NCBI GenBank assembly: GCA_002269645.1
Contig: NIVC01001890.1
Coordinates: forward strand, 1 to 64,000
Origin: Macrostomum lignano
Taxonomy: Eukaryota
Direction: 5' to 3'
Length of the DNA: 64,000 nucleotides
Shown: one piece after another, positions 1-64,000 of the stretch
Layout: the number at the start of each line of letters is the position of its first letter
How positions within the stretch are numbered: position 1 is the first letter of the stretch
The notes under the pieces: generated by a model
The model's database searches: none
Told to the model about the DNA's origin: nothing
The model's input: the letters and a program-made list of their open reading frames with translations, nothing else
Translations under genes and position numbers: made by a program

Positions 1-688
1 ATATGGTAGGCCTATATATTCGGTTAAACCTTGGTCATTGAGTGATTGACTTATTGCCTTACTTCTAAATGTTTAGTATGGGTCCTAGTAAAATTATAGG
101 CCTATGAATGCATGGATCGTTATGATTATAAAATGCAACATTCAACATACAACAGCAACACAAATACAAGTGCCTACTGAGATTCAGTTCTATTTTTTTC
201 ACTAGTACATTAAATTTAATTCACAACTAATTCTGCATTCAAGTTTAATCATTGCAAAACAAGAATTATGTAATGTAAATATTGCCATGGAGAACAACAA
301 CAATCACCTTAAAACATCCTAGCAACTGTCGGCGCTCCACACTAAAAATACAGCAGCGAACAATATATTTAAAATGTCCGTAACGTATAACAAAACCATT
401 TCTACTTGAGATGGCGAATAAGTAATAATATAAAAATTTGGCCGTCACACTCTAGCTAAAATCAGAATAAATCTAAATATAAGCTAAATATTATATTTTC
501 GAGTCAAAATACTGTTGTTAAGTAACAATAGCACCTAACATCCAGATTCCAGACGAAAATCCCCAGTCTATGTGCATGCTTGCGCTATATAATCTTCCGC
601 TACAATTGGACGTACATGAAAACGAGCCTCAATCGAACATTGTTCCCTTTTGTCTATGGTTTCCGGCATTCATACTTGCGGTAACAAT

Positions 689-1024
689 TTAATTGTTAAT
701 TGTTGGCTTTTTTCGATTGTTGCCGGATTTCAGACGAATGTATTTGGCTATCAAAGCCTCAGATAATCGTTCAAAAAATCGATCCGGAACACGCTCAAAC
801 TCCTGGCAGAGCCCCTTCTCGTTGAGGAACTGTCGGAACCTTGCCACGTGAAGCTTCCGTTGCGTCTCGGTCGATTTCGGCACTGAGTCACTCTCAAGTC
901 GGCGGTCCAACATTTCCAGATCTTCGCTACCTAGCTCAGGCAGCCCGTTGGAACTGGACGACGCATCCAGGTTGTCCATCTCCAGAACGTAGCGCGTGCT
1001 CGACTCTCGGGTGACAAAAGCCAA
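689..1024 (-). pseudogene. Truncated N-terminal fragment of a Crypton/DUF3504-associated (KCTD1/ZMYM/QRICH1-like) tyrosine-recombinase-family element
   Basis: VPKSTETQRKLHVARFRQFLNEKGLCQEFERVP resembles the helical region preceding DUF3504 in Crypton-derived proteins. Shifting frame at the T-run near 775-780 gives RFLNDYLRL*, then similarity stops. No catalytic domain is visible. Confidence 0.5.
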
Positions 1025-1375
1025 CTCGTCCGTGGAGAGTCCACATATTTCTCCGCAGGAATGTTTGCGTAGCGAGTCATAGCTACTTTTCCTATTTGCA
1101 CTCCGAATAGGAGAATTAATTCAAGCTCAAAATCAACTTGAGAATTAACTCATGGCAGCCAGGCTAGCTGTCTTCACTGTCCTTTAAATTTGCCATAAAC
1201 GATTAATTATCTCTACAACCCTTTCATTTAGAGAGCAACTAAATTTGCCATAGACGATTGATTATCTCTACAAACCTTTCAAAGCGCATTCCGGCAACAA
1301 TCGCATTTCATACTCAGCATCCGCACTATGTCTGGGCCATAGACAAGGGAAGTCAAAAGGGTACAATAATGACAT

Positions 1376-1473
1376 GTACCGATTTTTTTCGGCAGCAATT
1401 GCTCTACTAAGCTTCAGCGCTACGCGGCTTCAGCTTCGCTTACGCAATTGCTGCTGCCGAAAAAAATCGGTAT
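1376..1473. repeat. ~100 bp hairpin / mini inverted-repeat element
   Basis: GTACCGATTTTTTTCGGCAGCAATTGC (1376-1402) is the reverse complement of 1444-1473 apart from a 3-bp indel and one mismatch. The loop contains GCTTCAGC twice and GCTTCGC. Confidence 0.75.
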
Positions 1474-2521
1474 ATATCGTTACATTATTGCTTGCAACTA
1501 CTCAGTACTCAGTCTGCAATTGATATTTGTAATTATGAAACTTAAAAAAAACCGCGCTGTCTCACTATACCATGCATTTTTACTATCGATTAAACCATTT
1601 CATTGTTCTGGGCTCTTCTTGGGTAAAATACAGTGCTGAGAGTGACCATACACAATACTGTAAGTTTACAGGGCATTGCATGCATCTGATCAGCAATTAT
1701 AATAAAGCAGACTAGCTGTATACTTTACGGTCTTCATCATACTTTACGAAAAGCATAAAAAAATTTATGATTATTTTATCATAAAAATGCTAAAAAATGA
1801 AGAGCTGAGTGATTTTCGACCCAAAATCATATATAGATGCATTTTACAACATTTTGGTTGGCTGTCAATTTAAGATGGTATAGATAAACTGGAATTGCCG
1901 TATATGTACGAGTACTTGCACGCATGTAACACAATACCTTGAAATAACACTGTAGCTGCCTATTGGTTGCAACACGAACACTGTAAATAAGGTAAATTTT
2001 AAAGAAAATAGCTAATAATTAATCGCAAAGCGAAGCGGTGTATCAGAGTATCAGACCCAGACCAGACCACTGTGAGTGAGTGAGTACATTAACTATTCAT
2101 ACATTTCTACCAAAACCTAGCGCTCTTGCTCTCTTCTTTCATTCTCTCTCCCTCTTTTCCTAGCTCCCAGCAGTCAATAACTGACAGTGTAAACTTGAGA
2201 TAGCTACACTGTAGCTAAGTCTGTTAATACGCGCGGTTAGAGAATGTACGCAACCAAGCGCCCCAGGTAAAGAATGAGCTGTACAGAAGAGGAGGCACGG
2301 GAGGAGCACAACGGGGAGAAGAGAATCACGATGTGTCAGCGAGCGGACCGTGTATTACTATGTCTATATGTGCATTGCCAAACACTTCTGCAGCCTGCCA
2401 CTATACTTAAGCAGAACTCTGAGAGCTATTTCACTCGTAATTGTATCAATATGTCTAGAAATCATTATAACTAAATAGGCCAGCACAACAGAAGAAAAGA
2501 ACAACACTCATCATCAACACA

Positions 2522-4218
2522 ATGACAAGTTGTAACAGCTCCGAGGTCACTAGCTTAGCCTCAACATCGGCAAGAACTGCGACTGGAGCTATACAGGACT
2601 CAGCAAGCAGCTACACTCATACTACAAATAGTAACTGCAGGACCTCGCCACGACAAAGGCAATCATTATACGCGCCCCTGCAGCCAGAAGATGCTGACAA
2701 TCCTTCGACTGTGGTGTCCAAAGCTAGACAGTTGATAGCGGAACTGCAGGACCTGTTGAACTCGCCGACAACAGCAGCACCAGTAGGAGCATCTGCGGCG
2801 AAATCGTCGAAGACAAACTCAAACGGAAACCGACTGCAGACGGATGAAGTCAACAATATCGAAATCACGAACAGTGCTCGCAGTTTTAATGACGCCAGCT
2901 CATCAACAAGGTAAGATATTCAATGCTGTACTTGTGCGAAGTATGCAGACAATAATTGTGACAAGATCTCACTCTCACAAGCGGGGCTTGTGTGTCCAGG
3001 ATTATATGCTCAAGAGTCAGCGAAATGGGCAGAAGTGCCTCATAACTGGCTATGGGACGCTCTGGCTTTGCGCTATAGGTTGCCTAACTACGAGTAGTAT
3101 AGCCTGATTCGCACATTGTCAATGAGGGTGGTTCAGAAAGAATTGGTCTACAACTAAAATTTAGGTGGGAAAAAGCCTGTAACTACTCTCTGTCTCTCTG
3201 TATCAACTGAAGCAACATTCTTGATCCGAATTCAACCATCCAGCAATAGGTCAGCCAGCACGCAGAGACTGACAGCACATTCAGAGCCGCAGCAGCCGCA
3301 GGAGCCGCCCCTTGAGCTGCAGGCGTGTAACGGCCTATGCGTTGTGTTTGCCAACTATGCCAGCCTTTTGCCCGCATCGACCGCCGCTCTGAACAGCAAC
3401 TCAAACTGTCCAACGCCTGCCAATGGTACAACAACAAGCGGTACACAACCAACTGCTGAAGCTGACCCTGCCTCTGATGAAGAAGCCGATATGGATGCTG
3501 CCGCAGCGGACGGCGGCAGTCCGCGCCAGCTGCTGGCCCGAGCCAATCAGATTCGTGACGCGGCAGCGGCAATCGGCCGCCTGTTCAACAGCCGGCTGGA
3601 GTTCACCGTGTTTATCCACTGGAACAAGTCGCGCAGAGAGACGCTACGGCTGCTGCGGCAGACGGCCTCGGCGATGTCTGAAAGTGGACGCGACTGCTGC
3701 TTCGTGTTCTGCCTGGGCCGCGCGGTCGAGAACACTTCGAAGCGGCCAGTGGCGGCAGCGTGACCCTGACGGACATTCTAGCAACTCTGGCTGTTGGTCA
3801 GCGAGGCCGCCTACCTCCAGTGTTTGTTGTCGGAGAGCTCACGCCAGTAACGACTACAGCATACAGTGCAGCAGCATCTGTAGAAACGCCGCGCCTAAGC
3901 ATACCTAGCAACCATCTGTTGCTATGGTCGTTAGGCGCTCCAGAGATGACCGACCTGTTGGTTGAGCAGCTCACTAAAACTCATAGCGGCTCAAATTTAG
4001 GCAAAGATGTCGCTTCCACCGTAGCCGGCATTGCCGAATGGATTCGTCGACGTCGGAATGGAACGTCGTCGGCGAAGGGCGTCGGCGGAGATCGAGCAGT
4101 TTTATGCGGTAGAAACAGCGAAGATGGAGTCGGTAATAGACCAAGGCAGCAGTGCTGCTGCAGATTTATGAACAAACTAGACAGATTAGTGTACCTGGCA
4201 TCGCCTGACTGCATTTGA
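2522..4218 (+). CDS. Catalytically dead caspase-like (pseudocaspase) protein, 2 exons, one -1 frameshift near 3718-3722
   Basis: Exon 1 2522-2910 (donor GTAAGA at 2911); exon 2 3250-4218 (AATAG acceptor), phase 2 joins correctly. Caspase motifs in order: GLCVVFANY, RLFNSRLEFTVFIHWNKSRRETLRLLRQ, DCCFVFCLG, VTLTDIL, LPPVFVVGELT, IPSNHLLLWSL, CRFMNKLDRLVYL. ~452 aa if the frameshift is repaired. Confidence 0.65.
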
Positions 4219-4314
4219 GTTGATCCCGTCCGCTGCAGTGTGTACTGCCTCTCTGTAACTCTCTCCATTCGCTTTGGGTTTGGGTTGTTAAATTGCTCTG
4301 GGAGAGGAGCGCTA

Positions 4315-4805
4315 CACTGTGAGCTGTCCTTGGGGGTGATGTTCAGGTGGGGTAATGTTCAGGTGGGGTGCTGTCCATGTGGGGTGCTGTCCATATGGGG
4401 TGCTGTCCATATGGGGTATGGGGTGCTGTCCATATGGGTGCTGTCCATGTGGGGTGCTGTCCATTTGGGGTGATGTCCATGTGGGGTGCTGTCCATATGG
4501 GGTGCTGTCCATGTGGGGTGATGTCCATGTGGGATGCTGTCCATTTGGGGTGATTTCCATGTGGGAAGCTGTCCATATGTGAAGCTATCAATATGGGGTG
4601 TTGTCCATGTGGGGTGCTGTCCATATGGGAAGCTGTCCATATGTGAAGCTATCAATATGGGGTGTTGTCCATGTGGGGTGCTGATCCCACATGTGGGGTG
4701 GTGTCCATACGTATAAGGTGCTGTCCATATGGGTTGCTGTCCATATGGGGTGCTGTCCATGTGGGGTGATGTCCTCGGGGTGCTGTCCTTGGGGTGATGT
4801 CCTCA
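4315..4805. repeat. Minisatellite, 16-bp unit GGGGTGCTGTCCAT(A/G)T
   Basis: Direct tandem copies; explains the HMDSTP/WGAVH pseudo-ORFs. Confidence 0.95.
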
Positions 4806-5247
4806 GGGACTCCTCCAAAACATTAATTACAAAAAACCTGCTTAAAACAATGTTATAGCTAAGGTATGCTTTTAACCCAGTTAAATAGTGGCTTTTTTGT
4901 TTAAGCACGATTAAACAAGCGAAATAAACATTCAGTTATTGAATAACTAAACTATTAAATATTATTTATTGATGATAATGATAACTATGCTGTTGCATAC
5001 AATTGTTTATTATTGCCAAAACAAGGTGACCTGCTGTCTAACTTTCTAAAAATTATAGAAATTATTATCAGCCTCTGCTTCATAAATTTTGCAAGATTGC
5101 TATAAATCAATTTAAAAAATGGCAAAAAATCAACTTTAAAATGAAAAAATTATAACAAATTATAAATTGGCTAGGGCTAAATCTATCGAACTGACTTGAC
5201 TCTCGTTCGTTTCAAAAAGTTCCCAATCCCTGAATATCCCGATCCAA

Positions 5248-5785
5248 AAGTGTCACATTTCCCATAACGTCACATTCCTTATAACTTCACATTCCCCACA
5301 ATGTCACATTCCCCACAATGTCACATTTCCCATAACGTCACATTCCTTATAACTTTACATTCCCCACAATGTCACATTGCATCCAAATGTCACATTCCAT
5401 CCAAATGTCATATTCCACCAAAATGTCACATTCCATCCAAATGTCACATTCCACCAAAATGTCACATTCCATCCAAATGTCACATTCCACCAAAATGTCA
5501 CATTCCCCCAAAATGTCACATTCCACCAAAATGTCACATTCCACCAAAATGTCACATTCCATCCAAATGTCACATTCCACCAAAATGTCACATTCCATCC
5601 AAATGTCACATTCCACCAAAATGTCACATTCCCCCAAAATGTCACATTCCACCAAAATGTCACATTCCATCCAAATGTCACATTCCACCAAAATGTCACA
5701 TTCCACCAAAATGTCACATTCCACCAAAATGTCACATTCCACCAAAATGTCACATTCCACCAAAATGTCACATTCCCCCAAATGT
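5248..5785. repeat. Minisatellite, 18-bp unit AATGTCACATTCCACCAA
   Basis: Direct tandem copies ending ~20 bp from the HAO1 stop codon; source of the KCHIPP/NVTFH pseudo-ORFs. Confidence 0.95.
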
Positions 5786-5806
5786 CTAGGGAAGAGAGGC
5801 GGTTGC

Positions 5807-8108
5807 TCACAGCTTGCTCTTCATCCTGCGCCTGTGCACCACCAGTTCCGGTCGAACAGTCCGCGCGCAGGTCTCGCCGCTGAGCGCCATGGCCAAGTCG
5901 AGCTCCTTGATCGCAATGTCCAGCACGCGACGGACGCCTGACCGGCCGCTGTGGGACAGGCCCCACAGCACCGGCCTGCCAAGGAACACCGCTCTGGCGC
6001 CGAGTGCCAGCGCTTTCAAAACGTCCGTACCTGTCCGAATGCCGCCGTCCAGATAGATCTCGGCTCGGCCGGACACGGCGGACACAATAGCCGGCAGCGT
6101 GTCGATGCTGGCCGGGACAGTGTCCAATTGGCGGGCGCCGTGGTTCGACACCCAGATTGCTGAGGCGCCGGAGTCGAGCGCTAATTGGGCGTCCTCCGGA
6201 CGGACGATGCCTTTTACTATCACCTGGGGGGCGAGGTCGATAAAAGGTCATTACGGACAGAAATTTCCCAAACCCGAAATTTCACAAACCCAAAACTCCA
6301 CAAATCTGAAATTTTACAAACCTGAAATTTCAAAAACCGAAATTTCACAAACCTGAAATTTTACAATCCCGAAATTTTACAAACCCGAAATTTCAAAAAC
6401 TCGAAATTAAAAAAACCGAAATTTCAAAAGCCCGAAATTTCAAAAGCCGGAAATTTCACAAACCCGAAATTTCACAAACCTGAAATTTTACAAACCCGAA
6501 ATTTCAAAACCCAAAATTTCAAAACCCAAAATTTCACAAACCTGAAATTTTACAATCCCAAAATTTTACAAACCTGAAATTTCAAAAACTCGAAATTTGA
6601 AAAAAACCCGAAATTTAAAAAACCCGAAATTTCAAAAATCCAAAATTTTAACTACCCGAAATTTCAAAAATTCGAGAGTTCACAAACATGAAATTCCACA
6701 AATTTTCAAATTTAAGAGAATTTTATACTTTTCGAGGGTAATCGGGCACCTTAAGATGTGTGTTTTGTGCGGCTAGATTTGTTATTTTGTAAATTTTAAC
6801 AAAAGCAATTTTAGATAATAATTGAAATAAAGAAGCAACACGACGAATATTTGTGTATGCCAAAGCAGAAATAATTATAGCTAAATTATCTGCATATACT
6901 TGAAGTATCTTACTTTCATACACGCAAGGCGCTTATTGTAAAATGTGTAACAAAATTTAATTCTTTTATTTTCTTGACTTTACATGATACGTTAACGCTT
7001 AGCCCCAGCTACATACCATGTACCAGACCATAAGGTAAACATTCGAGTGAATGTTCGGGTTTGTGAAATTTCGGGTTTGTGAAATTTCGGGTTTGTGAAA
7101 TTTCGGGTTTGTAAAATTTCGGGTTTGTGAAATTTCGGGTTTGTGATATTTCGAATTTTTGTAATTTCGGGTTTTTGAAATTTCGGGTTTTTGAAATTTC
7201 GGGTTTTTGAAATTTCGGGTTTTTGAAATTTCGGGTTTTTGAAATTTCGAATTTTTGTAATTTCGGGTTTTTGAAAGTTCGGGTTTGTTAAGTCTCATAT
7301 GCTACCAGTGCGAGATTCGGTGCTGTAAAATTTCGGATTTATAAGAATTTTGGGTTTAGGGAAATTTCCGATTTGAAAAAAAAATTTCGGACTTGGGAAA
7401 TTTTCGGTTTGGAAACTTTGAGTTCGGGAAATTTCGGGTTTAGGGAAATTGCGGGATTTTAACATTTCGGGATGAGGGCCAACCCCCAAGGCACGGAGGG
7501 TGTACATGTCTGGAAATTAGAAATCTATGGCTACTGAACACCCTGTGCAAGCGTGTGTACGACTGCTCAGGAGTCAGAATTGCCTCAGCGCACTGGTTGC
7601 GGGCACCTTAACGATTCGCGTTGCTCCATGCCAGGTGCCCGAGGCTACAGTCCTCCTGCCTCTCTTGACGCAAAAAACTCACCGGCAGCTTAGAAATCTC
7701 AGTCAGCCATTTAACGTCAGCCCAGCTCAGGTTGGTATCGAACAGCTGGCTTGAGTAGCGGGTCAGAGCCGACACACCGTCGCTGCCACCGTCGCTGCCG
7801 CCCATGCCTTCAGCCTCTTTGCCTCCTTCCGCTTCAAAATTGGCCATCTTGAGATGTCCCGGCAGCCCGAAGCCGTTCCTCGCGTCCGCGTATCTCTGAC
7901 CGAATATCGGAGTGTCCACCGTCAGCACCAGTGCTTTGTAGCCCGCCTGTTCCACTCGCGACACCATGCGCTTAGTCAGCTCACGGTCTTTGTACACGTA
8001 CAGCTGGAACCAGCGCAGACCGCTGGGACCGTTGGCTTGGGCGATCTGGTCAATGCGCGAGGGTTGGGTATGTGGAAGGGCAATGTTCACTGACAACAAG
8101 ATACTATA

Positions 8109-8142
<34 letters not shown>

Positions 8143-8144
8143 TC

Positions 8145-8177
<33 letters not shown>

Positions 8178-8705
8178 GGCAGACAGACAGACAGACAGTC
8201 AGACAGACAGACAGACAGACAGGCAGACAGACAGACAGACAGACAGTCAGACAGACAGACAGACAGACAGACAGGCAGACAGACAGACAGGCAGACAGAC
8301 AGGCAGACAGACAGACAGACAGACATGTCACACGCATCTTACACTCTCCAGGCTGCAAGTGGCGATGGTGCTGACAGTGAGGCACACCCCAGCCTCCGCG
8401 GCAGCCTCTGCCGTATCCAGCTCGCCTCTATCACTAGCCAGCCTCTGCATCGCAGTCGGCGCAACTCCAATCGGCGCAAAAACCGGTTGCCCTAGCAACG
8501 TAGTTGCCACGCTCCTGTTAGCAACGCCAACCAGCATTCGCGGCATCAGTAGCCAGTCTTGAAATGCGTTAACATTGTCGCGTAAAGTTCGTTCGCAGTT
8601 GGCGCCGCTGCGGTAATAATCGAGAGTCTTGCGTGGCAGGGTTGCCAGGGCCCAGCGCTCGAAATCGTCAAGGCAGACGAGCTGCTGCTGGGACTGATTG
8701 GCCAT
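5807..8705 (-). CDS. HAO1: Hydroxyacid oxidase 1 / glycolate oxidase (FMN-dependent alpha-hydroxyacid oxidase), 3 exons, 380 aa, peroxisomal
   Basis: Exons 8343-8705, 7683-8045, 5807-6223, all phase 0 GT-AG. Motifs [85 protein letters not shown]-terminal SKL (PTS1). Confidence 0.95.
6255..7475. mobile_element. Foldback-type structure in HAO1 intron 2: two inverted arms of tandem ~18-19 bp AAACCCGAAATTTC units around an AT-rich core
   Basis: Left arm ~6255-6715 repeats AAACCCGAAATTTCACAA; right arm ~7035-7475 repeats TTGTGAAATTTCGGGTTT (the reverse complement). Exact termini and TSD not resolved. Confidence 0.7.
8105..8325. repeat. (CAGA)n microsatellite in HAO1 intron 1
   Basis: Direct reading. 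Confidence 0.97.
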
Positions 8706-8789
8706 TTGGTATACAAGTAGACGTACATGTAGATGAAAAAATAGGATAGGACAGTGTTGAATACTGAATTCCGTTGAGTTCGAGTTCCC

Positions 8790-9200
8790 TAACTGGGATT
8801 TCTCTAGGTGGGATTTCACTGTGTGAGATTTCAATAGGTGAGATTTTACTGTGTGGGATTTCATTAGGTGAGATTTTACTGTGTGGGATTTCAATAGGTG
8901 GGATTTTACTGTGTGGGATTTCATTAGGTGGGATTTCACTGTGTGGGATTTCAACAGGTGGGATTTTACTGTGTGGGATTTCAATAGGTGGGATTTTACT
9001 GTGTGGGATTTCATTAGGTGGGATTTCAACAGGTGGGATTCCAACGAGTGGGATTTCACTGTGAGGGATTTCATTAGGTGGGATTTCACTGAGTGAGATT
9101 TCAACAGGTGGGATTTCACTGTGTGGGATTTCAATAGGTGGGATTTTACTGTGTGGGATTTCACTAGCTAGATGGGATTTTTTAATAGGTGGGATTTCAT
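8790..9200. repeat. Minisatellite, 15/30-bp unit GGGATTTTACTGTGT/GGGATTTCAATAGGT, just upstream of HAO1
   Basis: Direct tandem copies; source of the KSHTVKSHLL pseudo-ORF. Confidence 0.93.
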
Positions 9201-9984
9201 TGCATCCCCAGAGTGTGCACTGCACAATAACCCAAAGCCTTTTTTCAAAACTAACTTCTCAAAGATTATTTTTGGCCGCCTGTCTGCCAGTAAATAACAA
9301 AGTTTGTCAATAAATTTAGTTTTCCCAACAACTGAACTTGAGGAACTGTTAAATTACAGTTTGATGGAAAAACTGGGTTTTATCGCACTACAAGACAAAA
9401 TGATGATAGTTTTATTAATACAACTTTAAAATGAGAATTAAGCAACTAGCAAAGGTGTCGGATATGAATTGAATTAAATTAGTTTATATTTACCTTATCA
9501 GGATTATCACAGTAGAAAGTGAAGTATTCCTCATGCAGCGAGAGTTCAGTAAATACCATTTAACTGCAGATTTATAATTTAGTTTAATTTGGCCGATATG
9601 TATCGAAAACAACTTCATAAAATGAATTCAATCTTTTAATAAACAGCAGTTTGAATTTTCTGATTTATATAAATTGATGAAAAAACGTTGCATAAACAAG
9701 GATATTTATTTGATTGAATAGAACGTTTATTAAAATTTTAATAGAGTTAGACAGCACACTAGAGAACTTTATGTACAAACATATATCGTTTTTTGTTTCT
9801 GTTAGGCTAGAAGCAGAAAAAATAATAGCAAAACGCATGGCACACAATGTTTGATTTTTATAACCAAACTTTAAAATATAAAGAAAATATAATATATAAC
9901 TAAGGCAGCTCTAGTAGATCTTTTCGCCTGGATATTCTTTAAAGTGATTAACAAAGTAAATAAAAAATTGAAACCCGAACCAAA

Positions 9985-11905
9985 TCGAGACGGGGTTGAG
10001 GAGTTGGTCGGATAGAGAGAGAATGTACATTGGCGGAGACGGGTGAGGAATTGGTCGGAAAAAAGAGCATGTAAATTGTTGGAGACGGGGTTGAGCAGTT
10101 GGTCGGATAGAGAGAGCATGTACATTGTTGGAGACGGGGTGGGGAATTGGTCGGATAGAGAGAGAATGTACATTGTTGGAGACGGGGTGAGGAATTGGTC
10201 GGATAGAGAGAGAATGTACATTGGCGGATACGGGATGAGGAATTGGTCGGATAGAGAGAGCATGTACATTGTTGGAGACGGGGTGAGGAATTGGTCGGAT
10301 AGAGAGAGAATGTACATTGTTGGAGACGGGGTGAGGAATTGGTCGGATAGAGAGAGAATGTACATTGGCGGAGACGGGATGAGGAATTGGTCGGATAGAG
10401 AGAGAATGTACATTGTTGGAGACGGGGTGAGGAATTGGTCGGATAGAGAGAGAATGTACATTGGCGGATACGGGATGAGGAATTGGTCGGATAGAGAGAG
10501 AATGTACATTGTTGGAGACGGGGTGAGGAATTGGTCGGATAGAGAGAGAATGTACATTGTTGGAGACGGGGTGAGGAATTGGTCGGATAGAGAGAGAATG
10601 TACATTGGCGGAGACGGGATGAGGAATTGGTCGGATAGAGAGAGAATGTACATTGTTGGAGACGGGGTGAGGAATTGGTCGGATAGAGAGAGAATGTACA
10701 TTGGCGGAGACGGGATGAGGAATTGGTCGGATAGAGAGAGAATGTACATTGTTGGAGACGGGGTGAGGAATTGGTCGGATAGAGAGAGAATGTACATTGG
10801 CGGAGACGGGGTGAGGAATTGGTCGGATAGAGAGAGAATGTACATTGTTGGAGACGGGGTGAGGAATTGGTCGGATAGAGAGAGAATGTACATTGGCGGA
10901 GACGGGATGAGGAATTGGTCGGATAGAGAGAGAATGTACATTGGCGGAGACGGGATGAGGAATTGGTCGGATAGAGAGAGAATGTACATTGGCGGAGACG
11001 GGGTGAGGAATTGGTCGGATAGAGAGAGAATGTACATTGTTGGAGACGGGGTGAGGAATTGGTCGGATAGAGAGAGAATGTACATTGGCGGATACGGGAT
11101 GAGGAATTGGTCAGATAGAGAGAGAATGTACATTGTTGGAGACGGGGTGAGGAATTGGTCGGATAGAGAGAGAATGTACATTGGCGGAGACGGGGTGAGG
11201 AATTGGTCGGATAGAGAGAGAATGTACATTGTTGGAGACGGGGTGAGGAATTGGTCGGATAGAGAGAGAATGTACATTGGCGGAGACGGGATGAGGAATT
11301 GGTCGGATAGAGAGAGAATGTACATTGTTGGAGACGGGGTGAGGAATTGGTCGGATAGAGAGAGAATGTACATTGGCGGAGACGGGGTGAGGAATTGGTC
11401 GGATAGAGAGAGAATGTACATTGTTGGAGACGGGGTGAGGAATTGGTCGGATAGAGAGAGAATGTACATTGTTGGAGACGGGGTGAGGAATTGGTCGGAT
11501 AGAGAGAGAATGTACATTGGCGGAGACGGGATGAGGAATTGGTCGGATAGAGAGAGAATGTACATTGGTAGAGACGGGGTGAGGAATTGGTCGGAAAGAG
11601 AGAGAGAGAATGTACATTGGCGGAGACGGGTGAGGAGTTGGTTGGATAGAGAGAGAATGTACATTGTTGGAGACGGGGTTGAGGAGTTAGTCGGATAGAG
11701 AGAGAATGTACATTGTTGGAGACGGGGTTGAGGAGTTAGTCGGATAGAGAGAGAATGTACATTGTTGGAGACGGGTGAGGAGTTGGTCAAATAGAGAGAG
11801 AATGTACATTGTTGGAGACGGTGCGAGGAATTGGTCGGAAAGAGAGAGAATGTACATTGGCGGAGACGGGTGAGGAGTTGGTCGGATAGAGAGCGAGAGA
11901 GAGAG
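9985..11905. repeat. Homogeneous 48-bp minisatellite (~40 copies) GAGGAATTGGTCGGATAGAGAGAGAATGTACATTGTTGGAGACGGGGT
   Basis: Head-to-tail copies with no spacers; two main variants (ATTGTTGG / ATTGGCGG). The 681- and 551-aa ORFs are artefacts. Confidence 0.97.
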
Positions 11906-12087
11906 ATAATGCTCAAAGACTGTGAAGTGAAAAATTTGAGCTAATCGTAAAAAATAGTTGAGATCGTAAACTAAAAACTGGATATATTAAACACATACAA
12001 CTGCACCCAAAGCATAGCGTATTCAACTTTTCTAAATCAACAAAGTAGTTAATGGTCAGACAGAGTAGCTCAATCAATAAAAGTGAA

Positions 12088-14201
12088 TCAAAATTCTCCC
12101 AGAGCGAATTCGCGCAGAATCTCCGGCACGGAAGCGTCAAAGCCGACCAGATCGAGCATGCCGGGATCTTTGGGATCGGCAATGCTGAATTTGCTAGCCG
12201 TCATTGCCATCACGGCTAGGCGGCTTTCTGGCAGATTCATCCGATTCCTATACTTTACCAGAGCTTCGTGTGGATGCACGCGGCCAAAGTAGGTCTCATT
12301 GTCAGTCAGGACAACAAAAAGATCGAATTGGCGACGTTGCTTCAGCGCCCACAGCATCGGCTGGGCGCAGTCTGTTGAACCAAAATTACGTTTGCTAGTT
12401 TTAGCCAGAGCAGAATTCAGTGTGTCGTCAGAGCTGATGTTTAAATTGACTAGTTTGGAGCAGAAACCAACCACTTGGCAGGTGTTGGCAGGTTCGATTC
12501 GAACTGTGACCATAGCCAGAGCTGCAGCAGCTTCTGCGCAACTGATGCACTGAATAGGATTAGCTGGCGAACTCATACTGCCGCTAACGTCCAGAGCCAG
12601 TAGGATTCTTTTACCGGTTGGCTTCACATTTTTAAATGACAGGTAGAACGCTTTCTCAAGCGCGGTCACTAGTCGAGGCTCGGGTTGCCAAGTCAAACCG
12701 CCGCGAAAGCCCCGACCGGAGTCAACAATGCGCCAGGCGGCTAGAACGTTGATCGGATGAATCATTGCTTTGTGCAGCAGGTCGGCGTTGGTTATACGTT
12801 CGATAACAGTGTCTAGAAGGTCGGGCTTGTCGGTGAATAGGCCCGAGCTGAGGTATTTGGCTAAGGAACGGAGCATAGCTGTCAGCGGCATGTTAGTGAG
12901 CAGGGCCGCCATGACCTGAAAGGTAAAGTTGAAGATTTATTAATAAGATAGCAGTGCGTCAGCGATAAAATAGGTCGTAAAATTTTAAGGGGAGCGAGTG
13001 TACATTGGGAGAGACTTGTTTTGGAGGGTTTGGGTTGGTCGGGAGCGAGTGTACATTGGCGGAGAGGCTTGTTTTGGATGGTTAGGGAGTTAAGAGGTTG
13101 GTCGGGAGCGAGTGTACATTGGCGAGAGGCCTGGAGAGTTAGGGAGGTAACAGGTTGGTCTGGAGCCAGTGTACATTGATGGAGAGGCTTGGAGAGTTTT
13201 TGAGTTAAGCGGATAAGGGGGTAAAATCTCACCTGCTTTGACCCTAGCAGAGGTGCGGGCACGTGCTCGCGAACTAGGCCAAATTTTTCAATGAGCCCGG
13301 CAGCTACAAACTCCTCGCCGTTGTCCATCTTATGCAGCTGTTCGATGGCCTCTAGATAGGCCAGCACGTTGGCCGAGTCAGACTCGCTAGGCCAGTTATC
13401 GCGAACAGCTTCGATACCTTTAACGCAGTAGCGCAATAGGCAGTTAAGCAATGGTTTGTCAGTTTTAGCGTGGCAAAGTCGCAGCAGATCGCGATGAGTC
13501 CAGCCGCCTCTGTTGCGATATTTTGTCACCATGTAGGCCAGACGTTTTGGCGTGTCGGCAAACTGCAGGTACCATTTAGCGACTGCCCGGCGTTGAGCCC
13601 GACCCCAGCCTGTGCCAGCAGGCTGGCAGGCCTTCTGCCCGATGTCGACAAACTGGAACAGGTGAGTTGGTATGCGGCACACCTCGTCTAGGCAAGCGTA
13701 GGCCGCTCGTTTAGTGGCCGGATCGTTGCTATGGGCACACAGAGCCAAAGCAATTTGTATGCCATCCTGTTTAGCAGTTCGACCTTCGACACTATACTGT
13801 CGAATAGTGGCTACAGCTTCTGGTCCTTGGCCGGCTTGGATGAGGTTCTGCAGCGCTAGAATGTTAGTAACTGTGAGTTCATTCTCACTAGCATAGTAGG
13901 TGCCAGACTCGCATCCAATGCAGATGAAGCGCTTGAGCTGCTGGATGTCAGTCACTTGGAATACATAGCCACCTGCACTGTTCTCAACCTGATCAACACT
14001 GACTGGCTGAGTCTGTGGAATTGATCCCATCTGCTGAGAGTCCACTTCCATTGAGTTGCTGCTACTGCTGGAACTTCTATGTCGGTGATTCCAGCGGGTA
14101 TTAGGATAAGATGGCATTCCAAAGGGACTCGGAGTAATTGAGGAAGCAGCAGCAGCTGCAGCATAGTTTCTCTTGGCTTGCTTGGATTTGCGTCTGGGCA
14201 T
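12088..14201 (-). CDS. RO60: Ro60 RNA-binding protein (TROVE + vWA domains), 2 exons, 598 aa
   Basis: Exons 13233-14201 and 12088-12915 (phase 0, KQ|VMAALL). Motifs DQVENSAGGYVFQV, LKRFICIGCESGTYY, RIPTHLFQF, GWGRAQRRAVAKWY, KYRNRGGWTHRDLLRLCH, MPLTAMLR, LALDVSGSM (MIDAS), GSTDCAQPM, VVLTDNET, IADPKDPGMLDLVGFD. Confidence 0.96.
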
Positions 14202-15684
14202 GATGACCTTAGTGCAGCTATTCTAAGCTGAAACATTTAAAAGAAAGGAATGTGTTTATTGAATGTCATAAATTTTGAAAATAAGAACATTAGCTATGCT
14301 ATAATGCCACTTCATTTGTACATCATTTGTTTTTCTCATTTTGCTTCTTCTTGTTTTGCCTATTCTATTTTGCTTACTTGGTTCCTTGTTGGTTACTGCT
14401 AATTGATTTGCTTAGATAATTTAGATTGGCTAGATTGGCTAACACTTGCATGTGTCTTATTTAAAAAGCCTTTTTTATTTACCTATAACCATACCTAGGC
14501 CTAAATAGACTTTAGATAAATCTTATATATGGGGCCTAGCAAATAATTTCATGATTGATTAATTAAACAAAAAATCTATTTGATAAATAAAAGACCTAAA
14601 ATATATAAACAAAGTGAAAAGTAAAATGAGGCCTACAAATCAAGCTTACAGCCTAGGTATACAGCCTAGCTACAAGAATTAGCCTAATAACAGACTTGCT
14701 ATAGCCATAGGCATAGAAATGAAAAAAATAAAAATAATAGTCAAGACAAGGTAATGTATTTTTAATTTTATTATAATTTGCAAAATCAGCATAGGCCCTA
14801 GGTCTGTTGGGTAAGGTTATAGTTAATAATTAAATACTAAAAATAGAACTTGGATAGGCCAATCTAAGTATAATCAAAAGGCCAAAAACACAGTAGCTAG
14901 GTGACTAGTGACCTACATCCTACTATAGGTCTAAGGCTAGGCTAGGCCTAGTCATGGGACATACTCACATAGGCCCTAAGATATTAAGATTAGCTAAAAA
15001 TCTGACAAAATTTATTCTTGATTTTTGCTATAATTATTAGGACTAGGCCTAGTTATAAATAAATTAAACTTAAAAAGCAAAGACAAAGGAATTTTTATCA
15101 TGTAACATAATTCCATCATAGTATCTATCTCCCTAAGACTTGAATATCTACAGTACACCTAATACAAATTGCTGCCAAAAAATAAATGAAATATAAAAAC
15201 CTAGGCATATTTATCTATTTAGACATTTAGAGCTGTGGCTAATGCCATCTTGGTGTGTGGCCATCCAGCCCATCCTGGTCATGCGCCAATAGGCCTACTA
15301 TAATAATTTTTAACTTCTTTAATGCCTTAACTTATAGCATACCATAGTCTTATTAGCTATCCAAAGTGTGTCTTATATAGTATCAGGCAGATAATTTCGA
15401 CATAATGTTGCAACATTTGCAAAGAACCGAACACAATTGTCCTGACTGCCTGTGCCTTCCGTATCCAGAACATACATGCGCAACAGTCGGCCGAGTCGGC
15501 CGATCCGGCCGACCGATTTGGCGGCCAACCAAGTAAGTCGCAAAATTGATTAACCGCCAAAAAAAACGAAAAAACAAAAGACGAAAAAGGGGAAAGGAAA
15601 AGGAAAAAACGAGAAAAAGGGAGCAAAGAGAAAGAGAAAAACACAAAAAGAGTTGTAAGTGCTGTAAGTTGCAGCACTGAAGAC

Positions 15685-18600
15685 AAGGTAAGTCGCACCG
15701 AGGGCGAGCTAAGTCGCACCGAGGGCAAGCTAAGTCGCAGCAGGACCGAGCTAAGTCGCATCGAGGGCGAACTAAGTCGCACCGAGCGAGAGCTAAGTCG
15801 CACTAAGGGCGAGCTAAGTCGCACCGAGGGCAAAATAAGTCGCACCGAGCGAGAGCTAAGTCGCACTAAGTCGCAGCAGGACCGAGCTAAGTCGCACCGA
15901 GGGCGAGCTAAGTCGCAGCAGGACCGAGCTAAGTCGCACCGAGGGCGAGCTAAGTCGCAGCAGGACCGAGCTAAGTCGCACCGAGGGCCCCGATCAAAAA
16001 GAAGTTGTCTTAAGACGTCTTAGAATTGTCTTAAGATGGCTAAAGACACCTCAAGACAATTTCAAGATATCTTCAACTTTGCTTCCACAAGCTATCCTGA
16101 TAAAGTTGTCTTGAAGATGACTTGAAATTGACTTTTATGAGATGTCTTGTTGAAGACATCTTTAAGACATCACCTTAAAGACTAAAAATTTACATAAACA
16201 ACTGTTTCTACTGTAAGTAGAAAGTTTCAGATACAAATTTATCCAGATCGTTAAAATCAATAAAAAATAAAACAAGCAACTATTGTGACATTTATCTAAA
16301 AATTTTGTTGTATTGTAGTCTGTGGAAGGTGTGCCTTTTATTAAAAATCGTTTACGCTTTTGAAGTGCAATTATGTGCAATTTTTGTATCGAGTCGTTAC
16401 AAACTTTGAGACAAAGTTTAACTACAACAGTTTTGATTGAAGCAAATATATTTACAAAATTCTAAACAGCTAAGCATTAAAAAAGACAAAGTTGCAATAT
16501 ATATCGGTTATGCTTTTGTTAAAAACAGCTAAAATCAATATGGCGGAACGACATTTTTAAAAAGGACTAAAAGACAACCTTGTGACCGTGAAGGCCGCCT
16601 AATTGTTGAACACTTGCTTCTATCTTTTGTGATAAGTTTCAATTTTTCATTGGCTGCTATAGCCTATATAGATTTCTGGTGTAAGCCCTACCCTAGATTT
16701 ATCTTTACTTAATGCGATAGTGTATTACTATTCGTGATCGTGATGATACATCTACTATCCTCAAATTAGACCAATTCCTAGTAGTATTTTTTACTAATTC
16801 TTCCTTGGATAGCTTCTAGGATTGTATTTCATATTCTAGTGCCAGGTGCCAGCAAAAAAACCAGATTGGCCAGAAATGTTTTTATGCAATAGGCAATAGG
16901 GATGCTATGTAACATCCTGACCTAAAAATTACAATTTTAAATTGGACCTTGGATGCAATGTTTTTTTAGTTAGGCCTACTGCATATATATTGCTATGCCT
17001 AGCACTAGTAAGCACTAGTTAACTAATGCATAGTCATGTTTACATTTTAAGTTAGGCCTTAAAAGATTCAGGCATTAACTAGAGGCCCATGTACTAGGCC
17101 TAAAACTAAAAATATATGTTTTATTTACTTCTGGCTTTTTAAAGTCAAAGTTTTATAGTTGTTGAATTGGCTTATTAGGCTATTTTGTTCTGTTGTAGGC
17201 CTCTTAGCTGTAGATAGGCCCTAGCTTCTTCCTTAGGCCTAAATAGTTTTTGCTTTGATTTTTATGTCAAAAGTAATAAATAATTTCCATGAGCCTATAG
17301 CTAGGTTTATTTTTTATATGCAGAGTTACTTTTAATTTAAAATTGCACCCAGAAATTGAAAATTGCAATTTAGGGACAGTCTTATAACCTGTTTTTATGT
17401 TAAACTTGAAGCCTCATTTGCATTGCCCTAAAATAAGAAAAATAAGAAATTGCACTTTGAGCCTTAAAATTGCACTATAAAAATGAGTATAGAGTGCACT
17501 TTTGCACCTTGTCTTTGGCAAAAAAGAAAACCTTGGCCTATAGGCCTTTATATGTTGCTTCCTCTTTGCCTTTATTATTGGCTAATGACATATATATGAT
17601 GTTTTCAATATATCAATATTTTGAATATTAGGCCTAGTCATTCGTGCTTTTTTCTTGGCTAGGCCAATGAAAATTTAAATAAGAAATAGATATAGCCTTA
17701 TAATTTATTATTAGGCCTATATCACATTCAAAAATTGGATTAGGCCTAATAGAGAATAAATAGAGTTGGTATGCCTAGAAGTTTTATATAAAATTGATAT
17801 TCTAATCTTTTTATTTTGCTTTGAGATTAGGCCCTAAGCTTTAGCCTATGTATTTAAGCCTAAGGCAAAGTTATTGTATAATACACTTGTGTGAATATAT
17901 AGTAGGGGCCTAGGCAATTTATTTATTAGATTTTTAAAGTATATTAGTATAATAATCTATTATTTATTATTTATTGTTTTTTACTTATGAATTTCAAATT
18001 ATTTCAGCCTAACAACCTATAAACTATAACCTTTATTAAACTTATCCTTTCATGCCTTATCAACACATGCTATCCATCATAGTGGAAGCTAACCTGGATC
18101 TTGAATCTTCCTGGATTGAGCCAATTCTAAACTACTAAACAATTCTGGCTAGCAAAGGATCAATTTACAGCAAGTTTTCCACCAAGCATTGAGCAACTTT
18201 TATTGCATTAACCAAGTATTTCCATGCAATGACAGGGTATGATGCATTATAAAATTATACACTTGCACTTGAGTATTTTTGCATTTTTATTTAGTGTATT
18301 TTAACTTGTTTTTGATTCACCATTTTATTGCTTCTGTGACTTTTAAACTGTGCCTTTTATAAAATGAAAATATAAATCATAAATCATAAATTACATTGAA
18401 CCATGTTTAGAAGCCTACTAAATAGCTTCTCTTTCATATCAATATTGCCTGAAACGAAACAAAAGAGTGCTGTAATATTTTTAGTCATTTTTCTTTTAAA
18501 CAACTGTGATTGCAATGGCAACAGCATTTCTTAAATGATCTTGGGCAAGACGTCTTCTGCAAGTCATCTGGAAGATGTCTTTAAGTAGATTTTAAGATGT

Positions 18601-19150
18601 CTTGAAGATGTCTGAAGACGTCTTTAAGTTATCTCTAAGTTGTCTACAAGTGTTGCAAGGAGCCAATTTTTAGACCGAATTAAGTCAATTGTAAGATGTC
18701 TTGAAGACATCTTTCTGTCTTATGCAAGACATCTTTAAGACATAATTAAGCCAACTTTTTTTGATCGGGGCGAACTAAGTCGCACCGAGCGAGAGCTAAG
18801 TCGCACTAAGTCGCAGCAGGACCGAGCTAAGTCGCACCGAGGGCGAGCTAAGTCGCAGCAGGACCGAGCTAAGTCGCACCGAGGGCGAGCTAAGTCGCAG
18901 CAGGACCGAGCTAAGTCGCACCGAGGGCGAGCTAAGTCGCAGCAGGACCGAGCTAAGTCGCACCGAGGGCGAACTAAGTCGCACCGAGCGAGAGCTAAGT
19001 CGCAGCAGGACCAAGCTAAGTCGCACCGAGGGCGAGCTAAGTCGCACCGAGCGAGAGCTAAGTCGCACCGAGGGCGAGCTAAGTCGCAGCAGGACCGAGT
19101 AAGTCGCAGCAGGGCCGAGGTAAGTCGCAGCAGGACTGAGTTAAGTCGCA
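15685..19150. repeat. 21-bp minisatellite GAGCTAAGTCGCA(CCGAGGGC/GCAGGACC), split into 15685-15988 and 18770-19150 by an insertion
   Basis: The array resumes in register on both sides of the 15989-18769 insert. Confidence 0.9.
15989..18769. mobile_element. 2.78 kb non-autonomous TIR element, CMC/EnSpm-like (CCC...GGG ends, 2-bp TSD GC)
   Basis: Left CCCGATCAAAAAGAAGTTG, right CCAACTTTTTTTGATCGGG. GC is duplicated at 15987-15988 and 18770-18771, restoring CCGAGGGCGAACTAAG. Multiple palindromic AAGAYRTCTT subterminal motifs at both ends; AT-rich non-coding interior. Confidence 0.8.
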
Positions 19151-19500
19151 GAGCATCTTTAGGATTATTAGGTTAGGATTAGTTTAGGATGAATTTAATG
19201 TATCACTTACTAGGGTGTAGGCTACGTGTGCATTAACGCATCAATTTGAAAAATTAAGAATTACGAAGCCAGAAATGGCTAAGGAATAGAAATAGGGATA
19301 GAATAACTTATAAGCAGTAATTTTTCAGCCCTATTACAATTGCAAATCATACTTTTAATAATATTTAATTAGCAAATTAAAACTGCAAGATTCTAACGGT
19401 CTTATATATGAACTTAGAAGAACTGTAGTCTTAATGATTATGCATGTACCATTGTAATAATTGATTAAAATTGTAGCAGATTAAAACTGATAAAAAACTT

Positions 19501-22500
19501 TTAAAATAGTCCACTTAGCAAATCAGAATCAGAATCTTTATTTTCCTCGTCTACGTTGGATTCTTTTTGCCGTTGACCTCCAGGAGCATCAGAACGCCAG
19601 TGTTTTTTCAGCCAATCATTGACATAAATATCCGGCTTAAATTTCATCAGCGGAGGCCCATTTATTCGAATCCGTAGTAGATGCTCCAATGTTTTTGGTG
19701 CCAAGCGTGTTCTCCTGTCATAGGCAATGTGCTTATAGATAGAAAACCCTCTTTTAGCCTCAGCTGATGATATTGGCAAAGTTAACACAACCATAATTAG
19801 ATTCTTTATTCTGGGCAGCCATTCAACAGTTCTTGTCTCTAGAAAGTGACTCCAAAATTTCACCGGACCTTTGCCTTTGTAGGCACAGAAGTCAACACTA
19901 TGCGAAGTGATCAAACTTTTTAGGAGTAGACCGAACTGACCAGAGATTGTCCTTTCTGTAGCGCGTTCTGAAGCATCTGCATCTCTAGAGTCTGAATCAG
20001 AAAGATGGTCCTCTGTTTCAGATTCAGAGCTGTCATCTTCCATTCCAAACCGTCTAGCAAGAGGTATGATTCTCGAACTGTATGTAAAGACAGTATGTAA
20101 TGTTTCAGCATTAGGCAATAACACTGGGTTGAGCACATTAAATATTGAGTAGTCATCCTCAGGAAAATAATTACGCAGCTGATCAATTATGCTATCAATG
20201 ATTCGACTGCGAATCTCATCCAGTGCTGGATAAGCTCCCATGTCAACAACACTGCCACGTCCACTAGCATCAAATAATCTATTTCTTAGAGATCTGTCTG
20301 CAGCAGAACCTGGTTGCTTCAACTCAAACCTCTCTGTTGGATCGCTGCTTCCAGGGCCGGAAGGACAAGCAAAGTTAGAATAAGATAGGTCTCTTGTGTG
20401 ACATCCTGAATGGTATTCCAGCTGCGGATATCCATCTGCAGTTCCCAAAACTCGACGACACTTGCAGGAAGCCAAAAAGTCCACAATGCGAGGACCATTG
20501 TTCGTTTTTAAGGTTTCTAGTGAATGGATAAGGTTAGTGTGGCGTTCTTGCAAGCCAATAAATGTACCCTTGGCTCTTTGAAACTGCAAGGACTCAAATT
20601 CCAGTAATTTTAGAATGTCCATGAGAAATAGATGTAATGAATAATACCGGACATTTTGCAATGTTTTCAATAATCCAGAGGCAGTTGCTTTACTTTCGTC
20701 ATCAAAGCCTGAGGAAGGTGATTTGATATTTTCTAAATTTGTCAGAAGCAAGTAGTATGACTTTCGAATCACATCAAGAGCAGACACTTCCGATGCAACC
20801 CACCTGATACGATATATTCTTTTTAATTCATAGAAAACCAAGTTGAGTGCTTCCGAAGTTTGTGCCAAAGATGCCTTACGTTTAACAGCGTGGCTCATAT
20901 AAAATTTGTGTAGAGAATTTATATTCTTATCGAGATGTTGCATAAATAGGAAGATTTCAAAGGCATGATAGATTGAAAGTTCTAACTTATGCGCTGCACA
21001 ATGGTGCTGAAAAAATTGTTTGCTAGCCCAAGGCCTCAGTTGACTTATTAATCCCACTCGACTTCCTGTCATTACGGATGCACCATCAGTTGTCACCCCC
21101 CATAGCCTTCGTTTGATTTCATCTTCTAGCTTGTCATCCGAAAATAAACGGATGAGAAGTTCATAAATGCTTCGTCCAGTCTCTACTTCAGTCAGACGTT
21201 TAAACCGATAAAAAAACATCAAAGGTTGGCTGTTTTCAAGAACTCTGAAGTATATCATGACGTAGCTGTTTGAATGAATATCAGACGTTGTATCTAGTAC
21301 AATAGAAATCGGAAGGTTGTCAGCACTTTTAATGTAATTCACAAATGTCCGATGCATTGTATTACTGATTGATTCCACCATTGCTGCGGCACTTTTGCGA
21401 TGCTTATGATGGCTCCCCATATCCAACCCATTTTTTACTTGTAAATCAATCATATTTGGATGAGCACTGAATGGAATATTAGATTTGACTTCGGCGAAAA
21501 AACTGTTGTCAAAACTCGGGCTGTTATTTCATCTCGTTTAGTTTTAGCTAGTCTAGCGGCCTCATTCATCTGTTTGAGTTGCTTTGCAAGAACTGAAGTA
21601 TGTTTTTCCTTCATCCACTTTATGGCGTCACTGTGAAGTGTATTTGATGAATGTTCCTGTAGTTTTCTTCGTACGCTATCTTTTGCATGACCTTTGGGAA
21701 TGTAGCCTTGTTCTGTTGCAAAAGTTAACTTACGTTGGCTCTCTAGATTTGTCTCCTTTTTCTTATGTGCATTCAAAAATTTTCTGCAGATCCGACATTG
21801 TATTCCAGATCTTGATAGATCTTCGGTGTTTTGAACATATTGAAACCATGTCTTCATTTCTTGTGACACAAATTTTCTTGAAAATGATCTGCAATGGTCA
21901 AATTAGAGAATATTTTGGGATTTGGACTATTTGTGAGTATCTAAAAGCAATATGCTAATAAGTGCAATACACAATACACTATACATTAATTTACAGTTCG
22001 TCAGTTTCCATTTACTTACTGTGACTGGTGCATCTCCAAAGAATGTAACCACTCCTCTCGAAAACCAGATGTATCCTCCCAGTCCTTTTTAGGGAAAACT
22101 TCAATATTTTCGCCCATCATAGAGGAAGACGAGGGCTTTGATGCTGAAGTGGCTAGACATGCGTCTGCAGATGTGCTTATACATGGTATTTTTCTTTGCG
22201 ATGGCCCTGCTTCTGCAGTATTTACTTGTACTATTTCAACATCACCTGAACCCCTTGAGTCGCTCGAATCTAAATCAACAATAGGACTTTGGCAAAGTGA
22301 TCGTTTCGTTGATTGTCTTTGAATATTTACTTGCCTAATAATTTCCACTTGTAGTTTGCTTGTTTGCTGGTCATTCTCCAACAACTCTCTTCTTTCCTGT
22401 ACATTTGCAGCAGAGCAAAAATTAGAAGTTTCTGCAGCAGCAGTTTGAACAGCATGATCTCGATTAGCTGCTATTTGCTCTGAAAATTCATAGGACCTGG

Positions 22501-23607
22501 CCAATTCACTACGGTGTGAGCTTTCAGAACATGGAGCTGGAGCAGGAGCTAGTCGCATTTCGATTCTTTCTGTTGCTGATGAAGCAGATGCTAATGCTGA
22601 GTCTGCCAATGTACATGCTTCTCTTGAAGGTGTATTTATGATGGCTTCAATATTGTCCTCTAAAATCCAATGAGCACCTGAGCAGTCATTTTATCTACCT
22701 GGAGTCAACTGTCCAAGTTTCCACCTTGTAAAAAGCAAAGGCTTTCGTAACTCACTGCTGGATTCAGGGCACCGGTTTATTGAATAGTCCTCATGACCAA
22801 GTTCATCCCATTCTCTTGCTGGCTTTAAGATGTAGTTGGGCTTGTCTCTTAGCCTACGATAAATGGACTCAAAAATGTGCACCTGTTATTGTTCCTAATA
22901 ATTTCAGCTAATGAGTTATCAATGATAATTTTATCTTCATAAACAGGTCTTCTTTGTGTTGCATGCATTTTAGCTAGTCGCAGTTTTCCAATGCTACTGG
23001 CAGTTGTGGAACTTGAACTGTCCGATTCTGATCTAGAAAAGTCTCGTTGATACAAGAGAATAATGGCCATAGCACTTTTACCATTCCCATTCTTTAATGC
23101 ATTTGGTTCTGTTGGAATTGTCTTACTAGCAGACTTGAAAAAATCAATGATGGATGACTGCGATGATCTACTAGGAGCGGAACTTGGCAGCCCATGTCTA
23201 GTTTTTCCCTGATACCCAATAGATGTATCGGTAAAAAACATATCTGCTGCTTCCTGCTTCCCTTTTGATGCAATAACAAAGAAACTGCTGTCCGTTTTGA
23301 AGCCCGAGGACCGATAGAAGTCAGCAGAAAATGAAACCACAGGTCGTCTAAAATCGCCGCTATATTCTTGAACTCCAATCAGAAGAAAATCATGGAGTCT
23401 CACTGGCACTGATCCTAATAGCATTGCAGTTGTAGAACAAACTTTCTTTAGCTCAATGAACTCTGAAAATTCTTGAGATCCAATATTAGGCTCATCAGTA
23501 TTTAACTCATTTATAACAATTGAGCACTCACTCTCAGCTAGAATACCATTGATAGCTAGGATGCCACTTAGAATCAGTAGGCAAAGACAACTAAGGCTGT
23601 ACATCAT
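19501..23607 (-). pseudogene. hAT transposase (ZNF862/KIAA1586-like) with N-terminal signal peptide + lamin-tail-like domain; disrupted (2 frameshifts, 1 in-frame stop, catalytic E>K)
   Basis: Model: 23607-22020, intron 22019-21889 (GTAAGT...TTGCAG, phase 2 fits), 21888-19501; ~1325 aa if repaired. hAT motifs SIVLDTTSD, TTDGASVMTG, HCAAHKLEL, RIRWVAS, LPISSAEAKRGFS, RRTRLAPKTLEHLLRIRINGP. Lesions: -1 at 22871-22875, TAA at 22691-22693, -1 at 21497-21502. Confidence 0.8.
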
Positions 23608-25638
23608 TCTGTGAAAGATTAAGTCGAGTATATGATTTTGGTGATAAAATAAAATTGATTTATGAGTATTACTATATAAATAAAACATTTAAAAGCCCTT
23701 ACCTTTACCAATTCATGTACAGAAAGTAAGTGTAAATACAACCAATTGCCTTGGTAGTTTAGTTATATGCTCGTATCAGATGCAGGCAGACAGCATAGGC
23801 TGCCAAGGTGCTATAAGTTAAGGTTAACTTTCACTATTTGGCTTTACAGACTGCTTTTATCGCTGCATGCATTGACTTAGCCTTAGCTTGTGCCATCATA
23901 CTCATACAGCTATATATACATATGTATCTCTGCCACTCCCCACTTTTGCAACCTTACACTGTACAATCATGCCTAAAACACTCCGTGTCAAGTGTACTGT
24001 TCTAGTGCCACATGGGGTACAAATACGATAAGGAATGACAAGAGTCAAAACCATACATGCACAATAGTTGGCCGATATGGACGACTGATTTGGCGGCCAA
24101 CCAAGGTAAGTTGCAAAAATGCCCACCCAAATAAATACCAAAGTAGTATTAAGTAGCTGACGAAGCATTTTGCCTTAATAAAGACAGTCATAGTTACTCC
24201 TGCCGTTTACCCAAAGTTGCGTTAATTTTGCTTTCAGGTTTTTTCATGTAAGTCGCATTTTTGGCCGAAAACTACGTCGCATTTTTGTTAAAACTAAGTC
24301 GCACGGCCGACCAAATTTTGGAGGTTGCGCATGTATGATCCAGAAGCACTTGAAAATGACGAATCAAAATGTTGCACATGTTGTCGAAATTAAACTGTTG
24401 CTATGCTTTTGAATTTAAAAGAATATAACAAACACAAAATAGTTTAAAGCATATTTGTTAGTTAATTTTTTTACTTGAATATAAAAACAAATAACAAAAA
24501 ACGTATTTGAAATTAGACAGTTTTTTAAAAGCTTTGTATAATACGAAATGTAAAATTTGAATTGCGTAAACCTTGTATTTTCGAGAAAATTCTTTCATAC
24601 GTTGTTTGTTAACTCTAAGTCTAAGTTCGTTAAAGTTAAAGTGACTGAAAAATGCAGATAGGACATATGGTAGTCTAAGATATTGTTGTCAAATCGTTTG
24701 AATTCGGTAAATGTTTAAATTTAGTGCATAATTTATATCTCTTCCTTCATACATGAACACGATTTGAATTAAACCCATTGTGACTTTTGTGAGATGATGA
24801 GATGAGACTAGGCGGCCTATGATTTACTTTGTATTTGTTCTTGTATAAACAGTTAAAGACTGTAAAGTTTTTTAGCCATATAGGGTAGGCCTATGCCTAA
24901 TGGAAATGAGTGGGAACTAAGAATGGCTCCATTCCATGATCCTCCATCAATAGCATAATTTGATTATAAAATGTGATAGTACTAAATGTGATTGTAAAGT
25001 TATCACATTTACTTTCAGTTTAAAGTGTAATAACTTTCAATGATATTGTTTGACAATGACAATGTTGAAAATGACATTGGCAAGGACAATGAATGTGTAA
25101 TGTCAATGTACATTATATAGTGCCTAGAAATTTCTATGACAAGATATTCGGGTGACAATCTTTTAGATAAGCCCTAACAATGACATGTTTCACATTTTTG
25201 CAATCCTGAATCCTTTGGTTTCCCACTCTGAATTATCTGAATAGACTTTTATTGCATACAAAAATAAGAGTATACAAAAAATAATTTATAAACTATGACC
25301 TATATAATATTAAAGGTTTACAAAGTTTCAAAATTTAAAAAATGATTAAAAAAAAACAGTTTAATTTTTTACTAAAGCATCAGGAACTATTTTTTAAACT
25401 ATTTTTGTTTAACTTTAACTTTTAACTTTCTAGAAAAATGAAACAATTTTTTTATTTAGTTTTCTATTATTAAGTAGAAAGGATTAAAAACTATTCTTTT
25501 TTTATCAAAATTTAGCTGGAATTTTCGATGAAAAAGGCCACCTTCCTGACTGTGGTATATAAAGAGACTTTAGGGTCTGGATTGTATAGTAGTATATGCC
25601 AGAACAAGAATCCTAGCTCATCTAAATGTATGCCAGTG

Positions 25639-26193
25639 CCACAGCCAGGAAGACGGTAGAATCCTCGGAATTTTCCGGCGCAAATCAGCAATTTGCCGGC
25701 GCACGGCGCACACTTCACTGCGCCGCGCGCATGGGCTCGGCGCATCGGCGCATGGCTCGGTGCATCGGTGCATGGCTCGGCGCATGGCGCACAAGGTACG
25801 TCAGTGTACGTGACAATATAATAATGATATTGTATATTAAATGTCAATCAATCAATAAAATAAACGATAGTCGATACGATAGTCGTTATTTCCAATGTTG
25901 TTTCTATTTCAAATTTCATTAATTGACTTAACAAACTTAACAAATTTGCGCCTTTCGCGGCTTTTGTTGCGTCTTTTTGCTTATATTTTGCAAATAGAAG
26001 CTATGATTGAACTGCTTGAACTTCCATTGGTATTGATTCAATTTAGATACTTAATACTTGATGGTGCTTTTTTAAGTGTATTTTTCTCAGCGCATGGCGC
26101 ACAAGTAATTTTTTTTTCTCGGCGCACGCGGCGCACAACAAAAATTTTGATGGATGTTATTCCGGCGCACACGCTGCACCTTCCTGACCATGG
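25639..26193. mobile_element. 555-bp hAT-type MITE with perfect 8-bp TSD
   Basis: TSD TGCCAGTG at 25631-25638 and 26194-26201. Imperfect TIR CCACAGCCAGGAAG / CTTCCTGACCATGG. Clustered GGCGCA subterminal repeats at both ends. Confidence 0.85.
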
Positions 26194-28723
26194 TGCCAGT
26201 GTACATCAACAAGGGGATACATGACTAAGACTGCCACACACAAAGACTACTACAAGCTACTAATCTTCTAGCATTGTTATTCCTCTCATAGGTTCTTTTC
26301 TTGCAGCCTTGTCCTGCTGGCTCTCCTACTTACTCATCTTCTCTCTAGCACCATCTAATAGCACATTGAGTCAAATTTCTCCCTTAGCTCCCCCAAGTGT
26401 GGCAGTCTCGGTGTGTGACAATCTTAGTCCTACACCAAAAAGGGGTAACAATTCTCCTACTATGTATGCCAAAATTTCTTCTAAAAAGGTCATTCGGGTC
26501 AAAAAAGCATTTTAAAAAAGTTAAACTCATTTTGAAATAGTTCTTGGAATTTTTTAATATAAATTATGTAATTTATGTTAAAATTTTCATGCACAAGTCA
26601 CATAGCATAAGTTTGTAGGCCAAAATTTATACACCAAAAATGGCAAGACTTTGTTTGTATGCCAAAAATGGCAAGACTTTGTTTATATGCCAAAAGTGGT
26701 AAGACTTTGTTTGTACACCAAAATTTATACACCGACTTTGAAAGGGGTCATTTGTATGCCGGAAATTCTTGTGTACATGTAACCTTCCAGAGTCTGGCAG
26801 AGATTGCCAAACTGAACTTAAGAATTTTTTACATTAACTATATACATTAATTGGGACTTAGAACTTTAGTCCTATTTGTTGTCTTGGCAATCTCTATACA
26901 CTAAGCTATGTACCAAGAGATATGCTCTTCTATATGCCAATTTGTATACCAATGGTGTTTTTACTAATAGATCCCTCTATATACCAGAAAATTCTGGCAT
27001 ACATATATACCATTTAGATTCTAGATATGGTGTTATTAATTGAATTATTAGGCCTAGTAACTATATAAATGGCCATTTCTTTATTCATTTAATTAATGTT
27101 AAACAAATAGTTATTTTGTTGTTTGTTTACTTAAATTAATAATACTAATTGATTACAGGCATTTTACTTATGTCTTAATTGATTTTAATATCTTACTATA
27201 TTAGTGTAAGGTGTCTGCAACCTAGAAAAAAACTTAAAAAACCTTAAAACAAAAATAACCTGAGATCGGTGAATAAACCTAGATTTGAGGTCATAGAATG
27301 ACAAAGTTTAAGCCAATTGTTTAAGTTATATTTAGACAAATTTCTAACAAATTTTATTTCAACAATTTTCAAATAAAAATCTTACTTTTAGCATTATTTT
27401 TTAATGAAAAACTATTTAATATTAACTTATTAGCTTACTTTTTGTGTTTTGAACAATTTGAACTTATTAAAAAACAATTAATAATCAATAAGTAAGTAAA
27501 TAAGTAAGTAAGTAAGTAAGTAAATTAATAAATAAGAATAAGTCTATATTCTTATTAGCCATATTAGCCATCTGTCTAGCACCCTTATTGTAACCAATGG
27601 CCATTAAGGACATAGCTATAGGGTCACTATGGATATGTCCCCCTTAGAGCTGAAATTTTTTACTGCTTTTATATTTTGCTTCTATCTCTAACATCAGAGA
27701 TATTGATGCCTCTGTCCCCCCATTGATGTAGATCCTGGCTATGTGCCTAATGGCTATTATTGTAGACAGTTCTAATGCAGATTAGCCCCTGGCAATGTAG
27801 ATGCAGTCTGGCATATGAAAAAGAGAATCTAGCATAATTTAGACCTTGGCTTCAATATGATCTAACACATATATTATATTGTACTATATATTATTTAGAT
27901 ATCTCTGTATCTTGATATTTGGTTGTTACATAAATTGTCAATAATTAAAGTTATAAAATTTCTGTTCTTTTTTATAATTTCATGTCTTGTAATGCATTTT
28001 ATTCATTCATTATGTTTTATGTTCATTTTGCCCAAAAAGTTTTTTTGCATGTTTTCTATATAATTATTTATACTTAACTAATATTTGTCCTAAGTATGTT
28101 TTTGCTTTTTTCTCTATTATCTATATAAAAGTAAGTCTTGCAATATTACCAGCTTAGCCAAAACCTGTTTCTATTATAGGATAATATTATTAGCATAGTC
28201 AAACTAAAAGTTTTGTAAAATAAAATGGGTCAAAAGGCAAATATCAAAACCTAATAAGAAAAGGTTTGAAAAAGAAATAAATAAATAAAGAACTTAATAT
28301 TTATAAAAAACTAAAGCATCTAGAAACAACAAAATTTTTAAAGTAAGAAAGACTTACATGATATATAAAGCACTTTTTAAACAAATTTTATAAAACAGTC
28401 ATAAAACAACTATTTATTAATGTATATCAATATAACTTATATTTTCAAACATTTGATTTCTCTTATATAGAAATTAATTTGCATATTTTGATAGTCTATG
28501 TGCATGGGAATTTGATAAAGTAAGCCATTTAATGTTTAACAACTTTAAGATACTTGATATACACACATATATGCATAGAAATATGATCTAAAATCTGTAG
28601 AAATAGCCCCAGTTGGATTGTAAGGCTATATATTGTATTAATGTATTATATAATAGAACCTAATTTATACTGATTAAAACAATTTCAGAGAGAGAAATAA
28701 AAGACAGCATCGAAAGAAAAGTC

Positions 28724-29119
28724 ATGGACGATATTCTAGCAAAGCTTGGTTTAAATATTGATGAATTAAACACACTGCGCATTATCGAACCAGAAGTGTC
28801 AACTGAGTCTACTGATCTCAAAGACAAATGTGGCCAGTTTACCATCACTGTTGAAGACTTTCAACGCTTAGTGTCCAACCTGCTACAGGCTGTGGATGTT
28901 GCTGCTACTGAAGTTGAAAAAGAGAAAATGATACGCATTGGTGCGCTGAACCAATTGAAATGCGTGAGCACCCAGCGTCAGGAGCAGGTGCAGCAGTTGC
29001 AGGCTCAGATATTGGAGAAGCAGGCTAGCTTAGATCGGCTGCAGAAACAGCTTCGCTCGTTGGAGGCTACGGCTAAGGAGCAGAACGATTTTATTGATCA
29101 TTTTCAAATGCAGAAATGA
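28724..29119 (+). CDS. IFT20: Intraflagellar transport protein 20, single coding exon, 131 aa
   Basis: GLNIDELNTLRIIEPEV, LKDKCGQF, VEKEKMIRIGALNQLK, LQAQILEK...LDRL, EQNDFIDHF match IFT20. Confidence 0.95.
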   Translation: MDDILAKLGLNIDELNTLRIIEPEVSTESTDLKDKCGQFTITVEDFQRLVSNLLQAVDVAATEVEKEKMIRIGALNQLKCVSTQRQEQVQQLQAQILEKQASLDRLQKQLRSLEATAKEQNDFIDHFQMQK

Positions 29120-30411
29120 TTTTCTGCAACTGTTGACTACTTGTTTTTATACTACTAACAGCGTTAGTAGCGTCTTTTGAGCATAAATTTTTAACTATTT
29201 CTGTTTTGAAACTTCGTTGTTCTCCGTCCAAGTTTTTTGTGATTCGATTCAACATTTCCTACTGAACAAAAATACACTTGCAAAATAATCTAAACTAATA
29301 TTGACTACTATTTAGTATTTATTTTTCTCTTTTAGACTGTGTTAGATAGATGCATAGATTATGGTTAAGACTATTATAAAATTAAAATAAACTTAAAATT
29401 TTCGATAATTATGACGTCTTAAGTTTTGCAAAGATTTTAAGTTTTTATAACTCCCAAATTGTTTTAATAATCTATACATAGTATTTATTAGTTTATTAAT
29501 TCTCATTCTATTTTTAGGTTTCTTTATTTTATTAATAATTTATGCAACAAACTTGAAATGCGACTGCCAACTGATGACTCAACTGTTGTCTAATTTATTT
29601 GGCCTGCGAAGCAGAGTGCTTCCTCGGTCGTGAAACGACAAACTCTAATGTCTGGCCTTTTCACTATTTATAGTAGTATGTATGTAGTAAAAAATAAAAA
29701 AACTTTCTCTATTTGATTTGCATTTCATTGCATTGCAGTCGGCGGTTGCGGCGGAACGAGGTGCTTGCAAATTTGGATGAATCTGGGTGAATGTTTGTAT
29801 TTGTAATTAATATAATACGTATGAAATTTTTAGTATTCGTAAACATTCACATTCCTCATCAGTTATTCTATCTCAGGTGCTCTGTGTGTTGGAAATGGTC
29901 TGCTCAGAAATTATATAATTGTAGGTTATCAGCTGGGCTTAGACGAGACAAAAGCTCCAATCAGGTGGGTTTTCCTGTAAATCAGTCTTTTGTAGCCTTT
30001 GAAGAGAGGCAATTTTGTTCTTAATTTGAATTACACATGGTGGCTTATGCCTGCCTACTCAACCTAATAAATATGCTATCTAAGAGCAGCGGTGTGCTGC
30101 CTTTTTTTCAATGGAGACGACTCGCGTCTCTTACAGTGTGTTTTCATTTTTCCCAAACGTTTTTTTATTTAGAAATAGTTAGGCTGTTGTCTATAGTTGT
30201 TTGACATCATATTTGACATCATCCTACCCACCCTTTCCTTTGTCGTTACTTTTGTCTCGTCAAAAGTTGCAATCTGCAAAACCGGTCGATTGGAGCCGGG
30301 CCTAAGCTGCGTCATCTCTGAGGAGACGGTTGATCAACTGTCAGGTTATTTTCCACGAAATGTTTAGTAGAACAAAAAAACAAAACATTCTTTTAAATGA
30401 AGCCTGGACGT

Positions 30412-31757
30412 TAGTGCTGGCGCCCCTTTGATGCTGGCGCCCCTTGGTGCTGGCGCCTCTTGGTGCTGGCGCCACTTGGTGCTGGCGCCACTTGGTGCTG
30501 GCGCCTCTTGGTGCTGGCGCCCCTTGGTGCTGGCGCCTCTTGGTGCTGGCGCCACTTGGTGCTGGCGCCTCTTGGTGCTGGCGCCTCTTGGTGCTGGCGC
30601 CCCTTTGATGCTGGCGCCTCTTGGTGCTGGCGCCCCTTTGATGCTGGCGCCCCTTGGTGCTGGCGCCCCTTGGTGCTGGCGCCTCTTGGTGCTGGCGCCC
30701 CTTGGTGCTGGCGCCTCTTGGTGCTGGCGCCTCTTGGTGCTGGCGCCCCTTGGTGCTGGCGCCTCTTGGTGCTGGCGCCCCTTGGTGCTGGCGCCTCTTG
30801 GTGCTGGCGCCCCTTGGTGCTGGCGCCACTTGGTGCTGGCGCCTCTTGGTGCTGGCGCCTCTTGGTGCTGGCGCCCCTTTGATGCTGGCGCCCCTTGGTG
30901 CTGGCGCCCCTTGGTGCTGGCGCCTCTTGGTGCTGGCGCCCCTTGGTGCTGGCGCCTCTTGGTGCTGGCGCCCCTTTGATGCTGGCGCCCCTTGGTGCTG
31001 GCGCCCCTTGGTGCTGGCGCCTCTTGGTGCTGGCGCCCCTTGGTGCTGGCGCCTCTTGGTGCTGGCGCCCCTTTGATGCTGGCGCCCCTTGGTGCTGGCG
31101 CCCCTTGGTGCTGGCGCCCCTTGGTGCTGGCGCCCCTTTGATGCTGGCGCCCCTTGGTGCTGGCGCCCCTTGGTGCTGGCGCCTCTTGGTGCTGGCGCCC
31201 CTTGGTGCTGGCGCCTCTTGGTGCTGGCGCCTCTTGGTGCTGGCGCCCCTTGGTGCTGGCGCCTCTTGGTGCTGGCGCCCCTTGGTGCTGGCGCCTCTTG
31301 GTGCTGGCGCCACTTGGTGCTGGCGCCTCTTGGTGCTGGCGCCCCTTTGATGCTGGCGCCCCTTTGATGCTGGCGCCCCTTGGTGCTGGCGCCCCTTGGT
31401 GCTGGCGCCTCTTGGTGCTGGCGCCCCTTGGTGCTGGCGCCACTTGGTGCTGGCGCCTCTTGGTGCTGGCGCCCCTTTGATGCTGGCGCCCCTTGGTGCT
31501 GGCGCCCCTTGGTGCTGGCGCCCCTTGGTGCTGGCGCCCCTTGGTGCTGGCGCCACTTGGTGCTGGCGCCTCTTGGTGCTGGCGCCTCTTGGTGCTGGCG
31601 CCCCTTTGATGCTGGCGCCCCTTGGTGCTGGCGCCCCTTGGTGCTGGCGCCCCTTGGTGCTGGCGCCTCTTGGTGCTGGCGCCCCTTGGTGCTGGCGCCC
31701 CTTGGTGCTGGCGCCTCTTTGTGCTGGCGCCTCTTGGTGCTGGCGCCTCTTGGTGCT
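30412..31757. repeat. GC-rich 16-bp minisatellite GGTGCTGGCGCC(T/C)CTT (~84 copies)
   Basis: Direct tandem copies with a TTTGATGC variant; generates all the GAPAPRGASTK ORFs. Confidence 0.97.
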
Positions 31758-32267
31758 GAGGCAACTTTAGTCCTATTCATCTTGAAAAAATATCGTTTAG
31801 GCTTCATTTCTTAGAATGCTTTTTTGTTAATCTACTACCACGAAATTGTTATTATTTATTTGTTTCTATTTTGTAGAGAAATCGCCTCTACCTCACCTGT
31901 GTCTGTTGCTCATCGAGTTATTTATTAAACGAAGCGACAGGTTTGAAAATGTTTTTAATATATTGAAAACAAAATTATTCTGCAATAATTATTCAATGAT
32001 TGACAACTAGGATAGTTATAGTTTAGTTAGGATATTTTAGATTGTTTATTTACAATTTTTTTCTCAATTTTACCCGCGCCACCCCGAAACAGCTGCTCAT
32101 ATTTTTGCAGACAGCTAACTGGTTGCAATGCTGTTGGATCGTTAATTCGAAATTCGTTTCGTCGAAAAATTCGGGCCACGTGACAAAACCAATAATTATG
32201 ACTTTTATTTAGAAAACTGTTTCGCTTCTAACACACACACCCTCGTTTTTTTAATTCCATATTTCAG

Positions 32268-32771
32268 ATGTCGCTCTCTTCAGACTCGATGAAGGCTGGC
32301 AAGTTTGCCTACAAGACCTGCGACTTAGGCTGTCACGATGTGTGCGACCTGCTATTAACCTCCATGACTAAATTGCAGAAATTTGACAAACCAATCCGTG
32401 GCCGATTTCGTCCGCAAATGCGACGCGAGGCCAGGCCGTTTCTGGACCGCATGCTGGTTAATAATTGCCTCCGGCGGCTGTGCGACATCATGACTAAGGA
32501 GGCTGGATTAGCCGATGAAGATGTCAGTAGGAAGCGTCCTGTTGAGGAGGCCCAGTCTCGCAGTGACACTTATGAAAGCGAATGCTCAATTGAAACTAAG
32601 AAGATTTGCCTGTCTAATGACAAAAATAATCATACTGATAACAGTAACCATGGTAACAGCAAATTTCAGCATCGACGCTTAAACTCCCTAGTATTGGTGA
32701 CTGAGAATTACCAGCCGGTCCGACTGACCCAGCATCTTCGCCATCGTCTTTGGAGGAGAAGAAGAACATGA
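32268..32771 (+). CDS. Small protein with CxxGCHDxC + IER/SERTA-like motif (paralog A)
   Basis: 167-aa ORF with ATG directly after a TTTCAG acceptor; 22/55 ungapped identities to ORF 34746-35093; upstream CACGTG and CCAAT boxes (~32177-32194). C-terminal frame uncertain. Confidence 0.6.
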   Translation: MSLSSDSMKAGKFAYKTCDLGCHDVCDLLLTSMTKLQKFDKPIRGRFRPQMRREARPFLDRMLVNNCLRRLCDIMTKEAGLADEDVSRKRPVEEAQSRSDTYESECSIETKKICLSNDKNNHTDNSNHGNSKFQHRRLNSLVLVTENYQPVRLTQHLRHRLWRRRRT

Positions 32772-33037
32772 AGAAGAGAGCCGGTGGCAACAACAAATTG
32801 GGAAGAACTCGACGTAGGCGGCTTCAACGATTGCGTCAGCGTCTGCGCCAGCGTCAACTGAGGGAGCTGGTTGGCGGGAGGGAAATCTGACTAATGTAAA
32901 CAATTGCCCTATTTTAATGACGATGTGTTAATAGTTGGGTGTCTGCACATTTCTTTTGTCTTTGAGTATAACCATTGGCTTGTAAATCTTGATTTTATGC
33001 ATCATACGATATTTGGCTTTTAATTGATCATTTAACC

Positions 33038-33557
33038 CAGGGGTCGGCAAACTCTCTATCCGACACTCGGGGGTCCTTTGAAACTTCATAATAGCAATCC
33101 GTTCAAGGTTTGTCTCTTCTCAGCTCTCTTCTCAATTTCATCTCCTCTCCCCTCTCCCCTGGTCCTCGAGGTAAAAAAGTTTGCCTTTTTTATTAGAGGC
33201 AGGGGGTTGTGTGCACCCTGGCGCAATTTAAGCGACATAGGCACACAACCGGCGAGAGGCATTACTGCCCATTCCGCCGACTCCCCTGAGCAGGCACACA
33301 AGCGCGCGGATACGTACGCAGGCACACACTCACACAGGAGTGTACAGCGGCCCTAACTTTATCAATTATTAGGCATGTACACTTCACTGCGCCTTGGGCG
33401 GTTGGCTCTCAAGGCCGTTAATTGCACGAGCAGAGCCAAGCCGAGATTCCAATTCAGCCCCAAATTAATGTGACTGCACTTGGAATCGAGCCTGGGTCGC
33501 TGGCACACCAGAGCCTGCGCTACCGCTGGGCTACGGCCCCCCTTTTGCCGACCCCTA
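33038..33557. mobile_element. hAT-Charlie-like MITE
   Basis: TIR CAGGGGTCGGCAAACT (33038-33053) / TTTGCCGACCCCTA (33544-33557). Degenerate 8-bp TSD ATTTAACC / AGCTAACC (6/8). Confidence 0.7.
33361..33541 (-). mobile_element. tRNA-derived SINE (~180 bp) inserted just inside the MITE TIR
   Basis: Minus strand GGGGGCCGTAGCCCAGCGGTAGCG (A box) ... GGCTCGATTCC (B box), AT-rich tail; flanked by a short AAAG duplication (33357-33360 / 33542-33545). Confidence 0.65.
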
Positions 33558-33829
33558 AGCTAACCCAATGTGTCAGCTTGTGTTTGGTTATGCAAATCAT
33601 GCTTTCAATATAATTCTTATTGTATTTTAAAGTTTTCTGCTAACTACAGCATTAACTTGTAGTAGTTTAACTGTCAAATTTTTTGTATTGGATTGTAATC
33701 AATATTCATAAATAAAAAATGCGCTGTAAAAAGATTTTGTCTGTATGAATTTTAACATTTGCTGTTGAGTTTTAATTTTTTTTTATTTTTTACATTACAG
33801 ATCAATATTTAGTCCTAGTAGCATAAAAC

Positions 33830-34585
33830 GGAGGTCAAGGAGTCAGTTTTAAGAGGGAGGTCAAGGAGTCAGTTTTAAGAGGGAGGTCAAGGGGTCAGTT
33901 TTAAGGGGGGTCAATGGTTCAGTTCTAAGAGGTATTAGGTGGTCAGTTCTAAGAAGGAGTTCAAAGGGCCAGTTTTACAAAGGTGTGAATGGAGTCAGTT
34001 CTAAGAAAGCCGAGGGGTCAATGGAGTCAGTTCTAAGAGGGCCGAGGGGTCAATGGAGTCAGTTCTAAGAGGGCCGAGGGGTCAATGGATTCAGTTCTAA
34101 GAGGGGTCAATGGAGTCAGTTCTAAGAGGGCCGAGGGGTCAATGGAGTCAGTTCTGAGAGGGGTCAATGGAGTCAGTTCTAAGAGGGCCGAGGGGTCAAT
34201 GGAGTCAGTTCTAAGAGGGGTCAATGGAGTCAGTTCTGAGAGGGGTCAATGGGGTCAGTTCTGAGAGGGGTCAATGGAGTCAGTTCTGAGAGGAGTCAAT
34301 GGAGTCATTTCTGAGAGGGGTCAATGGAGTCAGTTCTGAGAGGGGTCAATGGAGTCAGTTCTAAGAGGGGTCAATGGAGTCAGTTCTGAGAGGGGTCAAT
34401 GGAGTCAGTTCTGAGAGGGGTCAATGGGGTTAGTTCTAAGAGGGGTCAATGGAGTCAGTTCTGAGAGGGGTCAATGGAGTCAGTTCTGAGAGGGGTCAAT
34501 GGAGTCAGTTCTGAGAGGAGTCAATGGAGTCAGTTCTGAGAGGGGTTAATGGAGTCAGTTCTGAGAGGGGTCAATGGAGTCAGCC
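33830..34585. repeat. 25-bp minisatellite GGGGTCAATGGAGTCAGTTCT(G/A)AGA
   Basis: Direct tandem copies, degenerate at the left end. Confidence 0.95.
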
Positions 34586-34745
34586 TTTCGAATGGTAAAG
34601 AAGGCCAGAACATTTATGTTGTTTGTAATTTACAGTATTAGATTATTAGATATTTGTGTTTTATGTGAATAAACTATTATTAAATACATATACACAAAAT
34701 ATTTTCCAAAAATAAATGCATGATCACATTAATTAAAAGTTCAAC

Positions 34746-35093
34746 ATGGACTCTTCATCCGTTAAAAATGGTGCGTCTGCTTCTAGTAAGAGTGGTGACC
34801 CAGCCACCAGCCTAGTGAGCAATAGTCTATGGCCAAACTGCCCCAACGGCTGTCACGACGCCTGTTCCCTAGCCGCCCTATCGGTGCACAAAGCCCAAAT
34901 TGCTGGCGTGTCTCTGCCTGGTAGATTTCGAATCACTATGCGCCGGGTGCACGGTTCTCTGCATCAGCAGTTGCTGTTAAATCGCTCCGTACGCTGGCTT
35001 TGTCAGCGTCTGTTGTTGAGCGAATCGTCTGAAGACTCGACCTCGTCTCATCAGGAGTCTAACGATTGCGGATCTACTTCGTCTGGTTGTTGA
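34746..35093 (+). CDS. Small protein with CxxGCHDxC + IER/SERTA-like motif (paralog B)
   Basis: 115-aa ORF; DACSLAALSVHKAQ...GSLHQQLLLNRSVRWL resembles the IER-family N-terminal motif; ungapped similarity to ORF 32268-32771. Confidence 0.6.
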   Translation: MDSSSVKNGASASSKSGDPATSLVSNSLWPNCPNGCHDACSLAALSVHKAQIAGVSLPGRFRITMRRVHGSLHQQLLLNRSVRWLCQRLLLSESSEDSTSSHQESNDCGSTSSGC

Positions 35094-36229
35094 ATTTGCG
35101 ATTGCTACTATGAGTAGCTTGGCTACGCACAAATATACAGTTTGCTATTTATTAAGTCAAAAGGACGTTAAGACCGTAACATTAAGGGTTTATGGAACGC
35201 CAACAAGGTTTTTACCATAGACTGTCTCGCCGTGACAAACAACGTTTAGCCTTGAAGCATTCAATCCATTGTATAGACTGACTAGACTGATTTTATAAGC
35301 TTGTATACAGTCCACTTAATGGTCACTAATTAGGCCCACTAAATAAGTAAGCTCCACTTCTTGCTAAATTATCATATACGAAGTTCTAAGTGAAGTTCTA
35401 TTTTTTTCCTATTTAAAAAAACGTCACTAGTAATCTTCGATTTCTTGACTTTTATGTTTCAAGGCTGATGAAGTTGTAGTTGATTTTTCTGTTGGTAACT
35501 AGGCAAGATTTTAATAACTGTATCTAATACCATTTGCAGTTTTAAAAAATCCAAGTTTAAAAGTATTTTTATTTTTTTCGTTTTATAAAATCAATATAGT
35601 AAAACAAATATACTTTTTAGCTTCCACTTTGTTCTTTATTAAGTAATGAACAGTTTAAATTATTTTTTTAGATTGTTCGGCATTTCCTATTAGTAGCAGT
35701 ACCAGTACTAGCAATAAACCAGTCATTTGAAATAATACATTTTCTTAATTAATAGTTGTAATCTAACTTGTGCAAAAGCCAAAACTTTCATTCCTGCAAA
35801 CGTTTGTCAGCGTTTTGTATTAAATAATAAAAATGCTTTCAGTGCCTGAATATAACTTTTGCCCCATGTCGAGTATCATATTTTAAATTGCAAAAATATT
35901 GTTTTTTAATAAATATTGAATTATTATTCTCACATTTCTTCCCACAAATAATAGTGTCGATTATCCGGTAATTCCTATTTTAAGTAGTCAAAAATGCGCT
36001 TGTTTATTTTTTATTGAGTTCTTTTTATTATTATATTTCTATATTATCTTTACAATTACAAGCATTACGGAATGCAAAAATAAATAGCCTGGATTTACCA
36101 GGTTGACTAAATCTCTTGGTCCCGTGTCTGCTCGAGTATCGTGTTTGAATTTTAGCGCTTTTATGGTTTTATTACTTCCGTTTTCCTATAATTTGCATAG
36201 ATATTAACTCTAGGATTCGTTCTAATGGC

Positions 36230-36745
36230 ATGTGGCATAGAGTCTCCATATTCTAGTGGCATAGTCTCCATATTCTAGTGGCATAATAGTCTCCATATTC
36301 TAGTGGCATAGAGTCTCCATATTCTAGTGGCATAGAGTCTCCATATTCTAGTGGCATAGAGTCTCCATATTCTAGTGGCATAGAGTCTCCATATTCTAGT
36401 GGCATAGAGTCTCCATATTCTAGTGGCATAGAGTCTCCATATTCTAGTGGCATAGAGTCTCCATATTCTAGTGGCATAATAGTCTCCATATTCTAGTGAC
36501 ATAGAGTATCCATATTCTAGTGGCATAGAGTCTCCATATTCTAGTGGCATAGAGTCTCCATATTCTAGTGGCATAGAGTATCCATATTCTAGTGGCATAA
36601 TAGTCTCCATATCCTAGTGGCATAGAGTCTCCATATCCTAGTGGCATAGAGTCTCCATATTCTAGTGGCATAGAGTCTCCATATTCTAGTGGCATAGAGT
36701 CTCCATATTCTAGTGGCATAGAGTCTCCATATTCTAGTGGCATAG
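36230..36745. repeat. 24-bp minisatellite TAGTGGCATAGAGTCTCCATATTC
   Basis: Direct tandem copies (MPLEYGDS pseudo-ORF). Confidence 0.96.
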
Positions 36746-36764
36746 TAGAGTCTAATATCACAAT

Positions 36765-37035
36765 GACACAACACAAATGATACAATTCCAACACACAACT
36801 GACACAAATCCAACACACAACTGACACAAATCCAACACACAACTGACACAAATCCAACACACACCTGACACAATTACAACACACAACTGACATAATTACA
36901 ACACACAACTGACACAATCCAACACACAACTGACACAAATCAAACACATAACTGACACAATTACAACACACAACTGACACAAATCCAACACACAACTGAA
37001 ACAATTACAACACACAACTGACACAATTACAACAC
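36765..37035. repeat. 22-bp minisatellite ACACACAACTGACACAAATCCA
   Basis: Tandem copies ending ~10 bp before the PFDN6 start. Confidence 0.9.
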
Positions 37036-37044
37036 CAATCATTC

Positions 37045-37428
37045 ATGCCCATGGCTGAAGGCATTGAGAAACGCTTCCAAGCGGAGGTAGAGAAATTGAA
37101 AGCTCTGCACGCTGAGCTAAGCAAAAGTGTACAAGCTGTACAGAAGCTGGAATCGCAAATGCAGGAGAACAAGTCGGTGCAAGAGGAGATGGAGCTACTG
37201 GGTTCCGATGCCGTCATCTACAAGCTCGAAGGTCCCGTACTAGTTAAACAGGACACCGCGGAAGCGTTGCAAAATGTTGGCAAACGAATCGGCTACATTA
37301 AAGAGGAATCGAAGCGTCACGAAACTCAAATTAAAGATTTGGAGAAGAAGCGTGAAGAGCTTCAATCTGCGCTGGCCCGACTGCAGCAGCAGTTTCAGCA
37401 GGCGCAAGTTAAAGCGGCTGCTAGATAA
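37045..37428 (+). CDS. PFDN6: Prefoldin subunit 6, single coding exon (start may be 37051)
   Basis: KLESQMQENKSVQEEM, IYKLEGPVLVKQD, A.QNVGKRIGYI..E.KR match prefoldin beta subunit 6. Confidence 0.95.
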   Translation: MPMAEGIEKRFQAEVEKLKALHAELSKSVQAVQKLESQMQENKSVQEEMELLGSDAVIYKLEGPVLVKQDTAEALQNVGKRIGYIKEESKRHETQIKDLEKKREELQSALARLQQQFQQAQVKAAAR

Positions 37429-37909
37429 ATAAGCGGTTGTGTAGTTAATTGACTGACTGACTGATAGCTTAGCTTGATTAATAAGTTCTCAGCTTACATA
37501 TACCGGTATATATAATATTCTATGGAAGTAGGTGTATCGTTTGAGTAAACAAGCATTAATTGTTTTTTTTAATTTCAAATAAAACTATTTGTTGGCCTTT
37601 GTTGAATAACATTTTCCATCTGCGTATTATTATTTAATTTTGTCATGATTATTACTTATAGGCCTTAGATTAATTAGTTAATTGATCAAATTTTTATGGT
37701 GTAGCCGCAGGTCGTTAGGCCACTGGATCAGTACCCATAGTTTTGTGGAGAGAAATTTGCACCATTTCACAGGAAGTTATATTGAATACCATACAGTAAG
37801 TGAAATTTAGCTATTAATTAATAATGCAAATTCTGTCAGCTAGTTTTCATATTTTATTCGTTTAACTTTGCGTTTGGCTGAGATCTTGCTTAAACACACA
37901 TTTAAGCTA

Positions 37910-38006
37910 GGCAGACAAACTGACAGACAGACAGACACTGAGACACTAACACAGACAGACAGACATATAGATAGACAGACAAACAGATAGATAGACAGGC
38001 AGACAA

Positions 38007-38045
<39 letters not shown>

Positions 38046-38050
38046 CACAC

Positions 38051-38097
<47 letters not shown>

Positions 38098-38154
38098 TAC
38101 ATACAGACACACAGACAGACAGACAGACAGACAGACACACAGACAGACAGACAC

Positions 38155-38185
<31 letters not shown>
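37910..38185. repeat. (CAGA)n microsatellite
   Basis: Direct reading. Confidence 0.97.
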
Positions 38186-38454
38186 CGAGTCTATATTAAT
38201 TAACCAGTATTATCCAGCGTTTGCGCTAGTAGAGCTAACAAGCACCCCCACCTCTAGTTGTCGGTATTCAGTTGGTTGCTGAGACTAATCTACATTATTT
38301 GCGAGTAGAAGTCCTAAGCTGGTCACTCTGTGCATTTCTTGCTACCCTTGAGACAAGTCTCTAGCCACTAAAAATGAATAGAAGTTACAATAATAAAACG
38401 CATAACAACTTCATGTCCACTGTCAACAATCCCTGAACTAGCTAAGATCAAGAG

Positions 38455-41400
38455 ATGGATCCAATCCAATGCGAACATCTAGTAGCTTCGGCCGCGGCCG
38501 AGGAGCGAACCTGTCCAGTTTGTCTAGAAGAGATCGACTGCGCCAGAGTGCTGGACTGCGGACACTGCATGTGCGACACCTGCGCTGTCCGTTATTGTAG
38601 AAATCTACTTGGTAGAAAGCGACCTACTATTAGTAGTCTGCTAGTTGTTGGTCCGGTTGCTTGTCCGAAATGTCGCGACGTTAGTCTGGTAGCGTTGGAC
38701 TCGGCTAAGTCTTTGGTTGGCCTGCCGGAGACTGGGAAACTGACCGCTCTTGTGTCGGTTTGTCAAGGATTTGTCAACAATCCCAGTCTGTTTCTTGGAA
38801 TTGAAGAGGACGTGACGGAGGATTGCGAAGAAGAACTGAGCGACGGTGAAGGCGGCAGAATTACTGGCGACGGTGATCTGGAGGCTAGGTAGGTTTTATT
38901 ACACTTGCAATGGTATATGTTTTCTATTGTCTTGGATCTATAGACAGACAAGCTCTCTAACAGTGATCTATAGACACTAGCAGGCTCTTTAACAGTGATC
39001 TATAGACAGGCGGGCTCTCTAACAGTGATCTATAGACATGCAGGCTCTTTACCAGCGATCTATGGGCACTAATAACAGGCTCTTTAACAGTGATCTATAG
39101 ACACTAGCAGGCTCTTTAACAGTGATCTATAGACACTAACAGGCTCTTTAACAGTGATCTATAGACACTAGCAGGCTCTTTAACAGTGATCTATAGACAG
39201 GCGGGCTCTCTAACAGTGATCTATAGACATGCAGGCTCTTTACCAGCGATCTATGGGCACTAATAACAGGCTCTTTAACAGTGATCTATAGACACTAGCA
39301 GGCTCTTTAAAAGTGATTTATAGACAGGCGGGCTCTCTAACAGTGATCTATAGACACTAGCAGGCTCTTTAAAAGTGATCTATAGACAGGCGGGCTCTCT
39401 AACAGTGATCTATAGACACTAGCAGGCTCTCTAACAGTGATCTATAGACACTAACAGTCTCTTTAACAGTGATCTATAGACACTAGCAGGCTCTTTAAAA
39501 GTGATCTATAGACAGGCGGGCTCTCTAACAGTGATCTATAGACACTAGCAGGCTCTCTAACGGTGATCTATAGACACTAAGTCTCTTTAACAGTGATCTA
39601 TAGACACTAGCAGGCTCTTTAAAAGTGATCTATAGACAGGCGGGCTCTCTAACAGTGATCTATAGACACTAGCAGGCTCTCTAACGGTGATCTATAGACA
39701 CTAAGTCTCTTTAACAGTGATCTATAGACACTAGCAGGCTCTTTAAAAGTGATCTATAGACATGCAGGCTCTTTACCAGTGATCTATAGACACTAATAAC
39801 AGGCTCTTTAACAGTGATCTATAGACATACATGCTCTCTAACAGTGATCTATGGACGGGTGGTGATCTACAGACAAATATCTTCTATTAAAGTTATCTAA
39901 AAACTTGCTCTCTAACAAATTTGATCCATAGACAGGAATATTCTCTGACAGAGGCCTATAGAGGCGGTGCATTCTGAATTAGCAGTAGTATTCTTTATGC
40001 ACAAATTTTCAAAGCCATTCACCTCGCAACCAGACTGCAGGCCCGTCTCCAGTCGGCCGGCCAGGAGCTGTCCAATCTGCGTCAGGAGTCGCGCAATCTG
40101 CGCCAAGAAATTCGAGCCCAAGCTTCAATGGCCGCCGCTGAAACCGAAACGGAAACCGAAAATTCGAACGAGGCAGAAGCGATCGATTCGCTGGTTCGAC
40201 GTCTATCGTCGATTTTCTCCGGCCCAGCCGATCGACTTGTCCGTCGTCAAGAGGCCGCCAGGCTGCGTTTAGAAGCCGCTTGGCTTCGGCTTCGTTGCCT
40301 ACAATTTGCTCGCAGTTGCTATGGCAACGGTTTCCTAGGCAATTTTGCTGAAGCTTGGCGAACTGTTGCTTCAAATTCGGCCGAAGTTAAACGGGCCGCC
40401 GATCCGACTGCTTGGGATGATGCAGCTTTGCAGCTTCGTCGGGACTCTTTTGTTGCTTGGGCAATCGCCGTTGCTAAGGACGCTAGTAAAGATGGTGCCC
40501 TGGATTCTGAGGAGACTGTGACAGCTGCTGTAGCCGCGGCCGCTGCTGCTGCCGCCACTGATAGGTCTGGAGCGGCTGGCGCTACCGGGACCTTGAGTCC
40601 GGTATCAGCTGAAGGTCAAGGACGCATAGTTCAAACTAAACTGCTGTGGCGAGTGGGTCGTGGGGGCGAAGGGCCGCTGGAGTTCCGCTGGCCAGTGCAC
40701 GCTAATTTTGTGTCGAACGATCGCGTGGCCGTCTGCGATAAGAATAACTGCAGGGTGCAGCTGCTGAGCTTGAAGACTGGGGAGTTCATACAGTTTATGG
40801 GCAGCGGCTGCTTGAAGCCGAGGCGGATTCTGCAGGTGAGAACAGAATCAGATGCCTATATTATTGTGTACTTCATCATCCTAAAATCTACAACTCCATA
40901 AACTTTCAGAGTCAAAACGGCAAATTCTACGTTTGCGATGAGAATGCAGCCTGCGTGAAAGTGTTCAACGAGCAGTTGGAGCTGGTTGGCAGACTGGGAG
41001 ATGGCATCTTTCACTGTCCGTCGGGTGAGAGTTGGTGTACTTTTAATTTGGCCTCTGTCGCCCTCCCAGATCATCAGTTCCTGGGCCACCAGCCTCCCAG
41101 ATCCTCAGTTTCTGGGCCAGCCTCCAGATCCTCAGTTGCTGGGCCAGCCTCCCAGACCCTCAGTTGCTGGGCCAGCCTCCCAGACCCTCAGTTGCTGGGC
41201 CAGCCTCCAGATCCTCAGTTGCTGGGCCAGCCTCCCTGGTCCTCAGTTGCTGGGCCAGCCTCCCAGATCCTCAGTTGCTGGGCCAGCCTCCCTGGTCCTC
41301 AGTTGCTGGGCCAGCCTCCCAGACCCTCAGTTGCTGGGCCAGCCTCCCAGACCCTCAGTTGCTGGGCCAGTCTCCCAAATCCCAGTTTCTGGACCAGTCT

Positions 41401-43056
41401 CCCAGATCCTCAGTTTCTGGGCCAGCCTCCAGATCCTCAGTTTCTGGGCCAGCCTCCAGATCCTCAGTTGCTGGGCCAGCCTCCCAGACCCTCAGTTGCT
41501 GGGCCAGCCTCCCAGACCCTCAGTTGCTGGGCCAGTCTCCCAAATCCCAGTTTCTGGACCAGTCTCCCAGATCCTCAGTTTCTGGGCCAGCCTTCCAGAT
41601 TCTCGTTGCTGGGCCGGGCCAGCCCCTCAATTTCCATTCCCAGGCATTTAATAAAGTCACCCAGAAGAATCAATGTCATTCAAACTAACCGCAGGCATCG
41701 CCGAGACACGCAACGGTCACATAGTGCTGTCAGATCTGGACCACGCATTCGTGGTGGTCATCAGCCCGGACACCGGGGAGATTGTGCGCAAATTCCACAC
41801 CCGCCTGGCAGGCGATGACTATATTCCGTCGCCGCATTTCGTATCGTTGGACGATGACGATTTCATATTGGTGTCCGACAGTTTGAATAATACTGTTAAG
41901 GTAGATTCTCTATGCGATTGTGTACTTACTGAATGCACGATTTATCAACAGACTGGCTGTCAGACAGAAACAGCAGACAGCCAGGCGGACACAGCAAACA
42001 GGCAGGCACAGCAGATAGGCAGGCACAGCAGATAGGCAGACACACATCAGATAGGCAGACACACATCAGATAGGCAGACACAGCAGACAGACAGACAGGC
42101 AGACACAGCAGATAGGCAGGCAGACACAGCAGACAGACAGGCAGACACAGCAGACAGGCAGACAGCAGACAATTAGACAGACAGTCAGGGAGACACAACA
42201 GAGAGCAAACAGACACAGCAGACTGTCAGACAGACAGAGAGACTGGCAGACAGCAGACAATTAGACAGACAGGCAGGGAGACACAACAGAGGGCAGACAG
42301 ACACAGCAGACTGTCAGAGAGACTGGCAGACAGCAGACAATTAGACAGACAGGCAGGGAGACACAACAGAGGGCAGACAGACACAGCAGACTGTCAGACA
42401 GACAGGCAGGAAGACACAACAGAGACAGACACAGAGGGCAAACAGACACAGCAGACTGTCAGACAGACAGGCAGGAAGACACAACAGAGACAGACACAGA
42501 GGGCAGACAGACACAGCAGACTGTCAGACAGGCAGAGAGACACAACAGAGACAGACACAGAGGGCAAACAGACACAGCAGACTGTCAGACAGACAGGCAG
42601 GGAGACACAACAGAGACAGACACAGCAGACTGTCAAACAGACAGGCAGGGAGACACAACAGAGACAGACACAGAGTACAAACAGACACAGCAGGCTGTCA
42701 CAGCAGACTCCCTTCTACCGCAACAGATCTTCGATCCGCGCGGCCGAATCTCCGGCCGAATCCGCGGCTTTAAATGTCCCCGCGGCCTGGCCGTGGACCA
42801 CCGCGGCAACCTGCTAGTAGTGAACGCCGACACCCACTCGGTGTCGCTGTTCACCAGCCTTGGCAAGCATCTGCAGCTAGTGCTGTCAGCTCGAGACGGG
42901 CTGAACTTTCCAATGTCGGCCGCCTTCGACAAGGACCGACACCAGCTGTTGTTGACGCAGTGCAACGTCTATGGCCAGTGCGAGGTTCTGCTGTACCAGA
43001 TGGAGTATCTGGACAACGAGGTAGACGACGTCAAGGACGCCATCAAAGACGTTTAA
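38455..43056 (+). CDS. RING - coiled coil - NHL repeat E3 ubiquitin ligase (TRIM-NHL-like, no clear B-box), 5 exons, ~645 aa
   Basis: Exons 38455-38888, ~39983-40835, 40910-41024, 41695-41900, 42727-43056; phases 2/0/1/0 are consistent. C3HC4 RING CPVC..CGH.MC..C..CPKC; NHL blades LEFRWP..VAVCDKNNCRVQLL, FYVCDENAACVKVF, FHCPSGIA, SPHFVS..ILVSDSLNNTVKIF, FKCPRGLAVD, LNFPMSAAFD. The exon 2 acceptor is ambiguous (tandem NAG). Confidence 0.85.
38935..39855. repeat. ~32-bp minisatellite AACAGTGATCTATAGACACTAGCAGGCTCTTT in RING-NHL intron 1
   Basis: Direct tandem copies with higher-order variants. Confidence 0.95.
41070..41600. repeat. 28-bp minisatellite CTGGGCCAGCCTCCCAGATCCTCAGTTG in RING-NHL intron 3
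   Basis: Direct tandem copies; same family as 48060-48330. Confidence 0.93.
41945..42705. repeat. Degenerate CAGA/GACA-derived compound satellite in RING-NHL intron 4
   Basis: Recurrent GACACAGCAGACTGTCAGACAGACAGGCAG units. Confidence 0.85.
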
Positions 43057-44004
43057 GTAGACGAGGGAACTAAGAAGACAATACTGTTTTGAAACTGAAC
43101 ATCATCTTCTATGCATATATACTACTTACTATAATCGACCTAAGTGCGGTAGTATCGGTTGAGAAAATATGTAATATAAATCATTTCTTCGTCTTTTGCA
43201 GGCATTGTGAAAATTTCAGCATTTTCTCATGGGTGACATTTCGCATACTATTACGACTGTTTTTTTGTTTGTTGTGATCGTGCACTGCATCATGATTGAT
43301 TAATTCAAGAACTTTTATCACTTTTTTCAACTATTCGCTGTTATTAATCAGTAGCTAGGACTGTAGCACCCAACCGACCTTGGCTTGAATAAAAATATTT
43401 CCGACGAATGTTGCGTCATTTTCGTACACCTAATCGATATTAATTAGTAGTAGTAGCAGCAGCACACTGAAATCGTGTCGCGTCATTATTTTTTTAAAAC
43501 CTTAATGACTACGTGAGTCACTACAATAACCCGATTATCAACACTATTCGCTATGCGTCCATCTCTGTACAATTTGAATTACTGTATATTCTTTTCAATC
43601 TTATCCAAAAAATTCATACCTACATATACTCTTAGTGTTTTGTCATTGCCTCAATCAGTGTAGATATAGTAAACCTGTCTAATTCATGAAATAAAATTCG
43701 ATGCCATTTTACATTATGAAAATCGACAACTCAAAAAATAGGGAAAAGCTGAATTTAAGTCATTTATTGATTAAGGACAACAAATCATTCATCTTATTTC
43801 GAAATTGAAAAACTCCACAACATGAAATTTGAGTTTTATATTTATTAATTCTAGTTTGGCTCGCAAGCCAGGAAGAATTCAACTGATTTTACAATTTACG
43901 CCATGAACGATGAAAAACCTTTTTGACTAGGCTTTGGGTAACTGGGTTTGTTATTGGCTTTGCGCTGATTCGGTTTGGCATGTTCTCGTGCTGGTCGCCT
44001 GGCC

Positions 44005-44360
44005 ACTCGGGGTGGTTCAGGGGCGATTCTCAGGGTGTTTCAGGGGCGATTCTTAGGGTGGTTCAGGGGCGATTCTTAGGGTGGTTCAGGGGCGATTCTC
44101 AGGGTGTTTCAGGGGCGATTCTCAGGGTGGTTCAGGGGCGATTCTCAGGGTGGTTCGGGGGCGATTCTCAGGGTGGTTCAAGGGCGATTCTTCGGGTAGT
44201 CAAGGGGCGATTCTCAGGGTAGTCAAGGGGCGACTCTTAGGGTGGTTCAGGGGCGATTCTTAGGGTGGTTCAGGGGCGATTAGGGTGGTTTAGGGGCGAT
44301 TCTTAGGGTCGTTTAGGGGCGACTCTTAGGGTGGTTTAGGGGCGATTCTTAGTGTGGTTC
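44005..44360. repeat. 23-bp minisatellite GGGGCGATTCT(C/T)AGGGTGGTTCA
   Basis: Direct tandem copies between the convergent RING-NHL and GOSR2 3' ends. Confidence 0.92.
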
Positions 44361-44743
44361 AGATTGTTTTATTATTCAATGAGAAAAGCGAACAAGGAAT
44401 GATAAATTTTCGCACCGTAATGAGTGACAATTGCTAATCAAATCAACAGTCAAAGACAGACACTTTCAAAAGAAAACGAATATCTATTAAAACTAATTTT
44501 AATCAGTATGGCCCAACTCCTAAGACAGCAGCATATTATGAATACTAATAGTACTTGTAATAAAATCAATAATTACCAGCTCTAGTGACAGAAAGTATTT
44601 ATTAAATAATTATTTCACCGTAGCCGCATACTGAGAGAATGCAATAAGTTAATCATAAAATAAGGTTAGAATTCTTTGCATCATTCAAAACTCAATCTTA
44701 CCAACTCTACTCATAGTAGTATGTAATAATGAAGTGCAGCTAT

Positions 44744-45860
44744 TTAGCTATAGTGCCGCCACACTAAAAACATAATCAACAGGGTGACAAAACAGCCAAC
44801 AAAAAATAGAGCTTTGTCCTGCGACCCTCGGCGTTCAATTAGTCGCATCAGAGTGCCCGACAAGCCCAGGGTGTTAAGCACGCCCAGCATGCCGCGATGC
44901 GCTCGTTTCAGCATTGCCCGCTGATCGCCCAAATTGTCTAGCACTGAACGGCCCTGCGCTAGCATATCGTCTACTCGCTTATTAGCGGTATTTAAACTGT
45001 CATTGTGAGCCAGTGAGCGATCGATTAGCACCGAAGTAGAGTCGTTTGGCGTAAATGAAGTACGCAATAGAGCCTCGCGTTCGCGCTCCTCGTTCTCGCG
45101 GGCGACGCTGAAATTTCGGGTAGATAAGGCGTGGGATTGAATTATTAATCTAATCATGCACCCACCCCATTTTAACTGTTTTATTGACCGCCAAGTACAA
45201 CTGAGACAGAACCTTACACCGACACCACTCCGCCTGTTTATTACACCCACCAAGCCAAACTCAGACAGAACTAACACCCACCCACTCCGCATGTTTATTA
45301 CCCCCGCCAAGCCAAACTCAGACAGAACCAACACCCACTCCGCTCCGCCTGTTTATTACCCCCGCCAAGCCAAACTGAGACAGAACCAACACCCACCCAC
45401 TCCGCATGTTTATTACCCCCGCCAAGCCAAACTCAGACAGAACCAACACCCACTCCGCTCCGCCTGTTTATTACCCCCGCCAAGCCAAACTGAGACAGAA
45501 CCAACACCCACCCACTCCGCATGTTTATTACCCCCGCCAAGCCAAACTCAGACAGAACCAACACCCACTCCGCTCCGCTCACCGCCTATGCTGCAGTTGT
45601 CTCAGACTAGCCTGCAAATGCTGACAATCGTAACGAAATTGATCGGCACGCAATTTAGCCTGCTGCCTACGCACTGCCGGCTGTTTGCCAACAAGAATAT
45701 CGAGCCTGTCGCATTCGGAACAGAATCGATCTATTAAGCATTGGGCCTCGCGTTCGGCGGCCGGGGCGGCGTCCTGTGGACTTTGTTCGACTCGTTGTAG
45801 GGCGGCTTCGATTTCTCGGATTAATCGAGACGTCTGTTGAAATTGCTGATCAATGCTCAT
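44744..45860 (-). CDS. GOSR2: Golgi SNAP receptor complex member 2 (membrin/GS27, Qb-SNARE), 2 exons, 213 aa
   Basis: Exons 45583-45860 and 44744-45107 (phase 2). KLRADQFRYDCQHLQASL, EREREALL, VDDMLAQGRSVLDNL.DQRAMLK, LNTLGLSGTLMRLIERR, C-terminal TM helix. Confidence 0.95.
45170..45580. repeat. ~55-bp minisatellite CCGCCAAGCCAAACT...TGTTTATTAC in the GOSR2 intron
   Basis: Tandem copies; related to 46600-47345. Confidence 0.9.
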
Positions 45861-46599
45861 TTGGTGGGCTTCTCTTTTGTCTGTCTAACAACATGAATTC
45901 AACAATATAGTTTTGTTTAAGTTATACACATTAGATTATACACTTACGTATTTCTAACTTCTACCCTACTGGCTGCTGCTAATCATATGAAAAAAAATAA
46001 AAAAACTCGTAAGCCACAATCCGTTCCAGAAAGAAAAAATCATAAACAGTAACTTGTATATTATATATTTAAGTTTCCCAGGCACCAAAAAAACATCTCT
46101 CATTAGGAATAACATTTTTATGGTTAATTATAATTTCAAAACACACGCGAACAGAAACAAACCGAAAAAATGACCCTCGCACTAAAAACACAGACTTCGT
46201 AATAGGCGAATGAACAATGCGATTTTAACCTGTCCAAGTTTTTTAATAAGATAAATTATTTTTTACTTTGAGTAACGTAATAATAATAATGACGCCGACT
46301 AAACGTCTAAGGGGTGGATTATATAGCAAATAGATATAGAGAGTTGAGACCAACCAACACAACAACAGCAAGAGCAGTTCACAACTATAACAAACGACAC
46401 AACGGAAATCAGTCAGTCTAAAACAAAAACAGTTAACTGAGTCTATTCCAATTTGTTTAAATCTCAGAATTCAACTGCACCTTTTTTACCTCCGTTTTCA
46501 AAAAAGATGGATGAACATTGTATTAAGGAATCAATTTACACATTGCTCCTTTAGCAGTTCAGACAGCCTAGATAAGCACCCATCCAACTCCGACAAGCT

Positions 46600-47345
46600 T
46601 AAAATAGAGCACCCACCCCACTCCGGCTTTTTATTACTCCCCCGCCAAGCAAAACTGAGGCTAACCCAACACCCACCTCCGCTTGTTTATTACTCCGCTC
46701 CGCCAAGCCAAACTGAGGCTAACCCAACACCCACCTCCGCTTGTTTATTACTCCCCCGCCAAGCCAAACTGAGGCTGACCCAACACCCACCTCTGCTTGT
46801 TTATTACTCCGCCCCGCCAAGCCAAACTGAGGCTAACCCAACACCCACCTCCGCTTGTTTATTACTCCGCTCCGCCAAGCCAAACTGAGGCTAACCCAAC
46901 ACCCACCTCCGCTTGTTTATTACTCCCCCGCCAAGCCAAACTGAGGCTGACCCAACACCCACCTCTGCTTGTTTATTACTCCGCTCCGCCAAGCCAAACT
47001 GAGGCTGACCCAACACCCACCTCTGCTTGTTTATTACTCCGCTCCGCCAAGCCAAACTGAGGCTGACCCAACACCCACCTCTGCTTGTTTATTACTCCGC
47101 TCCGCCAAGCCAAACTGAGGCTGACCCAACACCCACCTCTGCTTGTTTATTACTCCCCCGCCAAGCCAAACTGAGGCTGAACCAACACCCACCTCCGCGT
47201 GTTTTTTACTCCCCCGCCAAGCCAAACTGAGGCTGAACCAACACCCACCTCCGCGTGTTTTTTACTCCCCCGCCAAGCCAAACTGAGGCTGACCCAACAC
47301 CCACCTCCGCGTGTTTTTTACTCCCCCGCCAAGCCAAACTGAATT
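46600..47345. repeat. ~55-58-bp minisatellite CCGCCAAGCCAAACTGAGGCT..CCCAACACCCACCTC.GCTTGTTTATTACTCC between SRP68 and GOSR2
   Basis: Direct tandem copies. Confidence 0.92.
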
Positions 47346-47420
47346 CCCAGCCGGGACGGAATCCAAATCCTACGCTTAAAGTTAGGGGTAAATAAAAGGT
47401 GCAATAACACTTCTCTCCAA

Positions 47421-50400
47421 CTACTTCTTGCCACCCCAGGACAGCCAGCCTTTGACAAAGCCAGAGATGCCGCCGCCGCCGCTTTGAGCCGCTGGCGTCG
47501 CAGTCGCCGCTGCCGTTGAAGCCGCAGCCGCCTTACCGCCCTTAGCCTCTCTGGGCAGCTTGTCAGTCAAGTCCGGACACTGCACATGGTTCAAAGCCAA
47601 ATCGAAGAATATCGGCTTAGCCGGCGTGGGCACAAACTCCGGCGGCAAAGTGATCAGCTGAGGCACTGCAGTTTGACGCTTCGACGAAGATGATGTCGAC
47701 TTAGACGAGGCCCCGGCCTGCAGTTCAGCGAAGTCAAACTGACCGTCGGTTTCGCCGACGTTGGCATCCTCAGTAGATAGCAGAGCGGCAGCCCGACACG
47801 AGTACTGATCGCCTTCGGCTTTGCGAGCCAATTCTTCTGCAGCTTCCTGCTCTTCGGCTGTGAGAGCGCCCCGAGCATCTCGAGCCTGCTTGCAGTAGCG
47901 AAGGCAGCGCTGCAGCAGGGCCAGGCATTCCGGCAGTCGTTTGGCCGCGAAATGAGCCCGCGACAGTTGGTGGCATTTGTGAGCCCGGTAGAGCGCCAGC
48001 TGGGCCGCCAGCTCAGCCTGGGTGGCTGTGTCTCCCGCCTGTGGATTTAGGAGAGAGGATGGGGATCTGGGAGGCTGGCCCAGCAACTGAGGATCTGGGA
48101 GGCTGGCCCAGCAACTGAGGATCTGGGAGGCTGGACCAGCAACTGAGGATCTGGGAGGCTGGTGGCCCAGGAACTGAGGATCTGGGAGGCTGGCCCTGCA
48201 ACTGAGGATCTGGGAGGCTGGTGGCCCAGGAACTGAGGATCTGGGAGGCTGGGCCAGCAATTGAGGATCCGGGAGGCTGGCCCAGCAACTGAGGATCCGG
48301 GAGGCTCGCCCAGCAACTAAGGATCTGGGAGGGTGTATGCAGTAAAAGAATATTTTATCTGTCGAGCATATAGAGACGCAGCGATATCTTTAATATTTAT
48401 GAGGTCCAGATAAAATGAAATACACAGTCTACGAGCACAAAAGACTAATTGTACTTTGAGCTCACCTGGCACAGCTGCTGCAGATCTGCCAGCGTCTGCG
48501 TCACCGCCTCGTACAGCCTGGCCAACTCCGTGGGCTTCCTGCCGCTGCCGGCGGCCAGCAGCAGATTGCGTCTAATTGTTGCGCGCAGTTTCGTGTGCGC
48601 CACCCAGGCCTGCAGCCGGGGCTCCGATTGGGCTTCGCGTACGCCTTCGCCGGCGCGTTTGATCAGGCTTTCCTGGAATCAAGAGTAATAATTAGTAAGC
48701 GCGGTCATTATTAGTGTATTAAATTGCAATCCAAAAGCACATTTATCATTGCAAGACTTGGAAAACCCGAAAATTGAAAGATCTCGAAGGTCCGCTATTG
48801 AAGGTCCCGAATATAAGTACTTGAAAGATCCACAAGTTTTTATGAAAGATCCAAAGGCTCCATAAAAGATCCCATATGTCCTAAAAAGATCCTAAAGGTC
48901 ATATAAAAGATCCTAAAGGTCATATAAAAGATCCTAAAGGTCATATAAAAGATCCTAAAGGTCATATAAAAGATCCTAAAGGTCATATAAAAGATCCTAA
49001 AGGTCATATAAAAGATCCTAAAGGTCATATAAAAGATCCTAAAGGTCATATAAAAGATCCTAAAGGTCATATAAAAGATCCTAAAGGTCATATAAAAGAT
49101 CCTAAAGGTCATATAAAAGATCCTAAAGGTCATATAAAAGATCCTAAAGGTCATATAAAAGATCCTAAAGGTCATATAAAAGATCCCAAACATTCCATAA
49201 AAGATCCCAAAGGTCATATAAAATCACAAAGGTCCCATAAAAGATCCGAAAGGTCATATAAAAGATCGCAAAGGTCCCAGAAAAGATCCCAAAGGTCCCA
49301 TAAAAGATCCCAGAGGTCCCATAAAAGATCGCAAAGGTCCCATAAAAGATCCCAGAGGTCCCATAAAAGATCGCAAAGGTCCCAGAAGAGATCCCAAATG
49401 TCCCATAAAAGATCGCAAAGGTCCCATAAAAGATCCCAAAGGTCCCATAAAAGATCCCAGAGGTCCCATAAAAGATCGCAAAGGTCCCAGAAAAGATCCC
49501 AAATGTCCCATAAAAGATCGCAAAGGTATCAGAAAAAATCCCAAAGGTCATATAAAAGATCCCAAATGTCATAAAAGATACCAAAGGTGATATAAAAGCC
49601 GTACAAGCCAACCTGAATGCTAATCTGAGCTTCATCAGTCTCAGCTTTATCAGCCTCCAATCGCAGCTCCTCCAAAGCAGCCACCAGAGCTCGCAGCTTC
49701 GGCGGCCTCACCAGCACAGTTTCACCCTGCCACACAACTTCGCACACAGCCCGACTATCGGATCGCGTCTGCGCCAGCAAGCTGTCAATCTCGTCGCTAG
49801 CACCATCGTCGCCGCCAATCTGGCGCAGTCGCATCGCTCGCAGATCTTCAACAGCCGTAGCGTCGCCAATATTGTAGGCGCAATAGCGCAATTGGGGACG
49901 CAGCTCGTCAGCTTTAGCTGTGTACACCGCCGCGTCTTCTGGCAGTTGATGCGCCGCGCCGGCCAGGCTGGTGTACAGGTCAACTGCGCCTTGCAGGTGA
50001 GCACCGGCCTCCGGCCATTTCTCTAGCTCGAACAGCAGGGTGCCTTGCATAGCGGCTAGATAGGCCTGTGTGTGTGAGAGATTATCCGTGTGGATTAATT
50101 TATGATAGTTCCTTTTAAAATCCCTTGGATCCCATAGTCCATTAAATCCCATTCATTTTAAAATCCCTTTGATCCCCTATTCAATGAAATCCTATTCATT
50201 TAAAATCCCTTTGATCCCCTATTCAATGAAATCCTATTCATTTAAAATCCATTTGATCCCCTATTCAATGAAATCCTATTCATTTAAAATCCCTTTGATC
50301 CCCTATTCAATTAAATCCTATTCATTTAAAATCCATTTGATCCCCTATTCAATGAAATCCTATTCATTTAAAATCCATTTGATCCCCTATTCAATGAAAT

Positions 50401-53400
50401 CCTATTCATTTAAAATCCATTTGATCCCCTATTCAATTAAATCCTATTCATTTAAAATCCATTTGATCCCCTATTCAATTAAATCCTATTCATTTAAAAT
50501 CCATTTGATCCCCTATTCAATGAAATCCTATTCATTTAAAATCCATTTGATCCCCTATTCAATGAAATCCTATTCATTTAAAATCCATTTGATCCCCTAT
50601 TCAATTAAATCCTATTCATTTAAAATCCCTTTGATCCCCTATTCAATTAAATCCTATTCATTTAAAATCCCTTTTGATCCCCTATTCAATGAAATCCTAT
50701 TCATTTAAAATCCCTTTGATCCCCTATTCCATTAAATCCCATTTATTTTAAAATCCCTTGATCCCCTAATCCATTAAATCCCTTCTATTTTAAAATCCTT
50801 GATTCCATATTCCATTAAATCCCATTTATTTTAAAATCCCTTGATCCCATATTTCATTAAATCCCTTCTATTTTAAATCCTAAAATCCAATATTCCTTTA
50901 AATCCCACACATTATACGCAGAATAGCCTACCTGAGCCTCCAATTTAGTCTTGGCATCAGCTTTAGCGGCGCACAGCGTCTCCAACAAATTGGCATGCCG
51001 GGCGGCCTTCTTTAACTTGGAGAATTGGCTAAACTTTTTCCTCTGATCAGTGTTAGCCTCGGATTTCAATTGCATAGCGTAGGCCCACAGTCGTTCAGCT
51101 TCGAATAGAGGAATTTGTAGGCACCGATCGAACTTGATAGCTTCCGGGGTCAGCGGTTTCCGGTGGACTTTACGCCGATCCCCGGCTGGCAGTTTCAATG
51201 ATTTTCGTAGGCGAGCAAGACGGCGACTGCAGTATTGACGGTAGCGCTGGTAGTCGCCGTGTCGTAGACCGTGCTGTTGCTGGGCGTCGCGAACTGTGGC
51301 CAGGACTTGAGGGGCAGAGGGGAGGTGGGTGGATTTTGTGTGTATAAAAGGGAGGCTTTGGCTTTCTATATGTGGTGTCCTTTCTTGAGGACCCAGAAGT
51401 TACAACTTTCAAAACTCCACAACCTGGAATCTTTACAACTTGGAATCTTCCCAATCTGGAATCTTCACAACTTGAAGTCTTCACAACTTGGAATCTTCAC
51501 AACATGGAATCTTTACCACCTGGAATCTTTACCACCTGGAATCTTTACCACCTGGAATCTTTACCACCTGGAATCTTTACCACCTGGAATCTTTACCACC
51601 TGGAATCTTTACCACCTGGAATCTTTACCACCTGGAATCTTTACCACCTGGAATCTTTACCACCTGGAATCTTTACAACTTGGAATCTTCATAAATCTGG
51701 AATCTTCACAACTTGAAGTCTTCACAACTTGGAATCTTCACAACTTGGATGAAATCTTTACAATTTAGAATCTTCACAACTTGGAATCTTCACAACTTGG
51801 AATCTTTACCACCTGGAATCTTTACCACCTGGAATCTTTACCACCTGGAATCTTTACAACTTGGAATCTTCCCAACTTGAAGTCTTCACAACTTGAAGTC
51901 TTCACAACTTGGAATCTTCACAACTTAGAATCTTCACAACTTGGATCTTCACAACTTGAAATCTTCACAAATTGGAATCTTCACAACCTGGAATCCTCAC
52001 AACTTTGAATCTTCACAACTTGGAAAAAATATTTACAACTGGGAATCTTCACAACTTGGAAAAAATATTTACAACTGGGAATCTTCACAACTGGAAATCT
52101 TCACAGATTGGAATCTACCCATCTTGGAATCTTTATAACTCAATCTTCAAAACCTAGAATCTTTACATCTTAGAAACTTAACAACTTGGATGGAATCTTC
52201 ACAACTTGGAAAATTCACAAATAGGAAATGTTTTGGGCAAGTGGCCCAAAAATCTCTACCCAAAAACAAACAGTAATAATTAGATGACAAGGCATTTAGC
52301 CTTAATAATATAGTCAATGAGCATCTATGAGCATCCTAATATATATTATGCATTAGATATGTATATATATATAGTACCTGAAACCTACAATTATAATTTT
52401 GAAGCTATTGCTTTTTAGTAAAGTATTTGCCCTTTTGATAACAGTTAGGCCTAATTTTAACAATAAAAAGTTAAAAACTAAATTTTATTTAATATTAACT
52501 TAAATTAATTCTTTTTAAAATCAATTCAATACATTTATTATATATTATATTATATACTTTATAAGGTTTATTTAGTAATATCTTTATACTTACACTGATC
52601 TATAAATCAAAAATTGAAAACATTTCTATTAAATAATAAGTTATATAACAATTATAATATTACACAAAACTTGTTATTAGTTATTGGCAAAATATACCAG
52701 ACATTCTATACTAGTACTAATAGTACTAGGAATCAAATTCCTACTTAGTATAAATAAAGAAACATTTTTCTACTTTTAACCAACCTTTTATATTAGATAA
52801 ATTTGAATTATTTTCCTTTACTTTTAAGTTAAAGATTAAGTTAAGGTTATTGCCTTTAATTATTGCCTTTAATCAAGAAACTATCAATAACTTTTAATAT
52901 ACTAAGTCATATTTATCACTCCTCTATGGTCTTACATAGAATAGAATTTTTGCATGGCAATTTTAAAATAGAAGTTTTTTGGCACTTTAATTTTTTGAGC
53001 AACTTTTATAGGTTTTTCCATATAAAGTTAAAGTGAATACCTAAAAATTATTTAATATTCTTTCTTTAATACTAATATACTGCTTAGTGGTTTTCTTTTA
53101 AAATGCAATAACTTTTTTACTATAATGAGTATAATAATATGGCCAATTAGGGGACAGACAAGATCTTGATCTCAAATTGTCAAGATCTTAGAATTATTTA
53201 AATCTCAATCTCTATTTTAAATTTTTTTTAAAAATCAAGATGTTTGACTATGTGATTATTGGTGACTATGATATTATCATATATATATTTGATATATCAA
53301 CTTACCATCAAGCTCAATATTATATAACGATTGTTTTTTTCTTTTATTATTATCATAGTATATATTTAACAAATGACAATATTAACATACTAGATAGAGT

Positions 53401-54568
53401 AATACAAATACACCTACTAGATGCTAATTAGGCTTATGAATCTTTATTGAATTTTGATTGTCTCAAAAGTACTAGATTTCAAGTCTCAAAAATATGATAG
53501 GCCTATTGTCCAATCCTTATTGCCAATATAGAGCATTTTCAAATAAGCAATTTTTGCACAAAAAAACTTGGCATAAAAATCATTGAGAATTAAATAAATT
53601 TGCCTAAAATTTTTGCATTTACAAGTTAGTGTACATAGAATAGATTTAGGATTTTATATAAGAAATTCTATCTTAATTGAGGCCCTGCTAAGCTAAACTA
53701 AGGCAAAACCAAGAGGCTCTTCATATTGCTTGTTCTGGTTCTAGAACCAGGACCAATTTGTAAATTATAGCCTTTTGTCTCCTTAACTAGAGGGATATAC
53801 TTGCAATAAACTCTTAATTATTAAATGAAAATTGCCAAGAAGAAAGTGAAAAAGTGTGCAAATTGAGGCTGTTAAGGGAGTCAAATATTAATAGAATTAA
53901 ATAGTTATACTACTGTTTTTCTTGGAAGATCCAAACCGATTCTGGTTCTAGAATTGCGAATTGGTAATGTGAAGAGGCTTCAACATTCAATTTAAGAAAA
54001 AGAAATTAGACATTGGCCAATGTGAAATTAGTATAAAGTATGCTTATTATTATTATTATTTTCTTGTGCATTTTACTTACTTACTTACTTAGGCTACTTA
54101 TTTACTTACTTAAAACTCAGCCAAGACTGAGTTTTGCAAATATTGTTGCAAAAGTTTTGACTTTTGGTTGTGTTGCTAATAGAGTTATTTATAATCAATA
54201 GATAAAAGATAAAAAGATAAAAAATAATATATTAGGCATATGCATAACAATTGGTTAGGACTTGAGTTAAAGCTATATTATTTGTGAACTGTATTTTTTA
54301 TCATTATGACTTATTTTATTGACTTAACAAATAGTAAAAACAAACTATAATTAATAATAATAGCTGTTGTTTATATTTCTGTCTAAAACCTATTTCTGCT
54401 TGCGAAAATTTTAAAGCATTTAAACTAAATTACCGTTTCATTAACACTAGGCTGGAACATGACATAGTTTATCACTGAAACAAGTCTCTCAGCTCTGTCA
54501 AAATTTAAATTAGGTCACTTACTGTCCAAAGAAAACGTCTGAACTGCATCTGGCACAGCTGATTCCAT
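47421..54568 (-). CDS. SRP68: Signal recognition particle subunit SRP68, 5 exons, 565 aa
   Basis: Exons 54523-54568, 50932-51305, 49613-50065, 48466-48672, 47421-48038 (phases 1/0/0/0). TFSLD|ILATVRDAQQQHGLRHGDYQRYRQYCSRRLARLRK, AERLWAYAMQLK, DAKTKLEAQ|AY, LRYCAYNIGD, KPIFFDLALNHV. Confidence 0.96.
48060..48330. repeat. 28-bp minisatellite in SRP68 intron 4 (reverse complement of the 41070-41600 unit)
   Basis: CTGGGAGGCTGGCCCAGCAACTGAGGAT tandem copies. Confidence 0.92.
48845..49600. repeat. 21-bp minisatellite AAAAGATCCTAAAGGTCATAT in SRP68 intron 3
   Basis: Homogeneous block plus a diverged block. Confidence 0.95.
50160..50870. repeat. 42-bp minisatellite TTAAAATCC(C/A)TTTGATCCCCTATTCAAT(G/T)AAATCCTATTCAT in SRP68 intron 2
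   Basis: Direct tandem copies. Confidence 0.95.
51410..52215. repeat. 18-bp minisatellite TGGAATCTT(TACCACC/CACAACT) family in SRP68 intron 1
   Basis: Direct tandem copies. Confidence 0.93.
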
Positions 54569-55456
54569 CGTAGTTAGTTTTTAAATTCAGAATAAAAACG
54601 AAATAGGTAAGTGTAATTTAAGCTTATTAGCCCTGTTGCTTAAGCGGGTCTTCTCGTTAATAATGAGACGCTATCGACGTCGTACTACTACTAGATTTTG
54701 CTTGCTTTCGTCGTCAGCAGTCAAAAAATTGAGTTTTCGGGGAACCTGTGCACAAGATTAACAAAAAATATGAATTATAAAATATAGCTGCCAGATTAAA
54801 CAATTCTTAAATTTTATTTTGTATTTAAAAAGTGTTTTTTTTACATAATAAAGTTTTTTGTAGAATGAATCATTTATGATACTAAGATGCTGCCACATAT
54901 ACAACTTTCAGTAAAATCGTTCATTTATTCTATACTTGCTGTTATCTATTTTTGATACGCATTCGACATAGCTACTGTAAATTTCTATTGCTATCACTGT
55001 AAATAACATGTGCCTTAGGTGCTATTATCGCTATTCACTCAGAACTGCGTTTATCATTTACGAGTAATTTATAAGATAAAGTTTATAGTACGATAGGAAT
55101 GTTTCAGAGCAATAGAAAACGATAACGTTAACGTTATATTTGAGGCAGGTAACCGGGAACGGAAAATAACACCATAATTTTTTGTCTCAATCTGAATTAT
55201 TTTTGCTGATTGTTGACGTAAGAGAATAAGGGAACACTATTATTTCGTTAATTATTGATTTAAAATAAAATTATTGTTTTCCAGTTTTTGGATAGGTTTG
55301 GATTTCGGTTATAATTTTGAAACAACTTTTAAGCTATTTTACACAACCAACTTGTTTACTTATTTGTCAGGAGTTTCAAGAAATACATTAAAAGGCGAAT
55401 TACTTTCAATATACTTGTCAAGTCTGTTATTTCCAGTTTAATTAAGTCGGACAGCA

Positions 55457-58400
55457 ATGGCATCTCCTCGAACGCCGCGCACTTCAACTACCGACCCTAT
55501 ACGGGATCAGATAACCAGCAGGCGAACCATTGAAAAGAAGGCCCTAGAATTCGACATCACCTTGCACGACGTGTCGTTCAACTATGCCGGTCGATATTTT
55601 CTAAGATTAGCCGTGCAATCATCGTTCACCTCGGATCTAAGCGGCCTCCGAGTTCGATCCGGCGGCCCAACCGGACGGCCAACTCGAGGTTTCCGATTCG
55701 GCGCGGAAGCTCGAACTGAAGTGACCGACCAGTTGCAACAAGACGAGGTTTTTCACATGCAAGACGCTCGATTCTCATTTTACATGCCAGTTGGATTTAA
55801 TAAGAACGATATAAAGCATGACGTATTCCTGCTGATTGAGGCGTTCGACATCAGCGAGACCACCGCCCAATTCCGACGTATTGGCGAAGCCAAAGTGGCC
55901 ATTTATCCGCGAACAGACGTTGAAATGAACTTCGATCTAGAGATTGGAGACCCCGTCTATCGGTTGACTATGAAGGCTCCGATTTTGAGGATCAATACTC
56001 AGGTTAGGGATTTTTTACGTCTTTGACTGCTTGCTTATGGAAGTTGAAAAAGGTGGTTGCTATGGGGGTTGTAGTCTAATGGTTAGAGCGTCGGAATCAC
56101 GACTTAAAGGTCGGAGGTTCGATTCTCGACCCACTCGGAACAATTTGTGTCCTTGAGCAAGACACTTAACTCTGAATTGTTTCAGAGATCACCCAGTTGT
56201 AAAATGAGGGGAGGCTTCATAAGACTGAAATTTCACAACGCCAAAAATTCTGCATGGTCCTTGTTATTTTAAGTTTTCTACGACGTGAAATTTCAGTCTG
56301 ATGAAGTTTCGGCTTTAGGAAATTTCGGTCTTGTGAAGGCAGGTGTCTTTTGGCTTTAGGAAATTTCGGTCTTGTGAAGGCAGGTGTCTTTTGGCTTTAG
56401 GAAATTTCGGTCTTGTGAAGGCAGGTGTCTTTTGGCTTTAGGAAATTTCGGTCTTGTTAAGGCAGGTGTCTTTTGGCGTTATGAAATTTCGGTCTTGTGA
56501 AAGCGACCCTAAAATGAGTACCAGCATTAGCTGGGGTAATTGAGGGTGTGTTTGGCGACCCCCCCCCCCAGTCCGTGGACTGAACAGCCGTACGCAGCCT
56601 TCAGATGCGCCGCGCAATAGCTGCAGCTGAGCTGTCGGTTGCACATCTGCCCATTAGGGCAGGTGAAATCAATTATTATTTTTGTTATTAGTGCTATAGG
56701 GGTTGCGAAAAATCAGTTGCTAGTAGGCGATCAAAGAAGTATTAAGCTGTTAACTTATTTGATGAGGAGCAAGTAGCATTTTGACAACCAAGAAAACGCA
56801 CAGCGCAGCAAAATCCGTTCGCTTACTCCAGACAGCATACTAAGTACATTGGCAATGCGAGCTACAAATTAGTTGCTACAAGCTCGCATCTCCCACATCC
56901 AACAATCCAATTTAGGATCATCTCCACATGCACTGCGGCTCGCTTAATTTCACCTGCCAACTCAGCGAAGCCTGGCCAATCGAAGTGGACGAAGATGGTC
57001 CCCCTGAGCCGCAGCCTCGGCCGCCGGTTCGCAAGAAGCCGCCGGAACAGTTGAAGCCGCCGCCTCAGCCGGCTCAGAAGCAGCCGCCGGAACGGAAGAC
57101 ACCGAGAGGTGACCACGCTCCGCCGCAGAGGCTTCGAGAGGATCCCAACTTGGAGCATCGGTCAGTTGATCCGCTTCAGGGCGGCTGGCGGCTGGTGTCT
57201 GACGAAGGCAAAGAGGAGGTCACGGTGATTGTGCACGGCGGTAACGACATGAAGCATCCTAGTAAGCATAGGATGCCAAGGACCTACGTGACTGTGTGAG
57301 TGTCTTTCTAATGTTGAAGTTGAATCGAATTTCACGAAGGTTGACTATGGTTTGGTTAGCGATTAGAAAATTAGCAAATGTAATAACATGTAGGTATCAG
57401 TGTCAGATAGCGATAATGGTGAGTGTCAGTTAGTGATAACAGTGAGTGTCAGTTAGCGATAACAGTGAGTGTCAGTTAGCGATAACAGTGAGTGTCAGTT
57501 AGTGATAACAATGAGTGTCAGTTAGCGATAACAGTGAGTGTCAGTTAGTGATAACAGTGAGTGTCAGTTAGCGATAATGGTGAGTGTCAGTTAGTGATAA
57601 CAGTGAGTGTCAGTTAGTGATAACAGTGAGTGTCAGTTAGCGATAACAGTCAGTGTCAGTTAGCGATAACAGTGAGTGTCAGTTAGCGATAATGGTGAGT
57701 GTCAGTTAGCGATAATGGTGAGTGTCAGTTAGCGATAACAGTGAGTGTCAGTTAGCGATAACAGTGAGTGTCAGTTAGCGATAACAGTCAGTGTCAGTTA
57801 GCGATAATGGTGAGTGTCAGTTAGCGATAATGGTGAGTGTCAGTTAGCGATAATGGTGAGTGTCAGTTAGCGATAATGGTGAGTGTCAGTTAGCGATAAT
57901 GGTGAGTGTCAGTTAGCGATAATGGTGAGTGTCAGTTAGCGATAATGGTGAGTGTCAGATAGCGATAACAGTGATTGTCAGATAGTGATAACAGTGATTG
58001 TCAGATAGCGATAACAGTGAGTGTCAGTTAGCGATAATGGTGAGTGTCAGTTAGCGATAATGGTGAGTGTCAGTTAGCGATAATGGTGAGTGTCAGATAG
58101 CAATAACAGTGAGTGTCAGTTAGTGATAACAGTGATTGTCAGATAGCGATAACAGTGAGTGTCAGTTAGCGATAATGGTGAGTGTCAGTTAGCGATAATG
58201 GTGAGTGTCAGTTAGCGATAATGGTGAGTGTCAGTTAGCGATAACAGTGAGTGTCAGTTAGCGATAATGGTGAGTGTCAGTTAGCGATAATGGTGAGTGT
58301 CAGTTAGCGATAACAGTGAGTGTCAGTTAGCGATAATGGTGAGTGTCAGTTAGCGATAACAGTGAGTGTCAGTTAGCGATAATGGTGAGTGTCAGTTAGC

Positions 58401-61400
58401 GATAACAGTGAGTGTCAGTTAGCGATAACAGTGAGTGTCAGTTAGCGATAACAGTGAGTGTCAGTTAGCGATAACAGTCAGTGTCAGTTAGCGATAATGG
58501 TGAGTGTCAGTTAGCGATAACAGTGAGTGTCAGTTAGCGATAACAGTGAGTGTCAGTTAGCGATAACAGTGAGTGTCAGTTAGCAGTAATTGTGGCAGTT
58601 GACTTCAAAGTCAGCAGTTTTTGAAAAGGTGACGACGCAATTGCTTTTAAAATTAGAGTAATAGTTACTCCCGCTGTTTACCCGATTTATCAATCATATC
58701 TGATTATCTGCTTTGACAGGCAAAGCAAGTCGGACGAAGACGCGGGCAGGCCAGCCCAAGGCGTCACTCATTCCACCATCAAGGCCTCGGACAGTCCATC
58801 CTGGAGGAGATGATCAACGTTGTTATGGACGCCAATCGAGCGCCAGACGAAGTTATTGTGATAAAGATTGGTGACAAAGACACGCGGGAGCTCATTCACG
58901 AATTCCGCATCCCGGTTGGCAGTCTGCAGCCGTTTCACAATTATCACGTCAATATGCACAAGGTTTGTCGTGGCCAGGGGTTTGTCTGCATGAAGTGCCC
59001 GGGTCAGTACATTGATGTCCAGTTCAATATAGAGGTGTCCGATACAGTGCCTCTCCATCTCTCCTTCTCCACCCCCTCTCCATCTCTTCCTCTCCATCTC
59101 ACCCTCTCCATCTCACCCTCTCCATCTCCCTCTCCATCTCTCCTTCTCCACCCCCTCTCCATCTCTTCCTCTCCATCTCACCCTCTCCATCTCACCCTCT
59201 CCATCTCCCTCTCCATCTCTCCTTCTCCACCCCCTCTCCATCTCACCCTCTCCATCTCTCCTTCTCCACCCCCTCTCCATCTCTCCTTCTCCACCCCCTC
59301 TCCATCTCCCTCTCCATCTCCCTCTCTATCTCTCCCTCTCCCTCTCTCCTTTTCCACCCCTTCTCCATCTCTCCTTCTCCATCCCCTCTCCATCTCTCCT
59401 TCTCCACCCCCTCTCCATCTCTCCTTCTCCACCCCTCTCCATCTCTCCTTCTCCACCCCCTCTCCATCTCTCCTTCTCCATCCCCTCTCCATCTCTCCTT
59501 CTCCACCCCTCTCCATCTCTCCTTCTCCACCCCCTCTCCATCTCTCCTTCTCCACCCCTCTCCATCTCTTCCTCTCCATCTCACCCTCTCCATCTCACCC
59601 TCTCCATCTCACCCTCTCCATCTCCCTCTCCATCTCTCCTTCTCCACCCCCTCTCCATCTCTCCTTCTCCACCCCCTCTCCATCTCTTCCTCTCCATCTC
59701 ACCCTCTCCATCTCCCTCTCCATCTCCCTCTCTATCTCTCCCTCTCCATCTCTCCTTCTCCACCCCCTCTCCATCTCCCTCTCCATCTCTTCCTCTCCAT
59801 CTCACCCTCTCCATCTCCCTCTCCATCTCCCTCTCTATCTCTCCCTCTCCATCTCTCCGTCTCCAACTCTCCTTCTCCAACCCCTCTCCATCTCTTCTCT
59901 CCTTCTCCACCCCCTCTCCATCTCTTCCTCTCCATCTCACCCTCTCCATCTCACCCTCTCCATCTCCCTCTCCATCTCCCTCTCTATCTCTCCCTCTCCA
60001 TCTCTCCGTCTCCAACTCTCCTTCTCCAACCCCTCTCCATCTCTTCCTCTCCATCTCACCCTCTCCACCCCCTCTCCATCTCTCCTTCTCCACCCCCTCT
60101 CCATCTCCCTCTCCATCTCTTCCTCTCCATCTCACCCTCTCCATCTCCCTCTCTATCTCTCCCTCTCCATCTCTCCGTCTCCAACTCTCCTTCTCCAACC
60201 CCTCTCCATCTCTTCCTCTCCATCTCACCCTCTCCACCCCCTCTCCATCTCTCCTTCTCCACCCCCTCTCCATCTCCCTCTCCATCTCTTCCTCTCCATC
60301 TCACCCTCTCCATCTCCCTCTCCATCTCCCTCTCTATCTCTCCCTCTCCATCTCTCCGTCTCCAACTCTCCTTCTCCAACCCCTCTCCATCTCTTCCTCT
60401 CCATCTCACCCTCTCCACCCCCTCTCCATCTCTCCTTCTCCACCCCCTCTCCATCTCTCCTTCTCCACCCCCTCTCCATCTCCCTCTCCATCTCTTCCTC
60501 TCCATCTCACCCTCTCCATCTCCCTCTCCATCTCTTCCTCTCCATCTCACCCTCTCCATCTCCCTCTCTATCTCTCCCTCTCCATCTCTCCGTCTCCAAC
60601 TCTCCTTCTCCAACCCCTCTCCATCTCTTCCTCTCCATCTCACCCTCTCCACCCCCTCTCCATCTCTCCTTCTCCACCCCCTCTCCATCTCCCTCTCCAT
60701 CTCTTCCTCTCCATCTCACCCTCTCCATCTCCCTCTCCATCTCCCTCTCTATCTCTCCCTCTCCATCTCTCCGTCTCCAACTCTCCTTCTCCAACCCCTC
60801 TCCATCTCTTCCTCTCCATCTCACCCTCTCCACCCCCTCTCCATCTCTCCTTCTCCACCCCCTCTCCATCTCTCCTTCTCCACCCCCTCTCCATCTCTCC
60901 TTCTCCATCCCCTCTCCATCTCTCCTTCTCCACCCCCTCTCCATCTCTCCTTCTCCACCCCCTCTCCATCTCTCCTTCTCCACCCCTCTCCATCTCACCC
61001 TCTCCATCTCACCCTCTCCATCTCACCCTCTCCATCTCACCCTCTCCATCTCCATCTCCATCTCTCCTCTATCCTTCTCCTTCTCCACCCCCTCTCCATC
61101 TCACCCTCTCCATCTCACCCTCTCCATCTCCCTCTCCATCTCTCCTTCTCCACCCCCTCTCCATCTCTCCTTCTCCACCCCCTCTCCATCTCTTCCTCTC
61201 CATCTCACCCTCTCCATCTCCCTCTCCATCTCCCTCTCTATCTCTCCCTCTCCATCTCTCCTTCTCCACCCCCTCTCCATCTCCCTCTCCATTTCTTCCT
61301 CTCCATCTCACCCTCTCCATCTCCCTCTCCATCTCCCTCTCTATCTCTCCCTCTCCATCTCTCCGTCTCCAACTCTCCTTCTCCAACCCCTCTCCATCTC

Positions 61401-61896
61401 TTCCTCTCCATCTCACCCTCTCCATCTCCCTCTCCATCTCCGTCTCCATCTCCCTCTCGATCTCTCCCTCTCCATTAACCGTATTTGTATTTATAGTACA
61501 TAATTTGTAGTATATGGAAATGTGGACGAAAATCCATATATTCAAAACATTTTCTGTTTCTTACAGTTCAACGGAGAGCAGGGTCGCTTCTTTGCTACAT
61601 TAATTCGCAAGCAATCCAAGTTGCCCAGCGACTCCGGCATCGGCATCAACTACAAAGCTTTGGAGGCGTGTCTGGTTGCCGTGCGGCACCCGTTGCAGAA
61701 TCCTGCCGGAGCCCTCATCGCTGTTGCCAAGGTGGTCTCGGATTATTACAATTTCGTTAACAGACTGCTGGCGTTTAGGAATTCCGGCCTGGAGCTGACG
61801 ACCGCCCAGTTTCCCAATCCGCATCCGACCACCTTCTTTGTTAGCGACCGCTGGACCGGACAGGGACAGTCCCAGGTAACGGCCTGTCTGTCTGCC

Positions 61897-61961
<65 letters not shown>

Positions 61962-61962
61962 T

Positions 61963-62021
<59 letters not shown>

Positions 62022-62062
62022 GACTGTCTGTCTGTCTGTCTGTCTGTCTGACTGTCTGTCTT

Positions 62063-62097
<35 letters not shown>

Positions 62098-62144
62098 GAC
62101 TGTCTGTCTGTCTGTCTGTCTGTCTGTGTGTCTGTCTGTCTGTG

Positions 62145-62188
<44 letters not shown>

Positions 62189-63507
62189 CGTGTCTGTCTT
62201 TCTGTCTGTCTGTCTGTCTGTCCGTGTCTGTCTTTCTGTCTGTCTGTCTGACTGTCTGTCTGTCTGACTGTCTGTCTGTCTGTCTGTCTGACTGTCTGTC
62301 TGTCTGTCTGTCTGTATACCATTTCGTCCCACTCATTCTATGTTTTATTACAACGGATATACAGCTACCTGTGGTACTTTCCTCATCCTCGCATTCCCCA
62401 ATCCAGGTGACCCTGCCCGGCAAGCCGGTGGTGCAGCCCCGGTGGCACCACCCGTTCCTGTTCTGCGACCAGCGCGAACTGGCCACCCTGTTCACCGTGG
62501 GCGCCGCCCTAGTCATAGAATTCTACGATTTTAACAATCAGGCGGTGAACGAAGTTGAATGGCGATCAACTAAACCGGTGGGCTACTCCGCCCTGGTGCT
62601 CGACAATAAAGCCTATAGGGAGCTCACGGGAGTCAGCGGTCGCAAAGGCCTGCTTGTTGAGCTGCCTGTTCAGGTGAGGAAGAGTAAACAATCTAGAAAG
62701 TATAGTAGTTTTTTAGTATAACGTTTCATAAACCTGATTTTTTAAAATATATTCAAATCGACGCCAAAAATTGGACGTTTATGTATTAGTTAAACTAATT
62801 ATTATTCTCAATTTTCAATTGATTTTTTGAAAACAGCATGTAACGTTTTATGAACCCGATGGAAAAAAAACATTTGAACTGGCGCTAAAAATTGGACGTT
62901 AATGTAATTAGACAGCATAGTTAAACAAATTATTAATTTTAATTTAATATAGTTTCTTCAAAAACAGGCTATAACGTTTTATGAGATAGCCCGATTTCAT
63001 ATAATTGATTTTTTAAATATATTCTAATCGGCGCCAAAAACTAGACATTAAAAGCATAGTTAAACAAAATGGTCATTTTATTTTAGATAGACTTTTTAAA
63101 AATACGTTTTAAAAATAAAAGTAAAACTTTTTTGTTTAAATACGCTTGTATTTGTTGATGTAAATTTTGGCGCGAATTTAAATATAATTCAACTTTTCCA
63201 GGGCGGCTCACTCCGGTCCAGCACTGGCAAGCTGCCCACGGTAGGTCTGGTGCTTCGCCTTCACGAAGACGCCTCGCCGGAGACTCTCAGTCCAGAGTTT
63301 CTGCGCTCGCCCGACCTGGCAACCAGTCTGCCGCATTTTGAGCCAACTCATCTGGAGGTGCCGACTCAGGACTTTGTCGATCAAGAAGGCGACGGACCGT
63401 ACGAGGCGACTGGTGGAGACGATAAGTCCAGGATCGGGCTGGACTGGGAATGGGATCCGTACAAGGATCTGTCTGTGGCGATGAAGCGAAAGCAGAGAAA
63501 GAAACTG
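55457..63507 (+). CDS. CCDC33: Coiled-coil domain-containing protein 33-like (C2-domain protein); 6 exons seen, continues beyond the window; -1 frameshift at ~58803
   Basis: Exons 55457-56002, 56916-57295, 58720-58962, 61567-61875, 62407-62673, 63202-63507. [20 protein letters not shown] (repaired), [46 protein letters not shown] resemble CCDC33. Confidence 0.8.
56064..56680 (+). mobile_element. tRNA-derived SINE with CORE-like central domain, interrupted by a MITE, in CCDC33 intron 1
   Basis: A box TAGTCTAATGG, B box GGTTCGATTC, then GTGTCCTTGAGCAAGACACTTAAC...CACCCAGTTGTAAAATGAG|TACCAGC, ending in an ATT-rich tail at ~56670-56680. Confidence 0.8.
56209..56509. mobile_element. 301-bp Mutator (MULE)-like MITE
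   Basis: 9-bp TSD TAAAATGAG at 56200-56208 and 56510-56518; ~38-bp TIR GGGAGGCTTCATAAGACTGAAATTTCACAACGCCAAAA vs GGGTCGCTTTCACAAGACCGAAATTTCATAACGCCAAAA; internal 41-bp tandem units. Confidence 0.85.
57415..58585. repeat. 23-bp minisatellite GAGTGTCAGTTAGCGATAA(CAGT/TGGT) in CCDC33 intron 2
   Basis: ~50 direct tandem copies. Confidence 0.96.
59050..61470. repeat. 2.4-kb pyrimidine-rich low-complexity satellite (CTCTCCAT-based) in CCDC33 intron 3
   Basis: Almost entirely C/T with sparse A; higher-order blocks marked by CCGTCTCCAAC recur. The 897-aa ORF is an artefact. Confidence 0.96.
61885..62315. repeat. (TCTG)n microsatellite in CCDC33 intron 4
   Basis: Direct reading. Confidence 0.97.
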
Positions 63508-63574
63508 GTGAGACTGTTGTTGACGGAGAGTCAACTTTTTCTTTTTGCACTACCTCCTGAATCTTGTCCTGAAT

Positions 63575-64000
63575 CTTCCTTGACTCCTCCCTGAATCTTG
63601 TTCTGAATCTTGTTCTCAATCTTCCCTGACTGTTCCCTGAATCTTATCTGAATCTACTCTGTATCTCGTTCTGAATTTTGTTCTGAATCTTCCCTGAATC
63701 TTCCCTGAATCTTATCTGAATCTTCCCTGAATCTTTCCTGAATCTTCCCTGAATCTTCCCTGAATCTTTCCTGAATCTTCCCTGAATCTTCCCTGAATCT
63801 TCCCTGAATCTTCCCTGAACCTTTCCTGAATCTTTCCTGAATCTTCCCTGAATCTTCCCTGAATCTTCCCTGAATCTTCCCTGAATCTTCCCTGAATCTT
63901 CCCTGAATCTTTCCTGAATCTTTCCTAAATCTTCCCTGAATCTTCCCTGAATCTTCCCTGAATATTGTTCTGAATCTTGTTCTAAATGTTCCCTGAATGT
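63575..64000. repeat. 11-bp minisatellite GAATCTTCCCT in CCDC33 intron 6
   Basis: Direct tandem copies running to the window end. Confidence 0.93.

Follow-up and report, generated by a model that had tools for sequence, protein, structure and literature searches.

A hAT transposon family of Macrostomum lignano whose transposase likely carries a signal-peptide-like and lamin-tail-type module

Transposases are nuclear enzymes, and a secreted or lumenal transposase would have no obvious route to chromatin. The locus considered here, in a stretch of 64,000 nucleotides of Macrostomum lignano contig NIVC01001890.1 (hereafter the window), raises the question of whether a hAT transposase can nonetheless be fused to the N-terminal half of a secreted protein. 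A preliminary description had joined four minus-strand open reading frames (ORFs) into one frame that would begin with a signal peptide and a lamin tail domain (LTD) and end with a transposase. The join called for two single-T repairs, one read-through stop and one intron, and the product was interpreted as a transposon family with a secretion module on its transposase or as a captured host gene. We found all four ORFs as described. The evidence makes it likely that window positions 15471-24337 are a single insertion of a hAT DNA transposon that exists in multiple copies, its core being of the FAM200/ZBED5/ZNF862-like (DUF4371) type, and that the transposase of this family does carry a signal-peptide-like/LTD module.

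The complete element lies on the minus strand, and the segment originally described, 19501-23607, covers only its coding part (Table 1). It was inserted by cut-and-paste, leaving an 8-bp target site duplication (TSD). Its ends were located by comparison with paralog L008 followed by a motif search; a generic inverted-repeat search limited to 17-27 kb did not recover the terminal inverted repeats (TIRs), because a nested insertion shifts the 3' end to 15471. This insertion of about 2.8 kb splits the 3' 21-bp tandem array of the element and is without any ORF of 70 aa or more of obvious function. In L008 a tandem array occupies the equivalent place, downstream of the stop codon. The TSDs differ between copies: L008 is flanked by AATTTAAA, the 6364-bp element of paralog L010 by TAACATCC, and a 297-bp miniature derivative (MITE; L010 positions 9122-9418) adjoining the latter by TCCAGAAA. 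Annotated paralogs number at least 16, spread over different contigs. The LTD part and the transposase part both fall inside the TIRs and TSDs in three M. lignano copies; the flanks of two metagenomic copies, L006 and L009, gave no convincing TIRs.

Table 1. Features of the element and its immediate borders, in window coordinates
Feature	Position	Strand	Basis or remark
TSD ATCCAGAA, 3' side of element	15463-15470	.	Identical 8-mer at 24338-24345
3' TIR CATACATGCGCAAC, perfect 14 bp	15471-15484	+	Exact match; same TIR ends paralogs L008 and L010
3' subterminal 21-bp tandem array (TAAGTCGCA...), distal part	15689-15988	.	TRF
Nested insertion, about 2.8 kb, inverted ends GCCCCGATCAAAAA, AAGAC/GTCTT subterminal repeats	15988-18770	.	
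3' subterminal 21-bp tandem array, proximal part	18774-19151	.	TRF
Exon 2: C2H2-type finger and hAT DDE core; stop codon 19503-19501	19501-21888	-	Identical to PAA56523.1
AAA (Lys) replacing conserved glutamate of S-A-[DE]-x-E-R-G-F-S	19753-19755	-	P0184 and P0190 have E
hAT dimerisation region	19857-19654	-	Pfam Dimer_Tnp_hAT (PF05699), E=4e-6
Core motifs	DTTSD 21294-21280; TDGAS 21093-21076; CAAHKLEL 21000-20977; RWVASE 20805-20788	-	Motif alignment
Frameshift TAC>TTTTC, net +2 nt	21497-21502	-	Versus intact paralog P0184 (reads TTVYAEVK)
C2H2-type finger	CRIC 21797-21786; H..H 21653-21633	-	
Phase-2 GT-AG intron	21889-22019	-	Homologous intron spliced in RNA-based L010 model; retained in L002 and L008
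Linker	22020-22681	-	42-nt deletion at 22434/22433
Conserved W-E-D-T-S..F..W motif	22081-22067	-	Within linker
Degraded basic cluster QRKIP	22198-22184	-	Within linker; QRKRP in P0001
Divergent LTD-type domain, IVINELN to NDC	22682-23520	-	hhalign versus PF00932-positive repeats
Signal-peptide-like N-terminus MMYSLSCLCLLILSGILAINGILA	23536-23607	-	Kyte-Doolittle 19-residue mean 2.39
5' subterminal TGCGACTTA repeats	24249-24303	.	TRF; conserved both in L008 and in the L010 MITE (297 bp)
5' TIR CATACATGCGCAAC, perfect 14 bp	24324-24337	-	Exact match
TSD ATCCAGAA, 5' side of element	24338-24345	.	Identical 8-mer at 15463-15470

The coding sequence starts at the ATG at 23607. Exon 1 ends at 22020 (CA/GTAAGT) and exon 2 starts at 21888 (CAG/A), giving a phase-correct join. 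The postulated intron is borne out on two counts: the spliced window product ...LEMHQSQSFSRKFVSQEMKTW gives a gap-free alignment with ORFs that are uninterrupted in other lineages (P0003, P0006, P0019-22), and an identically placed intron of the same phase is removed in the RNA-seq-derived GenBank model PAA51197.1. The latter, from paralog L010, is an intact protein of 1313 aa with the same layout, annotated under RNA-seq guidance. Single ORFs of 1009-1249 aa running from the LTD part, or from the whole module, through the hAT C-terminus occur in many lineages. They include P0006 (1009 aa) and at least nine relatives of 1086-1249 aa drawn from metagenome and SRA assemblies (P0024, P0027, P0032, P0062, P0063, P0070, P0083, P0105, P0151). 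The intact relatives share one architecture, in which a hydrophobic signal-like peptide is followed by an LTD-like domain, a linker with a basic cluster, a C2H2 finger and the hAT core.

One could argue that the window simply juxtaposes two unrelated genes, a secreted LTD protein ending at the TAA at 22691 or at the intron, and a hAT element that inserted beside it; the join does, after all, need two frame repairs, a stop read-through and an intron. This explanation is all but excluded. Both parts lie within one set of TIRs and TSDs, uninterrupted ORFs span them in many lineages, an RNA-based model of 1313 aa exists, and there are relatives with neither the stop nor the frameshifts. The fusion inferred in the preliminary description held, and two of the results that were to overturn it were not obtained: intact relatives carry the module, and the LTD part is not a separate gene ending at that TAA. 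The transposase is likely to be one polypeptide of about 1100-1300 aa comprising a cleavable-type signal peptide, an LTD, a linker, a C2H2 finger, a DDE/RNase-H core and a hAT dimerisation domain, the function of the signal peptide being inferred from sequence alone. The linker is predicted to be partly helical; it has a basic cluster that fits the consensus for a nuclear localization signal (NLS) as well as that for furin, and a W-E-D-T-S motif.

The repairs themselves fared less uniformly. Relative to the intact relative L002, the T run at 22871-22875 has indeed lost 1 nt; the other presumed single-T error is a net gain of 2 nt. The stop (TAA, 22693-22691) is a genuine lesion, as relatives have GAA (Glu), which we take as ancestral. 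Three further lesions had escaped notice: an in-frame 39-nt deletion at 22891/22890 that removes VHDMIIYGRSTQN, the 42-nt deletion in the linker, and a lysine in place of the ERGFS glutamate, which we take to be the catalytic E by analogy with Hermes. That the copy is intact and its frameshifts mere homopolymer sequencing errors might be suspected from the position of both in T runs, but this can be practically dismissed. Sequencing errors of this kind would leave the two deletions, the stop and the lysine unaccounted for; the 650-aa ORF following the second frameshift is annotated at several other loci, and at least one of these, P0174, carries the same lysine. At least four other annotated 650-aa copies have ORFs with the same start, MIDLQV, from which we infer that they apparently share the second frameshift, and so it is not a read error. 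The window copy is dead and can no longer make transposase: two frameshifts, the GAA>TAA stop, the two deletions and the E>K change render it non-autonomous, and it carries the nested insertion besides. At best, it might still be mobilized in trans by intact copies.

Is the N-terminal domain an LTD? A direct match to PF00932 had been anticipated, but none was found at E values up to 1-10 for the window protein or for 12 relatives (from P0001, P0002, P0006, P0016-P0040, P0190). The case rests instead on an amphioxus LTD protein, which itself matches PF00932 with E=7.5e-95. The family HMM recognizes this protein with E=2.7e-58, each repeat giving colinear half-matches, and hhalign of the family against eight amphioxus LTD repeats gave end-to-end probabilities of 99.0% (E=4.4e-18) and 99.6% (E=7e-25), versus 0.4% for a reversed control. 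Two cysteines, C264 and C293, are invariant in the family, and the amphioxus repeats carry Cys at the same two places (SRC...N.C). Structure prediction with AF2 required 48 aligned sequences (pLDDT was 34 with three) and returned a strand-rich model with pLDDT 77, mostly above 85 in the domain. Sequence and profile searches of the PDB produced only noise, and a Foldseek search of the PDB with the uncropped 576-aa model found only weak Fab/Ig-like matches, none of them an LTD and all with E of 0.02 or more. We conclude that the domain is probably a divergent LTD beta-sandwich, on evidence that is transitive and profile-profile in nature.

The family is large. When representatives clustered at 50% identity were searched with a profile, 242 relatives emerged; P0004-P0007 have precomputed assignments to PF27073 and PF14291. 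With the N-domain profile as query, a word-indexed search for homologues yielded just five proteins, none named. The N-terminal module evolves under purifying selection (dN/dS about 0.2): signal peptide and LTD together have a ratio of 0.18, and the core has one of 0.15. Selection over the whole ORF and the existence of an intact expressed copy could suggest a domesticated gene, a hAT-derived secreted protein serving the host and no longer mobile, and many animal hAT relatives, such as ZBED5, FAM200 and ZNF862, have been domesticated. Nevertheless, copies at different loci with perfect TIRs and differing perfect 8-bp TSDs, the MITE, the 16 or more paralogs, the degraded copies, and DDE motifs conserved across the whole family (motif alignment) make this very unlikely. 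We do not exclude that single copies have been domesticated in other taxa.

Whether the N-terminus works as a signal peptide is harder to decide. By a heuristic criterion (a 10-aa Kyte-Doolittle window of at least 2.0 within about 10-110 aa, typically 15-35, before the domain), 52 of 70 members keep a hydrophobic N-terminus of variable sequence, with small residues or Cys adjoining the domain after it; in the remaining 18, about a quarter, hydrophobicity is weak or absent. The N-terminal helix is the sole hydrophobic segment: the full-length members scanned had no second hydrophobic or transmembrane segment between LTD and finger/transposase. A type-I membrane topology, with a transmembrane segment at that place, was rejected on these grounds.

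It is possible that the N-terminus is not a working signal peptide at all and that the LTD is a nuclear accessory binding chromatin, DNA or the lamina, as lamin tails do, with the basic cluster as NLS. Lamin LTDs bind nuclear partners. The transposase must get to DNA, the NLS-like cluster is conserved in 36 of 43 members, there is no transmembrane segment to keep the catalytic part cytosolic, and the members lacking a strong hydrophobic window also speak for this reading. Against it, the hydrophobic region is kept in most members while its sequence drifts freely, as is typical of signal peptides, and the closest homologues are extracellular, signal-peptide-bearing LTD repeats with the same invariant Cys pair.

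The reading we prefer is that of a genuine signal peptide. We infer a single capture event, in which the module came from a host gene encoding an LTD-repeat protein of the extracellular type; the earlier suggestion of a captured host gene is best understood as bearing on the origin of the module and not as an alternative to a transposon. As selection kept the module through the radiation of the lineage, it presumably serves the element. The signal peptide would route some or all of the transposase into the ER, and there the LTD would fold with a disulfide; a nuclear pool would arise by incomplete translocation, from a signal-less isoform, or by re-entry. The module would thereby set where and how much transposase reaches DNA. 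Localization is inferred here from sequence alone, and although we favor this mechanism, we rate it as somewhat less likely than not. A bolder scheme, which we consider unlikely, can also be envisioned. Somatic cells would make the transposase and release it by means of the signal peptide; its extracellular-type LTD would attach to the surface of other cells, for example oocytes, which would take it up. The basic cluster would serve either as NLS or as the place where a convertase frees the finger-transposase half, and the enzyme would then mobilize copies that the recipient genome already contains. If true, this would be a protein-only route from soma to germline, even between individuals, that sidesteps transcriptional silencing in the germline; gypsy and ZAM would be its analogues, with the difference that a DNA transposon is involved here. 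The architecture put forward in the preliminary description is supported; the functions it suggested, extracellular spread or regulation by mis-targeting, are hypotheses only.

A large, selectively maintained hAT lineage with a secretion-type signal and an extracellular-type binding domain breaks the expectation that transposases are nuclear. It points either to a new control of transposase dosage or compartment or to intercellular delivery of transposase. It also places the LTD fold in a new context and would, if our inference is right, be a case of a DNA transposon that acquired a secreted-protein module of its host by exon capture. M. lignano is competent for transgenesis (PMC5730564); with the intact expressed PAA51197.1 and the natural 297-bp MITE as a possible substrate, the question is therefore directly testable in this animal.

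The lineage is widespread and apparently undescribed. Our literature search turned up no hAT with an LTD or a signal peptide, and in full-text literature no paper combined 'lamin tail domain', hAT and transposase. Its nearest named counterparts are the Buster-like FAM200/ZBED5/ZNF862/C17orf113 hATs (DUF4371, PF27073), which likewise have 8-bp TSDs and short TIRs, D, D, CxxH, RW and ...ERGFS motifs, a C-terminal hAT dimerisation domain, and a CxxC...H...H finger N-terminal to the core. Signal peptide and LTD are both absent from the named relatives that were retrieved (ZNF862-like, C17orf113-like), whereas the M. lignano-type lineage has about 500 extra aa (signal peptide, LTD, linker) upstream of the finger.

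For the N-terminal domain, the closest comparison is Branchiostoma floridae LOC118427361 (C3ZWX4, PF00932). Its units share with the transposon domain their start, [IV][IV]INE[LV]N.D.P...E[FY]IEL, and their end, S..RC...F...TPG..N.C; the Cys pair is common to both as well, and the amphioxus protein has a signal peptide where the transposon protein has a signal-peptide-like N-terminus. The amphioxus protein contains multiple repeats, is a type-I membrane protein and lacks a transposase, whereas the transposon domain is single, is extended by two insertions, each of about 40 aa, and scores under the Pfam LTD threshold. The Ig-fold of the lamin A/B tail and the bacterial LTDs, beta-sandwiches that belong to the same Pfam family by transitive homology, have no direct sequence or PDB match to it, the only structural match to the PDB being non-specific and Ig-like. 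Bacterial LTDs are found attached to secreted nucleases or hydrolases. Two further parallels are functional and imply no homology. Gypsy and ZAM are soma-to-germline retroelements that use the secretory or endocytic route; PTHrP and FGF3 have a signal peptide and an NLS in competition, and so combine secretory and nuclear-type basic signals on one polypeptide, as the signal-peptide-like N-terminus and the NLS-like cluster of the transposon protein would do.

The transposase of this hAT lineage is a fusion of a signal peptide, whose function is inferred, with a lamin-tail domain (LTD), a finger and a DDE core. The preliminary description had claimed that a signal-peptide/LTD module is joined to a hAT transposase, and as an architecture this held: hydrophobic N-terminus, domain, linker, W-E-D-T-S motif, C2H2 finger and full hAT core lie in a single ORF in at least 15 relatives (900-1250 aa, all from metagenome or SRA contigs), and PAA51197.1, an intact Macrostomum lignano paralog, supports the same arrangement. 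In the literature searched, no earlier description of such a transposase was found. When the N-terminal module served as the profile in an exhaustive search, 242 representative proteins scored E<=1e-3 or better, 135 of them E<=1e-10 or better. Family members conserve the D, D, CxxH, RW and ERGFS motifs; in Pfam, the sole match of the window protein is the hAT dimerisation domain, in its C-terminal part (E=4e-6). The signal-peptide/LTD/finger half (P0019) and the hAT-core half (P0007) each come from a 5208-bp Logan contig, apparently the same one, as two ORFs; they probably represent one more full-length element, interrupted by an intron or frameshift.

The joins between the window ORFs are real biology. 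All four minus-strand ORFs claimed at 19501-23607 were found. Linking them requires a frame change, passage through a TAA and removal of a GT-AG intron; a fourth change connects the zinc-finger ORF with the 650-aa ORF. The phase-correct intron that had been proposed also held. The GenBank model PAA51197.1 (1313 aa) has it spliced out at the identical site and in the same phase, models of this assembly deriving from a genome-guided RNA-seq transcriptome (PMC5730564), and in other lineages (P0003, P0006, P0019-22) the region is uninterrupted and aligns without gaps to the window's spliced product. Two related loci, L002 and L008, retain the intron, which in L002 is enlarged by a (CCACT)n expansion. 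Many ORFs of subgroup 2 (e.g. P0038, P0045, P0052, P0075) terminate directly after W-E-T-T-K-Y-F, so these members seem to share an intron that lies a few codons 5' of the one in M. lignano.

The window copy itself is a defective hAT insertion. Its exon 1 was compared with P0001 (loci L002-L004), a near-identical SRA-assembly relative with exon 1 intact. Of two single-T repairs previously proposed, the upstream frame change held, as a T-run deletion, and the downstream frameshift held in a different form; the supposed read-through stop held as a lesion (Table). An identical 650-aa ORF starting MIDLQV is annotated at several further loci, so the downstream frameshift is apparently common to them and not a read error. 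The ERGFS glutamate is replaced by Lys.

The coding ORFs belong to a transposon that extends beyond 19501-23607. Homology between the window and the M. lignano paralog L008 begins abruptly at CATACATGCGCAAC, a 14-mer with exactly two window occurrences. The element reaches 8867 bp owing to a nested insertion of ~2.8 kb, apparently non-coding, that interrupts its 3' subterminal 21-bp tandem array. In M. lignano this lineage is expressed and has moved recently. M. lignano PAA56523.1 is identical to the 650-aa ORF, and its 90% cluster contains 18 proteins on M. lignano contigs, with 4 more in a second cluster (~70% identical); the window is thus flatworm DNA and the gene multi-copy. A MITE adjoins the intact element at L010, and its ends match the window-type subfamily and not its intact neighbour, which suggests recent trans-mobilisation. 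A degenerate TIR-like 14-mer lies inverted inside the 5' region, exactly at the start of L002 homology, and at window 23775|23763 L002 contains 658 bp of extra sequence (L002 stretches concerned: 1-146 and 428-1085); this region may have a composite history.

About 1.3 kb from the transposon 3' end, two adjacent ORFs, separated by a frameshift or short intron, encode a Ro60/TROVE protein (TROVE E=2e-22, Ro60 vWA domain E=3e-65). Another ORF matches a caspase domain weakly (Peptidase_C14, E=9e-5). Mini- and microsatellite arrays crowd the whole window: TRF lists 89 rows, many of the arrays span 0.5-2.4 kb, and strand skews are strong. Several long "ORFs" are mere translations of these arrays.

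Table. Coordinates of the transposon, its lesions and other features (window positions unless a locus is named)
Feature	Position	Strand	Remarks
TIR CATACATGCGCAAC	24324-24337	minus	exact match
TIR CATACATGCGCAAC	15471-15484	plus	exact match
TSD ATCCAGAA			flanks both window TIRs
L008 element			same TIRs, TSD AATTTAAA
L010 element			6364 bp, intact 1313-aa gene, TSD TAACATCC
L010 MITE	L010 9122-9418 (M. lignano NIVC01003487)		297 bp, same 14-bp TIRs, perfect TSD TCCAGAAA
Nested element	15988-18770		inverted ends GCCCCGATCAAAAA, many AAGACNTCTT subterminal repeats
TIR-like 14-mer CATACATGCACAAT	24052-24065	plus	degenerate
GT-AG intron	donor CA|GTAAGT 22020|22019; acceptor CAG|A 21889|21888	minus	
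1-nt deletion	T run 22871-22875		vs P0001
GAA>TAA stop	22693-22691		vs P0001
39-nt in-frame deletion	22891|22890		vs P0001
42-nt deletion	22434|22433		vs P0001
Second frameshift TAC>TTTTC	21497-21502		vs intact paralog P0184
Ro60/TROVE ORFs	12088-14201	minus	
Caspase-like ORF	3221-3763	plus	
Satellite arrays (examples)	9987-11893, 30414-31758, 36232-36745, 57399-58584, 59050-61475		

Judged by dN/dS, constraint on the N-terminal module equals that on the enzyme: values are 0.18 for signal peptide plus LTD and 0.29 for the linker (window vs L002), 0.30 for exon 1 (L002 vs L008) and 0.15 for the transposase (window vs L008). A strongly hydrophobic stretch, unconserved in sequence, occurs in a short leader (typically 15-35 aa) ahead of the domain in 52 of the 70 members with a complete N-terminus. 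That this is a functional signal peptide is inferred, its function being untested. No second hydrophobic segment was found between LTD and transposase. A basic cluster (e.g. RKRK, RRKRRLS, PKKKR) precedes the W-E-D/T-T motif by 12-30 aa in 36/43 members and would be compatible with a classical NLS; the almost invariant subgroup 2 version, N-R-[RK]-K-R-[RK]-L-S, would also fit the furin R-x-K/R-R consensus. Dual targeting might bring a lumenal or secreted transposase to chromatin, although no explanation is established. Alternatively, the LTD could have a nuclear role, or the secretory-type module might serve intercellular delivery of the transposase.

A direct match to Pfam PF00932 had been expected. 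This failed: a Pfam scan of the window protein's N-terminal 530 aa gave no match, nor did direct Pfam and PDB searches with the LTD-like domain. LTD homology was found instead through amphioxus repeats. The N-module profile search also recovered an eight-repeat amphioxus protein that has both a signal peptide and a TM segment and matches Pfam LTD at E=7.5e-95. An HMM of the transposon domain (13 sequences) gives colinear matches to both ends of each amphioxus repeat, and hhalign aligns the two end to end for subgroup 1 (99.0%, E=4e-18) and subgroup 2 (99.6%, E=7e-25), against 0.4% for a reversed control. An AF2 model on a 48-sequence alignment is confident and rich in strands; its only Foldseek matches in the PDB are weak and Ig-like, so the LTD assignment rests on profile homology and not on the fold. 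Two Cys in the ...S.NRC...TPG..N.C ending are invariant in a 21-sequence alignment and are inferred to form a disulfide. We infer that the module was taken from a host extracellular LTD-repeat gene. Relative to the amphioxus LTD repeats, the transposon domain is longer by two inserted stretches of ~40 aa each, and it has this same ending in common with them.

What the first reader, a model, noticed from the sequence alone, without database searches (positions are those of the whole stretch)
32268..35093. Pair of small paralogs with an ungapped CxxGCHDxC + IER/SERTA-like motif
Seen: ORFs 32268-32771 and 34746-35093 align without gaps over 55 aa with 22 identities: CDLGCHDVCDLLLTSMTKLQKFDKPIRGRFRPQMRREARPFLDRMLVNNCLRRLC vs CPNGCHDACSLAALSVHKAQIAGVSLPGRFRITMRRVHGSLHQQLLLNRSVRWLC. 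The rest is Ser/acidic low complexity. Established: L..S..K...L...LL.N..LR is the core of the IER2/IER5 and SERTA motifs, which bind PP2A-B55 or cyclin-CDK. Inference: the added CxxGCHDxC, GRFRxxMRR insert and terminal C suggest a metal-binding or redox-sensitive variant family that gene predictors would easily miss.
Basis: partly seen in the sequence, partly recalled or inferred. Interest (0 to 1): 0.7.

Follow-up and report, generated by a model that had tools for sequence, protein, structure and literature searches.

The report
Flatworm paralog pair with SERTA-like hairpin
Two neighbouring small genes of the flatworm Macrostomum lignano share a conserved 55-residue cysteine-capped helix-loop-helix domain found in no other organism searched; it faintly resembles the IER/SERTAD hairpin that regulates the phosphatase PP2A-B55, but that link is not proven.

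Summary
ORFs 32268-32771 and 34746-35093 align without gaps over 58 aa (22 identities, E=1e-11).

- **Source and annotation.** The window is Macrostomum lignano contig NIVC01001890.1. Copies of both ORFs elsewhere in the assembly are already annotated from RNA-seq as hypothetical proteins Mlig010213g3 and g4. They lie in one transcriptional unit with IFT20 (g1) and a prefoldin subunit (g5).
- **Selection.** Between homeologous copies the shared domain shows 6 synonymous and 1 non-synonymous change. The tails show 5.5 and 17.5 (Fisher p=0.007). These are real, constrained genes, not transposon debris.
- **ORF1 end.** ORF1's stop at 32771 comes from a 1-bp C-run difference seen only in this contig. 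The two other copies encode 206 aa with a strongly basic tail.
- **Relatives.** An exhaustive profile search of 1.84 billion proteins found no real relative.
- **IER/SERTA reading.** This is only partly supported. Native sequences miss Pfam SERTA and IER. Family-level hhalign probability is 7-16% for SERTA and 0.4% for IER. However, paralog 1 alone reaches 62%. With its extra loop removed it hits only PF06031 (20.9 bits, cutoff 25). Paralog 2 matches both published IER/SERTAD helix consensus motifs. The loop is about 10 residues longer than in known members.
- **Not tested.** Metal binding and B55 binding.

The parts
32262..32267 (+). TTTCAG splice acceptor directly before the ATG of gene 1; candidate spliced-leader trans-splice site
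   Evidence: Sequence. It matches the [T/C]TNCAG motif reported at M. lignano SL acceptor sites (PMC8629364). It is conserved in L002. That it is actually used is inferred.
32268..32771 (+). ORF1 as it reads in the window (167 aa); window copy of Mlig010213g3, truncated by a 1-bp indel
   Evidence: The copy in L002 is PAA88178.1 (206 aa).
32727..32728 (+). C-run (CCC here, CCCC in the two other copies) whose missing base shifts the frame and creates the stop at 32769-32771
   Evidence: Three-way alignment of window, L002 and L003.
32729..32892 (+). Continuation of the gene 1 reading frame as used in the intact copies: PASSPSSLEEKKNMKKRAGGNNKLGRTRRRRLQRLRQRLRQRQLRELVGGREI*. Basic, NLS-like tail.
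   Evidence: The frame is open in the window and 4 of 53 aa differ from L002.
32319..32483 (+). Conserved domain of paralog 1 (C18-C72). Contains Cx3CHx2C (C18, C22, H23, C26), helix 1 LLLTSMTKL (32349-32375), basic loop GRFRPQMRR (32400-32426), helix 2 LDRMLVNNCLRRLC (from 32442) and closing C72.
   Evidence: AF2 secondary structure gives helices 23-38 and 49-80 at low confidence. Against L002: 170/174 nt identical, 3 synonymous and 1 non-synonymous change.
34746..35093 (+). ORF2 (115 aa); window copy of Mlig010213g4
   Evidence: The copy in L002 is PAA88179.1.
34839..35003 (+). Conserved domain of paralog 2 (C32-C86). Contains Cx3CHx2C, helix 1 LAALSVHKA (34869-34895), loop GRFRITMRR (34920-34946), helix 2 HQQLLLN (34962-34982) and closing C86.
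   Evidence: Against L002: 171/174 nt identical, 3 synonymous and 0 non-synonymous changes.
28691..29119 (+). Upstream neighbour IFT20 homolog (its copy in L002 is Mlig010213g1); same transcriptional unit
37069..37428 (+). Downstream neighbour, Prefoldin_2-family subunit (its copy in L002 is Mlig010213g5); same transcriptional unit

Best explanation
**Shown.** These are two tandem, single-exon, transcribed genes of Macrostomum lignano (window copies of Mlig010213g3 and g4). They arose by an old duplication (dS saturated). Each encodes a small protein built around one constrained domain of about 55 residues, flanked by fast-evolving tails that look disordered by composition.

**Inferred.**
- The domain is a helix-loop-helix hairpin of the IER/SERTAD kind, the module that IER5 uses to sit on the B55 subunit of PP2A.
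- Helix 1 carries the L-x-x-x-S-x-x-K face. Helix 2 carries the L-[LV]-x-N...R face. The loop is about 10 residues longer and carries an invariant basic GRFRxxMRR.
- The lineage-specific Cx3CHx2C cap before helix 1 and the invariant Cys at the end of helix 2 would lie next to each other at the open end of such a hairpin. They most likely clamp it through a zinc ion or a disulfide.
- The proteins would then act as small nuclear adaptors or inhibitors of PP2A-B55, or of another partner bound in the same way. Paralog 1 would be brought into the nucleus by its basic C-terminal tail.
For: **Real genes**
- The GenBank models are PAA88178.1 and PAA88179.1. They come from an RNA-seq-derived annotation that excludes non-coding and repeat-overlapping transcripts (PMC5730564).
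- g1, g3, g4 and g5 share one transcriptional-unit prefix.
- The same gene order is kept in three assembly copies.

**Constraint**
- Domains: 6 synonymous and 1 non-synonymous change. Tails: 5.5 and 17.5. Fisher p=0.007.

**Hairpin**
- AF2 places two helices over the two motif halves, at low confidence.

**IER/SERTAD likeness**
- P2 matches both published consensus motifs in the right order. About 1 shuffle in 200,000 does so.
- P1-only hhalign against SERTA is 62%, P=7e-5. The reversed control gives 0.2%.
- With the loop excised, P1 hits only PF06031 (E=2.9e-4).
- A local SERTA HMM, taking the best score over all deletions, gives P1 22.1 bits against a null maximum of 11.4 in 400 shuffles.
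- Residues invariant between the paralogs (L28, S32, K35, L63, N65, R69) fall on IER5 I10, S14, K17, L35, S37 and R41. Four of these (I10, S14, K17, L35) are among the published B55-contact mutations. The mapping is my own.
- IER5 needs its hairpin plus an NLS. Intact P1 has a basic tail.
Against: - Native sequences hit no Pfam family, even at E<=10.
- Family-level hhalign is only 7-16% for SERTA and 0.4% for IER.
- P2 fails the HMM test (21/400 and 33/300 shuffles reach its score).
- P1 lacks the basic first residue of the helix 2 motif and has T at one hydrophobic position of helix 1.
- The spacing from the helix 1 Lys to the helix 2 motif is 24 residues, not 14.
- The most conserved parts of the domain (the Cys cap and GRFRxxMRR) have no counterpart in IER/SERTAD.
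- AF2 confidence is poor (pLDDT 41 and 49), and Foldseek against the PDB returns nothing.
- The resemblance was picked out by eye from many ORFs, so the nominal P-values overstate significance.
- No zinc or B55 evidence of any kind.
Confidence: 0.42

Rival explanations
1. A lineage-specific (orphan) domain unrelated to IER/SERTAD. It would be a small Cys/His-stabilised helical module with its own basic GRFRxxMRR surface, binding some other partner such as nucleic acid or another protein. The SERTA-like helix 2 would be convergence between amphipathic helices.
For: - No homolog in 5.8 billion (word-indexed) or 1.84 billion (exhaustive HMMER) proteins, apart from spurious bacterial repeat proteins.
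- No Pfam or PDB sequence hit.
- Family-level hhalign is 7-16%.
- The strongest conservation lies in features absent from IER/SERTAD.
- The loop is 10-12 aa longer.
Against: - The direction-specific similarity of P1 to SERTA (62% against 0.2% reversed).
- The Pfam-wide unique sub-threshold hit after loop excision.
- The exact match of P2 to two independently published consensus motifs.
- The coincidence of paralog-invariant residues with IER5 interface residues.
Confidence: 0.4
2. The ORFs are not functional protein-coding genes. They would be chance or decaying ORFs inside a long polycistronic or non-coding transcript, or transposon-derived fragments.
For: - The window copy of ORF1 carries a frameshift.
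- There is no homolog outside the species.
- The region is packed with minisatellites that generate many spurious ORFs.
- No expression table I could search names these genes.
Against: - Two paralogs retain an ungapped 58-aa alignment despite saturated dS.
- There are no frame disruptions in the domain in any of the six gene copies.
- The synonymous to non-synonymous ratio in the domain is 6:1, against 5.5:17.5 in the tails.
- Only two copies exist per locus and none elsewhere in the window.
- The annotation pipeline removed repeat-overlapping transcripts.
Confidence: 0.06
3. An intermembrane-space or secreted disulfide-rich helical hairpin of the twin-CX3C / CX9C (small Tim or CHCH) type.
For: Helix-loop-helix prediction with Cys residues near the start of helix 1 and the end of helix 2.
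Against: - The Cys spacing is Cx3Cx3C ... single C, not twin CX3C or CX9C.
- Only one invariant Cys lies in helix 2.
- No Pfam hit to Tim10/DDP or CHCH families at E<=10.
- No signal peptide-like N-terminus, and a nuclear-type basic tail in P1.
Confidence: 0.04

Closest known systems
SERTA motif proteins (Pfam PF06031: SERTAD1-4, CDCA4, Drosophila Taranis)
   Same: - Predicted helix-loop-helix.
- Helix 1 carries S-x-x-K-[L/A], preceded by hydrophobic residues.
- Helix 2 carries L-[LV]-x-N-x-x-R-[RW]-L. P1's MLVNNCLRRL compares with SERTAD2's VLINNMLRRI.
- P1 alone scores hhalign 62% and reaches 20.9 bits on PF06031 after loop excision.
- Small proteins with acidic/Ser-rich tails.
   Different: - Below Pfam's cutoff, and no hit at all with native sequences.
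- The loop is 10-12 residues longer and carries an invariant GRFRxxMRR.
- An N-terminal Cx3CHx2C cap and a closing Cys are added.
- The cyclin-A-binding, PHD-bromo-binding and C-terminal domains that define TRIP-Br/Taranis proteins are absent.
- P2 is not recognised by SERTA profiles.
IER family N-terminal hairpin (Pfam PF05760; IER5-N50, PDB 8UO5 chain D)
   Same: - A helical hairpin whose helix 1 S and K are essential for B55 binding, and whose helix 2 motif is [H/K/R]xxL[L/I]x[S/N]. P2 matches both.
- A basic loop containing R-G.
- A need for an NLS elsewhere in the protein; intact P1 has a basic tail.
   Different: - hhalign probability is 0.4%, no better than shuffles (41/300).
- No PF05760 hit.
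- The hairpin is not at the extreme N-terminus.
- The loop is longer.
- A Cys cap is present.
Zinc-knuckle / treble-clef-like or disulfide-stapled helical hairpins (for example twin-CX3C small Tims, CHCH proteins)
   Same: Cysteines positioned at the open end of a predicted helical hairpin: a short Cys-x3-Cys element running into the first turn of a helix, plus a distal Cys.
   Different: The Cys spacing fits none of these families, no family model matches, and metal or disulfide status is unknown.

Membership tests
SERTA (PF06031) | Scores at or above Pfam's gathering threshold (25 bits) on PF06031 | tested here: not met
   Native P1, P2 and the homeolog proteins give no PF06031 hit at E<=10 or E<=1. 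With 12 loop residues removed, P1 reaches 20.9 bits (E=2.9e-4) and P2 gives nothing.
SERTA (PF06031) | Profile-profile similarity to an alignment of bona fide SERTA motifs | tested here: inconclusive
   - Family against SERTA: 16% (P=0.0016) on a narrow alignment, 6.9% (P=0.005) on a broad one.
- P1 alone 62% (P=7e-5); P2 alone 6%; reversed control 0.2%.
- 0 of 300 column shuffles reach the observed score.
SERTA / TRIP-Br / Taranis proteins | Accompanying conserved domains: cyclin-A-binding homology, PHD-bromo-binding, C-terminal motif (Calgaro et al. 2002, as cited in PMC10705542) | tested here: not met
   The proteins are 115 and 206 aa. Inspection of the sequences shows no such segments. 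The P1 tail is basic rather than ending in the acidic C-terminal motif.
IER/SERTAD hairpin superfamily (Cao et al., PMC10491241) | Helix 1 consensus [I/L][aliphatic/aromatic]x[aliphatic]S[aliphatic]xK[aliphatic] | tested here: met
   P2 LAALSVHKA is an exact match. P1 LLLTSMTKL matches except for T at one aliphatic position.
IER/SERTAD hairpin superfamily (Cao et al., PMC10491241) | Helix 2 consensus [H/K/R]xxL[L/I]x[S/N] | tested here: inconclusive
   P2 HQQLLLN is an exact match. P1 LDRMLVN fails the first position and has M for L and V for L/I.
IER/SERTAD hairpin superfamily | Short loop: 14 residues from the helix 1 Lys to the first residue of the helix 2 motif, in the IER2, IER5 and SERTAD1-3/CDCA4 sequences aligned (one fewer in SERTAD4-type) | tested here: not met
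   The spacing is 24 in both paralogs. hhalign places a 10-12-residue insertion there.
IER/SERTAD hairpin superfamily | Confidently predicted or solved helical hairpin fold | tested here: inconclusive
   AF2 gives helices in the right places, but at pLDDT 41 (full length) and 48.6 (domain) with a two-sequence alignment. Foldseek against the PDB gives 0 hits.
IER/SERTAD hairpin superfamily | Binds the B55 subunit of PP2A | not testable with these tools
   No complex prediction or experiment was available.
IER (PF05760) | Match to PF05760, or profile similarity to the IER N-terminal domain | tested here: not met
   No Pfam hit. hhalign gives 0.4%, P=0.14, and 41 of 300 shuffles do as well.
Zinc- or disulfide-stabilised mini-domain | At least four invariant Cys/His ligands in a fixed spacing | tested here: met
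   C18, C22, H23, C26 and C72 (P1 numbering) are invariant in both paralogs and in all six gene copies.
Zinc- or disulfide-stabilised mini-domain | Bound metal or a disulfide demonstrated | not testable with these tools
   Needs recombinant protein.
Twin CX3C / CX9C hairpins | Two CX3C or two CX9C pairs, one per helix | tested here: not met
   The pattern is Cx3Cx3C before and in helix 1, with a single invariant Cys in helix 2.

The most novel reading that the evidence does not exclude
A flatworm-restricted branch of the IER/SERTAD hairpin superfamily in which the B55-binding hairpin is locked by a Cys3His/Cys zinc site or a reversible disulfide. PP2A-B55 inhibition would then be metal- or redox-gated, a regulatory mode not described for any B55 regulator.
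Probability: 0.12. Interest if true: 0.65.

Novelty: new variant of a known kind. Interest (0 to 1): 0.36.

Why it matters
If the IER/SERTAD reading is right, it would extend the recently proposed superfamily of B55-binding hairpins to a flatworm, a group not represented in the vertebrate and fly members used here. It would also show that the loop tolerates a 10-residue basic insertion and an added Cys clamp. That bears on how PP2A-B55 recognises helical partners and might be redox- or metal-controlled.

M. lignano is a transgenic, RNAi-amenable regeneration model, so the idea can be tested directly.

If the reading is wrong, this is one more species-restricted orphan gene pair, of modest interest. 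The practical lessons stand either way. The ORFs are already annotated. One window copy is truncated by a probable assembly indel.

Tried and rejected
- **Word-indexed homolog search with both paralogs.** Only self hits.
- **Exhaustive HMMER profile search of 1.84 billion representatives.** Beyond self, it found only three giant bacterial Ig-like repeat proteins with 7-15 weak repeat matches to YxxCDxGxxxxCD. One of them is named, an Ig-like domain protein of Chitinophaga. I judged these spurious summed repeat matches covering only the first third of the profile.
- **PDB sequence search.** Only noise: phospholamban and Ndc80 helices, E>=0.02.
- **Two AF2 runs.** Low confidence, so fold comparison is not meaningful. 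One Foldseek run against the PDB gave 0 hits.
- **Searches for 'Mlig010213'.** Nothing in the full-text library or in the supplements of four M. lignano papers, so tissue or stem-cell expression remains unknown.
- **Third homolog search, to widen the SERTA profile.** It returned only vertebrate sequences, so no invertebrate SERTA motif could be included.
- **tRNA-derived SINE at 33480-33545.** Not supported by ARAGORN, by Rfam, or by copy number in the window.
- **dN/dS between the two paralogs.** Uninformative because dS is saturated at about 2.0.
- **Twin-CX3C / CHCH reading.** Rejected on Cys spacing.
Full report
**Observation**

- BLASTP of the pair gives 22 identities in 58 ungapped positions, E=1e-11.
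- tblastn of each protein against the whole window finds the other at 6e-8 and 1e-9, and finds no further copy.
- Invariant columns include C18, G21, C22, H23, D24, C26, L28, S32, K35, G45-R48, M51-R53, L63, N65, R69, L71 and C72 in paralog 1 numbering.

**Source and annotation**

Exact look-ups place the window on Macrostomum lignano contig NIVC01001890.1 of assembly Mlig_3_7 (GCA_002269645.1). Window coordinates equal record coordinates.

The window's own proteins are in the protein collection. Their 90% clusters contain GenBank entries PAA88178.1 (BOX15_Mlig010213g3, 206 aa) and PAA88179.1 (BOX15_Mlig010213g4, 119 aa) from a second locus.

That GenBank annotation derives from RNA-seq transcripts (PMC5730564):
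- Transcriptional units were cut into genes at spliced-leader and poly(A) sites.

The neighbours are an IFT20 homolog upstream (its copy at the second locus is g1, PAA88177.1) and a prefoldin subunit downstream (g5, PAA88180.1), on the same strand. All four share the transcriptional-unit prefix Mlig010213. The two genes are therefore transcribed, apparently within an operon-like unit.

The ATG of gene 1 is directly preceded by TTTCAG (32262-32267). This matches the [T/C]TNCAG motif found at SL trans-splice acceptors in this species (PMC8629364). Use of the site is inferred.

The claim that gene predictors would miss these genes is wrong.

**Three copies and a frameshift**

The locus occurs three times in the assembly, with the same gene order:

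| Copy | Record | Identity to the window |
|---|---|---|
| Window | NIVC01001890.1 | - |
| L003 | NIVC01000404.1 | 98.4-98.7% |
| L002 | NIVC01000200.1 | about 95% in unique non-coding DNA |

In L002 and L003 gene 1 encodes 206 aa ending in KKNMKKR..GGNNKLGR.RRRRLQRLRQRLRQRQLREL..GREI. The window lacks one C of a CCCC run at 32727/32728. This shifts the frame and creates the stop at 32771. The intact frame remains open in the window up to 32892.

In a long-read assembly this is most simply a homopolymer error. A recent null allele is not excluded.

**Selection**

Counts are Nei-Gojobori, window against L002.

| Region | Synonymous | Non-synonymous |
|---|---|---|
| Domain 1 | 3 | 1 |
| Domain 2 | 3 | 0 |
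| Remaining coding sequence (pooled) | 5.5 | 17.5 |

- Pooled omega for the two domains is about 0.05. The tails run from about 0.5 to 1.3.
- Fisher p=0.007 for domains against the rest.
- The counts are small but consistent: the shared domain is constrained and the tails drift.
- Between the paralogs dS is saturated (about 2), so the duplication is old.

**Search for relatives**

- A word-indexed search of 5.8 billion proteins with both paralogs found only themselves.
- An exhaustive HMMER profile search of 1.84 billion cluster representatives added only three huge bacterial Ig-like repeat proteins. Their many YxxCDNGxPSLCD repeats each match the first third of the profile weakly. I regard these as spurious.
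- Pfam gives nothing relevant, even at E<=10.
- The PDB sequence search gives only noise.
- AF2 predicts a helix over HDVCDLLLTSMTKLQK and a long helix over PQMRR...LRRLCDIMTKEAG, but with pLDDT 41. The domain alone gives 48.6.
- Foldseek against the PDB returns nothing.

On present data the family is restricted to M. lignano.

**Testing the IER/SERTA idea**

I gathered real SERTAD2, CDCA4, SERTAD1-like and SERTAD4-like sequences. I also typed human SERTAD1, SERTAD3, CDCA4, IER2 and IER5 from memory. These pass Pfam's thresholds for PF06031 and PF05760. The IER5 N-terminus is identical to PDB 8UO5 chain D.

hhalign results:

| Query | Target | Probability | P |
|---|---|---|---|
| Four-sequence family | Narrow SERTA alignment | 16% | 0.0016 |
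| Four-sequence family | Broad SERTA alignment | 6.9% | 0.005 |
| Four-sequence family | SERTA + IER combined | 7.5% | 0.0047 |
| Four-sequence family | IER | 0.4% | 0.14 |
| Paralog 1 alone | Broad SERTA alignment | 62% | 7e-5 |
| Paralog 2 alone | Broad SERTA alignment | 6% | 0.006 |
| Reversed family | Broad SERTA alignment | 0.2% | 0.39 |

- No column shuffle in 300 reached the SERTA score. For IER, 41 of 300 did.
- With relaxed settings hhalign aligns helix 1 (LLTSMTKL with iSLxKL) and helix 2, with a 10-12-residue insertion between them.
- Removing 12 loop residues makes paralog 1 hit PF06031 as the only one of 24,736 Pfam families (E=2.9e-4, 20.9 bits, below the 25-bit cutoff). Paralog 2 still hits nothing.
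- That deletion was guided by the alignment, so I repeated the test with a local SERTA HMM, maximising over all deletions of 1-20 residues. Paralog 1 scores 22.1 bits against a null maximum of 11.4 in 400 shuffles. Paralog 2 scores 7.4 bits, reached by 21 of 400 shuffles.

**Published consensus**

Cao et al. solved PP2A/B55alpha with IER5-N50 (PMC10491241):
- IER5-N50 is a helical hairpin.
- By structure comparison, SERTADs are homologs.
- Helix 1 consensus: [I/L][aliphatic or aromatic]x[aliphatic]S[aliphatic]xK[aliphatic].
- Helix 2 consensus: [H/K/R]xxL[L/I]x[S/N].
- The loop is poorly conserved.
- S14, K17 and L30 are essential for binding. I10, R25, K29, H31, K32, L35 and V39 are important.
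- Function needs the hairpin plus an NLS.

Against these motifs:
- Paralog 2 matches both exactly (LAALSVHKA, HQQLLLN), in the right order. About 1 in 200,000 shuffles of its sequence does so.
- Paralog 1 matches helix 1 apart from a Thr (LLLTSMTKL). It matches helix 2 only partly (LDRMLVN).
- On my mapping, with the helix 2 register shifted by the 10 extra loop residues, the paralog-invariant residues L28, S32, K35, L63, N65 and R69 fall on IER5 I10, S14, K17, L35, S37 and R41.
- The same mapping puts C22/C26 and C72 opposite each other at the open end of the hairpin. That is where a zinc ion or a disulfide could clamp it. This is geometric inference, not a result.

**Weighing**

The resemblance is directional. 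It is concentrated in residues that matter in the known family. It is also seen in different ways in the two paralogs.

Against that:
- It is short and fails every formal family threshold.
- It was selected by eye from many ORFs.
- The most conserved parts of the domain (Cx3CHx2C and GRFRxxMRR) are foreign to IER/SERTAD.

I put about 0.42 on a divergent, Cys-clamped IER/SERTAD-type hairpin that binds B55 or a similar partner. I put about 0.40 on an unrelated orphan Cys/His helical domain. The small remainder goes to non-functional ORFs or a mitochondrial CX3C/CX9C-type hairpin.

**Verdict**

- This is a real, already annotated, transcribed and constrained paralog pair, apparently restricted to M. 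lignano.
SERTA-likeness is suggestive. IER-likeness at profile level is not supported. Metal binding is untested.
- Interest is moderate.

Noticed in passing
window 30414-31758: A 16-bp minisatellite (about 83 copies, 59% G+C) creates 380-490-aa pseudo-ORFs in several frames on both strands (APAPRGASTKRRQHQ...). They are not genes. The array lies between IFT20 (g1) and gene 1 (g3), where the transcriptional unit's unlisted 'g2' would fall.
   Followed up: partly
window 33834-34583: A 25-bp (50-bp higher-order) minisatellite lies in the spacer between the two paralogs. The array length differs between assembly copies: 503 gap columns against L002.
   Followed up: partly
window 32727-32728: A one-base C-run difference truncates gene 1 in this contig only. 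L002 and L003 are intact (206 aa). It is probably a homopolymer assembly error.
   Followed up: yes
window 24000-45000; L002 (NIVC01000200.1:364653-385012); L003 (NIVC01000404.1:113225-133584): The whole IFT20-g3-g4-prefoldin-RING/NHL-GOSR2 block is present three times in the assembly. One copy is about 98.5% and one about 95% identical to the window. This is what a recently polyploid genome would give.
   Followed up: partly
window 33480-33545, minus strand: By eye the stretch looks tRNA-like, with A-box and B-box-like motifs. ARAGORN, Rfam at gathering score and Rfam at E<=1 all find nothing, and there is no second copy in the window.
   Followed up: yes
whole window (e.g. 9987-11893, 38935-39856, 57399-58584, 59050-61475): The density of minisatellites is extraordinary: 53 TRF rows at score >=200, with periods of 4 to 172 bp and strong local GC/AT skews. 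Any long ORF in this window needs checking against them.
   Followed up: no
proteins P0005-P0007 (metagenomic and Chitinophaga): Giant bacterial Ig-like repeat proteins with YQVCDNGxPSLCDTAxL repeats matched the N-terminal Cys motif of the profile. The matches are summed weak repeat hits, not homology.
   Followed up: partly
SERTA and IER alignments built here: hhalign of the SERTA alignment against IER2/IER5 gave 46.5% (P=2e-4), with an ungapped register from the helix 1 Lys to helix 2. This fits the published structural claim that the two families are related.
   Followed up: partly
window 38455-43056: The downstream 628-aa multi-exon gene has weak RING and faint NHL Pfam hits (TRIM-like). 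Several minisatellites lie within its span.
   Followed up: no
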